Positions 1 to 64,000 of a stretch of 64,000 nt of DNA are shown one piece after another. The stretch spans positions 37,093-101,092 of the forward strand of contig JAVQSZ010000007.1 of the NCBI GenBank assembly GCA_033581555.1. The letters are read 5' to 3'. Under the pieces are notes generated by a model. That model was not told the origin of the DNA. It was given only the letters and a program-made list of their open reading frames with translations, and made no database searches. Both the position numbers and the translations under genes were made by a program. Source of the DNA: Nitrososphaerota archaeon (GTDB lineage: Archaea > Thermoproteota > Nitrososphaeria_A > Caldarchaeales > Calditenuaceae). Numbering within the stretch: the first letter of the stretch is position 1; each line of letters starts with the position of its first letter.

Positions 1-483
1 CTCGCCCTTCCTCGTCACCTCGCTGACCCAGTTCTCGCTGGGGACGACGATCTCCGGGACGTCCTCGATCGAGACGATCTTCGCGGTCGGCCTGATGAAG
101 ACGGCCGCGGCCCTGAGCAGGGTCGTCTTCCCTGAAGCGGTCTCGCCGCGGAACCAGACGTTCATGTCGCTCTCGAGGAGCGTCCAAAGGTAGGCCGCGT
201 TCTCCGCGCTCAGGACGTTCCACTTGATCAGCTGAGTTGTGCTGATCGGCGTGTCGGAGAGCTCCCTGATGGTGAAGTTCGAGCACCTCCTGCTGACGTC
301 GGACCCGTAGACGATGTTGACCCTGGACCCGTCGGGGAGCTGGGCGTCGACGATGGGGTTTCTTAAGCTGACCGGCCTCCCGCCCCTTATCGAGAGCCTC
401 GGAACGAACCGGTCGAGCGGGCCCTGCTCTACGCCCGCCACCGACTCACCCCCGGTCCTACCGGAGCGGCCTCGCGATCGCAA
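1..483 (-). pseudogene. Type II/IV secretion (FlaI/ArlI/VirB11-like) ATPase, N-terminally truncated; runs off window start
   Basis: Manual minus-strand translation gives ...LDRFVPRLSIRGGRPVSLRNPIVDAQLPDGSRVNIVYGSDVSRRCSNFTIRELSDTP...NVWFRGETASGKTTLL...IVSIEDVPEI (Walker A + Asp box). An in-frame TGA at 517-519 leaves only TTG481-483/GTG439-441 as starts, so the usual ~200-aa N-terminal part is absent. Confidence 0.65.
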
Positions 484-672
484 GAATGGGTCGCCGAGAG
501 CTGTGCGACGACGTCCTCAAGCCAATATCCTATAGATAGTCTATTCATATCATCTCCTGATAGAAAATATTGAGTATTTTACTTTATCCTCGCGATCGCA
601 GCGACCGTTGCCTCTAATATTTAAGTTAGATTTCGCGTCTAAGTCAAAAACGGCCCCTGATGCATAGATTAT

Positions 673-1827
673 CTATGAAATCATGTTTTTAATAACTTCT
701 CTTATCGCTCGGACGATTCCGAGCGCCCCCTCGGCATCGGTGAGCAGCGCGTGGTGCGGGATCCAGAGGACGTCCCGGGTGACGGCCTCCGCGTTAGGTA
801 GCGGTTTCAGCTCCGCTCCCACGGACTCGCAATACTTCACGACGCCCCTATGTTGGTGGAGGGGCACGGTGTAGCCCGGCGACGCGGGGACGCCGCGGGA
901 CCTGAGCGTCTCGACGACCCGGGCCTTCTCGACGTTCCTGAGCCTCCTCCTGTCGATCCTCAGCGGGACCATGTAGACGTTGAACCTAGTCGTGCCCTCC
1001 GGCGGCCTCACCGGCTCCAACCCGTCGACGCCCTCCAGCTCCTCGAGGAGGAGCGCGTAGTTCCTCTGCCTGACCTCGATCTGGCGGTCGAGCCTCGAGA
1101 GCTGCGCCGAGAGGACCGCGGCCTGGAACTCCGTCATCCTGTAGTTGTACGCGAGCAGGTCGCTCTCGAACCAGTCCTTCCCGGAAGTGCGACCGCAGTT
1201 AATCAGGGACCAGCAGAGCTCCGCGAGCTCGTCGCTGTCGGTTGTGATGCACCCTCCCTCACCTGCGGTCATCACCTTGCTCGACTGAAAGCTGAAACAT
1301 CCCATCGTACCCAGTGAGCCGGTTCTCCTGCCCCTCCACTCGGAGCCGTGGGCCTGGGCCGCGTCCTCCACTACCGCTACCCCCGCATCCCCGCTGAGCC
1401 TCTGGAGCTCGTCCATGGGGTTGGGCATCCCGGCGATGTGGACCGGGATTACCGCCTTCGCACCGACCCTCTCAGCGACGTCCGCGGCCTCGGCGGGGTC
1501 CATGTGGAGTCCTCCATCGATCAGGTCGACGAGGACTGGGACCGCCCCCAGTTCCGCGATCACCGAGACGGTCGCGACGAACGTGTATGGCGACGTCACG
1601 ACCCTGTCGCCCCTCCCGACGCCCGCGGCCCTGAGGGCGACCTTGAGCGCGACGGTCCCGTTGGCGCACGGGACGCCCCTCCTGCACCCGCAGTACCTCG
1701 CGAAGTCGTCCGCGAACCTGAACGCCCAGGTCCCTCCTAGCCCCCAGAGGCCGGACCTCAGGACCTCGAGGAGGTTCCTCTCCTCTTCCTCTCCCCAGAC
1801 GGGCCAGGCCCTCCTCCCTGAGCTCAA
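673..1827 (-). CDS. DegT/DnrJ/EryC1/StrS family PLP-dependent aminotransferase
   Basis: ANGTVAL, EDAAQAHG, FSFQSSKVMTAGEGG (PLP lysine) and NYRMTEFQAA motifs. Confidence 0.93.
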   Translation of the reverse strand: MSSGRRAWPVWGEEEERNLLEVLRSGLWGLGGTWAFRFADDFARYCGCRRGVPCANGTVALKVALRAAGVGRGDRVVTSPYTFVATVSVIAELGAVPVLVDLIDGGLHMDPAEAADVAERVGAKAVIPVHIAGMPNPMDELQRLSGDAGVAVVEDAAQAHGSEWRGRRTGSLGTMGCFSFQSSKVMTAGEGGCITTDSDELAELCWSLINCGRTSGKDWFESDLLAYNYRMTEFQAAVLSAQLSRLDRQIEVRQRNYALLLEELEGVDGLEPVRPPEGTTRFNVYMVPLRIDRRRLRNVEKARVVETLRSRGVPASPGYTVPLHQHRGVVKYCESVGAELKPLPNAEAVTRDVLWIPHHALLTDAEGALGIVRAIREVIKNMIS

Positions 1828-1906
1828 GTCATCCCACGCGGGCTCCGCGGGGTATTAAGTTGGTCGTGGCGGCTTGAGAGAACGGAGACTCGGGAAGCGG
1901 GGAGGC

Positions 1907-3949
1907 TTAGCGGATCAGGATCCTGACCAGCCTGCTGTCCAGCCTGAGGGGCTCGAAGGGCTTCCCGGAGCCCTCGTAGAACTTGCTGAAGAACTCGTAG
2001 AGGTGGAGCCTGAGGGCCTGGATGAAGGCTAGCGTTCCCTCGAGCGCCATCACGCCGAGGTTCCCTATGACGAGGATCGGGAGGGCCGCGAGCCCGAGGC
2101 CGGCGTAGGTCGAGTTCACGAGGAGCATCAAGGACGCGTGGATCACCATCAGTATAGGGACCCGGAGGTAGCTGAGGGTGTTGGACATGAAGTGGATGAT
2201 GTTCTCGAGGATCTCGAGGAGCCCAGCGCCTATCCCGCTGACCAGTGAGGTCTTCGGGCCTATGCCGAGCGCCGAGGAGAGCGGCCTCCCCACCACCAAC
2301 AGGACCAGGCAGGCGACGATCCCGTAGAGCGCGACGGTTCCGACTGTGGCGACCGGCAGGCCTATGATGGGGGCGGGCTCGTTCAGCGTAGTCAGTCCCT
2401 CGAAGCCTCCCGCGCCGATGAACGCGATCGCGAAGAGTATCCCCATGAGGTACATGACCATCGTGACGCCCTTGGAGAAGACGGCCTCCCCGAGCTCGCC
2501 CTGCTTCGCGTACTTGACCGCGCCGAGGAGCATCCCGAGCAGGATGTGGACCGCTCCGAGGAAGGGCGCGAAGGTGAAGAGGGTGAGGACCGCGGCCTGG
2601 CTCAGCGTCTTGGTCCCACCGTGCTTCTCCATCAGCTCTACGACCGGTTTGATACCGGTGTACTCGTAGATCCCGAACCCGAAGGCCTCCTGTATCAAGA
2701 AGCCGACCGAGGCCGCACCCGCGCCGAGGAACGTCAGGAGCTTCCCCCAGGTCCTGAGGTACCCCCTGGCCTTCCTCCAGAGCAGCAGGCCGAGCGTCAT
2801 GATGACGAGGCCCTGTCCGAGGTCAGCGAACATGATCCCATAGAAGACGACGATGAAGACCGAGACGAATGGCGTCGGGTCGACCTCGTTGTACCCCGGG
2901 ACGCCCTGCATCTTGGTGACGGGGCTGAAGGACTCGACGAGCCTGCCGTGTCTCACCAGCGTCGGGACTTGGTGGCCCGAGTGCCCGCCGTGGTGGCCGT
3001 GGACCTCGACCTCCTCCAGCTCGACGTAGGCCTTCCCCCCCACCGTCCTCAGGAACTCCTCCCTCCTCTCCTCTGGAAGGTAGCCCTCGATCACCACGAC
3101 CCTCCTCAACCCCTGCTCCCTCAGCTTGTCCAGGCCCGACCTGAGGCTCTGGGCCAGGTCCCTCAACGCCGCTATCCTCGGCCCTCTCTCGAGCCTGATC
3201 TCTGCCATCCGCCTCTCGACTTCGGCCCTCCTCGACTCGAGGGACTCGATCTCGGCCCGCAGCTTAGCGGCCTCCTCCGCAGGGTCCTCCGGGACCGTCT
3301 CGAGCCTCAGGTGCGCGAGGTTCATCCCCCTAGCTATCCTGAGGACCCTGTCGGCGTCCTGGACCCTCGAGAGCACGAGGACTACCGACTTGCCCTCGCC
3401 GATCGGCTGGTCCGTCACCACGAAGTCCTGAAAGGCCTTCCTGACCTCCTCAACCGCGGAGCTGGGGACGACGAAGACGTTAGCCCTGAGCCTCTTCAGG
3501 CCCCTCAGGTGCCTCGCCTCCCGTCCGAGGACCGTGAGGGCCTCCAGGTCGTCGAGCCTCCTCCTCAGCTCCCTGATCCTCGCGGAGACCTCTTCCTGCT
3601 CCTTCCTGAGCCCCCTCAGCTCCTCGAGCGTCGGCCGGGACTCGGACTCGAGCCTCTCGAGGGCCTCCCTGACCCTGCTCACCTCGACGACCTCCGGGTC
3701 AGGCAGGTCGCCCTTCGTCAGCACCTCCAGCGGCCCCCTTTCCGCGGAGACGTTAAGCTCCCTGACCGCGGCCTCGAGCTCTAGGTAGAGCTCCCTGGCC
3801 GTGGCGTAGAGGTCCTCGAAGTCCTTCAACCTCTCGCCCTCGGACTCCTCGACGTGGAACTCCCCGAACCTGTAGAGCTCGTTGAGGACATCTTCGGCCT
3901 TACGTCTCGTCGTCAATACCCTCGCCTTGACCAGCTTGACTATCCCCAT
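1907..3949 (-). CDS. atpI: A/V-type ATP synthase subunit I (a)
   Basis: Coiled-coil N-terminal domain, PGYNEVDPTPF, FYGIMFADLGQG, SNTLSYLR (essential Arg), IQALRLHLYEFFSKFYEGSGKPFEP; start set at ATG 3949 (MGIVKL). Confidence 0.95.
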   Translation of the reverse strand: MGIVKLVKARVLTTRRKAEDVLNELYRFGEFHVEESEGERLKDFEDLYATARELYLELEAAVRELNVSAERGPLEVLTKGDLPDPEVVEVSRVREALERLESESRPTLEELRGLRKEQEEVSARIRELRRRLDDLEALTVLGREARHLRGLKRLRANVFVVPSSAVEEVRKAFQDFVVTDQPIGEGKSVVLVLSRVQDADRVLRIARGMNLAHLRLETVPEDPAEEAAKLRAEIESLESRRAEVERRMAEIRLERGPRIAALRDLAQSLRSGLDKLREQGLRRVVVIEGYLPEERREEFLRTVGGKAYVELEEVEVHGHHGGHSGHQVPTLVRHGRLVESFSPVTKMQGVPGYNEVDPTPFVSVFIVVFYGIMFADLGQGLVIMTLGLLLWRKARGYLRTWGKLLTFLGAGAASVGFLIQEAFGFGIYEYTGIKPVVELMEKHGGTKTLSQAAVLTLFTFAPFLGAVHILLGMLLGAVKYAKQGELGEAVFSKGVTMVMYLMGILFAIAFIGAGGFEGLTTLNEPAPIIGLPVATVGTVALYGIVACLVLLVVGRPLSSALGIGPKTSLVSGIGAGLLEILENIIHFMSNTLSYLRVPILMVIHASLMLLVNSTYAGLGLAALPILVIGNLGVMALEGTLAFIQALRLHLYEFFSKFYEGSGKPFEPLRLDSRLVRILIR

Positions 3950-4065
3950 CGCGTCGGCCGGACTTGACGCTCCGTTCACTTAAACCCGAGCCGCTCGGGT
4001 AGGTCGCGCCCCACGAGCCATCCGATCGAGGAAGCGCTAATACCGGGCAGGTCGACTCTCCGGAC

Positions 4066-5766
4066 ATGGAGGCTGAACTCGGGCAGAGGTCGCTCCCCAG
4101 CCAGCGGAGGTACCACGGCGTCCTGAACGCGAGCCACAGGGCCTTCCTGAGGGCGGTCGGGCTCACCGACGCCGAGATCGCGAGGCCCCTCGGGTGCATC
4201 GTGGTCGCGTGGAGCGAGGCGGGTCCATGCAACTTCCACACGCTCGAGCTGGTGAGGCACGTGAGGGGCGGGATGGAGGCGGCCGGCGTGACGGGGCTCG
4301 CGGTCCCGACGATCGTGGTCAACGACAACATCAGCATGGGAACCGACGGGATGAGGTACAGCCTCGTGAGCAGGGAGGTGATCGCGGACACGATCGAGGC
4401 CCAAGTGCTGGCCCACGCCTTCGACGGGTTCGTGGGCATCGGGGGCTGCGACAAGACCCAGCCGGGCATCATGATGGCGATGGTCAGGCTGAACCTCCCC
4501 TCGGTCTTCGTCTACGGAGGCTCCGCTGAGCCCGGTTACCTCGGCGAGAGGAAGCTCACGATCGAGGAGATCTACGAGGGCGTGGGCGCCTACCTAAGGG
4601 GGAAGATCACTGAGGACGAGCTCTACGAGATCGAGCGGAGGGCCCATCCGACCGTCGGGACGTGCGCGGGCCTTTTCACCGCGAACACGATGGCCAGCAT
4701 CAGCGAGGCGATGGGGATCGCGCTCCTCGGGTCATCGACACCGGTCGCGACGTCCGCGAGGAGGGCCCAGTACTGCTACATGAGCGGGAAGGCCCTGGGT
4801 CATTTGATCGAGAACGGGATAAAGGCCAGGGACATCGTGACCTACGACGCGCTCTACAACGCGACCGTGCTCCTGATGGCCACCGCGGGTTCGACCAACG
4901 CGATCCTCCACCTCCTGGCGATCGCCCACGAGGCCGGCGTGCGCTTCACCATCAGGGACATCGACGAGGTCTCGAGGAGGGTCCCGTACATAGCCAGCAT
5001 GAAGCCCGCAGGGGAGTACGTGATGGCGGACCTCGACGCGGTCGGGGGAGTGCCCGTGGTGCTGAAGAAGCTCCTCGAGAGAGGGTACTTGAGGGGAGAA
5101 GCCCTGACGGTGACCGGGAAGACGCTAGCGCAGAGCCTCAGGGAGTACAGGCACGCGGAGGTGCCCCACGAGCACATCGTCCGGGACCCGGCGAGGCCCT
5201 TCAAGCCCACCGGCGGCATCAGGATCCTATGGGGGAACCTGGCTCCCGATGGCGCGGTCCTCAAGGTCGCGGCGACAGGGCTCAAGCGGTTCGAGGGGAG
5301 GGCCAAGGTCTTCGACGACGAGGACTCCGCCTTCGAGGCCATCAGGAGGGACGAGGTCTCTGAGGGCGACGTCATCGTGATCAGGTACGTCGGGCCGAAG
5401 GGCGCTCCGGGCATGCCCGAGATGCTCAGGGTGACAGCCGCGGTCGTCGGGGCCGGGCTTGGGGACTCGGTCGCGATGGTCACCGACGGGAGGTTCAGCG
5501 GCGCTACGAGGGGGATGATGGTTGGTCACGTCTCGCCGGAGGCGGCGTCTGGCGGGCCCATCGCTGCGCTCCAGGACGGTGACAAGGTCCTGATAGACGC
5601 GGAGGCCGGGAGGCTCGAGGCCCTGATGCCCGAGGCCGAGCTCAGGAGGAGGATGGAGGAGTGGAGGCCGAAGCCCCCGAGGGCGAGGGCGGGGCTCTTG
5701 GCGAAGTACGCGGCGCTCGTCCAGTCGGCCAGCAGGGGAGCTGTCACCTCACCCGGTCCCCTCTGA
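4066..5766 (+). CDS. ilvD: Dihydroxy-acid dehydratase
   Basis: [56 protein letters not shown]. Confidence 0.97.
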
Positions 5767-6768
5767 GAGCCTCCTGAGGACCTCGTCGGTGAACCTCGAG
5801 GCGGTAGCGTTCCCTCCCATGTCCCTCGTCCTCACCCTTCCCTCCTCCAGCGTGAGCTCCACCGCTCTCTCCACCTCCCTCCCCGCAGCCGCGGCCCTTT
5901 CGTCGCCCCTGCTCTCCCCCAGCCAGCTCAGCATCATCGCGGCCGCGAGGATCATCGCGGTGGGGTTCGCGGTCTCGGGCTCTATGTCGGGCGCGGAGCC
6001 GTGGACGGGCTCGAAGAGGCCGTATCGGTCCCCGACGTTCGCGGAGGGCGCGATCCCCAGCGTCCCGCAGATCCCGGCCGCCTCGTCGCTGAGGATGTCG
6101 CCGAACATGTTGGTCGTCAGGATAACGTCGAACCTCTCCGGCCTCACGACGAGCTGGTAGGCGGCGTTGTCGACGTACATGAACTCGCAGGAGATTTCCG
6201 GGTGGGACCTGATCACCTCCGCGGCCACCTCCCTGAAGAACCTGTGGGAGAGGAGGACGTTCGCCTTATCGACTACCGTTATCCTCCTCGACCTCCTCAT
6301 CGCCTGCACGCAGGCCATCCTCGCTATCCTCTCGGTCTCCCTCCTGGTGTAGACCGCGAGGGAGACCGCGTGGTCCGGGCCGACGTCCTCGACCCCCTTG
6401 TAGACATCCTCGACGTTCTCCCTGACGATCAGGACGTCCACGTTCCCGTACCTCGAGGGGACGCCCCTCATCGTCCTGGCCGGCCGCAGGTTCGCGTAGA
6501 GGTCGAGCTCCCTCCTCAGGAAGACGATCACGTCCCTCGCCGTCTCGCCCACGGGGCCCTTCAGGCACGCGTCAGCTCCCCTGATCCTCTCGAGCGAGTC
6601 CCCAGGCAGCGCGACCCCCGTCTCGTCCCTGACCGCGTCGCCCGCCGGAGCCTCGACGAACTCGAGCGAAAGGGACCTCCTCTCCGAGGCGAGCTCCAGG
6701 ACCCTCCTCGCCTCCCTCACGACCACCGGGCCTATTCCGTCTCCCGGTATCACCGCGATCCTGTACAT
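5749..6768 (-). CDS. leuB: 3-isopropylmalate/(homo)isocitrate dehydrogenase family protein
   Basis: [46 protein letters not shown]; LeuB versus homoisocitrate dehydrogenase is not resolved. Confidence 0.8.
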
Positions 6769-6837
6769 GCTTCGCCGGGCGGGTGGCCTCAGCCGCTAGA
6801 TAGAGCTTGGTCTCCGGGCTTATGTGGATTCCCGGAG

Positions 6838-8130
6838 CTAGAGGTCTCCCTGCGGGATCACCGCGAACCCCTTTCCCCTTGCGAGGGCCCTGACCCTCTC
6901 GGCGAGATGGGAGGGCGCCTCCGCGAGCACCCTGACGCCGTCGCTCAGGTACTCGACGCTCTCGACCCTCCCGTGGGAATAGAGCTCTCCGAGGATCTCG
7001 TTGACCGAGTCGCCGTAGTCGAGCTTCGCTTCGAACCTCACGAGACCCGGGAGGTGTCTCAGGACCTCAGCGATCAGCGCATCGATCCCCTCTCCGGTGA
7101 CAGCCGAGACCGGGACGGCCGGAAGCCCTCCGATGTCGAGCTCCGCCATCCGCTCCCCCAGCTCCTCCTCGCTCAGCAGGTCGACCTTGTTCAGCGCCAC
7201 GACCGTCGGGAGGCCGGCGGCGCCGATCTGCCTGAGCGTGTTCAGGGAGACCTCCAGCTTCGTCCTGACCACCTCGACCGGCTCGGAGACGTCCAGGACC
7301 AGGAGCACGAGGTCCGAGTCCGATATCTCCATCAGCGTCGACATGAATGCGGAGATCAGCAGCGTCGGCACGTTCCTGATGAACCCGACCGTGTCCGAGA
7401 CGTAGACCGGCCTCCCGTCGAGCCTCGTGAGCCTCCTCTTCGTCGAGAGGGTCGTGAACATCGCGTCCGAGATCTCCGTCGGGACCGACGTCAGCCTCGT
7501 GAAGAGCGTCGACTTCCCGGCGTTGGTGTACCCAGCCAGCGAGACGGTCGGTATCCCAGACCTCCTCCTCTGCCTACCCTCCCACTCCTTCCTCCTCTTG
7601 ATCTCCTCGAGCTTCTTCGAGATCGCCACCACCTGTCTCTTGACCTCCTCGTAGTAGACGTCTGCCTCATAGGCTCCTAGCCCGTGGAATCCGGGCTGCT
7701 CTCCCTGCTTCGCGAGCCTCACCTTCTCCTTAGCCCTGGGCAGCTCGTACTTCAGCGTCGCGAGCTTGATCTGGAGGTGCGACTCGAGGCTCGTCGCGTG
7801 CATCGCGAAGATCTCCAGTATCAGCCTGATCCTCGTGATCACGTCGACGTTCAGCTCCTTCGCGAGGTTGTACTCTTGGACGGGCTTCAGCTCGTTCTCG
7901 AAGACCACCTTCGATATCCCGAGCCTCCTGACGGCCTCCTTCAGCTCCCTGACCTTCGAGGGCCCGATGTTGTAGACGGGGTGAGGGAACCGATGCTGGA
8001 CGAGCCTGTAGACCACCTCGTACTCAGCGGTCCTGCAGAGCTCCTCGAGCTCGTCGAGGTTGTCGTCTTCCTCCCAGGGATAGAGCCTTTGGACGATTGC
8101 GACCCTCCTGCTCCCCGCTAAGCCCACCAC
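6838..8130 (-). CDS. hflX: GTPase HflX
   Basis: LILEIFAMHA, GYTNAGKSTL (G1), FTTL, DTVGF (G3), NKVD (G4). Confidence 0.96.
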   Translation of the reverse strand: MVGLAGSRRVAIVQRLYPWEEDDNLDELEELCRTAEYEVVYRLVQHRFPHPVYNIGPSKVRELKEAVRRLGISKVVFENELKPVQEYNLAKELNVDVITRIRLILEIFAMHATSLESHLQIKLATLKYELPRAKEKVRLAKQGEQPGFHGLGAYEADVYYEEVKRQVVAISKKLEEIKRRKEWEGRQRRRSGIPTVSLAGYTNAGKSTLFTRLTSVPTEISDAMFTTLSTKRRLTRLDGRPVYVSDTVGFIRNVPTLLISAFMSTLMEISDSDLVLLVLDVSEPVEVVRTKLEVSLNTLRQIGAAGLPTVVALNKVDLLSEEELGERMAELDIGGLPAVPVSAVTGEGIDALIAEVLRHLPGLVRFEAKLDYGDSVNEILGELYSHGRVESVEYLSDGVRVLAEAPSHLAERVRALARGKGFAVIPQGDL

Positions 8131-8188
8131 CCGCCGCGAGGGGCTCCGCCCAACTCTTAAGAATATGCAAGCGCGATCGCCGGCTTGC

Positions 8189-8569
8189 TCAACCCTCCTT
8201 CGAGCCCCGCTCGGGGCCTAGGTGGTCCTCCCCTCCCAGCATGTCGCCGAGCGTCGGTGCCTGCCTCGAGGCCTTCCTGAGGGCCTTCTCGAGGACCTCG
8301 TCGGTCGACTCTACCAGCAGCTTGACCTTCAGAGCCTTCTCGAGCTTCCTCGCCAGCTCGATCGATGGCCTCAGCTCGCCGTTCTCTATCCTCCTGATCG
8401 TCGAGGCCTTCTCGCCCACGAGTTCCGCAAGCTGCTCCCTGGTCAGGAACCTCGCCTCCCTCGCTCTCCTCACGACCTCTCCGTAGCCCTCCACGAGCTC
8501 GTACCTCTCGACCCGGTCGACGATGCTCCCGTACCTCTCGAGCCTCGTGCCCCTCGGCTGCCTGCTCAC
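8189..8569 (-). CDS. mbf1: Multiprotein bridging factor aMBF1 (HTH domain; no N-terminal Zn ribbon)
   Basis: YELVEGYGEVVRRARE...LTREQLAELVGEKASTIRRIENGELRPSIELARKLEKALKVKL and C-terminal TLGDM; next to hflX as in other archaea; start GTG 8569 (alternative 8632). Confidence 0.85.
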   Translation of the reverse strand: MSRQPRGTRLERYGSIVDRVERYELVEGYGEVVRRAREARFLTREQLAELVGEKASTIRRIENGELRPSIELARKLEKALKVKLLVESTDEVLEKALRKASRQAPTLGDMLGGEDHLGPERGSKEG

Positions 8570-8671
8570 GCCGCGTCGATCTCCTCCGCCCGAGATAAAT
8601 CGTCCGGCCCTCCTCGCCCTTCGGGCCTCCACGGAAACGCTTAACTAACACGCACGGGTCGTCTAGATCGC

Positions 8672-9568
8672 ATGATTCCCGCGTCCTTCCAGTACGTCGC
8701 ACCGAAGACTCTCCAGGAGGCCGTCAAGGTCCTCAGGCGGTACAAGGGCGAGGCGAAGCTCCTCGCGGGCGGACACAGCCTAGTCCCGCTGATGAAGCTC
8801 AGGCTCTCGACGCCGCAGGTGGTCGTGGACATGAGGAACCTCAGGCCGAAGCTCGCGTACATCAAGGTCGACGGCAGGACCGTCAGAATCGGCGCGCTCA
8901 CGAGGCATGCGGAGATCGAGCACTCCTCGGAGCTGAAGCGGGCCCTCCCGATAATGCCGGCCGCGGCCGAGCACATCGGCGACATGCAGGTCAGGAACAT
9001 GGGCACGATAGGAGGCTCCCTTGCCCACGCTGACCCCGCCTCCGACTGGCCGGTGGTGGCCCTGGCGACGGACGCGACGCTCGTGGCCTACGGAGGCAGG
9101 ACGCGCAGGATCCCGGCCTCGAAGTTCTTCCAGGAGCCCTTCACCACCGCCCTGAAGTACTACGAGGTCCTGACCGAGGTCGTGATCCCGAGGCCTCCGC
9201 CGAATCACGGCTGGTCCTGGAAGAAGTTCGAGAGGAAGGCGGGCGACTACGCGACGGTCAACGCGGCGGTCATCGTCGTCCCGGGTAATGACGGCCGGAT
9301 AGGAAGGGCGTCGATCGCTGTGGGCGCGGTCCACACGAGGCCCTACAGAGCGACCGAGTCCGAGCGGATGCTGACGGGGAAGGTCCCGACGATGGACCTG
9401 CTCAGGAGCGCTGCCGAGAAGGCCGCGGAGCTCGCGGAGCCGACATCCGACCTGAGGGGGAGCGCCGAGTACAAGCGTGAGATGGTCAAAGTCTTCGTCA
9501 AGAGGGCGCTGGTCGAGGCCTGCGAGCGCGCGAACCTCATTAAGCCCCAGGTCGCGGAGGTGAGGTGA
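8672..9568 (+). CDS. Molybdenum hydroxylase FAD-binding subunit (CoxM/CutB-like)
   Basis: [46 protein letters not shown]. Confidence 0.95.
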
Positions 9569-9569
9569 T

Positions 9570-10124
9570 ATGGCGAGGAGGACCGCGAGGGCAGGAGCGC
9601 GCAGGGCAGCGGTCCCGCTCTCGAAGGTACCAGTGCGGGTCAAGGTCAACGGCGTCGAGTACTCCCACGAGGTCGAGCCTAGGCTCCTCCTGGTCCACTA
9701 CATCAGGGACGTCCTGGGATTGACCGGGACGCACATCGGCTGCGACACCTCCAACTGCGGCGCCTGCACCGTGCTGATGAAGGGCCCGTGGGGTGACGAG
9801 TGGAGGGCGGTGAAGTCCTGCACGCTCTTCGCCCCGCAGGCCGATGGCGCGGAGATAATCACGGTCGAGGGCCTCGCGAGGGACGGCGAGCTCCACCCGC
9901 TCCAGAAGGCCTTCTGGGAGCACCACGCGCTCCAGTGCGGCTACTGCACTCCCGGGATGATACTCGCAGCGCTGGGCTTCCTCAAGATCAACCCGAACCC
10001 GACAAGGGACGAGATAAAGAGGGGGATCGCAGGCAACCTCTGTAGGTGCACGGGTTACGTGAACATCGTCAAGGCGGTCGAGGCCGCAGCGAAGGAGATG
10101 CGGGAGAAGGGGAGCTGGATCTAG
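9570..10124 (+). CDS. Molybdenum hydroxylase 2x[2Fe-2S] subunit (CoxS/CutC-like)
   Basis: [12 protein letters not shown]...KSC and QCGYCTPG...NLCRCTGY. Confidence 0.96.
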
Positions 10125-10235
10125 TCTGGACTCGGAGCGGACTCGTCGACCGATACCCCGACTTTTCAGTTCCGCTTTCTCCTCCTGGGAAGCGTAAACG
10201 TCTAAATTGATCCGTTCGGAACCCAATGGTGCGGC

Positions 10236-10345
10236 AGCCCGGTCGTCTAGCGGCCAAACTGGCCAGAGGGCCAAGGATTCCGGGCTCTGGATCCCCGCTC
10301 GGGAGGGGAGCCCCGGAGACGGCGGTTCGAATCCGCCCCGGGCTA
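10236..10345 (+). tRNA. tRNA-Gln(CTG) with two introns (10258-10274 in D-loop; 10291-10310 at 37/38)
   Basis: Acceptor AGCCCGG/CCGGGCT-A, anticodon stem CCGGG/CCCGG with CTG at 10287-10289, T arm GGCGG-TTCGAAT-CCGCC. Removing the 17-nt and 20-nt inserts gives a 73-nt cloverleaf, and both inserts fold as bulge-helix-bulge. Confidence 0.93.
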
Positions 10346-10411
10346 CCTTCTGACACAGCGAGTCCTTCACCGAGAACGCTTTATCTCGAGGGCGCTCGGT
10401 CCTGCACAGGG

Positions 10412-10777
10412 TTGTCGAAGGCGAAGAAGGAGCAGGTCAGGGAGAAGGTGGTGAGGGGGATCGAGGCGCCGGCCGCGAAGGAGCTCGAGGAGTTCCTGAG
10501 GTCGCTGAGCTACGTCACGCCCTCCATGCTCGCGGAGAGGTTCAGGGTGAGGCTCTCGGTCGCGAAGGACCTGCTCTCAGAGATGGCCTCGAGGGGGCTC
10601 CTGAGGCTCGTCAGCGGGACCAACAGGTTCAGGGTTTACGCGGTCGTGGGAGGGAAGGCCCCGGCGAGGATACAGGCGGCCCAGTCGGCCGAGCTACAGG
10701 TCGAAGCCGCCGGCGAGGTCGCTGCGGCCGCGAAGGGGAAGAAGGCGAAGAAGGCCCAGGAGAAAAAGAAGAAGTGA
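10412..10777 (+). CDS. rps25e: 30S ribosomal protein S25e
   Basis: YVTPSMLAERFRVRLSVAKDLLSEMASRGLLRLV...RVY winged-helix signature; TTG start at 10412; Ala/Lys-rich C-terminal tail. Confidence 0.88.
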   Translation: MSKAKKEQVREKVVRGIEAPAAKELEEFLRSLSYVTPSMLAERFRVRLSVAKDLLSEMASRGLLRLVSGTNRFRVYAVVGGKAPARIQAAQSAELQVEAAGEVAAAAKGKKAKKAQEKKKK

Positions 10778-10827
10778 GACGAACGCTCAGGGCGCGGTCG
10801 GGCCGACGCGCTGATGGAGGGCTCACT

Positions 10828-10925
10828 TGGGGCCGGTGGGATTTGAACCCACGACATCCAGCGATCCGTCTAGCTCAGGCGCTCGTCCCCAGGCTGGCGT
10901 CCACTCCATGCTGGACCACGGCCCC
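10828..10925 (-). tRNA. tRNA-Pro(GGG) with 23-nt intron at 37/38 (10864-10886)
   Basis: Reverse complement GGGGCCG TG GTCC AGCATGGAGT GGAC G CCAGC CT GGG G [intron] C GCTGG ATGTC GTGGG TTCAAAT CCCAC CGGCCCC A. Confidence 0.92.
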
Positions 10926-11136
10926 CGAGCTCTCTCGGCCCCGGTCTGACTATTAACCTTCCGGACGGCAAGAGGCGTAAGGCCAGGGGTCGCGATCCGT
11001 CCGCCCTCGTCAGGAGAGAGCGTACTCCGGAGGCCTGCGAGGGCCTCAGAGTGGTCGTTCCCGGGAATTGCTTATAGGTCCGCGGTGGTCCGAGGTAGAG
11101 GTTAAGGCCGACGTCGAGCGACGACTCGGTGAGCCG

Positions 11137-11232
<96 letters not shown>

Positions 11233-11286
11233 CCTCCCACTGGTCCGAGCTAAGACTAAATTCGGATCGAATCGCGAGATCTACCG

Positions 11287-11508
11287 ATGTTCGGAGGTCA
11301 AAGGGAAGAGCTTCCCAAGCAGGTCGCGGTGCCCGTGACCGTGATGAGGTGCGAGGCCTGCGGGACCTTCCACTCCAGGCCCCACCAGGTCCAGGACTAC
11401 GTCTTCAAGAGGCTGAAGTCCTTCTGCCCGAAGTGCAACTCCGAGACCGAGATGCTGATCGTGAGCATTCACGTCGAGGAGAAGAAGCCGCAGCAGCAGA
11501 CTGCCTGA
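11287..11508 (+). CDS. Small zinc-ribbon protein, unknown function
   Basis: CEAC...CPKC pair, host-like codon usage, 73 aa. Confidence 0.8.
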   Translation: MFGGQREELPKQVAVPVTVMRCEACGTFHSRPHQVQDYVFKRLKSFCPKCNSETEMLIVSIHVEEKKPQQQTA

Positions 11509-11523
11509 AGGCCCCAGGACTCC

Positions 11524-12414
11524 TCACGTGATGACCTCTGCTCCGTCCTCCCACACGACGACCGTGTGCTCGGCCTGCGCGACCGGGGCGCCCGACCTCT
11601 CGACGAGGACCGCGTACCCGTGAACGTAACCTCTCCTGTAGAGCGATCCGTGCAGCTCCAGGTCGATGTCCTTGAACCACCTGACCGCGTATGGCAGACC
11701 TCCTGTCGCCTCGTGGATCCTGAGGAGGAGCTCCCTCTGCTCCTTCGCGAGCCTCCCTGCCCTCTCGACCGAGGTCCTCGGGACCCTGAAGATCTCGACC
11801 GAGTCCGAGTCGACGACCCTTCCGGACGCGTCGGACCTCGTGACGAAGGGTTCGATCGCGTAGACCTTCCCCCTCTCCAGCCTCCCCTCGCCGGCCCTGA
11901 CGTTAGGTATCGAGAGGCCCGCGTGGAGGTCGTACCGCTCGATCTGGTGTCCGGAGAGGTTGCTGATCGGCCTGTAGCCCAACGACGTTATCGCGTCCCC
12001 GATCGCGCCCCCCACCACAGAGACTGGGACTCCGGCCCTCGCGGCCTTTAGGGCCGCCTGCAGGGCCCTCTCCGCGGCGATCATCATCACTTCGTCCGAG
12101 CCCGGGAGCGGTACGGTCACCGCGGTGTCGGCGATGTAGCCGTCCATCGAGACGCCCAGGTCCACCTTGACCAGCGAGCCCCTCCTGAGGACGTAGTCCG
12201 TGACCGGACTCGGGGTAGAGTGGGCTGCGACCGCGTCGACGCCGACGTTGCACGGGAACGCCGGTTTTCCTCCCAGCTCGACGATCCTCGACTCGACCCA
12301 CTCGGCGACCTCCAGCGCGCTGACGCCCTCCTTGACCCTGGACCTCACCTCCTCCCTCACCCTCCTCGCGATCTCGCCTGCAGACCTGAGCAGCTCGTAC
12401 CGTTCCTCGTCCAT
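11524..12414 (-). CDS. map: Type II methionine aminopeptidase
   Basis: AFPCNV, AAHSTP, KVDLGVSMDGYIADTA, NLSGHQI, AIEPF, AQAEHTV. Confidence 0.96.
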   Translation of the reverse strand: MDEERYELLRSAGEIARRVREEVRSRVKEGVSALEVAEWVESRIVELGGKPAFPCNVGVDAVAAHSTPSPVTDYVLRRGSLVKVDLGVSMDGYIADTAVTVPLPGSDEVMMIAAERALQAALKAARAGVPVSVVGGAIGDAITSLGYRPISNLSGHQIERYDLHAGLSIPNVRAGEGRLERGKVYAIEPFVTRSDASGRVVDSDSVEIFRVPRTSVERAGRLAKEQRELLLRIHEATGGLPYAVRWFKDIDLELHGSLYRRGYVHGYAVLVERSGAPVAQAEHTVVVWEDGAEVIT

Positions 12415-12427
12415 GACTCCGGTTAGC

Positions 12428-12592
12428 TCACCTGCGTGCGATCTCCCTCTTCTTCCACCTCAGGTTGTAGCTCCTGCACTTCCTGCACTTCTCAGCGCTC
12501 GCCGGGTTCCTCGAGCCGCACTTCCTGCAGATCTTGTAGTGGAGCCTCTTCCTCTGGGCCAGCTGTATCAGCGTCGCGTCGAGGACGGGCAT
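12428..12592 (-). CDS. rpl40e: 50S ribosomal protein L40e (not in ORF track, 54 aa)
   Basis: Manual translation MPVLDATLIQLAQRKRLHYKICRKCGSRNPASAEKCRKCRSYNLRWKKREIARR. Confidence 0.95.
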   Translation of the reverse strand: MPVLDATLIQLAQRKRLHYKICRKCGSRNPASAEKCRKCRSYNLRWKKREIARR

Positions 12593-12627
12593 GCCTTCCC
12601 GTCACCCGCCTGGCCCTCAATTAATGC

Positions 12628-13716
12628 CTATTCCGGCTCCTCGAAGACCCAGCTGAGGTCCGGGCCCTTCCTGCCCTCGGGGACCCTCTCGGCGAGCGCG
12701 TGGGCGATCAGCGGGAGGGCGATCGTCGCGTCGGCGAAGCACTGGACCTTGTGGCTGTCCCTCGACTCCTTTCCCCAGCTCACCGCCTCCTCCAACGTCG
12801 CCCCGGAGAGCCCTCCCCAGTGAGGGCTGTCGGTGGTCACCTGCATCGCGAACCTGTGCGGTCTGGTCTTCGTCAGGTCGCCGCTGGTCAGCACGTCGAC
12901 CGAGACCGCGACCAGCTGAATGATGTCCTTTGGGACTCCGCCTCCGATGAAGACCGCAGCGCCGTCCCTGAACTTCGACCTGATCATCACCATCTGCTCG
13001 AAGTCCCTGAAGTGGTCGATCAGTAGCCTGAAGGACCTGTCCCTCCACCTGTTGATGAGGTACGCGACGCCGTAACCGCTGTCGACCAGGGCCGGGACGA
13101 AGACCGGGACGCCGGACCTGTACGCGGACGCGAGTATCCCGTCTATTCCCCTCCCGTCGAGCCAGCGGCCGAAGAGGTGGAGGAACTGGGCGGAGCTGTA
13201 GGTCCTGGACCTGTCGACCTCTCGCATGAACTCCGCGATCTCCTCCTCCATCCTGAGGTAGTCGTCCTCCCTGACAAGGACGTCGTGGAACCTGTAGATC
13301 CTCTGGGACCTCAGCTCGGCGTCGTCGAGCCATGGGGACCCCTGCCAGTACCTCATCCCCATCGCCTCGATCAGGTCCTCGGAGACGTTCGCGCCAGTCG
13401 AGACCAGCACGTCGACGAACCTCCTCTCTATCAGCCACTTGACGATCTTCCACTGGCCGGTCGTGCTCATCGACCCTGCTAAGCCCATGAAGATCACCGT
13501 GTCCTCGGCCCTGATCGCCCTCTCCCAGACCCTCACGGCCTCGCCGAGCGTCCTGCCCTGGAACCCGGTCCCCGACATCTCCTCGAGGACCTCGGAGACG
13601 CGCTTCCCCGCGCTCACCTCGATCGGCCTGAGGGGGCGACTGAGCAAGCCCTCGCGCACCTTTTCGGCACCTTGCGGATCGATTCGGCCAGTCCACTCAT
13701 AAGGGTTAAGCTGCAC
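12628..13716 (-). CDS. dys: Deoxyhypusine synthase family protein
   Basis: GFQGRTLGEA, DVLVSTGAN, IGGGVPKD, GGLSGATLEEAVSWGK (catalytic Lys), DATIALPL. Confidence 0.9.
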   Translation of the reverse strand: MQLNPYEWTGRIDPQGAEKVREGLLSRPLRPIEVSAGKRVSEVLEEMSGTGFQGRTLGEAVRVWERAIRAEDTVIFMGLAGSMSTTGQWKIVKWLIERRFVDVLVSTGANVSEDLIEAMGMRYWQGSPWLDDAELRSQRIYRFHDVLVREDDYLRMEEEIAEFMREVDRSRTYSSAQFLHLFGRWLDGRGIDGILASAYRSGVPVFVPALVDSGYGVAYLINRWRDRSFRLLIDHFRDFEQMVMIRSKFRDGAAVFIGGGVPKDIIQLVAVSVDVLTSGDLTKTRPHRFAMQVTTDSPHWGGLSGATLEEAVSWGKESRDSHKVQCFADATIALPLIAHALAERVPEGRKGPDLSWVFEEPE

Positions 13717-13830
13717 CCGAAACCGTGATTACCCCCTCTCGCGCCAATTCAGTCCAAAACGAGATTTCAGTTCCGTAGACCGACTCCATGAGCCAATCTT
13801 GATAAGCACCTTCTGGTCTGTAGCGCCGGA

Positions 13831-16020
13831 ATGAACGAGGAGCAGCAGCCGGTGAAGGAGCTGAGGTTGCGGGTCGCGGAGGCGCGCCAGAGGGACGTCG
13901 GATACGGAATAGCCAGGATCGACAGAGAGGTAGGGTCATCTGCAGGTCTAGCGACTGGTGACATAATAGAGATACGTGGCAGGAAGCTCGCTGCTGCGAC
14001 GCTCTGGCTCGGCTACTTGGAGGAGGAGAAGGACGTCGTGAGGATCGACGGCTACATCAGGAGCAACGCGGGCGTCTCGCTAAACGAGTACGTCATCGTG
14101 AGGAAGGCCAACGTTAAGGAGGCCCAGCTCGTGGTCCTCGCGCCCGTGAACAACACCATCAAGCCCGACGAGAACTTCATAAAGCTCGTCAAGAGCAGGC
14201 TGATCGAGTACCCGCTGGTCCAGAAGAACGTCATCCCCGTCCTCTTCTTCGGGAACCTCTTCAACTTCGCGGTCCTCCAGACCAGGCCGACCGGGATAGT
14301 CAAGATCACTCCGAAGACCAAGATCGTCATCCACAGCAGGCCAGTCCAGGAGAAGACTCTCAGCACCAACGTCACCTACGAGGACATCGGCGGCCTCCAT
14401 GAGCAGATCCAGAAGATCAGGGAGATGGTCGAGCTCCCGCTTAGGTACCCTGAGCTCTTCCAGAAGCTCGGAATAGACCCGCCGAAGGGCGTGCTGCTCT
14501 ACGGCCCGCCCGGCTGCGGTAAGACGCTCCTCGCGAAGGCGGTCGCCACAGAGGCAGAGGCCAACTTCTTCCTCATCAACGGCCCTGAGATCATGAACAA
14601 GTACTACGGCGAGACCGAGGCGAAGCTCAGGGAGGTCTTCAGGAAGGCCGAAGAGGAGGCCCCGAGCATCATCTTCATCGACGAGCTCGACGCGATCGCC
14701 CCGAAGAGGAGCGAGGTCACCGGGGAGGTCGAGAAGAGGGTCGTGGCCCAGCTGCTGGCCCTAATGGACGGCCTCGAGGGCAGGGGCCAGGTGATCGTGA
14801 TAGGCGCGACGAACAGGCCCAACGCGCTGGACCCGGCCCTGAGGAGGCCCGGGAGGTTTGACAGGGAGATCGAGATCGGGATACCGGACAAGCGCGGCCG
14901 GAAGGAGATCCTCCAGATCCACACCAGGGGGATGCCTCTGGCCCCGGACGTCGACGTCGACAAGCTCGCGGACGTGACGAAGGGTTACACCGGCGCGGAC
15001 CTCGCGGCCCTCTGCAGGGAGGCGGCCATGAAGTGCATCAGGAGGATCCTCCCGAGCATCGACTTCAACGAGGAGCGCCTCTCCCCGGAGATCCTGGACC
15101 AGCTGGTCGTCACGATGAAGGACTTCATGGACGCCTACAGGGAGATCACTCCGACCGCGCTGAGGGAGGTCGAGATCGAGACCCCGATGGTCCGGTGGGA
15201 CGACATCGGAGGCCTCGAGGACGTCAAGCAGAGGCTGATCGAGTCGATCGAGTGGCCGATCAAGTACGCTGACAAGTTCGAGAGGTTGGGCATCAAGCCC
15301 CCGAGGGGCGTGCTGCTCTACGGCCCGCCCGGCTGCGGTAAGACGCTCCTCGCGAAGGCGGTCGCTACAGAGGCAGAGGCCAACTTCGTCACGATCAAGG
15401 GCCCGGAGATCTACTCGAAGTGGGTCGGCGAGTCGGAGAGGGCCGTGAGGGAGGTCTTCAGGAAGGCGAGGCAGGCGGCGCCATGTGTCGTCTTCCTCGA
15501 CGAGGTCGAGACCCTGATACCGAGGAGGGACATGCTGGACGACAGCTCCGGCGTCACCCACAGGGTCACCAGCACGCTGCTCGCGGAGATGGACGGGATC
15601 GAGGAGCTCAGGGACGTCATAATCATCGGGGCCACGAACAGGCCGGACCTGCTAGACCCGTCGGCCCTGAGGCCAGGCAGGTTCGACAGGCTGATCTACG
15701 TCCCGCCGCCCGACGAGAGGGGCAGGCATCAAATCCTGAAGATCTACACGAAGAGGATGCAGCTGGCGCCCGACGTGGACCTAGAGAGGCTTGCGGCGAT
15801 GACCGAGGGCTACTCCGGTGCCGACATCGAGGCGCTCTGCAGGGAGGCTGGCCTCAACGCCCTGAGGAGGAATCCGGACACAGAGTACGTCACCTGGACC
15901 GACTTCCAGGAGGCGCTGAAGCTCGTGAGGCCGAGCATCACGCCCCAGACGCTCAAGGAGTACGAGAAGATTTCCGAGGTGCTGAGGGCCTCGGACAGGC
16001 CGCTGCCGATGTTCGGTTAG
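13831..16020 (+). CDS. cdc48: CDC48/VCP AAA+ ATPase
   Basis: N domain plus two AAA modules (GPPGCGKT twice, FIDELD/FLDEVE, RPGRFDR); C-terminus PMFG resembles an HbYX tail. Confidence 0.97.
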   Translation: MNEEQQPVKELRLRVAEARQRDVGYGIARIDREVGSSAGLATGDIIEIRGRKLAAATLWLGYLEEEKDVVRIDGYIRSNAGVSLNEYVIVRKANVKEAQLVVLAPVNNTIKPDENFIKLVKSRLIEYPLVQKNVIPVLFFGNLFNFAVLQTRPTGIVKITPKTKIVIHSRPVQEKTLSTNVTYEDIGGLHEQIQKIREMVELPLRYPELFQKLGIDPPKGVLLYGPPGCGKTLLAKAVATEAEANFFLINGPEIMNKYYGETEAKLREVFRKAEEEAPSIIFIDELDAIAPKRSEVTGEVEKRVVAQLLALMDGLEGRGQVIVIGATNRPNALDPALRRPGRFDREIEIGIPDKRGRKEILQIHTRGMPLAPDVDVDKLADVTKGYTGADLAALCREAAMKCIRRILPSIDFNEERLSPEILDQLVVTMKDFMDAYREITPTALREVEIETPMVRWDDIGGLEDVKQRLIESIEWPIKYADKFERLGIKPPRGVLLYGPPGCGKTLLAKAVATEAEANFVTIKGPEIYSKWVGESERAVREVFRKARQAAPCVVFLDEVETLIPRRDMLDDSSGVTHRVTSTLLAEMDGIEELRDVIIIGATNRPDLLDPSALRPGRFDRLIYVPPPDERGRHQILKIYTKRMQLAPDVDLERLAAMTEGYSGADIEALCREAGLNALRRNPDTEYVTWTDFQEALKLVRPSITPQTLKEYEKISEVLRASDRPLPMFG
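14487..15387 (+). repeat. 82-bp near-identical direct repeat (14487-14568 and 15306-15387) between cdc48 D1 and D2 Walker A regions
   Basis: gggcgtgctgctctacggcccgcccggctgcggtaagacgctcctcgcgaaggcggtcgc[c/t]acagaggcagaggccaacttc; one mismatch. Confidence 0.95.
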
Positions 16021-16025
16021 AGGTC

Positions 16026-16247
16026 ATGGGGAGGACGGAGCTTATCCAAGCGGTTCTGGACGTCCTTAAGAGGAACAGCGGGAAGATGATGGAGTCGAGC
16101 CTGCTGAAGTCGCTCCAGAGCAGGTACAAGGACGTCACGCTCTCCGAGCTGAGGAAGGCCCTGCTCGTGATGGAGCTGAACGGGGTCATCAGGGTCCACA
16201 GCCTCGACGAGGAGCGGAAGCTCATCAGCGTCGTGGGCGTCAAGTGA
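16026..16247 (+). CDS. Small winged-helix-like protein immediately downstream of cdc48 (73 aa)
   Basis: MGRTELIQAVLDVLKRNSGKMMESSLLKSLQSRYKDVTLSELRKALLVMELNGVIRVHSLDEERKLISVVGVK; GAGGT upstream; 5 bp after the cdc48 stop. Confidence 0.8.
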   Translation: MGRTELIQAVLDVLKRNSGKMMESSLLKSLQSRYKDVTLSELRKALLVMELNGVIRVHSLDEERKLISVVGVK

Positions 16248-16249
16248 GT

Positions 16250-17284
16250 TCAGTACCACTGGTCCAGGCTCGTTATCCCCGAGATCCTCCTCTGCTGCTC
16301 CAAGAGCTCCTTCAGCGCCTTCTCCACCCTATCCTCACTGAAGTCGTGCTCGTCGCAGAGGACCCGCTTCACCCGCTCCGGGTCCAAGGGCCTCCACTCG
16401 AGCTTGACGTCGTGGGTCACAGCCGGCTCCAGGAAGAGCCTTCTGACCTCACCTATGTCCACCGGGGGCTCCACCTTGAGGTGCCTTAGAGCCGCCTCCG
16501 CGGTCCCGTGCTCCCTGATCAGCTGCAGGGCCCTCTTCGGACCGACGCCTTTGACGCCCTCGAAGTAGTCGGTGCCGATGAGTATCGCGACGTCGATCAG
16601 CTGCTGCCTCGTGACGTTGAGGGCGCTGAAGAGCCGCTCTGCGTAGACTACCTCCGGCCTCACCTCGACGTACTCCCTCCTCCCAGGCAGCTTCCTCCTC
16701 CCGATGACCGAGAGGTTCCTGACGAGCCTCGGCGACCCGAAGAGTATCGAGTCGTAGTCCTGCGAGGCCGACCCCCAGACCCTGCCACTTCTAGCCATGT
16801 GGGCCGCCTGAGCCTCCCCCTCCGAGGGCGCGAAGACGTAGGGCACGCCCATCGCGTCCAGCAGCCTGGTCGCGGACTCAAGCATGTACCTCTCGAGGGT
16901 CGCGGTCTGCGCGGCGTACTTCCTCGCGGCCTCCAGGTCGCCGGACTTCAGGGCCTCTTCGTACTTCGCGGCCGCCTCCCTTTTCGCCTCGAGCCTCTTC
17001 CTGATCGTCTCGAGCTTCTGCTGGGGCGGCTCGCCGTCGAAGACGTATACGACCTTTGCCCCCACCTCGAGCAGGTTCACGGTCCTGAAGAAGAGGCCGC
17101 TGAGGTGGCTGGTGACCCGGCCCTTCGAGTCCATCAGTGGCCTCCCGTCGGGTCCCCTGATGATCGAGAGGAACTGGTAGAGGGTGTTGTACCCGTCGAT
17201 CGCGATCGACTTCCCCCTGAAGAACTCCAGCTCGACCTCCTCGACCGCCTCAGGAGGGATGATGTCCCCCAGCTTGACCCCCAA
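16250..17284 (-). CDS. fen: Flap endonuclease 1
   Basis: MGVKLGDII, IDGYNTLYQFLSIIR, APSEGEAQAA, SQDYDS, IGTDY, C-terminal PIP-like ITSLDQWY. Confidence 0.97.
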   Translation of the reverse strand: MGVKLGDIIPPEAVEEVELEFFRGKSIAIDGYNTLYQFLSIIRGPDGRPLMDSKGRVTSHLSGLFFRTVNLLEVGAKVVYVFDGEPPQQKLETIRKRLEAKREAAAKYEEALKSGDLEAARKYAAQTATLERYMLESATRLLDAMGVPYVFAPSEGEAQAAHMARSGRVWGSASQDYDSILFGSPRLVRNLSVIGRRKLPGRREYVEVRPEVVYAERLFSALNVTRQQLIDVAILIGTDYFEGVKGVGPKRALQLIREHGTAEAALRHLKVEPPVDIGEVRRLFLEPAVTHDVKLEWRPLDPERVKRVLCDEHDFSEDRVEKALKELLEQQRRISGITSLDQWY

Positions 17285-17332
17285 CTTCTCCCCCTTCTCC
17301 TGCCCGAGCCCCGCGATAACGGTTTCCTCCGC

Positions 17333-17860
17333 TCACCTGAGGGCCCTGAGGTTCGCCTCGAGCTCGACCTCCCTCGCCAGCGTCCTGAGGACCGGGGACC
17401 TCCTCAAAGACTCCGTGAAGACCTCCCGGAGGACGGACTCGTCGGCGTCGGACCTGACGTAGCAGGTCAGCGATATCCTGACGAAGCCCGGGTCGCCCTC
17501 GTCGGAGAGCCCCAGGTACGCGAGCAAGTCCCCGAGCTCGCCCTCCACGGCCACCTCGACGTCCTCGATCATCACGTTCCTCCTCGTCGCCAGATAAACG
17601 AACGTCAGGAGGAGGCATGCGCCCAGCGACCCCAACAGGTACTCCACGGACGTGGGGGTGCTGACGGGCCCGCTAGGGTCCTCGTCGACCTCGAACCTCC
17701 CGGCTCCGGCCCGCACGACCGACCTCATCCCTCCCCTCCACGAGGCCCTCGACCTCCTCGAGTTCATCTGCCTCCTCTTCGCGGGGTCAGCGTACTGCTC
17801 CGAGACCAGCCTCAGGGCCCTCTCCAGCGACTCCACGTTGATCCCGTTGACCTCCACCAA
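17333..17860 (-). CDS. OsmC family protein
   Basis: VNGINV...DEDP...PTSVEYLLGSLGAC...PGFVRI...SPVLRTL; start TTG 17860 or GTG 17857. Confidence 0.85.
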   Translation of the reverse strand: MVEVNGINVESLERALRLVSEQYADPAKRRQMNSRRSRASWRGGMRSVVRAGAGRFEVDEDPSGPVSTPTSVEYLLGSLGACLLLTFVYLATRRNVMIEDVEVAVEGELGDLLAYLGLSDEGDPGFVRISLTCYVRSDADESVLREVFTESLRRSPVLRTLAREVELEANLRALR

Positions 17861-17966
17861 CCCAGGGCACGGCCCTTTCTCCCGCACAAAACCCTTCCCG
17901 GCTCCTCTCCAAGAGGCCGGACGACCGGGGAGAACCTTTATCCGGCCTAAGGGCTCGGGGCCGCGG

Positions 17967-18911
17967 ATGAGGAGGAGGGTGCTGCTCAACGCGGGCGAAG
18001 AGTGGCCGTCGGACCTGATCGCGGAGATCTCGAAGCACGCCGAGGTCGTGAGGTACGGCTCGGCCACGCTCGAGGACCTGAGGGAGGCCGAAGTCTTGGT
18101 GACGTTCAACCTCAACGCCGACGACCTGAAGCTGATGCGGAACCTCAGGCTGATACAGGTCCTCTCCGCGGGCGTCGACCACCTCGACTGGTCCGCAATA
18201 CCCGAGGACGTGACCGTCTGCTCGAACTCCGGCTCCAACGCCGAGCCCGTCGCGGAGCACGCGATCGCGCTCCTCTTAGCTGCGGCGAAGAGGGTCGCCT
18301 ACTACGACAGCAGGTGCAGGTCGGGCGACTTCAAGCGGACCGTCAGGACCGTCCTCCTCAGGGGCTCCACCCTTGCCGTACTAGGGCTCGGGCCCATAGG
18401 GCTCAGGGTTGCGGAGATCGCGAAGGCTATGGGCATCTCAGTCAGGGGCTACGCGAGGAGGCGGAGGGAATACCCCTTCGTCGACGAGCTCTTCCTCCAC
18501 CCGGACGTCAAGGGGGCGCTCCGGGGCGCCGATGCCGCGGTGATAGCGCTGCCGCTCAACAAGCACACGAGGGGCCTGATCGACTACGCAGCCCTCGGCT
18601 CGATGAGGAGGAACGGGATCCTGGTGAACGTCGCGAGGGGACCGATAGTCGTGAAGGAGGACCTGATCAGGTTCCTGAGGGAGAACCCTGACTTCGTCTA
18701 CGCGACCGACGTCTGGTGGAACTCGCAGGACCTCTCGAAGGACTGGGACGTTGCCTCGCTCCCGAACGTCGTCTCGACGCCGTGGGTCGCCGGGGCCTTC
18801 GGGAACCCCGCGGTCTTCGGTGAGATGGTGAGGCACGCGCTGCTGAACGTCCTCAGGTATTTCAGGGGGGAGGAGCTCCTCAACAAGGTCGAGAGGTCCG
18901 ACTACGTCTAG
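17967..18911 (+). CDS. D-isomer-specific 2-hydroxyacid dehydrogenase
   Basis: SAGVDH, VAEHAIALLL, GLGPIG, LPLNKHTRGLI, VNVARG, DVWW; TPWVAG where TPH is usual. Confidence 0.9.
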   Translation: MRRRVLLNAGEEWPSDLIAEISKHAEVVRYGSATLEDLREAEVLVTFNLNADDLKLMRNLRLIQVLSAGVDHLDWSAIPEDVTVCSNSGSNAEPVAEHAIALLLAAAKRVAYYDSRCRSGDFKRTVRTVLLRGSTLAVLGLGPIGLRVAEIAKAMGISVRGYARRRREYPFVDELFLHPDVKGALRGADAAVIALPLNKHTRGLIDYAALGSMRRNGILVNVARGPIVVKEDLIRFLRENPDFVYATDVWWNSQDLSKDWDVASLPNVVSTPWVAGAFGNPAVFGEMVRHALLNVLRYFRGEELLNKVERSDYV

Positions 18912-18928
18912 CGGCCTCCGATCCCGTC

Positions 18929-20134
18929 CTACAGCAGCAGGAGCTCCGGGCTCTCCAGGTACCTCACCACGGTCCTCAGGAACCGGGTCGCGGGCTCCCC
19001 GTCGACTACCCTGTGGTCGAATGTGAGGGAGAGGGGCATCACGTGCCTCGGGACTATCTGGCCCTCGAAGACCCTCGGCATCAGGGATATCCTCCCGGTC
19101 CCCAGTATCGCGGTCTCCGGGTAGTTCGGGATCGGGTTGCCGCTGAGCCCCTCGACCGCGCCGTAGTTCGTGATGCCGATCGTCCCTCCCCTCACGTCCT
19201 CCAGCCTCAGGGCCCTCTTCCTCGCCTTCTCGACCAGCTCCTCGAGCCTCCCGGCCAGCTCGAAGAGGTTCAACGAGTCCGCGCCGTGCAGAATTGGCAC
19301 GACCAGGCCGTCTTGAGTATGGACCGCGACGCTCACGTTCACCCTCTTGTGGTATCTGATGACCTGCCTCTCGTCGTCGACGGTCGAGTTCAGCTCGGGG
19401 TGCTCCTTGGCCGCGAGCACCAGCGCCCTCACGAGGAACGGGAGGTAAGTCAGCCTCACGCCCCTCTTCTCCGCGACCTGCTTCAGGGACTCCCTCAGCT
19501 CCACGAGCCTCGTGACGTCGGCCTCGTCGAAGACCGTGACGTAGACCGCGTTCCTCGCTGCCCTGATCAGGTGCTCCGCGACCGCCCTCCTAATGCCCCT
19601 GAACGGAACCTCCTCGTACTCGGCCTCCGCGGTCACCGCAGGAGTCGCCTCGACCTGCACCCTCCTCATCGACTCAGCGTGCCTCCTCACGTCATCCTCG
19701 GTTATCCTCCCTCCAGGGCCGGTGCCCTTCACCTCCTCGATCGGGACGCCGAGCTCCCTCGCGAGCCTCCTGACCATCGGCGATGCCAGGACCTCCCTCT
19801 GGGATGGGCGCTCGGCCCTCTGCTGGACGACCTCCTGGGGCTGGGCGGGGACTTCCGCGGCCCTAGGAATAGGCCTCGGCTCCTCCGCGACCGCGGCTGC
19901 GACCTCCTCTATCACCGCGATCACCTGACCCACTTTGACGACCTCGCCCTCCCGCGCGAGGATCCTCGTCAACCTCCCCTCGACCGGCGAGGGGACCTCG
20001 ATGTTCACCTTGACCGTCGTGACCTCGACGATCGGCTGGAACTTCCTGACGTGGTCGCCCTCCTTCACCAGCCACCTGACGACCTCGGCCTCGGTCACGC
20101 CTTCGCCGATCTCCGGGAGCTTGACCTCCGCCAA
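18929..20134 (-). CDS. 2-oxoacid dehydrogenase E2 (dihydrolipoamide acyltransferase)
   Basis: Lipoyl domain (LPEIGEGVTEAEV...TVKVNIEVPSP), PSBD (ASPMVRRLARELG...GTGPGGRITEDDV), catalytic FDHRVVDG. Confidence 0.95.
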   Translation of the reverse strand: MAEVKLPEIGEGVTEAEVVRWLVKEGDHVRKFQPIVEVTTVKVNIEVPSPVEGRLTRILAREGEVVKVGQVIAVIEEVAAAVAEEPRPIPRAAEVPAQPQEVVQQRAERPSQREVLASPMVRRLARELGVPIEEVKGTGPGGRITEDDVRRHAESMRRVQVEATPAVTAEAEYEEVPFRGIRRAVAEHLIRAARNAVYVTVFDEADVTRLVELRESLKQVAEKRGVRLTYLPFLVRALVLAAKEHPELNSTVDDERQVIRYHKRVNVSVAVHTQDGLVVPILHGADSLNLFELAGRLEELVEKARKRALRLEDVRGGTIGITNYGAVEGLSGNPIPNYPETAILGTGRISLMPRVFEGQIVPRHVMPLSLTFDHRVVDGEPATRFLRTVVRYLESPELLLL

Positions 20135-20272
20135 CTCACGACTTGGGAGCCCGCCCTGCAGAAAACCTTTCCCCGCCGACTGCAGCCGACATGCTCCACC
20201 ACATCGGGTGCTCGTCGACGTCGGGGTCCTCGGTGAGAGCGGACTCAGAGGCGTCGAGTGGCCGAACCCACG

Positions 20273-20376
20273 CGGGCCCGGCGGGATTTGAACCCGCGAC
20301 CTCTCCCGGGGAACGGACCGACCTCGTCCCCAACCGGTTAAGAGCCGGCCGCTCTACCTGACTGAGCTACGGGCCC
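20273..20376 (-). tRNA. tRNA-Lys(CTT) with 30-nt non-canonical intron at about 43/44 (20303-20332)
   Basis: Reverse complement GGGCCCG TA GCTC AGTCAGGTA GAGC G GCCGG CT CTT AA CCGGT [30 nt] AGGTC GCGGG TTCAAAT CCCGC CGGGCCC G; 74 nt after splicing. Confidence 0.9.
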
Positions 20377-20513
20377 TCGGGCACTACCGAGCCCAGCCGG
20401 TATATTTGGGTGATCGGGCTCCATCGACCTCTCAACGGACCTGCCTCGTTCGACGTGCGTCTTAACATAGATTGATTTGTTGGCTAATCCTCGGGCCGTC
20501 AAAGGTGCGGTGC

Positions 20514-21917
20514 TTGCCGACGCTGCTCGACTCGACGCTCAGGGAGGGCGAGCTCTTCAAGTTCCTCACTCCGGAGAGGAAGCTGAGGGTCGCGGAGGTC
20601 CTCGCGGAGCTCGGGCTGAGGAGGGTCGAGGTGACCGTGGACTACCCGCCGAAGACGACCGAAGCCGACGTCAGGCCGGTCGTCGAGCTCCTGAGGGACA
20701 GGGGAGTCGAGGTGGTGATGCACGGCAGGGCCTACCGGGCGGACGTCGAGGCCTTCGCGAAGTACGACGTCGACGGCGTCGCAGTCTACGTCGCGGTCTC
20801 GAGGGTCCACAGGGAGCACAAGCTGAAGGGCATCTCGGAGGAGGAGGTAATGGCGAGGTTCCTCGAGGCGGCAGAGCTCTGCAGGTCCCAGGGCTACAGG
20901 TACGTCAGGGCGACGCTGGAGGACGTCTCACGGCTCTTCGTCGAGGGGCAGTTCGGGGAGCTGGACAGGCTGCTGGAGTTCACGAGGGAGCTCCGGAGCG
21001 CGGGCGCCACGATGGTCAGCCTCCCCGACACCAGCGGCCTCATGACTCCCCCGATCGCGGCCTCCTTCGTCAGGTACTGCAGGGAGAGGTCAGCCCTCCC
21101 GATCGCCTGCCACTTCCACAACGACTACGGCATGGCCTCCGCCAACACGGTGACCGCGGTGCTGGAGGGCGCGGAGGAGGCCCACGTCACGCTCTTCGGG
21201 ATCGGCGACAGGAACGGGATCGCGGACCTCTACGAGGTGGTCGCGACGCTCCACGACGTCCACGGCATCGACCTCGGAGTGAGGAGGGAGAGGCTGGCCT
21301 GGGCCTACGCGGAGTTCTCGAGGGTCGCGGGGATCAGGCACTATTGGAGGCACCCGTTGGCCCCCGAGTCGAGGACGGTCAGGGCCGGAGTCCACCAGTC
21401 GATGGTGATCAAGAGGCCCGACGGCTACATACCCCTCGGGAAGCTGAGGTTCGACTTCGACGGGGTCGCCCTGGCCCCGACGCCGTACATCAGCCACAAG
21501 GTCTTCCTCGACATCGCGTCGAGGCTGAACGCTTCGCTCGACGAGGAGACCGCGAGGAGGGCGGCGGAGTTCGTCGCGGCCCACTACGTCGCCAACGGCG
21601 GGAAGGTCAGGTTCCAGGAGCTGAAGGAGGGGCTGGAGGCGGTGCTCGGGCTCCGGATCCCGGAGGACCTCCTCAGGGCCTACTTCGGGATCGAGAAGGT
21701 CTACATCATGGTCAAGCTGAGGCCCCAGTCCGACGTCTCGAGGGTCGTCTCGGAGGTCTCGGGGTGGCAGGACGTCGAGGCGGTCGACGAGGTCTACGGC
21801 GACATGGACCTCGTGATCGTCGGGAGGGCGGCCTCGGGGCCCAACAACCTCGTCGAGAGGGTCAGGAGGGCGCTCCTCGGTATCGCGGAGGAGATGAAGG
21901 TCCTGGTGACCGACTGA
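20514..21917 (+). CDS. Homocitrate synthase-like DRE-TIM enzyme with C-terminal RAM (Lrp/AsnC ligand-binding) domain
   Basis: LDSTLREGE, LPDTSG, HFHNDYGMASAN, GIGDRNGI, AGVHQ; C-terminal YIMVKL...VDEVYGDMDLVI; TTG start 20514. Confidence 0.82.
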   Translation: MPTLLDSTLREGELFKFLTPERKLRVAEVLAELGLRRVEVTVDYPPKTTEADVRPVVELLRDRGVEVVMHGRAYRADVEAFAKYDVDGVAVYVAVSRVHREHKLKGISEEEVMARFLEAAELCRSQGYRYVRATLEDVSRLFVEGQFGELDRLLEFTRELRSAGATMVSLPDTSGLMTPPIAASFVRYCRERSALPIACHFHNDYGMASANTVTAVLEGAEEAHVTLFGIGDRNGIADLYEVVATLHDVHGIDLGVRRERLAWAYAEFSRVAGIRHYWRHPLAPESRTVRAGVHQSMVIKRPDGYIPLGKLRFDFDGVALAPTPYISHKVFLDIASRLNASLDEETARRAAEFVAAHYVANGGKVRFQELKEGLEAVLGLRIPEDLLRAYFGIEKVYIMVKLRPQSDVSRVVSEVSGWQDVEAVDEVYGDMDLVIVGRAASGPNNLVERVRRALLGIAEEMKVLVTD

Positions 21918-21953
21918 GCCCGGCTACGGTTTATTGACGGGGCGGGACGCGGA

Positions 21954-22979
21954 GTGCCGATGATCGAGCTGAAGGGCAAGGACCTGATCTCGAGCCAGGA
22001 CTGGTCCCTTGAGGAGATCGGCGCGGTCATGGACCTAGCGAGGGAGCTCAAGGTGATGAGGTACGCCGGGAACGTCCCGGAGCTCTTCAAGAACAGGACC
22101 TTCTTCATGATCTTCTACAACACCTCCACGAGGACTAGGGCGAGCTTCGAGGCCGCTGCGACGATGCTTGGAGGGCATGCGCAGTTCATCGACTTCGCCA
22201 CCACCAGGGGCGCGGAGGGCGAGTCGGTCAAGGACATGGCGAAGATGTACGAGAGGTTCGGGCACGCACTTGGGGTGAGGATATTGGAGTCAGCGGTCGA
22301 CTACGTCTACGGGAGGGGGAACGCGGTGGTGAGGGAGTACGCGGAACACGCGAGGATCCCCGTGGTCAACATGGCCGACGACATGTTCCACCCCTCCCAG
22401 GCGATCGCTGACCTCTACACGATTTCGGAGAGGTTCAACTGGAGGCCGGAGGGGAAGAGGTACGTCATCATGTGGGCCTACAGCGACCGGATAAGGAGCT
22501 GGGGTAGCGTCCAGGACGAAATGCTCCTCGCGACACGCTACGGGATGGACGTCGTCCTCTGCTACCCGCCGGGCTTCGACCTCGACGAGAGGCTCGTGAA
22601 GGTCGCGGAGCAGAACGCCAAGGACTCCGGCGGCTCGCTCGAGGTCTCCCACGACCCCAAAGAGGCGCTGAGGGGGGCCCACGTCGTCTTCCCGAGGAGC
22701 TGGGCGAGCCACGCCTGTGTCGTCGAGGGGCTGAACAGGTTCGGGAGGGAGAGGGAGCTGGAGCTCCACAAGAGGTACCAGGACTGGAGGCTGACGAGGG
22801 AGCTGACCGACCTGATGGACAGGCACGGGATCGTGACCCACGTCCTCCCGGTCTTCAGGGGCCAAGAGGCCGACGACGACGTCATGGACGGCCCCAGGAG
22901 CGTCATCTACGACCAGGCCGAGAACCTGCTCTACGTCAGGGCAGCGATCCTCGCCCTGATCGCGGGCACAGGGCCCTAA
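21954..22979 (+). CDS. ATC/OTC-family carbamoyltransferase, YgeW/knotted-like
   Basis: STRTR carbamoyl-phosphate motif, HPSQAIADL, HVLP; WAYS loop and PRSW replace the OTC GD..N and DxxxSMG motifs. Confidence 0.85.
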   Translation: MPMIELKGKDLISSQDWSLEEIGAVMDLARELKVMRYAGNVPELFKNRTFFMIFYNTSTRTRASFEAAATMLGGHAQFIDFATTRGAEGESVKDMAKMYERFGHALGVRILESAVDYVYGRGNAVVREYAEHARIPVVNMADDMFHPSQAIADLYTISERFNWRPEGKRYVIMWAYSDRIRSWGSVQDEMLLATRYGMDVVLCYPPGFDLDERLVKVAEQNAKDSGGSLEVSHDPKEALRGAHVVFPRSWASHACVVEGLNRFGRERELELHKRYQDWRLTRELTDLMDRHGIVTHVLPVFRGQEADDDVMDGPRSVIYDQAENLLYVRAAILALIAGTGP

Positions 22980-23028
22980 GGGGTTCCGGCGATTCCGTTA
23001 TCTCCGGGTCCAGGGGGCTCTCCGGGGA

Positions 23029-23712
23029 ATGGTGCTGACCGCGAAGGTCTTCGACGTCAGGGCGAAGTCGAACCTCGGTGCGATAGCCCAGAAGCTGAAG
23101 GACTTCAGGAGCGTCGAGGTCGTGAAGGAGGACGACACCGATGTCGAGCTGGTCACGGACGTCCACGACGTCAGGGGCGAGAGGGACAGGGTCTCCGGGG
23201 TATTCAGCAGGGACAAGCTGATCAGGGTCCGGCAGAGGGGGAAGGTGGTCCCGATCGTGAAGACGATCGACGCGTACATCGAGTTCAGGGACAGGGGCGA
23301 CAAGCTGCTGCTCGTGGTGATGCAGGAGAAGCACTTCGCCAACTACGTCGCGACCACCCTCAGCAACGCCCTCTTCCTCGACTTCAAGTCGATCGTCGAG
23401 GCGAGGATCCCCCACGAGAGGCTGGTGGAGCTCCACAACCGTAACCCTGAGTCGACGCGGCTGATCTGGTTCGACCAAGTCGACTACCCGGGGGTCGACA
23501 AGCTGGCCCTCGCGGGGCCCTCGCTGATGGACACCTCGATGTACGATGAGGCCCTCAGGCACGGGAAGATCTGGTACATCGTCTACGCCACGAGGGAGGG
23601 CGGGATGATCTACGGGCTGACTAGGAACTGCGTCGTCACTGCCTTCAGCAGGATCTCCGAGTCCGACTTCCTCGACTACGTGGTCAGGGAGGTACTGCCG
23701 CTGATAGAGTAA
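23029..23712 (+). CDS. Hypothetical protein (227 aa, alpha/beta)
   Basis: Long ORF with strongly host-like codon usage; no family recognised. Confidence 0.85.
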   Translation: MVLTAKVFDVRAKSNLGAIAQKLKDFRSVEVVKEDDTDVELVTDVHDVRGERDRVSGVFSRDKLIRVRQRGKVVPIVKTIDAYIEFRDRGDKLLLVVMQEKHFANYVATTLSNALFLDFKSIVEARIPHERLVELHNRNPESTRLIWFDQVDYPGVDKLALAGPSLMDTSMYDEALRHGKIWYIVYATREGGMIYGLTRNCVVTAFSRISESDFLDYVVREVLPLIE

Positions 23713-23737
23713 AAAATCTGGGCATGTCCGGCCGGCT

Positions 23738-25414
23738 TCAGAACGGGTACCTTCTCCTCCTGCCCACCACGATCGCAGCGCCTAGCAGGGCCGCTATCAC
23801 CGCGAGGAGCGCGGGTATGATGTAGGTCGTGATGGGTTCAGCGAAGATTTGCGTGGTCGTGAAGGTCTGAGTGGTCTGGAGAGTCTGCGTGGTCATGAAG
23901 GTCTGAGTGGTCTGGAGAGTCTGCGTGGTCATGAAGGTCAGGGTCGTCGACTCCGTTCTGGTCGTGGTCGTGAGGCTCGAGATTGTGGTAGTGGTGCTCG
24001 TGGTCCCGGTGAGCGTCGTCCTTTCGGTCTGCGTGATGGTGGTCGTCCTGATGTCGTAGGCCGTGGTCGTTGTCCCCACCACCGAGGTGACCGTGGTAGA
24101 GAAGGTCGTTGTCGTGGATGTAGTAACGGTCGTGGTGGTCGAGACCACTAACGCGTCGGGGCAGAACCTCGAGTAGAAGGCATCCATGACCCCTGGGTTG
24201 TTGATTGTCGGCGTGAACGACGTCAGCGCCGGCGTGGAGGCGATATCGCCTGGCGAAGGAGTCGCGATTGACAAGCTCGGGGACGAAATGCTGAAGCTGA
24301 TCGGTCCCATGGTGAGGTCAGGAACTGCGTAAAAGATCGGCCAGCTATCGGTATCGCCGCCGAAGACGACGCAGGATCCCAGCGGCGCTGAGTCGATGGC
24401 CCTCTGCTGTGACATCTCCCTCGCGACGACGAACGCGAAGGCGAAGCTGCCGTCGGACTTGAGCGCGACCATCAGGGCGTCCTGGGTGCCGAAGAGTGTC
24501 GTCGTCCCGAGAGAGTATACGATGCCGCCCACGACGGAGACTGACTGCGTGATCGCCGCACCAGGCGACATGTCGATCACTCTAACCCAGTCGGGGTTGA
24601 GGTTCCCCGGGTCGAGTCTCATGACCAGCATCCTCTGGCTAGCGGGGGTCGCATGTGTACCCGACACATAAACCCGTCCGCCGGATATCGCGATGTCCCT
24701 CCCCTCCTCGAAGTCCGGTGTCGCGAATGTCCTCGATGACTCGTGGTTGCCGTTGGAGTCGAAGCGTGACACGAAGAGGTCGCCGTTTGAGGTCCTGCCG
24801 GTTACGTATAGCTTCCCTCCGTCAAAGGCCACGGACTGTGCGAGGTCTCCTCCCCCGAAGACCTTGAACTCCCTGACCCACACGACGGCGAGGTCCGATG
24901 TTCGCACGGCCATCAGCAGCGCGCCGAGCTGCGTGGCGCCGGCGACGTAGATGGTATTGCCGTCTCCGCTGATCGCCAGCCCTTCGGCTTGGTCCGAGGG
25001 GCCGAAGTCGTAGACCTTCAGTCCCGCTAAATTACAGCTCGCGTCCATCCTCGCGATGAAGACGTTCGGCGGGTTCGGGCCGTAGTCAGTCAGTCCTACG
25101 ATGTAGACTCGTCCAGCGTGCACAACGACCTTCTTCGCGAGGTCCCTCGGACCTCCGCTGATGTCTACCGCAGAGCTGCACAGGTGCGAGTTGTCTGAGA
25201 GCCTGAAGACGGAGAGGAAGAAGTTCATCGGGTTAAGGCCGAAGCTCTGCGTTGCCCCGACGGCGTAGAGGTTGGTCCCGTCGACCGCTATGCCGCCGAA
25301 AAGCTCCGGCTGAGGTCCGCCGAAGCTCTGCCGGAACGTCACGACCTCCGCGTGAGCAGCTCCGAACGCCGTCAGCAGCATCCCCACCGTCAGGAGGAGT
25401 ATGCTTGCCCTCAC
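23738..25414 (-). CDS. Cell-surface protein: signal peptide, beta-propeller repeats, Thr-rich stalk, C-terminal TM anchor
   Basis: Hydrophobic N-terminus ending AHA; repeated G.xYV.G.T blades; TTTVTTSTTTTF linker; TM helix followed by RRRR. Confidence 0.88.
   Translation of the reverse strand: MRASILLLTVGMLLTAFGAAHAEVVTFRQSFGGPQPELFGGIAVDGTNLYAVGATQSFGLNPMNFFLSVFRLSDNSHLCSSAVDISGGPRDLAKKVVVHAGRVYIVGLTDYGPNPPNVFIARMDASCNLAGLKVYDFGPSDQAEGLAISGDGNTIYVAGATQLGALLMAVRTSDLAVVWVREFKVFGGGDLAQSVAFDGGKLYVTGRTSNGDLFVSRFDSNGNHESSRTFATPDFEEGRDIAISGGRVYVSGTHATPASQRMLVMRLDPGNLNPDWVRVIDMSPGAAITQSVSVVGGIVYSLGTTTLFGTQDALMVALKSDGSFAFAFVVAREMSQQRAIDSAPLGSCVVFGGDTDSWPIFYAVPDLTMGPISFSISSPSLSIATPSPGDIASTPALTSFTPTINNPGVMDAFYSRFCPDALVVSTTTTVTTSTTTTFSTTVTSVVGTTTTAYDIRTTTITQTERTTLTGTTSTTTTISSLTTTTRTESTTLTFMTTQTLQTTQTFMTTQTLQTTQTFTTTQIFAEPITTYIIPALLAVIAALLGAAIVVGRRRRYPF
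23861..23939. repeat. 36-bp perfect tandem repeat (about 2.2 copies) encoding MTTQTLQTTQTF
   Basis: gaaggtctgagtggtctggagagtctgcgtggtcat at 23861 and 23897, partial copy at 23933. Confidence 0.95.
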
Positions 25415-25540
25415 GCCGCGAGGGTCAGGCGTGTTAAAGTTATTTCTTTTCCCGATCGAGTGAGTAGAAGCGCTGACGTAGTGAATACGGGAGATCGCGC
25501 ACGCAATACGCGGGTCAGATCCTGGGATTATCGGCTCTAC

Positions 25541-26749
25541 TCAGTACCTGGGCATGCTGGGGTCGATCCTCTCCGCGTAGGCGTCTATCCCCCCGGCGAG
25601 GTTGTAGGCCCGGGTTATCCCGATGTCCCTGAGTAGCTTGACCGCGAGCGCGCTCCTCTGGCCGGTGTGGCAGTAGACCACGACCCTCTTCGTCTGGTCG
25701 ATCTCGTGGAGCCTCGAGGTGAGCTGGCCCAGGGGTATCAGCTTCGCGCCCGGGATGTGGCAGATCTCCCACTCCACGGGTTCCCTCACGTCGATCAGCT
25801 CGACCCTCTCGCCCCGTTCCACCATCTCCTTGAACTGCTCCGGCGTCACGCTGAAGCCCGCGCCCATCTCCTCGCCGGTGACCCTGACGCCGCAGAAGGC
25901 CTCGTAGTCGATCAGCTCCCTGATGGTCGGGTTGTCGCCGCAGACCGGGCAGTTCCTGTCCCTCTGGAAGGAGAGCTCCCTGAAGGTTATCGAGAGCGCG
26001 TCGACCAGCAGGAGCTTCCCTATCAGCGGCCTCCCGACCCCGAGGATCAGCTTGATCGCCTCGTTCGCCTGGAGCGAGCCTATGATCCCCGGAAGGACTC
26101 CGAGGACTCCGCCTTCTGCGCAGGAGGGGACGAGGCCCGGAGGTGGAGGCTCTGGATAGAGGCACCTGTAGCACGGCCCCTTCCCCGCGTAAAAGACCGA
26201 GACCTGGCCGTCGAACCTGAAGATGCTCCCGTAGACCAGCGGCTTGCCGAGGAGGACGCAGGCGTCGTTCAGGAGGTACCTCGTCGGGAAGTTGTCGGTC
26301 GCGTCGATCACGACGTCGTAGTCCCTGATGACCTCGATGGCGTTCGAGGAGTTGATCGTCGAGTTGTAGGTCGTCACCTCGACGTAGGGGTTGAGCCTCT
26401 CGAGCCTCTCCTTCGCGGCCTCGACCTTCGGCCTCCCGACGTCCTCGGTGGTGAAGAGGACCTGGCGCTGGAGGTTGGTCTCGTCGACCGCGTCGAAGTC
26501 GACGATCCCGATCCTCCCGACGCCCGCGGCCGCGAGGTAGAGCGCCACCGGAGACCCGAGGCCTCCGGCCCCGACCACCAGGACCTTCGCAGCCTTCAGC
26601 CTCCTCTGCCCCTTCATCCCGACCTCCGGCATGATCAGGTGTCTCCCGTACCTCCTGATCTCCGGGAAGCTCAGCGCGACCTCCTCCCATCCCCTAACGA
26701 CCGGTTCGATCGACGCTAGCTCGACCACCTCGCCGCCCCTGAAGTCCAT
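25541..26749 (-). CDS. moeB: MoeB/ThiF E1-like adenylyltransferase fused to C-terminal rhodanese
   Basis: RYGRHL, GAGGLG, NLQRQ, DATDNFPTRY, CYRC, SCAEGGVLG, CPVC; rhodanese DVRE...YCHTGQRS...LAGGI. Confidence 0.94.
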   Translation of the reverse strand: MDFRGGEVVELASIEPVVRGWEEVALSFPEIRRYGRHLIMPEVGMKGQRRLKAAKVLVVGAGGLGSPVALYLAAAGVGRIGIVDFDAVDETNLQRQVLFTTEDVGRPKVEAAKERLERLNPYVEVTTYNSTINSSNAIEVIRDYDVVIDATDNFPTRYLLNDACVLLGKPLVYGSIFRFDGQVSVFYAGKGPCYRCLYPEPPPPGLVPSCAEGGVLGVLPGIIGSLQANEAIKLILGVGRPLIGKLLLVDALSITFRELSFQRDRNCPVCGDNPTIRELIDYEAFCGVRVTGEEMGAGFSVTPEQFKEMVERGERVELIDVREPVEWEICHIPGAKLIPLGQLTSRLHEIDQTKRVVVYCHTGQRSALAVKLLRDIGITRAYNLAGGIDAYAERIDPSMPRY

Positions 26750-26926
26750 CCGTATTTAATTCTGAGCGGCCCTCGCGCTCCGCCGCTAGACCGTTCCCCA
26801 CGTCAGGCTTGCTTCCAGTTCCCGAGAGAGCGGTTCCGCTATTCGCAGCCGAGCTCGGATTTGCCGCAAAAACATATTTTTACCCCGTACAGAATGTGTA
26901 CCGCAATTACGATGTCAGTCAGGGCG

Positions 26927-27358
26927 ATGGACGAGAAGGACAGGAGGCTTGTCGAGTACCTCGTCAGGGACGCGAGGATGCCGTACAAGAGGCTGGGGGA
27001 GCTCGTCGGGCTCTCGGAGGGCGCGGTCAGGAAGAGGGTGAAGAGGCTGAGGGAGCTGGGGCTCCTGAGGTTCACGGCGATCGTCGACGACAAGTCGATG
27101 GTCAAGGCGATCACGATGATCAACGTGGACCCCGGAACTCCGACGCCCTCGGTCGCGGAGACCCTCTCGAAGCTCGAGGGCGTGCTGGAGGTCCACGAGG
27201 TCACCGGGAACTTCGACGCGGTCGCGATTATCCTCGCGAGGGACATGGCTTCTCTGAACAGGTGCATCGACAGCATCAGGAGGATCAGGGGGATCAGGAG
27301 CACCAACACCTGCATCGTGCTGAGGTCCGTGCAGTCCTCGCTCCCCAACAAGCGCTAG
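26927..27358 (+). CDS. Lrp/AsnC family transcriptional regulator (LysM-like)
   Basis: MDEKDRRLVEYLVRDARMPYKRLGELVGLSEGAVRKRVKRL HTH plus RAM domain EVTGNFD. Confidence 0.92.
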   Translation: MDEKDRRLVEYLVRDARMPYKRLGELVGLSEGAVRKRVKRLRELGLLRFTAIVDDKSMVKAITMINVDPGTPTPSVAETLSKLEGVLEVHEVTGNFDAVAIILARDMASLNRCIDSIRRIRGIRSTNTCIVLRSVQSSLPNKR

Positions 27359-27434
27359 CTCTGCGGGCTCCGGAACGCTCATCGGGCCGATCGCTCGGTC
27401 ATCCGTTAAATAATGCCTCGGCGCATCCTTCAAC

Positions 27435-28097
27435 GTGGACAAGACGATCACGTGGATCTCGGTTCTGCTGATCGTCACGGGGGCCGCGGGGATCTTCCTC
27501 ACGTACTCCGGCGTCTCCAAGACCTTCGAGCACGGGATGAACGCGGTCTCGGCGCTCCTACTCCTGATGGGCGTGCTGATGCTCCCCGGAGGTCTCCTGA
27601 GGGGCGGGCCTCCGAGCGTGTCGGTGAAGCAGGCGATGGCCATCGGCCTCGCGGTCTTCGCGGTCAGTGCTGGCCTCTCGACGGCCGCGGTCGTCGGGTA
27701 CGGTCCCTTCAAGCTCCTCCATGCCGTGGGTCCGACCATCGGCGAGGCGCCGATCAAGGTCTTCGTCTCGATAATCCCCGGCTCATGGGACCCGAGGCAG
27801 CCTGAGAACTACGTGCCCAAGGACGTCAGGGTCGTCCTGTTCATCAACCACACCGTTGTCTGGACCAACGACGAGGAGCTCGACGTCGCCCACACGGTCA
27901 CCCACGACGGAGGCCTCTTCGACTCGGGGCTCTTCGGGAAGGGTGAGAGGTTCGTCTACTCTTTCTCGAGGGAGGGCGTCTACACCTACCACTGCGTCCC
28001 GCACCCGTGGATGAGGGGCTCCGTGACGGTTGAGTCGATACCGACGGACCAGGTCAGGGAGGTCCTCCGGAGGCTGAACGTCACCGCTACCTCCTGA
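27435..28097 (+). CDS. Membrane-anchored cupredoxin (plastocyanin/azurin family)
   Basis: Three N-terminal TM helices; WTND...HTVT...YHCVPHPWMRG type-1 copper ligands. Confidence 0.92.
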   Translation: MDKTITWISVLLIVTGAAGIFLTYSGVSKTFEHGMNAVSALLLLMGVLMLPGGLLRGGPPSVSVKQAMAIGLAVFAVSAGLSTAAVVGYGPFKLLHAVGPTIGEAPIKVFVSIIPGSWDPRQPENYVPKDVRVVLFINHTVVWTNDEELDVAHTVTHDGGLFDSGLFGKGERFVYSFSREGVYTYHCVPHPWMRGSVTVESIPTDQVREVLRRLNVTATS

Positions 28098-28626
28098 GGG
28101 GCGCGACCGGCGCCTTCACCCTCAACCTCAGCACGTAGGCGTTGAAGGCGAGGAGCGCCGCCCCTATGTAGCCTGGGATCATGCCCAGCGTGCTCGCGAC
28201 GCCTATCCCCATCAGCGCCAGGATCAGGGACGGGGCCCATCCGCAGCAGAGGTAGAACGTCGAGGCCAGGGTCCCGATGAACGCGCCAATCGCCGACCCT
28301 CCGCCGACGACGAGGCACGTCCTGAGCCTTCCCTGCGCGTAGAGCGTGAGGAGGTAGAAGGCGTTCAGCGCCAGGAGGAAGGAGAGGAGGGCCCCTAGGA
28401 GCACCGCGTAGACCTTCAGCGTCACGACGAACCCGTCGCCGATCAGCTGGAGCGCCGGGCCCGTGTAGGCTTGCGACTCGATGAAGGCCGGGGTCACCAC
28501 GATCCCCGAGATCCCTATTCTGGGGGTTGTCCAGACGGAAGCGGCTCCGGAGAGCGACGAGAACGCGACGAAGTACGCGGCCCCGAGGACCGATCCGACG
28601 ACCGCGGTGGCTGCGGTCGACCTCAT
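28087..28626 (-). CDS. Integral membrane protein with CCG motif
   Basis: About four hydrophobic segments, YLCCGWAP. Confidence 0.78.
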   Translation of the reverse strand: MRSTAATAVVGSVLGAAYFVAFSSLSGAASVWTTPRIGISGIVVTPAFIESQAYTGPALQLIGDGFVVTLKVYAVLLGALLSFLLALNAFYLLTLYAQGRLRTCLVVGGGSAIGAFIGTLASTFYLCCGWAPSLILALMGIGVASTLGMIPGYIGAALLAFNAYVLRLRVKAPVAPLRR

Positions 28627-28698
28627 GCCGTTCGGACCCGGTCAGGGCGAGTTATTTCCTTAATCCTGAAGCTCCCGGCTGGATGTCCGAGAGTGCGG

Positions 28699-30321
28699 TC
28701 AGCCGCCTCCTGCGCCGGGGACGCGGGCGTATTGTGAGAGGATCTCGTCCAGCCTCTCAGGCCCGAGGTCGTAGAGGTATGGGCCGAGCCGTGGGCCGCT
28801 GTCCCTGTTGAGTAAAACCCTGTAGAAGTACCTGAAGGTCTCCGCGGGGTCGACGCCCCTCGCCCTCGACCTGTTGAAGACCTCGCTCTGGATCTCCTCC
28901 GGTCCCGCTCTCCTCCTCACCGCCTCCGCGACCTCCCTGATCACCGCCATGACCTCCGCCGGCACCTCGACCCTGGAGGGCCTCGCCGCGACGCCGAAGT
29001 CGTTGACGTAGTTCACCGCGTACCAGATCCTCTTCCGGACCTCCTCGGAGCTGACGTCGTAGCCGTACCTCTTAAGCCTCTCAAGGACGAAATCCTCCCT
29101 CCTCTCCGGGGGAGCGACCGATACGAGGTCCACCAGGAGTCTGTACGGCACCTTGACCGAGGGCCTGGTCCTCGGCCTCAGCATGTGGGCGTGCTCGTAG
29201 AGGCCCCTCAGCCTGACCGTCCTGAAGTCGGTCGCTCCCTTGGTCCTGAAGTAAAGCTCCTCCAGCTTGTCGAGCTCGTCCATCATCCTGATGATGGTGG
29301 AGGTCGAGATCCTCCTAGTGCCCACGGACCTCTTAAGCAGGTAGAGCGTGAGGCTCGGGGGCGAGGCGTACCTGTACCACATCTGCGGCGTGAAGACGTT
29401 CCCCGTCGACTTGGAGATCTTCCTGCCGACCGCGTCGAGGAACATCTCATACCTCACGTGGTAGGGGTGAGGGTGTCCGAGGACGTTCTCCGAGACCCAG
29501 TCGTTCACCTTCACGGAGTCCGCAATGTCCTTCCCGTATGCCTCGAACCTGACGTCCAGGGCAGCCCACCTGGCCGCGAACTCGACCTTCCAGGCCAGCT
29601 TGCCGTCGTCGGTGTCGATCCTAGCCTCGCCTTCGTGGCCGCAGCCGGCGAACCACCCGGACTTCAGCTGCACCCCGACGCACCTATACCTCACGGTCCC
29701 GCGCCTGGCATCGAACTCGTAGGCCTCAGCGGTGTAGATCCTGCCGCAGCCCCCGCAGACCGGGAAGTAGGGCAGGACCCTGGTGAACTTCTCCTGACCG
29801 GTCATCTCCCTGATGACCTCCCCGACCCTCCTCCAGTCCGAGAGGATCTTCCCGATCTGTTCCCTCAACAGCCCGGTCTTGTACGCCTCTCTGCCCGACA
29901 TGAACCTGTACTCGAGCCCGGCCTCGTCGAGGGCCTCCCGGAGCATCGCTGCCATGCTCTCCGCGAAAGACCCGAAGTTCCCGAACGGGTCCGGAACGTC
30001 GGAGACCGGCTTGAGGAGGTGCTCGTTGAGCCAGGAGGGGAGGTTCGCGGGGACCTTCCTGAGTCCGTCCATGTCGTCGCAGAAGACGATCAGCTCCGAC
30101 CGATACCCCATGTCCCTGAGGGCCAGGGTCACCGCGTGGGCCCTGACCGCGTCGGCCATGCTCCCGATGTGGGGTATTCCGCTGGCTCCGAACCCGCTCT
30201 CGGTCCTGATCACGTCCAGGCTCCTCCCCAGCTCCCGCTCCCTCTGGACCAGCCTGTGGGCGACCATGTCCATCCAGGTGCCCCTTCCGATCGCCCTCCT
30301 CTCCGCCGACTCGCCCTCCAT
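28699..30321 (-). CDS. lysS: Class I lysyl-tRNA synthetase
   Basis: GASGIPHIGS, DDMDGLRKVP, GKLAWKVEFAARW, KISKSTGN, GPRLG. Confidence 0.97.
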   Translation of the reverse strand: MEGESAERRAIGRGTWMDMVAHRLVQRERELGRSLDVIRTESGFGASGIPHIGSMADAVRAHAVTLALRDMGYRSELIVFCDDMDGLRKVPANLPSWLNEHLLKPVSDVPDPFGNFGSFAESMAAMLREALDEAGLEYRFMSGREAYKTGLLREQIGKILSDWRRVGEVIREMTGQEKFTRVLPYFPVCGGCGRIYTAEAYEFDARRGTVRYRCVGVQLKSGWFAGCGHEGEARIDTDDGKLAWKVEFAARWAALDVRFEAYGKDIADSVKVNDWVSENVLGHPHPYHVRYEMFLDAVGRKISKSTGNVFTPQMWYRYASPPSLTLYLLKRSVGTRRISTSTIIRMMDELDKLEELYFRTKGATDFRTVRLRGLYEHAHMLRPRTRPSVKVPYRLLVDLVSVAPPERREDFVLERLKRYGYDVSSEEVRKRIWYAVNYVNDFGVAARPSRVEVPAEVMAVIREVAEAVRRRAGPEEIQSEVFNRSRARGVDPAETFRYFYRVLLNRDSGPRLGPYLYDLGPERLDEILSQYARVPGAGGG

Positions 30322-30399
30322 TCCCCGCGTCAGCCCTCCGGAGAGGAAATTAACCGTGCGCCTCCGGAACCCCTAATAGCGGGGCCGGTCCTCTGCCCT

Positions 30400-30464
30400 C
30401 GGGGATGAGGAGAGCTGCAGTATCAGAGGACTCCTGATGATGTCCCCAGCTCACTCTGACCCCC
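30400..30464 (+). ncRNA. Box C/D methylation-guide sRNA (candidate)
   Basis: C GGGATGA 30402-08, 15-nt spacer, D' CAGA 30424-27, linker GGACTC, C' CTGATGA 30434-40, 15-nt spacer, D CTGA 30456-59. Confidence 0.78.
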
Positions 30465-30896
30465 TCCACCTATGGCCTCGACGAGCTCCTTCGGCAGGTC
30501 CCTGGACCTCATCTCCTTCGGGTCGACGCAGACGTAGGTTATCGAGCCGGCCGCGACCAGCTCGCCGTCCCTCAGGACCTCCCCCCTGAAGGTGACCGAC
30601 CTCGCCCCGATCCTCTCGAGCCTAATCCCAACCTCAAGTAGGTCGTTCATCTTGAGAGGCCTCAGCATCCTGCACTGGTACTCCCCGGTCACGATGGTCC
30701 AATCGACGCTCCGGCCGCCGACCAGCATGTTCCCCCGCTCGTCGAACTCGAGTCCCCTCTCCCTCATGAAGTCCTGGACCGCGTCGTCGATCCACTCGAC
30801 GTACTTCGGGAAGAAGACCCTCGTGGTGCAGTCGGTCTCCGCGAACCTCACCCTCCTCCTCGAGACGTGGAGGTAACCGGACCCCACGCCGTTCAC
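30423..30896 (-). CDS. Acyl-CoA thioesterase (4HBT/YbgC hot-dog fold)
   Basis: RVRFAETDCTTRVFFPKYVEW...IGARSVTF...GSITYVCVD. Confidence 0.88.
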   Translation of the reverse strand: MNGVGSGYLHVSRRRVRFAETDCTTRVFFPKYVEWIDDAVQDFMRERGLEFDERGNMLVGGRSVDWTIVTGEYQCRMLRPLKMNDLLEVGIRLERIGARSVTFRGEVLRDGELVAAGSITYVCVDPKEMRSRDLPKELVEAIGGGGQSELGTSSGVL

Positions 30897-30925
30897 CGAG
30901 TCCCTGGAGGGAATATGGGTTGCGG

Positions 30926-32008
30926 CTAGAACTCGGTCAGCGTCCTCTGACCCCTTGTCCTCACGAGGTCGTAGAGCCTCACCCCGGCCCTCCTCAGCCT
31001 CAGCCCCTGGACCTCGCCGAGCATCTCCGCGAAGAGCGACCTCAGGGCCCTCACTACCGGCTCCCTCTCCCTGTTCGGCCTCTGGAGGGTGAGGGACCTC
31101 GTGTAGGTCTTCAGGTCGGTCGATATCCCGATCGCGCCGACGCCCCGGTGCGCGAGCCCCTCCGCGTTCAGCCTCGTGATCAGGTCGTCGACCGGGGCCG
31201 AGAGCTGTCTGAGGATCTCCTCGACGTCGGAGCTGTCCCGCTTCAGCGTCACGATCCTGCTCAACTGCTTCCGCTCGGACCTCGGCGCGACGGGCTCGTC
31301 GTACTGGCCCCTGCTCGCGAGGTAGAGGTAAGTCCCGAGCGCCCTCCCGAACCTCTCCGTCAGGACCTGTGGGTCGGCCCTAGCGAGGTCCCCTACAGTC
31401 TCTATCCCCATCTCCTTCAGCCTGGCACCGACCTTCCTCCCGACAAACGGGAGCTCGGTCACCGGGAGGTCCCTGAGGAAGGACTCGACGTCGTCGGGCC
31501 TCACGACCATCAGGCCGTCGGGCTTGGACCTGTCGCAAGCGACCTTCGCGACCAGCTTGTTCGGCCCGATCCCCACCGAGCACTTGAGCCCGGTCGCGTC
31601 CCTCACCGCCCTCTTCATCTCCGCCCCCACCCTCTCCGCGCCCTCGAACCCTCCCGCGGCCTCGGTCACGTCCAGGAACGCCTCGTCGACGCTCACCACC
31701 TCCATCGCGCCCGAGAAAACCTCCAGCGCCTCGAAGGCCCTCCTCGAGAGCTCTAGGTAGTACGCCTTGTCGACCGGGAGGATCACCGCGTCCGCTCCCT
31801 TGAGCCTCTGGACCGCCTCCCTGATCGGCATCCCGGCCTTCACGCCGAAGGACCTGGCCGCGTAGTTCGCCGACGCGACCGCGCCGCTCAGCTCGTCCCT
31901 CCCGGAGAAGACGCAGACTACGACCGGCCTCTTGGATATCTCGGGCCTCCTCAGCTCCTCCGCCTGCGCGAAGAAGTAGTCGACGTCGACGCAGGCTATC
32001 ACCCTCAT
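30926..32008 (-). CDS. dinB: Y-family DNA polymerase IV (Dpo4/Dbh)
   Basis: CVDVDYFFAQAEE, SANYAARSFGVKAGMP, SVDEAFLD, SVGIGPNKLVAK, C-terminal PIP QRTLTEF; ATG 32008. Confidence 0.96.
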   Translation of the reverse strand: MRVIACVDVDYFFAQAEELRRPEISKRPVVVCVFSGRDELSGAVASANYAARSFGVKAGMPIREAVQRLKGADAVILPVDKAYYLELSRRAFEALEVFSGAMEVVSVDEAFLDVTEAAGGFEGAERVGAEMKRAVRDATGLKCSVGIGPNKLVAKVACDRSKPDGLMVVRPDDVESFLRDLPVTELPFVGRKVGARLKEMGIETVGDLARADPQVLTERFGRALGTYLYLASRGQYDEPVAPRSERKQLSRIVTLKRDSSDVEEILRQLSAPVDDLITRLNAEGLAHRGVGAIGISTDLKTYTRSLTLQRPNREREPVVRALRSLFAEMLGEVQGLRLRRAGVRLYDLVRTRGQRTLTEF

Positions 32009-32063
32009 CCGGCTCTCCTCCGGTCCAGGAATCCTAATCACTCGGGGCCTGATAACGGGTGCC

Positions 32064-33308
32064 GTGCCCGACAAGGTCCTCGTCCTGATGCTCGACGGCC
32101 TCGGCGACAGGCCCTCCAAGGAGCTGGGACTGATGACGCCCCTCCAGGCCGCGAGGAAGGTCGCGCTGGACCTGATCGCCTCCGAGGGGATGACCGGGCT
32201 CCTCGACCCCTACGCTCCCGGGGTGCCGGTCGGGAGTGACACCGGACACCTCTCGATACTCGGATACGACCCCAAGGCCTATTACACTGGCAGGGGCCCC
32301 CTCGAGGCGCTGGGCGCGGGCGTGGACCTGAGGCCCGGGGACGTCGCGTTCAGGGTGAACATGGCGACCGTCGACGACGACTGGAACCTCGTCGACAGGA
32401 GGGCCGGCAGGATCTCGACGGAGGAGGCGAGGGAGCTGGGCAGGGCGGTCGCGGAGCTCGCTGAGGGCTTCGACTCGGTCCTCAAGTTCGAGTACCACCC
32501 AACCGTAGAGCACAGGGGCGTCCTCGTGATCAGGGGGGAGCTGGCGTCTCCCTCGGTCACGGACGTCGACCCGCACAGGGAGGGCGTGCGGGTCCAGATG
32601 CCTAGGCCTACGGAAGGCACCAAGGCCGCGAGGGTCACCGCCGAGGAGCTCTCGAGGTTCCTGCTCAGGGCGAAGGAGGTCCTCGAGAGGCACCCGGTCA
32701 ACTCCTCGAGGAGGCAGAGGGGCCTCAGCCCTGCCAACGCGATACTCCCGAGGGGCGGCGGCGTGATGCCGAGGCTCCCCTCGCTGGCCGAGAGGTACGG
32801 GATCAGGTCGGTCGTGATAGCGGGCGGCGCGCTCTACAGGGGGGTCTGCAGGGCCGCGGGGATGGACGTCAGGATCGTCCCGACCGCGACGGGAACCCTC
32901 AACACCGACCTCAGGGCGAAGTTCGAGGCCGCGGTCGACTCGCTGAGGGCCTACGACCTCGTCTTCCTCCACATCAAGGGCACCGACACCGCCTCTCACG
33001 ACAGGAGGCCCGCGGTCAAGAGAGACTTCATCGAGCGGATCGACGGGGAGCTCCGGAGGCACCTCGACGCTGTCCTCACAGATGCCGTGGTCTGTGTGAC
33101 CGGCGACCACACGACTAGCTCCCTCGACGGGAGGCACCACGGCGACCCGGTCCCGGTCGCGATTGCCGGGGAGGGCGTGAGGAGGGACGACGTCGTCAGG
33201 TTCGACGAGGTCAACTGCGGGAGAGGGTCGATGGGGAGGATGAGGGGCCTGGACTTGATGAACGTCCTGATGGACCTGATCGGCAGGGTCGAGATGTACG
33301 GAGAGTGA
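32064..33308 (+). CDS. apgM: Cofactor-independent phosphoglycerate mutase, archaeal type
   Basis: LDGLGDRP, TPLQAA, GSDTGHLSILGYDP, GRGPLEALG, HIKGTDTASHD, TGDHTT. Confidence 0.95.
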   Translation: MPDKVLVLMLDGLGDRPSKELGLMTPLQAARKVALDLIASEGMTGLLDPYAPGVPVGSDTGHLSILGYDPKAYYTGRGPLEALGAGVDLRPGDVAFRVNMATVDDDWNLVDRRAGRISTEEARELGRAVAELAEGFDSVLKFEYHPTVEHRGVLVIRGELASPSVTDVDPHREGVRVQMPRPTEGTKAARVTAEELSRFLLRAKEVLERHPVNSSRRQRGLSPANAILPRGGGVMPRLPSLAERYGIRSVVIAGGALYRGVCRAAGMDVRIVPTATGTLNTDLRAKFEAAVDSLRAYDLVFLHIKGTDTASHDRRPAVKRDFIERIDGELRRHLDAVLTDAVVCVTGDHTTSSLDGRHHGDPVPVAIAGEGVRRDDVVRFDEVNCGRGSMGRMRGLDLMNVLMDLIGRVEMYGE

Positions 33309-33578
33309 CCCGATGGGAGGGCGTGCGTCCGAAGGTCGGCTGACTCGCGAAGCGCTCTAATCGATGACACCGGCCGAACGATTGCGGAGTTCCCCCGAGG
33401 GCGCTGAGGGCTGATGCCGATAACAGGCTACGCGAACTGGGGGCCGAATTCAAGGCGGAGACCGACAGGTCGCGGGCAGAGATCAGGGAGATGAGGGCGA
33501 TCGTGCTGGGCGGGTTCATCGCGGTGATAGTCGCGTCCCGTCTCGTGGCGAAGAACTGAGGCAACGCTACCCATCCGA

Positions 33579-33800
33579 CTACTTCTCCCTCCTCCTGCGG
33601 GAGGGCCGCTCGGGGGCGAAGGCCTCCCTCACGAGCTCCGTCGTTTTACAGGAGTGGGCGACTTCTGCCTCGAACCTCGCCTCGAGGTAGAGGTCCCTGT
33701 CGATCACGCCGGACTCGTAGAGGTCCCTAAGCTCCTTCACCCGCTCCGAGAGCCCAGAGGTCTCGGACTTGATCCGCGCGAGCCTCTCCCTCACGCTCAT
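33579..33800 (-). CDS. Small hypothetical protein with SHOCT-like motif, coupled to rps19e
   Basis: ATGA overlap with the rps19e stop; VKELRDLYESGVIDRDLYLEAR. Confidence 0.6.
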   Translation of the reverse strand: MSVRERLARIKSETSGLSERVKELRDLYESGVIDRDLYLEARFEAEVAHSCKTTELVREAFAPERPSRRRREK

Positions 33801-34216
33801 GAGCCCTTCAGGATCCTATCGCAGAACTCCTCGACCAGCTCCCTTCCCTTCTCAGTCAGCACCCTGCCCTTGTTCCCCTGCTTAGTCACGAGGTTAGCGG
33901 CCTCGAGCTGCTGGAGGGCCTCCCTGATGACGCTCCCGCTCCCCGGGGCCGAGTGGGGCTTCCTGTGGCCCATCCGGTGCCTGTCGCTGTACTCCCTCCT
34001 CAGCCTCGAGACGCCTATCGGGCCCCTCAGGTAGAGCTTCCGGAGGAGCGAGGCGCACCTGACGTACCACCAGTCCGGGTCCGCGGGAGGTCTCTCCTTC
34101 GCGACGCCGGTCTTCGCGAACTTTGCCCACGGCGGCGGCGTCACCAGCTTCCTCTCCTTCAGGTACCTCGAGAGCTCCGAGATCAGCCTCCACGGCTCGA
34201 CCAGCTTGACGCTCAA
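33797..34216 (-). CDS. rps19e: 30S ribosomal protein S19e
   Basis: PPWAKFAKTGVAKERPP.DPDWWYVRCASLLRKLY...GSVIREALQQLE...GRVLT. Confidence 0.97.
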   Translation of the reverse strand: MSVKLVEPWRLISELSRYLKERKLVTPPPWAKFAKTGVAKERPPADPDWWYVRCASLLRKLYLRGPIGVSRLRREYSDRHRMGHRKPHSAPGSGSVIREALQQLEAANLVTKQGNKGRVLTEKGRELVEEFCDRILKGS

Positions 34217-34251
34217 CCTGGAGGGCTTCGGGCAGGCCGGCTATTTGAGTG

Positions 34252-35142
34252 TCACACGCTGAGATAAGCTCCCAGGACGTACCTCCTGATCCAGTCCTTC
34301 GCGACCGCGTGGAGCGGGGCCTTGAGGGCCGACTCGTACTCCCTGATGACGATCTCCGCGATGGTGCCGTGGTCAAGCTTCTCGTCCTTAAGGGTCCTGA
34401 TCTTCTCGAACCAGCTCCCGTAGAGGCTCAGCTCCTCCTCCCTCATCTCCTCGGTCGCGAGGTACGTGCCGTAGTGGGTTATCATGACCAGCTTCGCTCC
34501 GAGGTCGAAGATCCGGTCGATGCTCCTGAGGCCCTGCTCGACGTCGAACTTCGGCGGGACCGTGTCCGGGAGCGGGAAGCTGAAGAGCGGGCCCCTGGTC
34601 GCCAGGGCGTCCCCTGCGAGGACGTAGTTGTGCGGCATGAGCAGGTACGCGACGTGGTGGGGCGCGTGGCCCGGAGTGTAGATCGCCCTCAGCGTCACGC
34701 CCCCGACCTCTATGTCCTCCTCGTCGGAGACCTCCGCCACCCTCGAAGGGTCCACCGGGTCCATCCCGCCCATCGCCTCGAAGTCCCTGGGCCTGAAGAT
34801 GGACTTCGTCGCTTCGAGGAGCTTTGAAGGGTCCGCGAGGTGCCTGGAGCCCTTCGGGTGGACCAGCACCGTCGCGTTGGGGAAGTCCCTGACGAACTTC
34901 GGCGCGGCGCCGCAGTGGTCGAGGTGGACGTGGGTCAGAGCGACCACGCTCAGCTCCTCCCTCGTGACCCCAATCGCCTTCAGGGCCCTCAGGACCCTCT
35001 CGTACCTGGAGGCGTAACCTGTGTCGACGACGATCGCCTTTCCGTTAGTTTTGATGAGGAACGTCGCGTTGGTCCGGTCGTAGTAGAGGCCCCCGTTGTC
35101 GATGACGTAGACTCCCTTTCCGATGTGAGCCACTCCGTCCAT
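34252..35142 (-). CDS. MBL-fold metallo-hydrolase
   Basis: VDTG, LTHVHLDHCGA, TPGHAPHH, AGDA, THYG; ATG 35142 with GGAGGT upstream. Confidence 0.92.
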   Translation of the reverse strand: MDGVAHIGKGVYVIDNGGLYYDRTNATFLIKTNGKAIVVDTGYASRYERVLRALKAIGVTREELSVVALTHVHLDHCGAAPKFVRDFPNATVLVHPKGSRHLADPSKLLEATKSIFRPRDFEAMGGMDPVDPSRVAEVSDEEDIEVGGVTLRAIYTPGHAPHHVAYLLMPHNYVLAGDALATRGPLFSFPLPDTVPPKFDVEQGLRSIDRIFDLGAKLVMITHYGTYLATEEMREEELSLYGSWFEKIRTLKDEKLDHGTIAEIVIREYESALKAPLHAVAKDWIRRYVLGAYLSV

Positions 35143-35204
35143 ACCTCCCCTCGGCGACTCTACCCCAGAAATATAGGTTGAAGGAGCTCGCGACGGCCCC
35201 GAGT

Positions 35205-36044
35205 TCAGCGCTCTATCGGCATCCCGACCGCGTTGCCCCACTCGCTCCAGCTGCCGTCGTAGTTGCGGACCTTCGGGTAGTTCAGGAGGTGCTTCAGCAC
35301 GAACCACGTCACCGAGGACCTCTCGCCGATCCTGCAGTAGACGATCACCTCCTTGTCAGGCGTGACGCCCGCGGACTCGTAGAGCCTCCTGAGCTCCTCT
35401 GAGCTCTTGAAGGTTCCGTCCTCGTTGAGGGCCTTACCCCACGGTATGTTGACCGCTCCGGGGATGTGGCCTCCGCGCTGGGCGTGCTCGGTCGGGTACT
35501 CCGGCGGCGCGAGGATCTTCCCGGTGAACTCGTCCGGAGACCTCACGTCGACCAGCGCGACCTGCGGGCTCCCGAGCCTCGTCCTGACGTCGTTCATGAA
35601 GACCCTGAACTCGTAGTTGACCCTGGTGACCCGGTACTGCGCCGGCGGATACGTCGGGACATCCTTCGTGAGCTCCCTCTCCTCCGCGATCCACTTCTTC
35701 CTCCCCCCGTCCATCAGGCTGACCCTCTCGTGGTTGTAGAGCCTCATCACCCAGAACGCGAAGGCCGCGAACCAGTTGTTGAAGTCGCCGTAGAGGACGA
35801 CGTGGGTCTCGTTCGAGATGCCGCTCCTCGACATCAGGGCCTCGAAGCCCTCCTTCGAGACGATGTTCCTCTCGAGCTGGTCGTTGATGTCCCTCTTCCA
35901 GTCCCAAAGGATCGCGCCCGGCACGTGCCCTTGATTGTACGCGGTCTGGGGGTCGTAGTCGACCTCGACGATCCTCACGTCGGGGTTCCTGAGGTTCCTC
36001 GCGACCCACTCGGTCGATACCAACGGTGGGATATGCGCGCTCAT
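35205..36044 (-). CDS. Two-domain sulfurtransferase (rhodanese; CysA/TtuD-like)
   Basis: GHVPGA, MDGGRKKW, DVRSPDEF, GHIPGA, YCRIGERS, YDGSWSEWG. Confidence 0.95.
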   Translation of the reverse strand: MSAHIPPLVSTEWVARNLRNPDVRIVEVDYDPQTAYNQGHVPGAILWDWKRDINDQLERNIVSKEGFEALMSRSGISNETHVVLYGDFNNWFAAFAFWVMRLYNHERVSLMDGGRKKWIAEERELTKDVPTYPPAQYRVTRVNYEFRVFMNDVRTRLGSPQVALVDVRSPDEFTGKILAPPEYPTEHAQRGGHIPGAVNIPWGKALNEDGTFKSSEELRRLYESAGVTPDKEVIVYCRIGERSSVTWFVLKHLLNYPKVRNYDGSWSEWGNAVGMPIER

Positions 36045-36202
36045 ATCTCGGGCTTATTGCATACTAAGGGAGTTATATGAAAATGCTGGAGCTACTCGGC
36101 TGGTTGATCCGGGACGGGGAGCGGACTTCCGGCGGCGGACTTCCATCGACGGAACGCGAGGGAATAACCTTATTAAGCGAGGATTATTAAAAGACGCTCG
36201 AG

Positions 36203-36439
36203 ATGCCGATCGCGTTCGTCCTGATCAACACCGAGATCGGGTCCGAGGAGGAGGTCCTTAGGAAGCTCCAGAGCATACCTGCGGTGAAGGAGGCCTACGC
36301 GGTCTACGGCGTCTACGACATCGTCGCGAAGGTCGAGGCGGAGAACATGGAGAAGCTGAAGGAGATCGTCTCGTGGAACATCAGGAGGCTCGAGAAGGTC
36401 AGGTCGACGCTGACGATGCTCGTGATGAGCTCTACCTGA
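36203..36439 (+). CDS. Stand-alone RAM (Lrp/AsnC ligand-binding) domain protein
   Basis: AFVLINTEIG...VYGVYDIVAKVE...IRRLEKVRSTLTM; TATA-like ttattaa upstream. Confidence 0.92.
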   Translation: MPIAFVLINTEIGSEEEVLRKLQSIPAVKEAYAVYGVYDIVAKVEAENMEKLKEIVSWNIRRLEKVRSTLTMLVMSST

Positions 36440-36519
36440 GGAGCACCGAGCGCTCCGCGGACCTCCTTCGCGCTGAGTTGTGAGGTAAGCTTTTTGGGAC
36501 AGAGCCAGCCGATCAGCGC

Positions 36520-36849
36520 GTGAACGGTCTGGACATCAAAGTGTCGCCGCTCGCGGTCCAGAAGATGAAGGAGATACTGGAGGAGGCGGGCGGGTCGTTC
36601 GGGGTCAGGATCTTCGTCAGCGAGGGGTGTTGTGGTCCCGCGTACGGGCTGGCCCTCGACGACCAGGTCAACGGCGACGACCTCGTCATCAACGTCGACG
36701 GCGTCACGTTCATCGTCGACAGCTTCTCCGCTGAGAGGCTCCAGGGTGTCGAGCTCGACTACGCGACCACGCCGTACGGCGAGGGGTTCGTCGTCAAGGG
36801 CGCGAGGCCTTCGGGAGGGCACAGCTGCTCCTGCGGTTGCGGCCACTGA
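36520..36849 (+). CDS. HesB/IscA-type iron-sulfur carrier protein
   Basis: EGCCGPAYGLALD...LDY...GFV...CSCGCG. Confidence 0.9.
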   Translation: MNGLDIKVSPLAVQKMKEILEEAGGSFGVRIFVSEGCCGPAYGLALDDQVNGDDLVINVDGVTFIVDSFSAERLQGVELDYATTPYGEGFVVKGARPSGGHSCSCGCGH

Positions 36850-36873
36850 CCCGGCTCGGGCCAGGCGGAGAAC

Positions 36874-37362
36874 ATGTCCTCGAGCCCAGAGGACCTCAAG
36901 GGGAAGAGGGCGCCGGACTTCGAGCTCCCAACCTCCGACGGAAGGACCTTCAAGCTCTCCGAGGCCCTGAAGTCCGGGAGGTATGTCGTCCTCTACTTCT
37001 ACCCGATGGCCGACACTCCGGGCTGCACCAAGGAGGCCTGCGGCTTCAGGGACGCCCTCCCAGACCTCTCGCGGCTCGGGGCGATAGTGGTCGGCGTCAG
37101 CACCGACCCGCCGGAGAGGAACGCGAAGTTCGCTAAGAAGTACGGACTCAACTTCACCCTGCTCAGCGACGTCGACGGTGATGTCTCGAGGGCCTACGGG
37201 TCCTTCAACCCGGTCTTCAGGAAGTCGAGGCGCCACACGTTCGTCATCGCTCCCGACGGCACCGTGGTGGGCGTCTTCACGAAGGTCAACCCCGCGGAGC
37301 ACGCGAGAGAGGTCGAGGGGTTCCTGAGGGGTTTGGCCTCTCAGGCCCGGGCCTCGTCGTAG
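36874..37362 (+). CDS. bcp: Peroxiredoxin, BCP/PrxQ
   Basis: LYFYPMADTPGCTKEACGFRD. Confidence 0.95.
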   Translation: MSSSPEDLKGKRAPDFELPTSDGRTFKLSEALKSGRYVVLYFYPMADTPGCTKEACGFRDALPDLSRLGAIVVGVSTDPPERNAKFAKKYGLNFTLLSDVDGDVSRAYGSFNPVFRKSRRHTFVIAPDGTVVGVFTKVNPAEHAREVEGFLRGLASQARASS

Positions 37363-37796
37363 GCCTTCAGCCTCTCTACGTTGCCCCTCTCCGACTCGTC
37401 GATCGACTCGACCGAGAGCCAGGCGTCGACGATCTCCTTCGCGACCTGCGGCGAGGTGAGCCTCCCGCTCAGCGCGAGGACGTTCGCGTCGTTCCAGAGC
37501 CTCGCCCCCCTGGCGGTCTCCGAGTCGAAGCAGAGGGCTGCCCTGACTCCCCTCACCTTGTTGGCCGCGATCGAGACGCCGGTCCCCGTGTAGCAGACCA
37601 CGACGCCCCAGTCGACCTCGCCCTTGACGACCATCTCCCCCACTCTAGTCCCGACGTCGGGCCAGGGCTCCACCTTCCCCGTCCTGAGCGAGCCCAGCTC
37701 TATCACCTCGTAGCCCTTCGACCTCAGGTGCTCGACGACAGCCTTCGCCGCGGGGTAGAGGTCGTCAGCGCCGACGGCGACCCTCCTGCCCCTCAT
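37341..37796 (-). CDS. RpiB/LacA/LacB family sugar-phosphate isomerase
   Basis: CYTGTGVSIAANKVRGVRAALC...ARLWNDANVL. Confidence 0.9.
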   Translation of the reverse strand: MRGRRVAVGADDLYPAAKAVVEHLRSKGYEVIELGSLRTGKVEPWPDVGTRVGEMVVKGEVDWGVVVCYTGTGVSIAANKVRGVRAALCFDSETARGARLWNDANVLALSGRLTSPQVAKEIVDAWLSVESIDESERGNVERLKAYDEARA

Positions 37797-37803
37797 GGGG
37801 CTT

Positions 37804-38046
37804 TCAGCCCTCGATCGCCTTGGCTATGTCATCGACCGTCGGGAACTTGCCTCCGGCCGCCTTCCTCGAGTAGACGAGGTTCCCGTCGACGTAGACGTCG
37901 AAGGTCCCTCCGTCTCCGGTGTCGAGGGTCACCGAGAAGTTCTTGAGGTACTTGGTGCCGTACCTGTTCAGCAGCTCCGTCGCCAGCTGTGTGGCCTTGG
38001 GGAGGTGGCCGCAGGGGACGCAGTAGACGATCCTGACGTGCGGCAT
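37804..38046 (-). CDS. SelT/SelW/Rdx family redox protein (Cys form)
   Basis: IVYCVPCG...GGTFDVYVDGNLVYSRK...FP. Confidence 0.9.
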   Translation of the reverse strand: MPHVRIVYCVPCGHLPKATQLATELLNRYGTKYLKNFSVTLDTGDGGTFDVYVDGNLVYSRKAAGGKFPTVDDIAKAIEG

Positions 38047-38127
38047 CGCGCAGCCATCTGAGCCACCGTATTTAGCTCTGCGCCCAGACGACAGGACCGG
38101 GGCTCGAGGTCCTCCGTCGGGTCAGGA

Positions 38128-38892
38128 TCACCTGAAGAGGTCCTCCTCCCTCGGCCTCACGATCGCCGAGGCGCCCGTCTCCGACCTCGTGTGGGGGTAG
38201 CCCCTGATCACGGCGACCGGTATGCCTTCGTCGGCGTTACCCATCACCAGCTCCGCGGCCGAGGCGATCTCGTCGGCGACGCAGATCTGCTTGCTCTGGA
38301 GGACCCTCCCGTAGAGGTCCGGCCTTCCCCTCAGGTCCAGTATCGGCTCGATGCCGCTGCAGCCGATCGCTACGTTGACCGCGCCCCTCCTGAAGGGCCT
38401 ACCGTGGCTGTCCGAGACGACCACCGCTACGTCCACTCCCTTCAGCTCCCTTATCCTCTCCCTGATCCTCCTCGCGGAGGAGTCGGGGTCGACTGGTAGG
38501 AGCGCGACATTCCCCTCGCCGACGTTGGAGAGGTCGACGCCGCTGTTCGCGCAGACGAGCCCGTGCCTCGTCTCGGTGATTATCAGCCCGTCGCCCCTTA
38601 TCCTCAGGACCTCTGCCGACTCCCTGAGAACGGCCTCGACGTGCCTCGGGTCCTTCCCAGTGACCCTCGCGATCCTCAGGGCCCTCTCGCTCGGCTCGAT
38701 CGAGGCGAGCGGCATCACCCGGCCCTCGGCCTTGGAGACGACCACCTGCGAGACTACCACGACGTCGCCCGTCCTGAGCCCGACGCCGAGCTCCTCCGCG
38801 GCCGAGACTATCAGCCCGGCCAGGTCGTCGCCCTCCTTCACCAGCGGGAGCCTGAGGCCGATGACCTCGACCCTCGGAAGGTCGCTGCGCAT
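38128..38892 (-). CDS. cofE: Coenzyme F420-0:L-glutamate ligase
   Basis: LPLVKEGDDL, VVSKAEG, CANSGVDLSN, SDSHGRPFRRG, ADEIASAA. Confidence 0.94.
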   Translation of the reverse strand: MRSDLPRVEVIGLRLPLVKEGDDLAGLIVSAAEELGVGLRTGDVVVVSQVVVSKAEGRVMPLASIEPSERALRIARVTGKDPRHVEAVLRESAEVLRIRGDGLIITETRHGLVCANSGVDLSNVGEGNVALLPVDPDSSARRIRERIRELKGVDVAVVVSDSHGRPFRRGAVNVAIGCSGIEPILDLRGRPDLYGRVLQSKQICVADEIASAAELVMGNADEGIPVAVIRGYPHTRSETGASAIVRPREEDLFR

Positions 38893-38900
38893 CCGCCCGG

Positions 38901-39242
38901 TCAGAACCCTAGGTCCTTAATCCTCTTCCCGGCCCTTCCCCGGAGGTTCAGCCTGATCTCCGGTATCTCCTCTGCGGCCTCGAAGGGCCTGGTCTCCTCC
39001 TTCGGCTTCACGAAGAGCGCGCACCTCCCCTCCGGCAAGAGCTTGAGCTGGGCGCAGGAGGCGTAGACGCACTTGAACCCGATGCAGGGCCCGTCAACCC
39101 AGTGGCACCAGGGCGGGTTCCTCCTGAAGTCGAGGGCCGGCTTCCCAGGAGCGACGAACTTCATGCACCTGAAGAACCTGCAGAGCGGGTTGCAGACGGG
39201 GGTCGGGTCTCGCGAGAGCGTCCACGGGACCTCCGCCGTCAA
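38901..39242 (-). CDS. Cys-rich hypothetical protein
   Basis: CNPLCRFFRC...WCHWVDGPCIGFKCVYASC...GRC (8 Cys); start TTG 39242 (alternative 39269); 8 bp upstream of cofE. Confidence 0.78.
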   Translation of the reverse strand: MTAEVPWTLSRDPTPVCNPLCRFFRCMKFVAPGKPALDFRRNPPWCHWVDGPCIGFKCVYASCAQLKLLPEGRCALFVKPKEETRPFEAAEEIPEIRLNLRGRAGKRIKDLGF

Positions 39243-39313
39243 GGGTCGAGACCTTCTAACTCCTCGCAACTAATATGCCTTTTGCGACGTCCGTGGGGCG
39301 AGGTGTTGACGGT

Positions 39314-40030
39314 TTGAGGGAGCTGACGCGGCTCAAGCTCGCGAGGTCGAGGCTCGTCTCGAGGCCGAACAGGTTCGTCGTGGTCGCCGAGCGCGAGGGA
39401 GTTCAGATCAGGCTGCACAATAGGAACACCGGGAGGCTCGAGGAGCTCCTCAGGCCTGGCGCCGAGCTGCTCTACGCGTCGAGGACGTCCGGTCGCGGCC
39501 CATCGTCCACTGGTGGGACGCTGATCGGCGTGATGACCAGCGAGGGAGTCGCTCTGACGGACCCCCTGACTCAGGCGAGGGCCTTCGAGCTGGCCTGGAG
39601 GCTCGGCCTCGTGAACTGGCTGAGGGGCTGGAGGATGACCAAGGCCGAGGCGAGCGCGATGGGCGTCAGGCTCGACTACGAGATGCTGGGCCCCAGGGGA
39701 TCGGTGGGCTACCTCGAGCTCAAGTCCGCGGTCTACTTAGACCCGATGCGGAGGTGCTCCTACCCCGACGCGCCGAGCGAGCGGGGCCTGGGCCACGTCG
39801 TCGCGCTGAGGTCGCTGAGGGAGGAGGGCAGGAGGGCGGTGGTCGCGTTCGTCGTGGCTCACCCGTCCTGCAGGTCGTTCAGACCGTTCGCCGAGCGCCA
39901 TCCGGAGCTCGCTGAGGAGCTGGTGAGGGCCTCCGAGGCAGGGGTCGAGGTGAGGGCCGTGAAGGTGGTGCTGAGGGTGGACGGTTCGGTCTCGCTGGAG
40001 GAGCCGGACCTCCCCGTCCTACTGGGATGA
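39314..40030 (+). CDS. sfsA: DNA/RNA nuclease SfsA
   Basis: RPNRF, HNRNTGRLEELL, RLDY, YLELKS, YPDAPSERGLGH. Confidence 0.9.
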   Translation: MRELTRLKLARSRLVSRPNRFVVVAEREGVQIRLHNRNTGRLEELLRPGAELLYASRTSGRGPSSTGGTLIGVMTSEGVALTDPLTQARAFELAWRLGLVNWLRGWRMTKAEASAMGVRLDYEMLGPRGSVGYLELKSAVYLDPMRRCSYPDAPSERGLGHVVALRSLREEGRRAVVAFVVAHPSCRSFRPFAERHPELAEELVRASEAGVEVRAVKVVLRVDGSVSLEEPDLPVLLG

Positions 40031-40144
40031 GCAGCTCACGCAGAGGCCGCACCTCGGGCACCTGTGGGCATCCTCGGGCAGGTCGGCGTGGCACCTCGGG
40101 CACTCGTTGACGACCTCGCTCGATGGGACCATCTTCGGGTCCAC
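40019..40144 (-). CDS. 41-aa CPxC/CPxCG zinc-finger microprotein (not in ORF track)
   Basis: GTG-start ORF MDPKMVPSSEVVNECPRCHADLPEDAHRCPRCGLCVSCSSQ; host-like codons; TTATATAT box about 20 nt upstream on the minus strand (40163-40170). Confidence 0.72.
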   Translation of the reverse strand: MDPKMVPSSEVVNECPRCHADLPEDAHRCPRCGLCVSCSSQ

Positions 40145-40272
40145 CCCTGACTCCCCATCGCCCATATATAAGCAGAAGGTGGGAGGGGGCCGGAAACCCG
40201 AAGGGCTTCGGGCCTGCGGGCCGCGTCGAGTTGAATAGGTGGAGTCGAGGAGGTCCCGCAGAGGACAGGAAG

Positions 40273-41802
40273 GTGCAGGAGCGTTACATCGTCGACGACG
40301 TGGCCCTCGTCACGGGGCTGGCGTCGTCCCTGGTCGAGGGGGGGAGGCTGAGGGGCTCGATCCTGCTCCACAGGAGGATCGTCAAGTCCCTCGGCGAGAG
40401 GTTCAGGAGCGGCGACGAGGGCGCGATCGACTCCCTCAGGGCCCTCAGGGAGGTCTGTGAGCGGAGGGGCGTCTCGATCGAGTTGATCGGGAGCGAGGAC
40501 GCTCCGGGAGAGGTCAGGGACGTGATCAGAGAAGAGGCGACGAAGAACGGCGCGGTCGTCGTCACGGCAGACCCCCTGACGTACAGGCTCTGCGAGGCGC
40601 TCGGGGTCAGGACGGTCAGGGTCGACGTCAGGAGCGACTGGTCCCTCGAGGAGGTCTTCAGGGGCAACGTGATGTCGCTGCACCTGAAGGAGGGGGTCCC
40701 TCCGAGGGTCAAGGCCGGGACGCCCGGCAAGTGGAGGTTCGTCGAGCTCTCGCCCGAGCCGGTGACCAGGAAGAGGCTCGAGCTCTTCGTCCTTCACCTC
40801 CTACAGAGGGTTCACGAGGACGAGTCCAGGACCTCCTTCATCGAGGTAGACGGCAGGAACGTCGCCATCCTCCAGTACGGCGAGTACAGGATCGTGATCA
40901 CCAGGCCTCCCCTCAGCGACGGCCTCGAGGTCACGGTAGTCAGGCCCGTGGTCCGCAAGTCGATCCACGACTACAGCCTCCCGCCGGTCCTGATGGAGAG
41001 GCTCACGACCCGGGCCGAGGGGATCCTGATCGCGGGCGCGCCGGGCATGGGCAAGTCGACCTTCGCTCAGGCGATCGCTGAGTACTACAGGTCGCTGGGG
41101 AAGGTCGTGAAGACCGTCGAAAGCCCGAGGGACCTGGTCCTCCCGGCCGACGTGACGCAGTACTCGAAGTCCTCCTCGACCGGGAGCGAGCTCCACGACG
41201 TCCTCCTCCTCAGCAGGCCCGACTACACCGTCTTCGACGAGATGCGGAACGAGGAGGACTTCCAGCTCTTCGTCGACCTCAGGCTCGCGGGGATAGGGAT
41301 GGTCGGGGTCGTCCACGCGACGTCCCCGATCGACGCCATCCAAAGGGTCGCGAACAGGGTCGACATAGGCGTGGTCCCCTCGATCATCGACACGGTGATC
41401 TTCATGCACTCCGGCGAGGTCTCGAAGGTCCACGTCCTCGAGGTCTCCGTGAAGGTCCCCAGAGGGATGAAGAGGGCGGACCTCGCGAGGCCGACGATCG
41501 AGGTGAAAGACCTCCTGACGGGCGAGGTGGAGTACGAGATGTACGTCTTCGGCGAGCGGACCTTCATCGTGCCCGTGGGGAAGTCCCAGGCCTCCTCCCA
41601 CGAGGAGGGAAGGGTCCAGACGGTCCTGAACAAGCTGATCGGGAAGCACATCGACGGCTACGAGCTGAGGGTCGCCGAGGGCGTCGTGAGGCTCGAAGTC
41701 CCTCCGGAGTACATGAGGGTCTACGTCAGGAAGCTCCAGAGGCGACTCCACAGGATCTGCCAGCAGCTTGGGCTAGATCTCGAGGTCGTCCCGAGGAAGT
41801 GA
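40273..41802 (+). CDS. PINA-type ATPase (PIN + P-loop ATPase + KH-like domain)
   Basis: MSLHLKEG, GILIAGAPGMGKSTFAQA, TVESPRDL, LLLSRPDYTVFDEMR, DLRLAGIGMVGVVHATSPIDAIQR; GTG start 40273. Confidence 0.92.
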   Translation: MQERYIVDDVALVTGLASSLVEGGRLRGSILLHRRIVKSLGERFRSGDEGAIDSLRALREVCERRGVSIELIGSEDAPGEVRDVIREEATKNGAVVVTADPLTYRLCEALGVRTVRVDVRSDWSLEEVFRGNVMSLHLKEGVPPRVKAGTPGKWRFVELSPEPVTRKRLELFVLHLLQRVHEDESRTSFIEVDGRNVAILQYGEYRIVITRPPLSDGLEVTVVRPVVRKSIHDYSLPPVLMERLTTRAEGILIAGAPGMGKSTFAQAIAEYYRSLGKVVKTVESPRDLVLPADVTQYSKSSSTGSELHDVLLLSRPDYTVFDEMRNEEDFQLFVDLRLAGIGMVGVVHATSPIDAIQRVANRVDIGVVPSIIDTVIFMHSGEVSKVHVLEVSVKVPRGMKRADLARPTIEVKDLLTGEVEYEMYVFGERTFIVPVGKSQASSHEEGRVQTVLNKLIGKHIDGYELRVAEGVVRLEVPPEYMRVYVRKLQRRLHRICQQLGLDLEVVPRK

Positions 41803-41834
41803 AGTTCTATTTCCGAAGCATTCGCTAGAACTTC
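41801..41834. terminator. Inverted repeat/hairpin at the end of the PINA gene
   Basis: gaagttcta (41801-09) / tagaacttc (41826-34) with inner cgaa/ttcg pairing; function not established. Confidence 0.4.
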
Positions 41835-41904
41835 GCGAGAGTCCGAACCCTTCCCCCTAGGACCAGGAGAACTTTATTAGAGGCCGCCGGGTGGTCGGCG
41901 TGGC

Positions 41905-42486
41905 ATGTCGACCGCAGAGGCCGCCGCGGCCCAGGTGAAGGTCCGGAAGTACGTCGAGGAGGACCTGGAGGTGGAGGGAGGGGTCCAGATGACGGTCGAG
42001 GCCCCTGGCGTCCTGAAGGTCAAGGGCCCCCTGGGGGAGATAAGGCTCGACTTCTCGGGGGCCGGGGTCGAGTTCGCCGGATCGGGGAGCAGTGTCAGGG
42101 TCCGGGTATACGGGAAGGGCAGGAGGGCGAAGGCGATGCTCGGGACCGTGAAGGCGAAGGTCAGGAACGCAGCGGTCGGCGTGACCAAGGGCTTCACTTA
42201 CAAGCTGAAGATCGTCAAGACCCACTTCCCGATGTCGGTGAAGGTCCAGGGGGACGCCGTGCTGATCGAGAACTTCATCGGCGAGAGGGTACCGAGGGCC
42301 GTGAAGCTAGTCCCCGGGGTGAAGGTGACCGTCAAGGGAGAGGACGTGATAGTCACCGGCATCGACAAGGAGAAGGTCGGGCTGATGGCGGGGATGATCG
42401 AGCAGGCCACGAGGATAAGGGAGAAGGACCTGAGGAAGTTCCTCGACGGCGTCTACGTCTACGAGAAGTCCGTGGGGACCTCCTGA
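41905..42486 (+). CDS. rpl6: 50S ribosomal protein L6
   Basis: VKGPLGE, GVTKGFTYKLKIVKTHFPM, IENFIGER, GIDKEKVG, KDLRKFLDGVYV. Confidence 0.96.
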   Translation: MSTAEAAAAQVKVRKYVEEDLEVEGGVQMTVEAPGVLKVKGPLGEIRLDFSGAGVEFAGSGSSVRVRVYGKGRRAKAMLGTVKAKVRNAAVGVTKGFTYKLKIVKTHFPMSVKVQGDAVLIENFIGERVPRAVKLVPGVKVTVKGEDVIVTGIDKEKVGLMAGMIEQATRIREKDLRKFLDGVYVYEKSVGTS

Positions 42487-42495
42487 GGCCCTCCT

Positions 42496-44589
42496 TCACA
42501 CCCTGAACTCGAGGACCTCGAGCGGGTACAGGACCCTCACGCCCGTCGTCCTCCTGTACTGGATTGCGCAGACGCTGCTCTCCGTCAAGAGGACGTCCAC
42601 GCCCTTCGACCTCAGGAGCTCCACGAGCCTCGCGCCCATCAGGTCCGAGAGTCCCCTGCCCACCGGCCCCGCCTTCATCCCGAACGTCCCTCCCATGCCG
42701 CAGCACATCCCGTCCCCGACCTCGACGACCTCGGCCCCCGAGAGCTCCAGGAGCCTCACGGCGTACGCGTCCCCGGAGAGCGACCTCTGATGGCAGGGCA
42801 CGTGGAGCCCGTACCTCCCTCCCTGACCGCTGACTTTGAGCCTCCCGTTCTCCACGAGCTCAAGCAGGACGCCCAGGCCCTCGAAGGTCGCGTCCGCGAC
42901 CGCCTTAGCTTCGCCGTCCTCCGCCATCAGCCGCGGGTAGACGTGCCTCAGCGCGTAGGTGGCCGTAGGCTCGAGGGACACGACCCTATGACCCCTCTCG
43001 ATGTAGGGCCTGAGCGCGGAGACGTTCCTCCTGGCCGCTTCGGTCGCGCGCCTCAGGTCGCCGTATGCCACGAACGGGTACCCCGAGGTCCTCACGTCAG
43101 GCAGCTCGACCCTGAAGCCCGCCGCAGCGAGGGCCTTAGCGAACTTCACCGCGAGGTCGGGCCTGACGTACTGGTAGTGGAAGTCGGGGAAGAGGGCGAC
43201 GGCGCCGATCGGGTTCGGGACCTGCGGGACCTCCCTCATCATGTCCTTCAGCGTCCTCCGCGAGAGCCTCGGGAGCTCCACGGACGAGTCCAGCCCCACG
43301 GCCCACTCCAGCAGCCTCCTCACGGCCCTCGACGCCATTAACGCGTTCGTCAAGGGAGCGACCGTCGACCCGAAGCGTGCGAAGGACTCGTAGGCCATCA
43401 TGGCCCTGTTGGCCCTCGGCCTCCCCCTTGACTCCGCGAGCAACTCCTTCACCCTCGAGATCCCGAAGGGGATGTCGATCTTCACGGGGCAGACCTCCGC
43501 GCAGAGCCCGCAGCTGACGCAGAGCTCGGCGAATTCCGCCCTCTCAAGGCCGTGGACGTTCGCGGTCCAGAGTATCCCGATCGGGCCGGGGTAGATGTGC
43601 CCGAAGACGTGACCCCCGACGACGCCGTAGGGCGAGCAGACGTTCATGCAGGCGCCGCACCTTATGCAGTACAGCGCCTCCCTGAAGTAGCGGTCCTCCA
43701 GCATCCTCCTCCTGCCGTTGTCGAGGACAACCACGTGCAGCTCCCTTCCGCCCTCGCCCGCCATCGGGAGCCTCCCTCCCATCACCGAGACGTACGTGGT
43801 GAGGCGCTGACCCGTGGCCGCGACCGCGTGCGACCTCGCGAGGACCAGCGCCTCCTCGACGGTCCTGACGACCTTCTCGATGCCCACGAGGACTATCTGG
43901 ACCCTCGGGAGCGAAGCCGAGAGCCTGCCGTTGCCCTCGTTGGTCTCCATCACGACCGCGCCCAGCTCCGCGATCGCGACGTTGGCCCCGTTCACTCCGA
44001 CGTCGGCCTCGAGGAACATCGACCTCAGCCTCCTCCTCACGTAGTCGAGGATCGGCCTGACGTCGGCCTCAAGCCTCTGTCCGGCCTCCCTCGAGAAGAG
44101 CTCTGCTACCTCCTCGACCGACTTGTGGATCGCCGGGAAGACCAGGTGGCTGGGCTTCTCGCCCGCGAGCTGTATGATCCTCTCCCCGAGGTCCGTCTCG
44201 ACGACCTGAAGGCCCCTCGACTCGAGGTGCTGGTTCATCTCGATCTCCTCGCTGGTGAGGGACTTGGACTTCACGACCAGCCGTGCGCCCGCGTTAGCCG
44301 CTATCCTCGCCACGATCTCGTTCGCCTCCTCCGCGTCCCTGGCGAAGTGGACTCTGGCCCCACGGGCCTCGGCGTTCCTCACGAACTCCTCCAGCAGCTC
44401 GTCCAGCTCCTCCAGGCTCCTCTCCTTGATCCGCCTCGCCTCGTCCCTGAACCCCTCGTACCCTTCGATCTCGGCGATCGCCCTCCTCCTCCCGGTGAGG
44501 CCCCTCATCATCGCGGCGTAGAGCCCCCTGACCGGGCCTCGGTTCAGCTGCGCCCCGACCCTCCGCTCGAGCTCAGCGAAACCCCTCAC
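42496..44589 (-). CDS. LutB/LldF-type lactate utilisation Fe-S protein fused to CCG domains
   Basis: KSKSLTSEEI, ETDLGERIIQL, NEGNGRL, CIRCGACMNVC, CVSCGLCAEVCP, HVPCHQR, CCGMGGTFG; GTG 44589 overlaps the lutC stop. Confidence 0.9.
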   Translation of the reverse strand: MRGFAELERRVGAQLNRGPVRGLYAAMMRGLTGRRRAIAEIEGYEGFRDEARRIKERSLEELDELLEEFVRNAEARGARVHFARDAEEANEIVARIAANAGARLVVKSKSLTSEEIEMNQHLESRGLQVVETDLGERIIQLAGEKPSHLVFPAIHKSVEEVAELFSREAGQRLEADVRPILDYVRRRLRSMFLEADVGVNGANVAIAELGAVVMETNEGNGRLSASLPRVQIVLVGIEKVVRTVEEALVLARSHAVAATGQRLTTYVSVMGGRLPMAGEGGRELHVVVLDNGRRRMLEDRYFREALYCIRCGACMNVCSPYGVVGGHVFGHIYPGPIGILWTANVHGLERAEFAELCVSCGLCAEVCPVKIDIPFGISRVKELLAESRGRPRANRAMMAYESFARFGSTVAPLTNALMASRAVRRLLEWAVGLDSSVELPRLSRRTLKDMMREVPQVPNPIGAVALFPDFHYQYVRPDLAVKFAKALAAAGFRVELPDVRTSGYPFVAYGDLRRATEAARRNVSALRPYIERGHRVVSLEPTATYALRHVYPRLMAEDGEAKAVADATFEGLGVLLELVENGRLKVSGQGGRYGLHVPCHQRSLSGDAYAVRLLELSGAEVVEVGDGMCCGMGGTFGMKAGPVGRGLSDLMGARLVELLRSKGVDVLLTESSVCAIQYRRTTGVRVLYPLEVLEFRV

Positions 44590-45122
44590 AGCTCCACCAC
44601 CACTACTGTCGAGTGGGGGCCGTGCACGCCCATCACGAGCCTCAGCTCGATGTCGCCGGTCCTGCTCGGGCCCGAGATGAACGTGACCGCGAAGTTCCTT
44701 CGGGACGCCTCCCTGATCAGCGGCGCCGCGTCCAGGAGCCTCTCGAGGACCGAGCTCCCCTTCAGGAGCGCGACGTGGAGCGGCGGGAGCGATGAGACGA
44801 GCCTGTCCGAGTCGTCGAAGCTCACCTCGACGATCGAGCCGGTCTCGGCCACCGCGGCCACCGGGAACGTGATCCCAGCGTCGCACGAAGCGATCCCCCT
44901 CGGTGAGGCCCGCGGTCCCACGACCTCGAACTCCTCCCTCAGGGCCTCGGCCAACCTCGAGCACCTCCCGTCCTCAGACGTGGCGACGCAGACCCTCCTC
45001 GCGCCGGCCGACCTCAGCTCATCCTTCAGAGCCTCCAGCGCCGCCTCTCCAGACGCGGTCCTGACCCTTCCTCCCTGCTCCCCGAACCTCTCGGAGAAGA
45101 GCATGAGGGCCCTCGAGGCCAT
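44586..45122 (-). CDS. lutC: LutC/YkgG family (LUD domain) protein
   Basis: AVAETGSI, SSLPPLH, ISGPSRTGDIELRLVMGVHGP. Confidence 0.9.
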   Translation of the reverse strand: MASRALMLFSERFGEQGGRVRTASGEAALEALKDELRSAGARRVCVATSEDGRCSRLAEALREEFEVVGPRASPRGIASCDAGITFPVAAVAETGSIVEVSFDDSDRLVSSLPPLHVALLKGSSVLERLLDAAPLIREASRRNFAVTFISGPSRTGDIELRLVMGVHGPHSTVVVVEL

Positions 45123-45165
45123 GGCGTTCCTGGCTCAGTGGGGTCAGGACCTTTAAGTCCGTTTC

Positions 45166-45858
45166 TCAGCGGCCCAGCTCCAGCACCTCTTTCCCCTTCC
45201 CCACGAGTACGACGTAACCCCTGTTCGGGCAGAGTCCGACCTCGACCACTCCGGGGAGCGACTTGACCTCGAGCTCCATCGCCGCGACGTCCCCCAACTC
45301 CCCGACCATCAGGTCCAGGACGAAGTTCCCGTTCTCGGTGACCACCGGCCCCGCCTTCCCGGTGCCCTCCCTCAGCCTCGGCGAGAGGCCCATCGAGTTG
45401 AAGAGCCTGAGGAGGTAGTCGACCGCGAAGGGGAGCGCCTCGACGGGCACGGGACCCCTCAGCCTCTCGACCAGCTTCCCGGAGTCGCCGAGCAGGACGA
45501 CCCTCCTCGACGCCCTCATCAGGACCTTCTCCCTCGCGACCGCCGCTCCCCCTCCCTTGACCGAGTTCCCCTTAGGGTCGACGAGGTCGAAGCTGTCGAC
45601 GTAGACGTCGGGCTCCGGGCACTCAGCGAGGCCCGTCACCCTGAGCCCCGCCCTCCTCGCGACCTCCTCCGACTGCCTCGAGGTCGGTATCGCGGCCCTC
45701 ACGACCCTCGCGGCCCCCCTCTCCCTCAGGACCCTCCCGAAGACCTCGACCGTTGACCCGGTCCCGAGACCCAGGTAGACCTCCCCGCCCATCGAGAGGA
45801 CCAGCTCGACGGCCTTCGCCGCAACCTGCTCCCTCTCGAGCTCCGTCGCGGGCCTCAA
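45166..45858 (-). CDS. rpiA: Ribose-5-phosphate isomerase A
   Basis: LGLGTGSTV, PTS, KGGGAAVAREK, VPVE, GPVVTENGNFVLD, PGVVEVG; DSFDL replaces DGADE; start TTG 45858 (alternative ATG 45894). Confidence 0.88.
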   Translation of the reverse strand: MRPATELEREQVAAKAVELVLSMGGEVYLGLGTGSTVEVFGRVLRERGAARVVRAAIPTSRQSEEVARRAGLRVTGLAECPEPDVYVDSFDLVDPKGNSVKGGGAAVAREKVLMRASRRVVLLGDSGKLVERLRGPVPVEALPFAVDYLLRLFNSMGLSPRLREGTGKAGPVVTENGNFVLDLMVGELGDVAAMELEVKSLPGVVEVGLCPNRGYVVLVGKGKEVLELGR

Positions 45859-45963
45859 CGCCGCCAGACCTCCTAAGGCCCTGATGAACCTCATCCCACT
45901 CCCGGGCCGTCCGGGTCTCCCGGAAAACGTCAAAAGGCACCCACTGGACTTCATCCGGGACCC

Positions 45964-46419
45964 ATGCCGACGTGGCGTTATTCGGTTCAGGGGCTCGACG
46001 AGACCAGGACCGTGAAGGCGAGCCTTAGGGAGGTCGACGCCTCTCCGAAGTGGACGAGGGAGGTCTGTGCGGCGATCAAAGGGATGGACCTCGAGGACGC
46101 GAAGAGGCTGCTCGAGGACGTGATGGCCAAGAGGAGGATGATCCCCTACAGGAGGTACAGGAAGCTGAGGGCCCACCACTCCGAGACGAAGGGCCCCGGC
46201 GGATACCCGGTCAAGCCCGCCAAGCTCCTCCTCAAGCTCCTCGAGTCGCTCGAGGCGAACGCGGAGTTCAAGGGCCTGGACACGTCGAGGCTCAGGATCG
46301 TCCACGCCGCGGTCCACAAGGGACGGGTGATGGAGAGGTACTTCCCGAGGGCCTTCGGGAGGGCCTCGCCCCACAACAGGACGCTGATCCACGTCGAGGT
46401 CGTCGCGGAGCAGTACTGA
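45964..46419 (+). CDS. rpl22: 50S ribosomal protein L22
   Basis: SPKWTREVC, IKGM, IPYRRY, GGYPVK, NAEFKGLD, PRAFGRAS, HVEVV. Confidence 0.96.
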   Translation: MPTWRYSVQGLDETRTVKASLREVDASPKWTREVCAAIKGMDLEDAKRLLEDVMAKRRMIPYRRYRKLRAHHSETKGPGGYPVKPAKLLLKLLESLEANAEFKGLDTSRLRIVHAAVHKGRVMERYFPRAFGRASPHNRTLIHVEVVAEQY

Positions 46420-46422
46420 GCC

Positions 46423-47199
46423 TCAGAGCTCGTACGCCTCCCTCAGCCTGTTCCCGAGCCTCTCGGCCCTGAGGTGCTCGAGCCTCTTCGGGTCCAGCTC
46501 AATGGAGATCACCCCCGGCTCCTCTCCCGCCTGCTCCTCCCGCGTCAGCACGACGCCTCCCCTCAGCTCGACCAGGTCGACCGCGAGGGACCTGCCGTTG
46601 AAGGAGCTCCCGAGGACGACGTTGCACCCCACCACCTGACATCGGTTCTCGAGGGCCCTCGCCCTGAGGTAAACGTGCCAGGGCTCGACGCCCTCCCTCC
46701 TTATCCTCGAGGGGTTCAGCAGCAGCTCCGCGCCCTTCAGGACCAGCGTCCTCGCCGCCTCGGGGTAGACGACGTCGTGGCAGACCAGTATCCCGAACCT
46801 CACGCCAGCGGCCTCGAAGGTCCTGAACTCCATCCCCCTCCTCAGCACCAGCCTCTCCTCCTTGTAGGGGTGGACCTTGTCCTGGTGCCCCACCACCTCC
46901 CCTCCCGGCGAGATGACCGGCACCCTCGCGGCCGGCCTGCCCTCGACCAGCGCGTAAAGCGCCCCCGCGACGACCCACCCGTTCAGGGACCTCGCGACCT
47001 CCCTGAGCCTCGAGACTGCCAGCTCCGAGGCCTCGACCGCGCCGGCGACGTCCGCGATCGGCGCCCTGTGAATCCACGCCTCGGGGAGGATGTAGAGCTC
47101 GGCCCGGGCATCGGACTCGGTCATCGCCCTGCAGGCCCACTCAATCGTCTCCGTGGGGCTCTCGAGCACCGGCGTCTGGACGATCGCGACCCTGACCAA
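46423..47199 (-). CDS. Carbon-nitrogen hydrolase (nitrilase superfamily)
   Basis: LPE, DKVHP, GILVCHDVVYPE (E-K-C triad), RARALEN. Confidence 0.92.
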   Translation of the reverse strand: MVRVAIVQTPVLESPTETIEWACRAMTESDARAELYILPEAWIHRAPIADVAGAVEASELAVSRLREVARSLNGWVVAGALYALVEGRPAARVPVISPGGEVVGHQDKVHPYKEERLVLRRGMEFRTFEAAGVRFGILVCHDVVYPEAARTLVLKGAELLLNPSRIRREGVEPWHVYLRARALENRCQVVGCNVVLGSSFNGRSLAVDLVELRGGVVLTREEQAGEEPGVISIELDPKRLEHLRAERLGNRLREAYEL

Positions 47200-47290
47200 C
47201 CGGACGACAGGGCCCGGTCCTCGGTTATGGGAATATCTCCGACTCCGGAGGGACGGATTTACATACGGGGCTTGAGCTAGAGGTGCGCGG

Positions 47291-47779
47291 ATGGAGGAGG
47301 GCGCCGAGGCTGAGCGCCGGGAGGAGCCTCAGGGGCTGACCGCGGAGGAGGTCGAGCGGCTCAGGGGGGAGAACGTCCAGCTCAGGGCGGAGGTCGCTAG
47401 GCTCATCGCGGCCTTCGAGCGGGTGCTCAGGCAGCTCGTCGAGGTCCACGCGACCTTGCTGAGGGTCTCCGAGACGGTGAGGGGCCTCTCCGAGGACGAG
47501 CAGCTCAGGCAGGTCGCGGAGGGGTTCAGGTTGATGGCCCAGAACGTCCTGAAGGCGCTCGAGTCGGAGGGCGTGAGGGTGATCGAGTCGGTCGGTAAGC
47601 CCTTCGACCCCGAGCTCCACGAGGCCGTGGGGTACGTCGAGACCGACGAGGCCGAGGAGGGGACGGTCGTTGCCGAGATCGAGCGGGGCTTCACCTTCAA
47701 CGACGTCGTCCTCAGGCCCTCGAAGGTCCTGGTCGCGAGGAGGCCGAGGGTGTCCCAGGAGACCGGGTTAGAGCCATGA
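47291..47779 (+). CDS. grpE: Nucleotide exchange factor GrpE
   Basis: Coiled coil, GKPFDPELHEAV, GTVVAEIERGF, VLRPSKVLV. Confidence 0.9.
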   Translation: MEEGAEAERREEPQGLTAEEVERLRGENVQLRAEVARLIAAFERVLRQLVEVHATLLRVSETVRGLSEDEQLRQVAEGFRLMAQNVLKALESEGVRVIESVGKPFDPELHEAVGYVETDEAEEGTVVAEIERGFTFNDVVLRPSKVLVARRPRVSQETGLEP

Positions 47780-48788
47780 CCCAGCCCTGAGGATAGGGGG
47801 AGATCAGGCCCCTCTCGAGGAGCTCCTCCCAGCCCAGCTCTCCGAGGGCCACCATCGCCTCCCCGGGGAGGAGTACTGGGACCCTGAACCTCTCCTGGTC
47901 CTCGACGCTCAGCCTGGGGCACGCGGTGTTCACGAGCGCTTCGTACCTCCCCTCGAGTTCCTCCGGCCTCACCTCGTCGACCACGACCACCTCCGCCTCG
48001 TAACCCTTGGACCTCAGCCTCTCCGCGATCCACCTCGCCAGCCCGAAGTACCTCTGACCCGGCTTCACCGAGACCACCACCCCCACCCTCCTCGAGGACC
48101 TGAACCTCTCGATCTGGCCGTACCTCTTCATCAGCGTCCTCCTCGTGAGCTCGCCGAGCGGCGTAACCCTCTGAGCGTGCGGGTCGGCGGCATAAACCTC
48201 CTTCCTCGCGGTCAGCGCGAGGCCGAGCCCGTGGAAGACCGATCCCACGACCACGTGCGCGTCCACCAGTGGGTCGAGCGGGAGCATCGTCGAGTAGTCG
48301 CACCCCAAGACTTGGCCCCTGTGGACCAGATGGCCTCCGGGCTCGCCGACGAGGACCTCGAGCCCCATCGCCCTCAGGTCCTCCGCGAACCTCTCGAGGA
48401 AGTCCAGCCACTGGACGGTCATCCCCAGCGAGACCGTCCTCTTTCCCTCGAGGTGCTCCCTTAGCTTCGGGAGCAGATCGCTCAGCGGCTCGTAGTCATT
48501 GTATCTGGCCTCGTAGTAGAATACGGGGACCTCCCTGACATCGACGAACCTCGCGTGTCCCACGTGGACGACCGCATCGCATCCCACGCCAACCGCCTCC
48601 TTTACCGAGACGTCGCACCCTCCCCAGCACGCCGACCCCGACATCACCACATCGACACCCATAGACCTGAGCGCGGCGCTGACCTCCAAGGCCGCCTCGG
48701 TCAGGCCCGGGGGGCACTGGACCATCACCCTCCCGAACCCGTTGGACCTGACCCAATCCCCCAGCCTCCGCAGCTCCTCCCTCGTCAC
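47712..48788 (-). CDS. dph2: Diphthamide biosynthesis enzyme Dph2
   Basis: QCPPGL, CWGGCD, HVGH, GQVLGC, SVKPGQ, NTACPRL (three Fe-S Cys). Confidence 0.94.
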   Translation of the reverse strand: MTREELRRLGDWVRSNGFGRVMVQCPPGLTEAALEVSAALRSMGVDVVMSGSACWGGCDVSVKEAVGVGCDAVVHVGHARFVDVREVPVFYYEARYNDYEPLSDLLPKLREHLEGKRTVSLGMTVQWLDFLERFAEDLRAMGLEVLVGEPGGHLVHRGQVLGCDYSTMLPLDPLVDAHVVVGSVFHGLGLALTARKEVYAADPHAQRVTPLGELTRRTLMKRYGQIERFRSSRRVGVVVSVKPGQRYFGLARWIAERLRSKGYEAEVVVVDEVRPEELEGRYEALVNTACPRLSVEDQERFRVPVLLPGEAMVALGELGWEELLERGLISPYPQGWVMALTRSPGTPSASSRPGPSRA

Positions 48789-48864
48789 CTTGCTGCTTCA
48801 GCTCCATCCTCCCTTAAGTCGGTGACTTGGCCTCGCGACCCTCGGCCCGGAGGGGGAACTGCAT

Positions 48865-49509
48865 GTGTGTCTCCCTCTCCGCGAGCTGTCCGGCGGGAGG
48901 CCTGCGGTCCGTCCTGACGTCGCGTCTGTCGCGACCCTGACGGGGTTCGCGCTGGCAACCTCGCTCAGCCCCGGGGGTGGGGTCGAACTCCTCTCGGGGA
49001 CCCCTCTCTTCCAGCTGGCCCTGGTCAGGGTCTCCGCGGTCGCGAGGGCCGTCTAGGCGCTCTCCGGCGACCTACACCTCGCCCTCTAAGCCGGCATATT
49101 CTTCAACGACCTGACCTCAGCGCTCGCCTTCGTCTCGATGCCCCTAGTCGTCAGGCCGGGTTATGATGCGGAGCTCAGGTCGCGACGCCGGAGTGCCCGC
49201 GACATCTCCGAAGCCCTCGCCGCATCGGTCAAACTCAGGGCCTGGACGGTCAAGGCCTCGTCGATCGCGGTCCCCTCGCTCGTCGCCTTCGAGATGGGCG
49301 ATAGCGCCCTCGCCTCCGGGTTGAGGCTCTTCATGGCCGTCGAGATGCGAGCGGTCCTGGCAGTGGCCGATGCCGTCCTCGGCTCGTCCCGCGTCGACTC
49401 GCCCGACTTCTTCCGCTCCTACCTCGAGCGCCTGGCCTCCAGCCTGCCCGTCGCGGTCATCCTGCTGCCCCTCGCAGCGGCCTTCGAGGTCTTGGAACTC
49501 CCGAGCTGA
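48865..49509 (+). pseudogene. Degraded membrane-protein gene, SpoIIM-like
   Basis: One reading frame interrupted by TAG 49054-56 and TAA 49087-89; retains GIFFNDL...and LLPLAAAFE, reminiscent of SpoIIM (IFxNN, AAxxE). Confidence 0.55.
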
Positions 49510-49536
49510 GCGGCGCGGAGTAGGAATATTACGACG

Positions 49537-50433
49537 ATGAGCACCAGATACGACGTGTTGCGGGAGACGGAGCTGCTCTTCGGTCACCTCAGGCTCCCGG
49601 CCTTCAGGGTCTACAGGCCCACGACGGTCGAGGAGGCCGTCGAGAGGTTGAACAGCTCGCCCGGCTCGCTCCCGATCTCCGGCGGGACTTCGCTCCTCCC
49701 AGCGCTCAGGCTCGGCACGGCTAAGGCCGAGGAGCTCGTGGACCTCTCGTACGTCAGGGACCTCCACGGCTTCACGAGAACGGCCGACGGGGTCGCGGTA
49801 GGCGGGATGACCAGGCACTCGGACCTGCCCGGCGCGCTCGAGGGCCCTGCGGCCGAGCTGGTGAGGTCCTTCCTCCGCAAGCACACCTCCCCCCACATCG
49901 CGAACCTCGCGACGGTGGGGGGCTCCGTGGGCGTGGGGCTCTCGACCGAGGACCTCCTGACTGTCGGGCTCGTCCTCGACGCGAGGGTCAAGCTCGCAGG
50001 TCCCGACGGGGCCTCCGAGGTCGACCTGAGCTCCTACCTATCCTCTAAGAAGTCCTACGCCGGGACGGTCGCGACCCACATCCTCTTCCCACGCAGGCCC
50101 GACGGATGGGTCTACGGTTTCGAGAAGGTCTCGCTCTCCGTCTCGAAGTGGCCGCTGGTGGCCGTGGCCTTCGGCCTTAAGGTCTCGGGGCGCGTCGTCG
50201 AGGACTGCAGGCTCTCGGCCGCCTATAGGTCGGGGAACGTCCAGGGCAGGCTTCTCGAGGCCGAGGCGGTCCTTAAGGGCTCCAGGCTGGACGGCTCGAC
50301 GATCGAGCGAGTCGTCGAGGCGGCGAGGCGGGACGTGAGGCCCGAGGGGAGCAACTTCGCCTCTGAGGACTACAGGCGGGACGTGACCGCGCGGCTTCTG
50401 GGCGCGGGGCTGCTGGAGGTGCTGGGGCAGTGA
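49537..50433 (+). CDS. Xanthine dehydrogenase family FAD-binding subunit
   Basis: RPTTVEEA, ISGGTSLL, IANLATVGGS, FASEDYRR. Confidence 0.9.
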   Translation: MSTRYDVLRETELLFGHLRLPAFRVYRPTTVEEAVERLNSSPGSLPISGGTSLLPALRLGTAKAEELVDLSYVRDLHGFTRTADGVAVGGMTRHSDLPGALEGPAAELVRSFLRKHTSPHIANLATVGGSVGVGLSTEDLLTVGLVLDARVKLAGPDGASEVDLSSYLSSKKSYAGTVATHILFPRRPDGWVYGFEKVSLSVSKWPLVAVAFGLKVSGRVVEDCRLSAAYRSGNVQGRLLEAEAVLKGSRLDGSTIERVVEAARRDVRPEGSNFASEDYRRDVTARLLGAGLLEVLGQ

Positions 50434-50891
50434 ACGTCAGCCTAAGGGTCAACGGGCGGACCTATCAGCTCGACGTCAGGGAGAACGAGCGGCTCGTCGA
50501 CGTGCTCCGCTACAGGCTCGGACTGATGGGCGTAAAGGAGGGCTGCGGCGAGGGTGACTGCGGTGTCTGCGTCGTCTTGATGGACGGCGTTCCGGTCCAC
50601 TCCTGCCTGGTGCTGGCCTACAGGGCCGACGGCAAGGAGGTGACGACCGTTGAAGGGATAGGCTCCGCGGAGTCCCTCCACCCGGTCCAGAGGGCCTTCG
50701 TCGACGCGGGTGCGGTCCAGTGCGGCTACTGCATACCAGCGGCAGTCCTCGTGGCCAAGTGGCTCCACGACGGGCGCGTCTCCTCCAAGGAAAAGGTCAG
50801 GTGGGCCTTCAGGGGGATCATGTGCAGGTGCGGGAGCTACGTGAGGTTCGAGGAGGCCGTGAGGCTGGTCGCCAGGAGGTCGGGCACGTGA
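50430..50891 (+). CDS. Xanthine dehydrogenase family 2x[2Fe-2S] subunit
   Basis: GCGEGDCGVC...SC; QCGYC...CRC. Confidence 0.94.
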   Translation: MNVSLRVNGRTYQLDVRENERLVDVLRYRLGLMGVKEGCGEGDCGVCVVLMDGVPVHSCLVLAYRADGKEVTTVEGIGSAESLHPVQRAFVDAGAVQCGYCIPAAVLVAKWLHDGRVSSKEKVRWAFRGIMCRCGSYVRFEEAVRLVARRSGT

Positions 50892-53242
50892 TGATGGACG
50901 AGGAGGTCATCAGGAGGTTCGAGGAGATCCTCAGGGCGAGGGAGTTCTACGTCGTCGGGAAGAAGGTCGCGAGGGTCGACGCGCTCGACGCGGTCCTTGG
51001 CAGGCCCATGTACACCTCCGACCTCCTCGCGGACAGGCCGCTGGTCGTGAGGGCCGTCAGGTCGCCCCACCCGCACGCTCTGATCAAGAGGGTCGACTCC
51101 TCGGCGTCGAGGGCTGCCGAGGGGGTCGTGGACGTGATCACCCACAAGGAGATTCCCGGAGCTAACCTGGCGGGCTCCCTGACCCCCGACAGGCCCCTGC
51201 TCGCGGTCGACAGGGTCAGGCACTTCGGCGAGGCAGTCGCGCTGATCGTCGGCGTCAGCGAGGAGGCGGCGGAGGAAGGGGTCAGGAGGTTCAGGGTCGA
51301 GTACGAACCGGTCCCGGCGGTCTTCGACCCCGTCGAGGCCCTGGACCCGAGGGCTCCTAAGGTCCAGGAGCAGGGGAACCTCGTCAACCACGTCAAGATC
51401 AGGAAGGGGAACGTCGAGGAGGGGTTCGCGAGGTCCGACGTCGTCGTGAGGAACGAGTTCAGGACGCCCTTCATGGACGGCCTGCCGATCGAGATCGAGG
51501 TCGCGTACGCGTACCCTGACCTCGACGGAGGCGTCACCTGCATCGCCTCGATGCAGAACCCGTTCGACGTCCACGCGAGGGTCTCCGCGATCCTCGGCCT
51601 CCCGCCGGAGAAAGTGAGGGTCGTCCAGGCAGCCACAGGGGGAGGCTTCGGGCCGAAGTCCGACGAGTCTCCGATAGACGTCGCAGCCTACGCGTCGCTC
51701 GCTGCGGTCAGGAACGGGAGGCCGGCCCTCGCGACCTTCACCAGGGAGGAGGCGATGGCGGTCCAGACGAAGAGGCACAGGTTCGTGATCGTCAACGAGA
51801 CCGGCGCGACATCGGACGGCAGGCTGACGGCGTGGAGGTCGACGCTCTACGCGGACACCGGCGCCTACATCTCCAAGGGCCATTTGGTCATCCAGAGGGC
51901 GACCTTCCACTGCACCGGGCCCTACGAGGTCCCGAACGTCTGGGCTGACGGGTACGCGGTCCTCACGAACAACACCGTCGCAGGGTCCACCAGGGGCTTC
52001 GGGGCTCCGCAAGCGCTCTTCGCGGCCGAGGTCCAGATGGACATCCTCGCGAAGAGATTGGAGATGGACCCGTTCGAGCTTAGGGCCAAGAACGCCCTCA
52101 GGCCAGGATCGCTCACAGCGACGTCGCAGAGGATCGACGACGACGGACTTGTGAGGTGCATCGAGAGGGCCAGGTCGCTCTCGAGGTGGTCCGAGAGGAG
52201 GTCCGAGTACAGGAGTTTCAACTCCGCCGGAGGGAGGTACAGGAGGGGGATGGGCGTCGCGCTCCTCTACCACGGCAACACGCTGGGCCCCGAGGGAGAC
52301 GACTACGCGATCGTTCACCTGAGGGCCGAACCCGACGGGACGCTGAAGCTCCACACCGGGCTGACCGAGTACGGAACCGGCGCGATCACGTCGCTCGCGA
52401 TGATCGTGGCGGAAGTCTTCGGGCTCAGGGTCGAGGACGTCCATGTCCTGAGGCCCGACACCAGCGCGGTCAAGAACCCGGGGCCCACGGTCGCGTCGAG
52501 GACGACGGTGATCGGCGGGAGGGCGGCCCTCGCGGCGGCCGCGAAGCTGAGGGAGAGGCTCGAAGGAGTTGCCGCGGAGCTCCTCGGGTGCAGGAGGGAT
52601 GAGGTCGAGTTCTCCGGCGGAAGGGTCAGGGTCAGAGGGGACCCGTCGAGGTCGGTGAGCTTCGCGGAGCTGGTGAGGAGGGCGAGGTCGATCGGCGTCG
52701 AGACCTCCGTGGAGGGCTACTACAAGGCCCCAGAAACGAGGTGGGACAAGGAGACCGGACAGGGAGCTCCCTACAACCAGTACACGTTCGGGGCGCTGGT
52801 CTCGGAGGTCGAGGTCGACACGGTCACGGGGCTCGTGAGGGTGATCAGGATGACCGCGGTCTACGACGTCGGCCGCGCCATCAACCCCCTTGGCCTCCAG
52901 GCGGTGATCGAGGGCGGGTCGATCATGGGACTGGGCCACGCGCTGACCGAGGAGATGCTCCACGTCAACGGAATACCCGTCACGCTGGGCCTGCAGGGCT
53001 ACCTGATACCGTCCTCCGCTGAGGTCCCCGAGGAGGTCGTCCACGAGGTCGTCGAGTCTCCCGGCCCGATCGGCGCGCTGGGCGCCAAGGCGATGGGCGA
53101 GATACCGGTGGTTCTCCCGATGGCCTCGATAGCGAACGCGGTCGCCGACGCGGTCGGCGTCCACATCAGGGAGACACCCTTAAAGCCAGAGCTGGTCCTG
53201 AGGGCGCTCGAGGAGGTCGGGCTGGTCTGGAGACCGAGGTGA
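50888..53242 (+). CDS. Xanthine dehydrogenase family molybdopterin-binding subunit
   Basis: RSPHPHA, GGGFGPK, TRGFGAPQ, GPTVASR, DVGRAINP, GAKAMGE (catalytic Glu); GTGA overlap at 50888. Confidence 0.95.
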   Translation: MMMDEEVIRRFEEILRAREFYVVGKKVARVDALDAVLGRPMYTSDLLADRPLVVRAVRSPHPHALIKRVDSSASRAAEGVVDVITHKEIPGANLAGSLTPDRPLLAVDRVRHFGEAVALIVGVSEEAAEEGVRRFRVEYEPVPAVFDPVEALDPRAPKVQEQGNLVNHVKIRKGNVEEGFARSDVVVRNEFRTPFMDGLPIEIEVAYAYPDLDGGVTCIASMQNPFDVHARVSAILGLPPEKVRVVQAATGGGFGPKSDESPIDVAAYASLAAVRNGRPALATFTREEAMAVQTKRHRFVIVNETGATSDGRLTAWRSTLYADTGAYISKGHLVIQRATFHCTGPYEVPNVWADGYAVLTNNTVAGSTRGFGAPQALFAAEVQMDILAKRLEMDPFELRAKNALRPGSLTATSQRIDDDGLVRCIERARSLSRWSERRSEYRSFNSAGGRYRRGMGVALLYHGNTLGPEGDDYAIVHLRAEPDGTLKLHTGLTEYGTGAITSLAMIVAEVFGLRVEDVHVLRPDTSAVKNPGPTVASRTTVIGGRAALAAAAKLRERLEGVAAELLGCRRDEVEFSGGRVRVRGDPSRSVSFAELVRRARSIGVETSVEGYYKAPETRWDKETGQGAPYNQYTFGALVSEVEVDTVTGLVRVIRMTAVYDVGRAINPLGLQAVIEGGSIMGLGHALTEEMLHVNGIPVTLGLQGYLIPSSAEVPEEVVHEVVESPGPIGALGAKAMGEIPVVLPMASIANAVADAVGVHIRETPLKPELVLRALEEVGLVWRPR

Positions 53243-53249
53243 TCGGCGC

Positions 53250-54209
53250 CTGACCGGTCAGCTCTTAGTCGTCGCGCTTGGAGGGAACGCGCTCCTCCAA
53301 AAGGGCCAGAGCGGGTCCTTCGAGGAGCAGTACGGCAACGTAGTCGAGACAGCGAAGTACCTCGCCGACCTCGTTGAGAGGGGGTACAGGCTGGTCATCA
53401 CCCACGGCAACGGCCCCCAGATCGGTGCGCAGATGCTCAGGCACGAGGCCGGCCGAAAGCTCTACGGAATACCGCCCTTCCCGATGGACGTCTGCGGCGC
53501 CGAGACGCAGGGCTTCATCGGGTACATGATCCAACAGGCCCTCAGGACCGAGCTCAAGCGCAGGGGGATAGACAAGTACGTGATCACACTGATAACGAGG
53601 GTGATCGTCGACCCCGAGGACCCGGCCTTCAGGAACCCGACGAAGCCGGTGGGGCCCTACTACACCGAGGAGGAGGTGGCGAGGTTCAGGGCAGAGCACC
53701 CCGAGTACGTCTTCAGGGAGGACAGGGCGAGGGGAGGTTGGAGGAGGGTCGTCCCGTCCCCGGACCCGAAGATCATCGCGGAGAGGCACGCGATCAGGAC
53801 GCTCGTCGACGCGGGGTTCATCGTCGTCGCCTGCGGCGGCGGAGGGATCCCGATCATCGAGAGGGACGGCTGGAGGGCCGAGGGGATCGAGGCGGTGATC
53901 GACAAGGACCTGGCCAGCGAGCGGCTCGCGACCCTCATCAGGGCCGACAGGCTGGTCATACTGACCGACGTCGACGGGGCCTACGTCAACTTCGGGAAGC
54001 CCGACCAGAGGAGGCTCGGGTGGGTGACCGTGAGCGAGCTGAAGAGGTACTACGAGGCGGGGCACTTCGAGTCCGGCAGCATGGGCCCGAAGGTCCTCGC
54101 GGCCATAAGGTTCGTCGAGTCCGGCGGGAAGGAGGCGATCATCACCGAGAGGCGGAATGTCCTCGGCTCCGTTGAGGGCGAGGAAGGCACCCACGTCGTC
54201 CCCGGGTAG
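53250..54209 (+). CDS. arcC: Carbamate kinase (probable CTG start)
   Basis: Frame extends upstream of the ORF-track ATG to give LLVVALGGNALL...ITHGNGPQIG; also PTKPVG, RRVVPSP, GGGGIP, AVIDKD, GSMGPKV. No in-frame ATG/GTG/TTG before VALGGNA; GAGGTGA sits 7 nt before CTG 53250. Confidence 0.92.
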   Translation: MTGQLLVVALGGNALLQKGQSGSFEEQYGNVVETAKYLADLVERGYRLVITHGNGPQIGAQMLRHEAGRKLYGIPPFPMDVCGAETQGFIGYMIQQALRTELKRRGIDKYVITLITRVIVDPEDPAFRNPTKPVGPYYTEEEVARFRAEHPEYVFREDRARGGWRRVVPSPDPKIIAERHAIRTLVDAGFIVVACGGGGIPIIERDGWRAEGIEAVIDKDLASERLATLIRADRLVILTDVDGAYVNFGKPDQRRLGWVTVSELKRYYEAGHFESGSMGPKVLAAIRFVESGGKEAIITERRNVLGSVEGEEGTHVVPG

Positions 54210-54274
54210 CTCCAACAGGCCCTTTCCCTGTCCGCGCAACCGCTTTAGTGAGGCGACTCCCTCGACTGACGGCG

Positions 54275-55684
54275 ATGCGGAGGTCGGAGGTCGGCGTCTT
54301 CGGGCTCGGAGCGATGGGCGAGGGCTTCGCGCTCAACCTCGCGGGGAAGGGGCTGAGGGTCTCGGTATACAACAGGACGCCGGAGAGGACGCGGGAGTTC
54401 GCCGCCAGAGTCCCTGAGGGCCACGAAGTCTCGCCGACGTACACCGTTGAGGAGTTCGTGAGGTCCCTCGAGAGGCCGAGAAGGGTCTTCGTCTTCGTCA
54501 AGGCCGGCCCCCCTGTCGACGAGGTGATAGGGTCCCTGCTCCCGCACCTCGAGGAGGGGGACGTCGTCGTCGACTGCGGGAACTCCCACTTCCGGGACTC
54601 TGACAGGAGGCAGAGAGAGCTGGGCTTGAAGTCGGTCGAGTTCGTCGGGATGGGCGTCAGTGGGGGATACGAAGGCGCGCTGAAGGGGCCCTCGATCATG
54701 GCCGGAGGCTCGCTCCCGGGCTACTCGGAGCTCGAGGACGTCCTGAAGAGGGTCGCGGCCGACTTCCGAGGAGAGCCCTGCGTTGGGTACTTCGGGCCCG
54801 GGGGCGCGGGCCACCTCGTCAAGACGGTCCACAACGGGATCGAGTACGCGCTGATGGGCTCGATCGCCGAGACCTACCACCTTCTCAGGGAGGCGCTGAA
54901 CATGACCTACGACGAGCTCTCCGAGGTCTTCGGTGAGTGGTCGGGGGGCGAGCTCTCCTCTTTCCTCGTCGAGGCGACCGCTCGCGTCCTCGCGCACAGG
55001 GAGGACGGGGAGCACCTGATCGAGAAGGTCCTCGACGTGGCCGAGCAGAAGGGGACCGGCATCTGGACCAGCCAGCTCTCCCTCGAGCTAGGGGTCCCCG
55101 CCCCGTCGATCGACGAGGCCGTCCACTACAGGTTCGTCAGCGCGAGGAGGGACCTGAGGTCCGCGTACTCGAGGCACTCGTGCGGCGTGAGGCCGACGAG
55201 GGAACCCGACAGGCAGGAGCTCCTGGAGGCAGCGAGGTCGTCGCTCTACCTCACCCACCTCGCCTCCTACGCCCAGGGCCTCCTCCTCCTATCCGAGGCC
55301 TCGAAGCGGCTCGGGTACGGGTTCGACCCCGCGGAGGCCTTCAGGGTCTGGAGGGCTGGGTGCATCATCAGGTCCAAAGTCGTCGAGAGGGCCTACTCCG
55401 CCTTCGAGTCGACGTCAGGTGACCGGCTCGGCCAGTTCCTCGAGGAGTTCTCTGGGGACTTCAGGCACGGCGTCGCGGGCTGGAGGAGCTTCGTCTCTAC
55501 CGCGGTCAGGCTCGGCGTCCCGGTCCCGGTCACGTCTTCAGCGCTCAACTGGTTCGCGTCGATCACGTCGGGATGGATCGCGGCCAACCTAGTCCAAGCC
55601 CTCAGGGACTACTTCGGGAGGCACGGGTTCTACCGCGTCGACAGGCCTGGGAGCTTCACCTCGAGCTGGGGGAGGGGTCCCTGA
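54275..55684 (+). CDS. gnd: NADP-dependent 6-phosphogluconate dehydrogenase (long, decarboxylating type)
   Basis: GLGAMG, YNRT, VKAG, DCGNS, GVSGG, GHLVKTVHNGIEY, QKGTG, WRAGCIIRS, QALRDYFG. Confidence 0.95.
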   Translation: MRRSEVGVFGLGAMGEGFALNLAGKGLRVSVYNRTPERTREFAARVPEGHEVSPTYTVEEFVRSLERPRRVFVFVKAGPPVDEVIGSLLPHLEEGDVVVDCGNSHFRDSDRRQRELGLKSVEFVGMGVSGGYEGALKGPSIMAGGSLPGYSELEDVLKRVAADFRGEPCVGYFGPGGAGHLVKTVHNGIEYALMGSIAETYHLLREALNMTYDELSEVFGEWSGGELSSFLVEATARVLAHREDGEHLIEKVLDVAEQKGTGIWTSQLSLELGVPAPSIDEAVHYRFVSARRDLRSAYSRHSCGVRPTREPDRQELLEAARSSLYLTHLASYAQGLLLLSEASKRLGYGFDPAEAFRVWRAGCIIRSKVVERAYSAFESTSGDRLGQFLEEFSGDFRHGVAGWRSFVSTAVRLGVPVPVTSSALNWFASITSGWIAANLVQALRDYFGRHGFYRVDRPGSFTSSWGRGP

Positions 55685-55710
55685 AGGCGCTCGGAGGGGT
55701 CTCGTGACCG

Positions 55711-56679
55711 TTGGACGTCTGGCTGCCCCGCGGCGGAGAGGAGGTCCTCGTCGAGCTCCCTCCAGAGGCGCGGGTCGAGTTCTACGACCCTGTGCCCGTC
55801 AGCGACCTCTCCGAAGCCCCGGACGTCAGGGCCGGCGAGCTGGTCGTCGTCGACGCGTCGCACCTCAGTCCCGAGTCGATCGCGGACCTCGTCGAGCGCC
55901 TACGTCCAGCGAGGCCGGTATTGACGACGTGGCTGGCCCACGGTTCCGCTCCGGACGCGTCGGTCCTCTCCCGTCTCAGGTCCCTGGGCCTAGCGACGAC
56001 CTCCGACGACTGGGCGGTGGCCGAGCTCCGGGACTCCGGCGAGCTGACCTACGTCTCGCCGCCCCTCGCGCTCCCTCAGCGGCTCTCCTCCCCTGAGTCG
56101 AGGGCCAGGGCGCTCCTGAGCTCCGTGGGACTCGACCCCGAGGGGAAGAGGGTGCGGGCCGTCGGCCTCGTCCTCTCGCGGGAAGGAGAGCTCAGGGGCT
56201 TCGCGGAGGCTGACAGGTTACCCGGGGCCGAGCTCCGCGGCGAGCACGACCTCATCCTCCTCTCGCCTGGCGGCTTCCCCTTCGATAGGACCCTCCTCCA
56301 GGTCCTCCTCTGCCTCGAGCCCTACGCGGCCCTCTGCAGAGAGCGGGGCGTGATCGGCGTCGTCGCCGAGTGCGCGGAAGGCCTGGGGTCGAAGAGGTTG
56401 CTGGAGGCCGTGCTCTCCGGGAACCGCCCCGCGGGGACCGTCGAGGGGGAGGCGCTCGGCTCGCTCGAGTCGGTCAGGGCGAGGGCCAGGGTCGTCGCAT
56501 CGGTCCCGCTCCCCAGGACCTACGTCGAGAGGGCCTTCGGGATGAAGCAGGCGCTAAGGCTTCAGGAGGCGGTTGCGGCCGCGACGAGGTTCGTCGGGAG
56601 GGAGATCAGGGCGGCGGTGGTGAGGTGCGCGTCGCTCAGGGCAGCGGCAGGAGGGGCTGAACGACCACGTACGTCATGA
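55711..56679 (+). CDS. Degenerate LarA (lactate racemase)-like protein; C-terminal domain recognisable
   Basis: LILLSPGGFPFDRTLLQ...GVIGVVAECAEGLGS; N-terminal half shortened. Confidence 0.6.
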   Translation: MDVWLPRGGEEVLVELPPEARVEFYDPVPVSDLSEAPDVRAGELVVVDASHLSPESIADLVERLRPARPVLTTWLAHGSAPDASVLSRLRSLGLATTSDDWAVAELRDSGELTYVSPPLALPQRLSSPESRARALLSSVGLDPEGKRVRAVGLVLSREGELRGFAEADRLPGAELRGEHDLILLSPGGFPFDRTLLQVLLCLEPYAALCRERGVIGVVAECAEGLGSKRLLEAVLSGNRPAGTVEGEALGSLESVRARARVVASVPLPRTYVERAFGMKQALRLQEAVAAATRFVGREIRAAVVRCASLRAAAGGAERPRTS

Positions 56680-57793
56680 CCAGCATCGCCATGACCCCGA
56701 CCATCGCGGCCTTCCTCCACCTCGAGAGCCTGGAGACGTTGTCGAGGACCGTCACGTCGACCGGGTTCCTCATCAGGAGGAGCAGGAGTATCGCGAAGAA
56801 GAAGTAGCCCGTCAGCATGAGGACCGCGACCGAGGCGTAGGAGGCGATGAGGTGGCCCCTCCTCGAGAGGAAGCTCCTGAAGATCCTGCCGCCGTCGAGC
56901 TGCCAGATCGGGAGCAGATTGAGGGCCGTGACCACCATCCCCAGCCAAGCCGCAAAGACCACGGTCGGGAAAATCGGGACCAGTCCCTCCCTGCCCTGAC
57001 CGAAGATGGCCGCGAAGACGTCGAAGACCAGGGGAGCCCTCAGCGCCCCCACCCTGCCCTCCTGGACCAGCCTCATAACCTCCTCGGTCGGGAGCCAAGC
57101 CGCGGTCTGGAACGAGTAAGCCGTGACCACCAGCGCCACCGCGAAGCCCGCGACGGGCCCGCTGACCCCGAGGTCGAAGAGGTCGTCCCTGTTGACGACT
57201 GGGCTCCTCTGGAAGATCACCGCCCCGAAGGTCGGTATCGAACCTGGTATCCCCGGGATGAAGTAAGGGAGGGAGGTGTCGATCCCGTCGATCCTCGCGG
57301 AGAGCTTGTGGCCCAACTCGTGGACGCCGACGATCGCCAGCAGCGCGACCGTGTACACCGCAGCGTTGAAGACCGCCGAGTCCAGCGGCGGACCGAAGAC
57401 CCTCTCGGCCTCGATCGACCTGAGGTAGCCGTCGACGAACGTGGTGACGGCGGTGAGGGCGAGCAGCGCCAGCGGCACCAGGCTCCTCCTCTCCGGGAAC
57501 CTCGGGGCCCTGAAGAACCTGATCCTCACCCCCAGCTCGTCCCTCTCGACCGTTGGGACGTACCCGGCCCGCCAGACCTCCCTGTAGAGGGCCTTGAAGG
57601 GCCTCTTCACCTCCTGCTCCTGGACCCTGTAGGTCAGGACGCCGGACTCGTACCTGACGTCCGCGACCGTGAAGTGCCTCGAGACGGCCTCGGTGAGCCT
57701 CCTCACCTCCTCGGCCTGCGACTGGGCCTCAGCGCCCGCGTCCTGCCCTCCCGCGACCGGCCGTCCCTCGGCCTCGGGGGCCTCAGACCTCAT
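56636..57793 (-). CDS. Site-2 protease (M50) intramembrane metalloprotease
   Basis: HELGH, PYFIP, TFGAVI, SGPVAGF, NLLPIWQLDGG. Confidence 0.94.
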   Translation of the reverse strand: MRSEAPEAEGRPVAGGQDAGAEAQSQAEEVRRLTEAVSRHFTVADVRYESGVLTYRVQEQEVKRPFKALYREVWRAGYVPTVERDELGVRIRFFRAPRFPERRSLVPLALLALTAVTTFVDGYLRSIEAERVFGPPLDSAVFNAAVYTVALLAIVGVHELGHKLSARIDGIDTSLPYFIPGIPGSIPTFGAVIFQRSPVVNRDDLFDLGVSGPVAGFAVALVVTAYSFQTAAWLPTEEVMRLVQEGRVGALRAPLVFDVFAAIFGQGREGLVPIFPTVVFAAWLGMVVTALNLLPIWQLDGGRIFRSFLSRRGHLIASYASVAVLMLTGYFFFAILLLLLMRNPVDVTVLDNVSRLSRWRKAAMVGVMAMLVMTYVVVQPLLPLP

Positions 57794-59042
57794 ACCGCTG
57801 ACCCCTCACGGGGCTGATTCCCTCCGCGCCCGCCTCCGCGGTGGCCCAGGCGGCGAGCTCCTCGCAGGACTCAGGCTCGCCGTGGATCGCGAAGGCCTTC
57901 GAGCCCTCCGCGACCCTCTTCAGGTACTCGTGGAGCTCCTTCCTCCCCGCATGGGCCGAGAGCTTGAACTGTTGGACCCTGCCGTTGAACCTGACCGGCC
58001 CGTCCTCGAAGTGGAGGACTCCGGTCTCGAGGAGCCTCGCTCCCGGGGACCCTGGGACCTGGAAGCTGACCAGCGTGATCGAGGACTTGGGGTCTGGGGC
58101 GATCGACTTGGCGTAGTGGACCGCCGGTCCTCCCTTCAGCATCCCCGCGGGAGTTATCACGACCGCCGGGCTCTCCAGCGCCCTCTCCCTATCCCTGTTC
58201 CCCTTGACGAACCTGATCCTCTCGACCGTCTGGCCCAACAGCTGGATGCCGTCAACGTACTCCTCGCTCTCGAGGTAGATCTGGGTGATGTCCTTTGCCA
58301 TCCCGTCCATGTAGACCGGGTAGCCGAAGTTTCTGGCCCTCAGGATCATCGCGACCTCTTGGGACCTAGCTACCGAGAAGGCCGGCACCAGCGCGGTCCC
58401 ACCGGCCTCCACCGTCTCCTTCACCGACTCGAGGACCAGCTTCTCGAGCTCCTCCCTGGGCCTGTGGTCCTCCCTCGCGTAGGTCGACTCGACGACCACC
58501 GCGTCGAAGCCTCCGCTCGGGACCTCAGCACCCCTCAGGAGCCTCGTCCTGACGGTAGTGAAGTCGCCTGAGTAGAGGAGGGTCTTCTCCGCGTTGACGA
58601 CGACCTGCGCGCTCCCCGGGATGTGGCCCGCGTCCACCAGCTCGATCTCGACGTCCTTCACTCTCAACGTCTCGCCGTAGTGAAGCCTCTTCCCCCTCTC
58701 GATAGTCCTCCTGATCTCCCTCTCCCCGAAGACCAGCTGGTCCGCGTTCAGCTTGTGCATGTCCCTCAGCAGGACCTCAGCCTGCCTGTACGTCGCCTCG
58801 GTCGCGTAGAGGTTGGGGCTGGAGCTGATGAAGAGCATCGGGACAGCTCCCGCGTGGTCGAGGTGCGCGTGGGTCAGGACCACCGCGTCGAGGTCCTTCG
58901 GGGCCACGTGTCCTGGGAAGATCAGCTGGTCGTTCTCGATCCTCACGCCGTAGTCGAGGAGGACCTTCGTCCCGCTCCTCGTCCTGACGAGCACCGCGTT
59001 CCCTCCTACCTCCCTCGCGCCTCCGAGGAACTCCACCTCCAT
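57783..59042 (-). CDS. MBL/beta-CASP ribonuclease (aCPSF-like, no KH domains)
   Basis: LGGAREVG, LDYG, THAHLDHAG, AGHIPGS, YSGD, ESTY, PAFSVARSQE, SAHAG, HGE. Confidence 0.93.
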   Translation of the reverse strand: MEVEFLGGAREVGGNAVLVRTRSGTKVLLDYGVRIENDQLIFPGHVAPKDLDAVVLTHAHLDHAGAVPMLFISSSPNLYATEATYRQAEVLLRDMHKLNADQLVFGEREIRRTIERGKRLHYGETLRVKDVEIELVDAGHIPGSAQVVVNAEKTLLYSGDFTTVRTRLLRGAEVPSGGFDAVVVESTYAREDHRPREELEKLVLESVKETVEAGGTALVPAFSVARSQEVAMILRARNFGYPVYMDGMAKDITQIYLESEEYVDGIQLLGQTVERIRFVKGNRDRERALESPAVVITPAGMLKGGPAVHYAKSIAPDPKSSITLVSFQVPGSPGARLLETGVLHFEDGPVRFNGRVQQFKLSAHAGRKELHEYLKRVAEGSKAFAIHGEPESCEELAAWATAEAGAEGISPVRGQRYEV

Positions 59043-59144
59043 CCCTTGTGCACCTTCGAGCTTTCCGCCTTGAGTCTCCGGAGCAGCAAATAAACTGGTG
59101 TCCGGGAGACCGGTGCACGTGGCTCCTGCGCCTTCTCCGTCCCC

Positions 59145-59654
59145 TCAGACCTCTTGGACCTCGACGGTCAAGTCCTCGGTCTTCAGGGTCGCGAAGGTGG
59201 ACTTCCCCGTCAGGTCGCCGAAGACCTCCCCTGGGTTCAGCAGCAGCGTCTTCCCGAGGGTCCTGACATCGAGCTGGTGGGTGTGACCGTAGAGGACGCA
59301 GTCCCAGTGGCCCGAGGCTGCGAGGGCCTCCGCGAGCCTCACCGTCGCGTCCCTGGGTCCGAAGCCGTGGACCAGCAGGAACCTCCTCCCGCCCAGTTCG
59401 AGCTCTGCTGGCCAGTGCCTCAGCTCCACCCCTGCCTCCCTCGCGGCCGAGGAGAGGGAGAGGGGGTCGCCGTCGTTGTTCCCCAGCACGCCCACCTTCC
59501 TCACCCCTAACCTCCCCAGCTCCCTCAACGTGAACGGGCTGGTGTAGTCCCCGAGGTGTATCAGCGCCTCCGCCCCGAGCTCCCTCGCCCTCTCCAGCGC
59601 CCTCCTCAACCGGTCGAGCCTGTCGTGGGTGTCCGAAAGCACCGCCACGATCAT
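59145..59654 (-). CDS. Metallophosphoesterase (YfcE/MJ0936 family)
   Basis: SDTH, HLGD, GNND, VHG, YGHTH, NPGE. Confidence 0.94.
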   Translation of the reverse strand: MIVAVLSDTHDRLDRLRRALERARELGAEALIHLGDYTSPFTLRELGRLGVRKVGVLGNNDGDPLSLSSAAREAGVELRHWPAELELGGRRFLLVHGFGPRDATVRLAEALAASGHWDCVLYGHTHQLDVRTLGKTLLLNPGEVFGDLTGKSTFATLKTEDLTVEVQEV

Positions 59655-59688
59655 CGGCGTCCCCGGCCCCTCCCGCTAGAAAAGCAGT

Positions 59689-60264
59689 TCACATGGCGAT
59701 CAGCAGGTCGACCGTCAGGACCACCAGCATCATCGCCAGCCCCGCGGCGAGGAACCTGACGGCCGCGTAGGTGGGCCTCAGCCTGAGGTGCCTCTCGACG
59801 AGCCTACCCACTCCTGCCAACGACGCGAGCGAGACCGCCGCGGAGGCCGCGACGCCGTGGATCGGCTCCAGCAGCGACTGCGCCACTAGGAGGTACGGCG
59901 ACGAGACCAGCACTACCCCGGACGCTGCAGCGGCCGCGTTGATCAGCCCCACCAGGAGGGGGGCCGTGACCGCGGCCTCGTGGTGTATGGTCCCCCTCAG
60001 GTCCGAGAGGAGGGCCTCCTCAAGCCTCCTGAGCCTCGACTGCTGCTCGACGCTCTCCGCCAGCCAGGCCCCCATGAACCCCGAGACCGCGGAGCCGAGC
60101 GTCACCGAGGCCACCGTCACCAGAACGACCTTCAGGCCGGTCGCCGAGGAAACCGCGAGTCCGAGGACCAGTCCGGTCCCCACCATCACGCCGTCGAAGA
60201 AGTTCATCAGCGCGACCCTCCTCGCGACCTCAAGGGCCTCAGAGAGCCTGAGCAGCCCGCTCAA
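59689..60264 (-). CDS. VIT1/CCC1-like (TIGR00267-type) membrane protein
   Basis: ARRVALMNFFDG...SGFMGAWLAE...LEEALLSDLRGT, about five TM segments. Confidence 0.78.
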   Translation of the reverse strand: MSGLLRLSEALEVARRVALMNFFDGVMVGTGLVLGLAVSSATGLKVVLVTVASVTLGSAVSGFMGAWLAESVEQQSRLRRLEEALLSDLRGTIHHEAAVTAPLLVGLINAAAAASGVVLVSSPYLLVAQSLLEPIHGVAASAAVSLASLAGVGRLVERHLRLRPTYAAVRFLAAGLAMMLVVLTVDLLIAM

Positions 60265-60560
60265 GCCTTCCTCTCGGACCTCCTGACCTCGACGACCACC
60301 TCGTCGACCGAGTGGACCACCCCGCCCAGCCTCCTCACGGTCTCGGAGATCTCCTCCATGTCCAGGTCCTTGCCCTCGATCACGAGCTTCACGGTCTCGG
60401 TCTCCGCGTCGACCTCCATCACTGAGGCGTTCACCCTCTCCACGCTCCTCGTCGAAGTCAGGCTCCTCGCGAACTCAACCAGCGACGGCTGGTGGGGCTT
60501 GAGGACGTCCAGGACCAGCTTCGAGACCACGGTCCCCCTCTCGGCCCTCCTTTCGTCCAT
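60261..60560 (-). CDS. DUF211 family protein
   Basis: LVLDVLKPHQPS...EVDAETETVKLVIEG...GGVVHSVDEV; ATG 60560. Confidence 0.9.
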   Translation of the reverse strand: MDERRAERGTVVSKLVLDVLKPHQPSLVEFARSLTSTRSVERVNASVMEVDAETETVKLVIEGKDLDMEEISETVRRLGGVVHSVDEVVVEVRRSERKA

Positions 60561-60605
60561 TCCCCGCCCCAGACCGGTAGGACCCACCGCCCCCAAAATA
60601 AAAAT

Positions 60606-60857
60606 ATGGACGGGGAGCGCGAGGAGTCCGGCGTGGTCGCCGCCAGGGCCTTGAGGGTCAGGAGGGCCGCGATCGTCGAGGGCGAGCGGGTCGGCGAGTG
60701 GAACTGGATGGTCTGCGACTCCTGCCTCACCGAGATCGAGTCCTCCGGAGAGCAGGCCAAGTGCCCCCACTGCGGCGCCGTCTTCCACGGCTTCTGCTAC
60801 GAGGCCCTGAAGAGGAGCAAGGGCAAGTGCCCCAAGTGTCGGATCGAGATCGAGTGA
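60606..60857 (+). CDS. Small RING-like (C4HC3) zinc-finger protein, 83 aa
   Basis: CDSC-x12-CPHC-x4-H-x2-C-x10-CPKC followed by R; ATG 60606. Confidence 0.8.
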   Translation: MDGEREESGVVAARALRVRRAAIVEGERVGEWNWMVCDSCLTEIESSGEQAKCPHCGAVFHGFCYEALKRSKGKCPKCRIEIE

Positions 60858-60931
60858 TCCGATTTATTATCCCGTCCCCCTTGCCGACCACCGATTATTA
60901 TTCTCGCCCTAAAGGGGTTGGGGAGGGACCG

Positions 60932-61921
60932 ATGGACCGCCCCGTCACATGGTCGGCGCCCGGCAAGGTCATCATCTGCGGAGAGCACTTCGTGGTCTAC
61001 GGCGCCGCCGCGATCGCAGCGGCCCTAGACAGGAGGGCCTACTGCACCGTCTCCCCGAGGGACGACCCCGTCATCAGGATCTCCTCGAAGCAGGTCGGTT
61101 CGGCCGAGTGGCGCGACGGCAAGCTGGTCAGGGAGTCATCGAGGGGCGTCGGGCAGAGATTGGGCGCCTACCACAAGATGGTCACCTCGATCCTTCAGGG
61201 CCTCGACAGGAGGAAGGGCGTCAATGTGGTCATCGACTCCCAGATACCTAGGGCCCTCGGGCTGGGCTCGTCGGCGTCGATCGCCGTCGCGATGGCCGGC
61301 GCCCTCCTCGACTTCTCCGGCGTCAGCTTCGAGCCCGAGGACCTGGCCCAGCACGCGCTCGTCGCCGAGTCCGAGGTCCACTACAGGCCCTCCGGGATCG
61401 ACCCCATGGTCTCCGCGCTCGGCGGGATCATCAAGTTCAGGAAGGGGTCCAAGCCCGTCAGGCTCGAGCCCCCGGTCCCCCTGGAGGTCCTGGTGATAGA
61501 GACCGGGAAGACGAAGAGGACCTCCGAGATGGTCAGGAGGGTCTCCCAGTTCAGGGAGCTCCACGTCGGGGTCTTCGAGAAGCTGATGGAGTTGGCCGAG
61601 GTGATCACCCAGGAGGTCGAGCTGGCGATACTCAACAACCGGCTCGAGAGGCTCGGGAGCCTCCTCACCGTGAACCACAACGTCCTCAGGATCATAGGCG
61701 TCTCGACGAAGGAGCTCGACGAGGTCGTGGAGGCCTCGATAGGCACCGGTGCCTACGGCGCGAAGCTCACCGGAGGCGGAGGGGGAGGGGCCGTGATCGC
61801 GGTCGCGGGCGACCAGACCGTCAAGAAGGTCGTCGAGAGGCTGCAGAGGACCTACGCGGTCAGGAGGGTGAAGCTGCCCCAGGAGGGCGTCAGGAAGGAG
61901 TCCAAGCCGCCTTCGGCCTGA
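60932..61921 (+). CDS. mvk: Mevalonate kinase
   Basis: APGKVIICGEHFVVYG, PRALGLGSSAS, PSGID, GAKLTGGGGGG. Confidence 0.95.
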   Translation: MDRPVTWSAPGKVIICGEHFVVYGAAAIAAALDRRAYCTVSPRDDPVIRISSKQVGSAEWRDGKLVRESSRGVGQRLGAYHKMVTSILQGLDRRKGVNVVIDSQIPRALGLGSSASIAVAMAGALLDFSGVSFEPEDLAQHALVAESEVHYRPSGIDPMVSALGGIIKFRKGSKPVRLEPPVPLEVLVIETGKTKRTSEMVRRVSQFRELHVGVFEKLMELAEVITQEVELAILNNRLERLGSLLTVNHNVLRIIGVSTKELDEVVEASIGTGAYGAKLTGGGGGGAVIAVAGDQTVKKVVERLQRTYAVRRVKLPQEGVRKESKPPSA

Positions 61922-61954
61922 TGCGGGTTAAATCCCAGCACCGAAAAGCTGGAG

Positions 61955-62003
61955 ATGGCGATGAGGAGTTTGCCGAGTGGTGACCTGTGATCGGGCTGAG
62001 GTT
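61955..62003 (+). ncRNA. Box C/D sRNA (weaker candidate)
   Basis: C-like GCGATGA 61958-64, D' CCGA 61973-76, C' GTGGTGA 61977-83, 12-nt guide, D CTGA 61996-99; TATA-like ttaaat at 61928-33; intergenic. Confidence 0.5.
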
Positions 62004-62034
62004 ATCCGAGCCGCCGCTCCCCTCCTGACGCGAC

Positions 62035-63375
62035 TTAGACCGAGCCAGTCAGCGAGACGTACTCGTAGGCCTCGACCGCGTTAGAGAAGGCGTACAACAC
62101 CCTCCTGTACCCCTTCCTGAACTCCGCGACGTCCTCCGAGATCCTCTTCGGGTCCTCCCTCCTCACCAGGGCCCTCCCGATGAACCCCGCGATCTCCCTC
62201 ATCTCGTCCCTCCCCATCCCCAGCCTCGTCACCTCCTGGGTCCCCAGCCTTATCCCGCTCGGGTTCCTGTGGTCGGTCCTCAGCTTGTAGTCCTTGGGCA
62301 GCAGGTTCCTGTTGACGATGATCCCCGCCGACTCCAGCAGCATCTCCGCCTCCCTTCCCCCCATGTACCTGCTGACGTCGACCAGGACCTGATGCGACTC
62401 CGTGAACCCCAAGTCTCCGTAGAGCACGTCGAGACCCTCCTCCGCCAGGTAGCCGGCCAGCGCCTTCGCGTTCTCCACGATCCTCGCGGCGTACTCCTCG
62501 TAGAAGGCGAGGGCCTCCGCGAGCGCGATCGTCACCCCCGCGACCGCGTGGAGGTGGTGGTTGCTGTGGAGCCCAGGGAACATCACCCGCTTGAACTCCT
62601 CTTCGTACCTCTTCCAGCTCAACAGCATCCCGTGCTGGGGCCCCGCGAGCGTCTTGTGGGTGCTCATCGTCACCGCGTCCGCCCCCTCCCTCAGCGGGTC
62701 CTGGAACCTCTTCCCCGCGATCAGCCCTGCCACGTGGGCGGCGTCGTAGACGACCTTCGCGCCGTACTCCGCGGCGATCTCCGCGACCTCCCTCACCGGG
62801 TGCGGGAAGAGGAAGACGCTCGCGCCCAGCATGAAGAGCCTCGGCCTCTTCCCCTCCTCCCTCTCGAGCCTCTCGAGCCTCCTCCTGGTCCCGTCGACGT
62901 CGATGTTCATCCTCTCGTAGTCGAACTCGTACCTCTCCACCTGAAGGCCCCTCACGAGACCAGCAGTCCCACCCCATTCGTGCTTTCCGTGGCTGATGTG
63001 GCCTCCGTGCGGGACAGCGAGCGCGACCATCACGTCTCCGGGTTTAGCGAACGCCGTGTATGCAGAGAGGTTCGCCATCACGCCCGATATCGGCCTGAGG
63101 TCCGCGTATTCGGCGCCGTAGACCTCCTTCGCCAGCTCTATTCCCAGCAGCTCTATCATGTCGATCCACCTGCAACCCGCGTACAACCTCTCTCCGGGGT
63201 AGCCCTCCGCGTACCTGTTCCCCAGGTCGCTGGCAAGGGCCTCCCTCACCGCGGGGCTCGGTACGTTCTCGCTGGCGATCAGAGGTATCGACCTCGAGAC
63301 GAACTCGTGGTGCTTTTTCATCCACCTCAGCACGTTCCTGAAGGATTCCCCCGCCTTCTCGGCTCTGGAGCTCAA
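62035..63375 (-). CDS. glyA: Serine hydroxymethyltransferase
   Basis: LIASEN, YAEGYPGERLYAG, GGHISH, DAAHVAGLI, STHKTLAGPQ, SGIRLGT. Confidence 0.97.
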   Translation of the reverse strand: MSSRAEKAGESFRNVLRWMKKHHEFVSRSIPLIASENVPSPAVREALASDLGNRYAEGYPGERLYAGCRWIDMIELLGIELAKEVYGAEYADLRPISGVMANLSAYTAFAKPGDVMVALAVPHGGHISHGKHEWGGTAGLVRGLQVERYEFDYERMNIDVDGTRRRLERLEREEGKRPRLFMLGASVFLFPHPVREVAEIAAEYGAKVVYDAAHVAGLIAGKRFQDPLREGADAVTMSTHKTLAGPQHGMLLSWKRYEEEFKRVMFPGLHSNHHLHAVAGVTIALAEALAFYEEYAARIVENAKALAGYLAEEGLDVLYGDLGFTESHQVLVDVSRYMGGREAEMLLESAGIIVNRNLLPKDYKLRTDHRNPSGIRLGTQEVTRLGMGRDEMREIAGFIGRALVRREDPKRISEDVAEFRKGYRRVLYAFSNAVEAYEYVSLTGSV

Positions 63376-63450
63376 CCCTGTGGACCTCTTGGCCTCTAGG
63401 TTAAAGGTGTTGGGACTGCTCCCGTACCCGTGGTCGCGGTCAGAGGACCC

Positions 63451-64000
63451 TCACGTCCCGGTGTGGACTTCTATCCCGAGCCTCCTTGCCGACTCGAGGG
63501 CCTTCTCATCAGGGAAGGGCGTGACAATCAACAGCCTGTCAGGGGTCTTTCCCTCCTTCTCCTCGTAGACCAGCGCCTTCCTGTAGAACGTGACGACGTC
63601 GGACTCCCTGATCGCCGACTTGACCTCTATCAGGACGACCTTATCGTCGGTTATTGCGACGTCCACCTCGACCTCGCTCGGATAGCCGTAGACCGCTCCC
63701 TTCTCGTCCCGGGCCGTCCACCTGCTGACCCTGAGGCCGAGCTCATCCAGGACGCCCTTCATCGCCTCCCTGAACGCCGACTCGGTCATTATGCCCCACC
63801 TCGCTCCGATGGCGGTCAGTTTCCTGTCAGTTGCCTCCCACAGCCTCTTCTGGTTCTCCCACAACTTCTCCTGGTTCTCCCTGAGCGACTTGACCTCCTG
63901 CCATAGCTTCTCCTGGTTCTCCCAGAGCTTCTCTTGGCCCTCTCTGAGCGACTTGACCTCCTGCCATAGCTTCTCCTGGTTCTCCCAGAGCTTCTCTTGC
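63451..64000 (-). CDS. Coiled-coil + DUF3782/PD-(D/E)xK nuclease-domain protein (5' end beyond window)
   Basis: Heptad repeats QEKLWENQEKLWQEVKSLRE; AIGARWGIMTESAFREAM; EVDV...LIEVKS. Confidence 0.88.
   Translation of the reverse strand, partial: QEKLWENQEKLWQEVKSLREGQEKLWENQEKLWQEVKSLRENQEKLWENQKRLWEATDRKLTAIGARWGIMTESAFREAMKGVLDELGLRVSRWTARDEKGAVYGYPSEVEVDVAITDDKVVLIEVKSAIRESDVVTFYRKALVYEEKEGKTPDRLLIVTPFPDEKALESARRLGIEVHTGT
63881..63999. repeat. 63-bp period tandem repeat (21 aa = 3 heptads)
   Basis: 63881-63936 is identical to 63944-63999. Confidence 0.92.

Follow-up and report, generated by a model that had tools for sequence, protein, structure and literature searches.

According to the article texts of Li et al. 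(2025, PMC12507026) and Liu et al. (2025, bioRxiv 10.1101/2025.04.24.650524), the reductive urate or 2,8-dioxopurine pathway, an anaerobic route that starts at urate and ends in pyruvate and ATP, has been solved only since 2025 and in gut bacteria only. The bacterial set comprises xdhD-ygfM, ygfK, ssnA, hyuA, ygeW, yqeA, ygeY, as well as ygeX of E. coli and the DOPDH/DOPOR cluster of C. sporogenes (PMC12507026; bioRxiv 10.1101/2025.04.24.650524). In the text of Li et al. (PMC12507026), a putative F420 luciferase-family reductase adjoining SsnA in Chloroflexota is tied to 2,8-dioxopurine reduction on bioinformatic grounds, and the text of Liu et al. (bioRxiv 10.1101/2025.04.24.650524) describes the SelD, YqeB, and YqeC trait in all cluster-bearing gut strains. 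A literature search, covering the article texts of both papers, retrieved no archaeal version of the pathway, and the word-start 'archae' has 0 occurrences in the text of either paper. This agrees with the sequence-only reading of the DNA described here, which knew of no characterised archaeal example; the bacterial pathway has been solved since.

Here, we have analysed a window of 64,000 nucleotides, the whole stretch of DNA under study, from a Calditenuis-like archaeal genome, in which the genes of the FAD, Fe-S, and Mo subunits of a hydroxylase are followed by a carbamate kinase gene (CK). Judged from homology and gene order, this operon is probably the window's share of a purine-ring catabolism that is homologous in logic and in most of its parts to the bacterial 2,8-dioxopurine pathway, and that is scattered over at least four places in this genome.

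Organisation of the operon

The operon genes are adjacent and their FAD_binding_5/CO_deh_flav_C, Fer2/Fer2_2, and Ald_Xan_dh_C/MoCoBD_1/MoCoBD_2 domains all score above the Pfam cut-offs, placing the products in the three-subunit Mo hydroxylases (Table 1). Both overlaps pointed out earlier, between the FAD and Fe-S genes and between the Fe-S and Mo genes, were confirmed in the sequence, and the kinase frame is indeed read 7 nt past the Mo stop codon (TGA, 53240-53242). Further in-frame ATG codons lie at 50891 and 50894 in the start region of the Mo gene. The FAD subunit reaches none of the NCBIfam equivalog cut-offs, and its orthologues share 44-45% identity inside the genus, falling to 28-33% for the neighbouring family; the corresponding Mo subunit values are 78% and about 60%. 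Neighbours of the operon in the window are genes for 6-phosphogluconate dehydrogenase (6PGD; 526 bits, cut-off 413), RpiA, and RpiB, with 6PGD directly following the kinase in this genome, a position that counts against a purine reading.

Table 1. Positions in the window of the operon features and of the YgeW-like transcarbamylase gene
Feature	Position	Strand	Remarks
YgeW-like transcarbamylase (winTC)	21918..22976	+	PF02729 and PF00185; 27 kb upstream of the operon
FAD-binding medium subunit, xanthine-dehydrogenase-family Mo hydroxylase	49537..50433	+	PF00941 97.6 bits, PF03450 47.2 bits; divergent
2Fe-2S small subunit	50430..50891	+	PF01799 80 bits, PF00111 32 bits; GTGA overlap at each end
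Molybdopterin-binding large (Mo) subunit, xanthine-dehydrogenase type	50888..53242	+	PF01315, PF02738, PF20256
Shine-Dalgarno-like GAGGTGATC	53236..53244	+	5 nt upstream of the kinase CTG; overlaps the Mo stop codon
Carbamate kinase (CK)	53250..54209	+	TIGR00746 arcC; CTG start candidate

The carbamate kinase and its start codon

The kinase is a true arcC product: its match to TIGR00746 reaches 413.1 bits (cut-off 358.25) and spans residues 6-317 of 319. It shares 46.6% identity with E. coli YqeA and is present in a single copy, being the sole match in the genome search. Its frame is open from 53202 and intact to its end at 54209, showing no ATG, GTG, or TTG upstream of 53433. Since the conserved N-terminal VVALGGNAL is encoded upstream of that position, the predicted start is a CTG at 53250, the only plausible one. 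Orthologues start at the equivalent codon with TTG (in a 94%-identical relative), GTG (in one), or ATG (in two), and the GAGGTGATC motif, which we take to be complementary to the 3' end of 16S rRNA, recurs ahead of the closest relative's TTG. Contigs from four public hot-spring runs (four studies) carry CTG at 53250 and no other letter, a check that covered the region 53100-53400 and, being made on contigs, speaks for the presence of the CTG form and not for the absence of variants; one of the four runs, X7, comes from the same study as X1, a possible source run of this DNA.

Phosphorolytic transcarbamylases coupled to a carbamate kinase for substrate-level ATP are also found in the arginine deiminase system (ArcA-ArcB-ArcC) and in agmatine and oxalurate fermentation (PTC; AllFGH-AllK). 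The locus differs from these systems in that the transcarbamylases adjacent to CK are neither of the OTC nor of the PTC type and the AllFGH-like set lies on a separate contig. The earlier observation that no arginine deiminase gene stands nearby extends to the genome, which is 90.6% complete and gave no arcA match, so the arginine deiminase route was rejected. A full CarB is present (1437 bits), and together with the single copy of CK and the missing arcA match this places the kinase outside that route. In Pyrococcus and Thermococcus, an anabolic role has been proposed for a carbamate-kinase-like carbamoyl-phosphate synthetase. That enzyme resembles the kinase of this study as an archaeal carbamate kinase with an amino-acid-kinase fold, whereas here the kinase is clustered with catabolic genes and, owing to the full CarB, is not needed as the sole source of carbamoyl phosphate; the anabolic use that the sequence-only reading had held up against its own proposal thus does not apply.

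Identity of the Mo subunit

At the level of NCBIfam equivalogs, the Mo subunit stays below every cut-off, with pucD (479 vs. 784), XdhA (476 vs. 780), and PRK09970 (462 vs. 916) ranking above 4-hydroxybenzoyl-CoA reductase (4-HBCR; 440 bits) and glyceraldDH_alpha (365 vs. 790). The top matches among solved structures, namely 4-HBCR, nicotinate dehydrogenase, D. gigas aldehyde oxidoreductase, and bovine XDH, have similar scores and therefore do not discriminate the substrate, for which reason we dropped a substrate assignment from sequence. In the alignment, the subunit retains the XDH-type motif RGFGAPQ together with the arginine in KRH and the glutamate in GEIP, which sets it apart from three CoxL-like paralogues. 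At the position presumed to correspond to bovine E802, named like all active-site positions except XdhD E606 by bovine numbering, the subunit has Ser, and this counts against a purine reading.

Comparison with XdhD revealed two differences: XdhD is a fusion of the Fe-S and Mo parts, which are separate genes in the window, and the XdhD-only insertion bearing E606 is missing from the window subunit in the alignment. E606 is linked in the text of Li et al. (2025, PMC12507026) to the orientation of urate. The sequence-only reading had looked to a phylogeny for the kind of Mo enzyme. The tree, made with FastTree only, with many long branches flagged, and used only for separating the window-type, C5-type, and E. 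coli clades, places the window type within a 22-row archaeal clade that is distinct from E. coli XdhA and XdhD alike. By alignment, gene layout, and tree, the window enzyme is not an XdhD orthologue. The operon most similar to XdhA/PucD lies instead on contig C5, where the paralogue scores 625 against the pucD cut-off of 784 and adjoins a guanine-deaminase-like TRZ gene. Four relatives carry 11-16 matches to the Mo subunit per genome.

Candidate pathway partners elsewhere in the genome

Besides the operon, three contigs (C2, C4, and C5) hold pathway partners, and a further one lies within the window, 27 kb upstream. The upstream gene winTC, earlier noticed as YgeW-like, shows the motifs STRTR and HPxQ and insertions of the YgeW type, and it shares WAYS, PK[SA]W, and these insertions with a second YgeW-like transcarbamylase, C2_TC, to which it is 40% identical by sequence. 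Together with one OTC-type and one ATCase-type enzyme, as classified by motifs, they make up the four transcarbamylases of the genome. On the YgeW equivalogs TIGR03316 and NF005538, winTC reaches 142 vs. 500 and 147 vs. 453 and C2_TC 145 vs. 500 and 149 vs. 453, none over the cut-off. Both score higher on N-acetylornithine carbamoyltransferase, which counts against a YgeW role (for winTC, 224 vs. 288 and 208 vs. 306 on N-acetylornithine or ornithine carbamoyltransferase). The gene, its YgeW-like architecture, and its linkage to CK or Mo thus stand, and its equivalence to YgeW falls below the cut-offs. Among the 18 CK-centred loci of relatives, 11 carry a winTC orthologue (75-84% identity) beside Mo, CK, or both. 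Judged from this synteny, winTC is a real pathway partner, displaced by 27 kb in this genome.

Ring-opening amidohydrolases, whose absence would have spoken against the earlier proposal, are both on C2: an SsnA-like enzyme that is below the cut-offs (350 vs. 444 on NF005540, 325 vs. 455.5 on TIGR03314), with SsnA still its best-scoring family, and a hydantoinase above the cut-off (TIGR02033, 445 vs. 393). The luciferase-like reductase (LLM) has Mer-type proteins as best NCBIfam matches, below cut-off at 198 vs. 276 and 193 vs. 349, and the orthologue matches PF00296 with 240 bits. Among the F420 biosynthesis genes, CofE is present and CofD scores 288 bits (cut-off 257); CofH was not found in the genome, which counts against the F420 reading.

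Several other genes, most of them named for a search in the sequence-only reading, failed to appear, YgfK, YqeC, and the NCS2 permeases having no match in the genome search, YgeX and YgeY weak matches at most, and YqeB a partial XdhC-domain match only. The best SelD candidate reached 43.6 bits against a cut-off of 125 in this 90.6% complete genome and, combined with the missing YqeC match, suggests that the system is probably not selenium-dependent. A uricase of the PF01014 type, the only type searched, was not found, and the oxidative urate route was set aside. The C-N hydrolase proposed earlier as a partner exists (46426-47199), but its NCBIfam scores are weak (nitrilase 72 vs. cut-off 500) and it is linked to the cluster in no relative, so it was rejected as a pathway member.

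Two features of the genome count against a purine reading. The first is contig C8, where genes for an ABC transporter (Bmp type), a Mo subunit resembling CoxL, AllH, an FdrA-like protein, a cyclase, and AllG occur without a kinase of their own; this AllF/G/H-like set is a second candidate source of carbamoyl phosphate. The host also looks aerobic, with Rieske/cytochrome b and a copper protein, while the known pathway has been reported from anaerobes.

Gene neighbourhoods in relatives

What is dispersed here is combined in relatives, where adenine deaminase, LLM, the SsnA-like gene, FAD-FeS-Mo, a YgeW-like transcarbamylase, CK, two PLP enzymes, and the second YgeW-like transcarbamylase come together. 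In 5/5 CK-holding genomes of the genus, the Mo gene is the direct neighbour of CK and runs in the same direction, and 10 of 18 loci of relatives have a window-type Mo gene no more than 10 kb from CK, so that the linkage to arcC reported for the window is conserved. Its co-occurrence with a YgeW-like gene was likewise borne out, a transcarbamylase of this kind lying within the same distance of CK in 13/18 loci. Eight loci of the neighbouring family, some cut by contig ends, show LLM-SsnA-FAD-FeS-Mo-winTC facing CK-ThrC-like-V4R-CysK-like-C2_TC, with adenine deaminase at the outer edge in five (574 bits vs. cut-off 472 in one relative). In two loci of the same genus, FAD-FeS-Mo-CK is followed by winTC and then by the C5-type Xdh and the TRZ deaminase. 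The dispersed archaeal version put forward in the sequence-only reading is largely supported by these arrangements.

Loci fetched with SsnA, LLM, or CK contain the query by construction; the eight archaeal loci fetched by the Mo subunit alone are free of that, and seven of them hold pathway partners, the eighth being a 1.9-kb contig. Among 22 SsnA loci (at least 60% identity), LLM is present in 20, a transcarbamylase in 14, and CK in 10. An SsnA-like gene lies within 6 kb in 49 of 80 LLM loci, including those of Chloroflexota, Actinomycetota, and haloarchaea, and in several LLM loci (e.g., L247, L265, and L282) two Xdh sets are accompanied by a ThrC-like gene, transcarbamylases, and CK. Clusters joining genes of the SsnA type and the XDH family with those for a ring reductase, hydantoinase, transcarbamylase, and PLP lyase occur in the neighbouring family and in 22 Nitrososphaeria loci. 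The pair of SsnA and hydantoinase has a wider spread, being present in Bathyarchaeia, Hadarchaeota, and Asgard-labelled MAGs.

Across 41 genomes, CK occurs in 15 of the 17 with SsnA, and the two misses are 66% and 73% complete. Two genera count against a purine reading: g4 retains CK and transcarbamylases as well as two PLP enzymes, hydantoin racemase, and a hydantoinase-like gene, with no SsnA match in three genomes and no Mo-family match in the one genome searched for it, and g9 has CK without SsnA or YgeW-like transcarbamylases.

Discussion

As we infer from homology and synteny, on which the substrates, the directions of the steps, and the choice of the Mo enzyme taking urate all depend, adenine and guanine would be deaminated by the adenine-deaminase-like enzyme of C2 and the TRZ/ATZ-type deaminase of C5, and the products oxidised to urate by the PucD-like dehydrogenase of C5. 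The window Mo enzyme, as an analogue of XdhD-YgfM (DOPDH), may then convert urate to 2,8-dioxopurine, whose ring the putatively F420-dependent luciferase-like reductase would dearomatise, substituting for YgfK. Both rings would then be opened by the SsnA-like hydrolase and the hydantoinase to give 2,3-diureidopropionate, the two YgeW-like transcarbamylases would release its ureido groups by phosphorolysis as carbamoyl phosphate, and the window kinase would form ATP, NH3, and CO2 from carbamoyl phosphate and ADP, leaving the C3 amino acid to be disposed of by the CysK-like and ThrC-like PLP enzymes.

The likeness to the bacterial pathway includes an XDH-family Mo enzyme with a FAD subunit, an SsnA-like enzyme with 30% identity to E. 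coli SsnA, a hydantoinase with 36% to HyuA, knotted transcarbamylases with 31-33% to YgeW, a kinase with 47% to YqeA, PF00291-family PLP enzymes as the final part, and the logic of turning ureido groups into ATP. The archaeal clusters differ in that they have no YgfK or UacX and carry a putative F420-type LLM beside SsnA instead, two transcarbamylases are present and no YgeY, CysK-like and ThrC-like PLP enzymes replace YgeX, and the Mo enzyme has three subunits. The selenium-cofactor genes of the bacterial Mo enzymes were not found here, and the archaeal host is thermophilic and probably aerobic, with the genes dispersed in its genome. The F420 variant of Chloroflexota resembles the archaeal system in its reductase, the archaeal LLM being 57-65% identical to those of Anaerolineae, Thermoleophilia, and Blastocatellia; the variant is described for bacteria only in the text of Li et al. 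(PMC12507026), whereas here Caldarchaeales, MAGs labelled Nitrososphaerales, and two haloarchaeal MAGs carry it.

The purine pathway may be right and the roles of its Mo enzymes swapped, the window enzyme being a hypoxanthine/xanthine dehydrogenase or purine hydroxylase and the C5 type catalysing the urate/2,8-dioxopurine step. In one relative (G034, L050), the C5-type XdhCBA replaces the window type beside winTC, CK, the ThrC-like gene, and C2_TC, some Nitrososphaeria clusters (L142, L154) have the C5 type alone beside LLM-SsnA, and neither archaeal Mo clade groups with E. coli XdhD in the FastTree analysis. We nevertheless hold the exchange to be unlikely: the C5 type scores far higher on the PucD/XdhA models (625 vs. 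479) and adjoins a guanine-deaminase-like gene like classical XDH, and the window type stands directly after LLM-SsnA in the neighbouring family (seven CK-centred loci and others).

It is quite improbable that another N-heterocycle or ureido compound, such as a 5-substituted hydantoin, a pyrimidine-derived ureide, or a nicotinate-like ring, is degraded to the same end of carbamoyl phosphate and ATP. The near-equal 4-HBCR score of the Mo subunit, its top structural matches to 4-HBCR and nicotinate dehydrogenase, the gene content of g4, and transcarbamylases that are not YgeW equivalogs would suit such a substrate. Against it, adenine deaminase, the guanine-deaminase-like TRZ, and the PucD-like XDH occur within the same clusters, and the pair of SsnA and LLM is the one tied in the text of Li et al. 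(PMC12507026) to 2,8-dioxopurine reduction in Chloroflexota.

The position of CK after the Mo gene could also be a local accident, with the kinase mainly serving the AllF/AllG/AllH-like set of C8 or anabolism as proposed for Pyrococcus. That the C8 set lacks a kinase, that g9 has CK without SsnA or YgeW-like transcarbamylases, and that 6PGD directly follows CK here speak for this, which we consider very unlikely given that CK clusters with YgeW-like transcarbamylases in 13/18 loci, that FdrA/AllG stood beside it in none of the loci examined, and that CarB is present. One kinase is able to serve both catabolic sources, so a link to C8 does not exclude the purine pathway. That the Mo enzyme belongs to sugar metabolism and oxidises aldehydes or glyceraldehyde, as the 6PGD, RpiA, and RpiB neighbours and the glyceraldDH_alpha match would suggest, is scarcely credible, since this match is far under its cut-off and below the XDH-model scores, the sugar-gene neighbours are confined to a subset of the genus, with the operon elsewhere among purine/ureide genes, and the XDH-type motifs lost in the CoxL-like paralogues are retained.

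The preferred reading, purine-ring catabolism ending at the window kinase, points to a thermophilic archaeal counterpart of the bacterial route from urate to ATP with three departures, namely a putatively F420-dependent LLM for YgfK, two transcarbamylases for YgeW and YgeY, and no selenium-cofactor genes found. It offers a physiological role for the single CK of Caldarchaeales and roles for two of the 11-16 Mo-subunit matches in each of four relatives' genomes. As two transcarbamylases replace YgeW and YgeY, the ATP yield may double. Tentatively, and with more doubt than confidence, we propose that Caldarchaeales possess a selenium-independent, F420-driven pathway, shared, judged from the same gene sets, by some MAGs labelled Nitrososphaerales, two MAGs of haloarchaea, and Thermoleophilia. 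In this pathway two knotted transcarbamylases would phosphorolyse both ureido groups and one CK would yield two ATP per purine ring; E. coli would gain one ATP, with YgeY hydrolysing the second ureido group. On this tentative reading, the spread of the SsnA-hydantoinase pair hints at a route that is old and widespread in archaea. If the two-ATP yield is true, archaea of hot springs and the subsurface would have in nucleobase scavenging a genuine source of energy.

Organisation of the operon

Positions 49537-54209 of the window are occupied by four close-packed, co-directional genes (see table). The window itself has a G+C content of about 65% and shows archaeal character, with ribosomal proteins S25e and S19e, deoxyhypusine synthase, a diphthamide synthesis gene and a class I lysyl-tRNA synthetase. 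The gene set recognised by the sequence-only reading, namely FAD, 2Fe-2S and molybdopterin (Mo) subunits followed by carbamate kinase (CK), was confirmed, a candidate CTG start of CK being added as a correction, and the GTGA overlaps that it had seen at the FAD/2Fe-2S and 2Fe-2S/Mo junctions were both borne out. NCBIfam profile searches identified CK as a true ArcC (413 bits against a cut-off of 358), while the Mo subunit reached no equivalog cut-off, scoring 479 bits for pucD (784), 476 for XdhA (780), 440 for 4-hydroxybenzoyl-CoA reductase (995) and 365 for glyceraldehyde dehydrogenase (790). Matches of the Mo subunit to solved structures did not discriminate between substrates.

Features of the window and of other contigs (C2, C3, C4, C5, C8) of the same MAG
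Feature	Location	Strand	Profile score or remark
FAD subunit	window 49537-50433	+	
2Fe-2S subunit	window 50430-50891	+	
Mo subunit	window 50888-53242	+	
Carbamate kinase frame	window 53250-54209	+	TIGR00746
NADP 6-phosphogluconate dehydrogenase	window 54248-55684		526 bits, cut-off 413
323-residue ORF	window 55708-56676		LarA C-terminal domain, 30.7 bits
RpiA and RpiB	window 45169-46422 and 37344-37823		
Second FAD and 2Fe-2S subunit pair	window 8645-10121		315, cut-off 350; 253, cut-off 290
winTC and flanking genes	window 20466-23709		
winTC, YgeW-like transcarbamylase	window 21918-22976		
CofE	window 38131-38916		
CofD	C3:86296-87195		
SsnA-like gene	C2		
Hydantoinase	C2		TIGR02033, 445, cut-off 393 (above)
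Adenine-deaminase-like gene	C2		438, cut-off 472 (below)
ThrC-like PLP enzyme	C2		
LLM, F420-type luciferase-like oxidoreductase	C2		
MoeA/MobB	C2		
C2_TC, YgeW-like transcarbamylase	C2		
XdhCBA, more PucD-like than the window Mo	C5		625, cut-off 784
TRZ/ATZ deaminase	C5		adjoins XdhCBA
CysK-like PLP enzyme	C4		
Bmp-type transporter to AllG (L130)	C8:2493-14541		

The CK frame holds no ATG, GTG or TTG before 53433, although the conserved N-terminus (VVALGGNAL) is encoded further upstream. A candidate start is the CTG at 53250, a codon 7 nt past the Mo stop, with a strong GAGGTGATC motif at 53236-53244, 5 nt upstream. Orthologues start at the same codon, which reads TTG in the closest relative (94% identical), ATG in two others and GTG in another one. 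The site was covered by contigs from four public hot-spring runs belonging to four studies, one of them representing a separate strain (two differences close by), and no other letter was found there. Because these contigs agree and the orthologues start at this codon, the CTG is a genuine trait of the population rather than an assembly error; judged from the sequence, it is a candidate translation start.

Directly 3' of CK lies a full-length 6-phosphogluconate dehydrogenase, an oxidative pentose-phosphate enzyme uncommon in archaea, with RpiA and RpiB nearby; its adjacency to CK was seen in three genus members. The only match of the ORF at 55708-56676, a weak one, is to the C-terminal LarA (lactate racemase) domain, as would fit a LarA-like protein that is truncated or divergent.

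Inventory of the MAG

The MAG (1.43 Mb, 90.6% complete), whose contig C7 carries the window, has a single copy of CK and a full-length CarB (1437 bits); neither arginine deiminase nor a PF01014 uricase was found in it, and SelD gave no match above cut-off. Its four transcarbamylases comprise one OTC-type, one ATCase-type, winTC and C2_TC. The last two are 40% identical and have YgeW-type insertions and motifs in common, with scores below the YgeW cut-offs. The neighbours of winTC in the window are an HMGL-like (isopropylmalate/homocitrate-synthase-like) gene, which reaches none of the cut-offs, and a 250-residue ORF of no family; neither stands beside winTC in the clusters of relatives.

Pathway partners were sought with the translated xdhA-to-uacT region of E. 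coli K-12, and those found are dispersed in this genome. With these queries, ygfK, yqeC, mocA and the permeases XanQ, UacT and GhxQ had no match in the MAG, and ygeX and ygeY weak matches only. We infer F420 use by LLM; the MAG encodes CofE and CofD, but no CofH turned up at its completeness of 90.6%, and the organism may be without FO synthase or may take up the precursor. The host looks aerobic.

Five Mo large subunits were counted in the MAG, three of them CoxL-like by motif. The FAD and 2Fe-2S pair at 8645-10121 has no Mo large subunit adjoining and scores near, and below, both the beta and gamma cut-offs of glyceraldehyde dehydrogenase; it may serve an orphan CoxL-like large subunit on C8, C5 or C3. 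Four relatives with genomes of 1.6-1.8 Mb (G001, G024, G027 and G034) have 11-16 matches each to the window Mo large subunit, several with stop codons and a few being pieces of one gene.

Clustering in related genomes

Among 41 related genomes, whose counts are a pattern in non-independent kin and not a statistical test, CK orthologues of at least 48% identity occurred in 21, our MAG included; CK was present in 15 of the 17 genomes with SsnA, the two misses being 66% and 73% complete, and the genera g4 and g9 have CK without SsnA. In all five genus members with CK, the Mo gene lies immediately upstream.

Regions of ±10 kb around CK were taken from 18 relatives and mapped with the proteins of our MAG. 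Two same-genus loci show a CysK-like gene, FAD-FeS-Mo-CK, then a convergent winTC, then the C5-type Xdh and TRZ deaminase. Eight loci of the neighbouring family, some ending at contig edges, have LLM-SsnA-FAD-FeS-Mo-winTC facing CK-ThrC-like-V4R-CysK-like-C2_TC, with adenine deaminase at the outer edge in five. Over all 18 loci, YgeW-like transcarbamylases and PLP enzymes were each found in 13, the window-type Mo in 10, and SsnA and LLM in six each; in one relative the C5-type Mo enzyme takes the place of the window type.

Loci were also fetched with other members. Pathway partners accompany seven of eight Mo-fetched archaeal loci, the eighth being a 1.9-kb contig; their titles name Ca. Caldarchaeales, Ca. 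Calditenuis, Ca. Caldarchaeum and 'Nitrososphaerales archaeon'. In 22 SsnA-fetched loci of at least 60% identity, LLM adjoins SsnA in 20 (the other two lie at contig edges), with a transcarbamylase in 14 and CK in 10. More distant archaeal SsnA loci (L155-L211, n = 57; 47-56% identity to our SsnA-like protein), come from MAGs with labels such as Bathyarchaeia, Hadarchaeota, Thorarchaeota and Promethearchaeota; in most, a hydantoinase-like amidohydrolase is the sole partner retained (within 10 kb in 33/57), and two from Hadarchaeota also hold a gene resembling ygfK, with 40% identity to the E. coli version. LLM-fetched loci, with SsnA at most 6 kb away in 49 of 80, span Anaerolineae, Thermoleophilia, Blastocatellia and two haloarchaeal MAGs, and some bacterial ones carry two Xdh sets, a ThrC-like gene, transcarbamylases and CK. 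In the haloarchaeal loci (L271 and L274; Natrialbaceae, Halobacteriales), LLM adjoins a CysK-like PLP enzyme and a YgeW-like transcarbamylase, L274 further holding CK, ThrC-like, SsnA-like and YgeY-like genes.

Relation to the bacterial 2,8-dioxopurine pathway

As outlined in the two papers that established the bacterial pathway in 2025, urate is reduced to 2,8-dioxopurine by XdhD-YgfM (DOPDH), dearomatised by YgfK or UacX and opened to 2,3-diureidopropionate by SsnA and HyuA; YgeW releases carbamoyl phosphate from one ureido group by phosphorolysis, YqeA makes ATP, YgeY hydrolyses the other ureido group, and YgeX yields pyruvate in the last step (Li et al. PMC12507026; Liu et al. bioRxiv 10.1101/2025.04.24.650524). 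In its main text, neither paper mentions archaea, and no description of an archaeal version was found in the literature searched.

Part for part, XdhD-YgfM would correspond to the archaeal Mo enzyme with its FAD subunit, YgfK to LLM, SsnA to the SsnA-like gene, HyuA to the hydantoinase, YgeW and perhaps YgeY to the two transcarbamylases, YqeA to CK, and YgeX to the CysK-like and ThrC-like enzymes. The C5 Xdh and the deaminases would act as a feeder from adenine, guanine and hypoxanthine.

Assigning the window Mo subunit to the XdhD/DOPDH family is not supported: in the alignment the subunit lacks the XdhD insertion with E606. In a FastTree phylogeny it falls in an archaeal clade of its own (22 rows), separate from XdhA and XdhD of E. 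coli, and no selenium-cofactor genes could be located in the MAG at 90.6% completeness, which also counts against such membership. Either the window-type or the C5-type Mo enzyme may therefore act on urate.

A possible second source of carbamoyl phosphate, oxamate-carbamoyltransferase-like, is the AllH/FdrA-like/AllG set on C8, where a Bmp-type ABC transporter, a CoxL-like Mo large subunit (CODH group 5, 908 against a cut-off of 950), AllH-like, a 51-codon ORF, FdrA/AllF-like, a cyclase and AllG lie together. Having no kinase of its own, this set would depend on the single CK of the window.

The initial proposal of an archaeal purine/ureide energy pathway is supported and sharpened by the clustering of its partners with CK and Mo in relatives, together with a single-copy CK, the presence of CarB and no arginine deiminase found. 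We consider it fairly probable that the operon is the Mo-hydroxylase and ATP-harvest piece of an archaeal form of the 2,8-dioxopurine pathway that is linked to F420, uses two transcarbamylases and apparently needs no selenium. Its interest is moderate to high, since each inferred step is testable with recombinant enzymes and known substrates.
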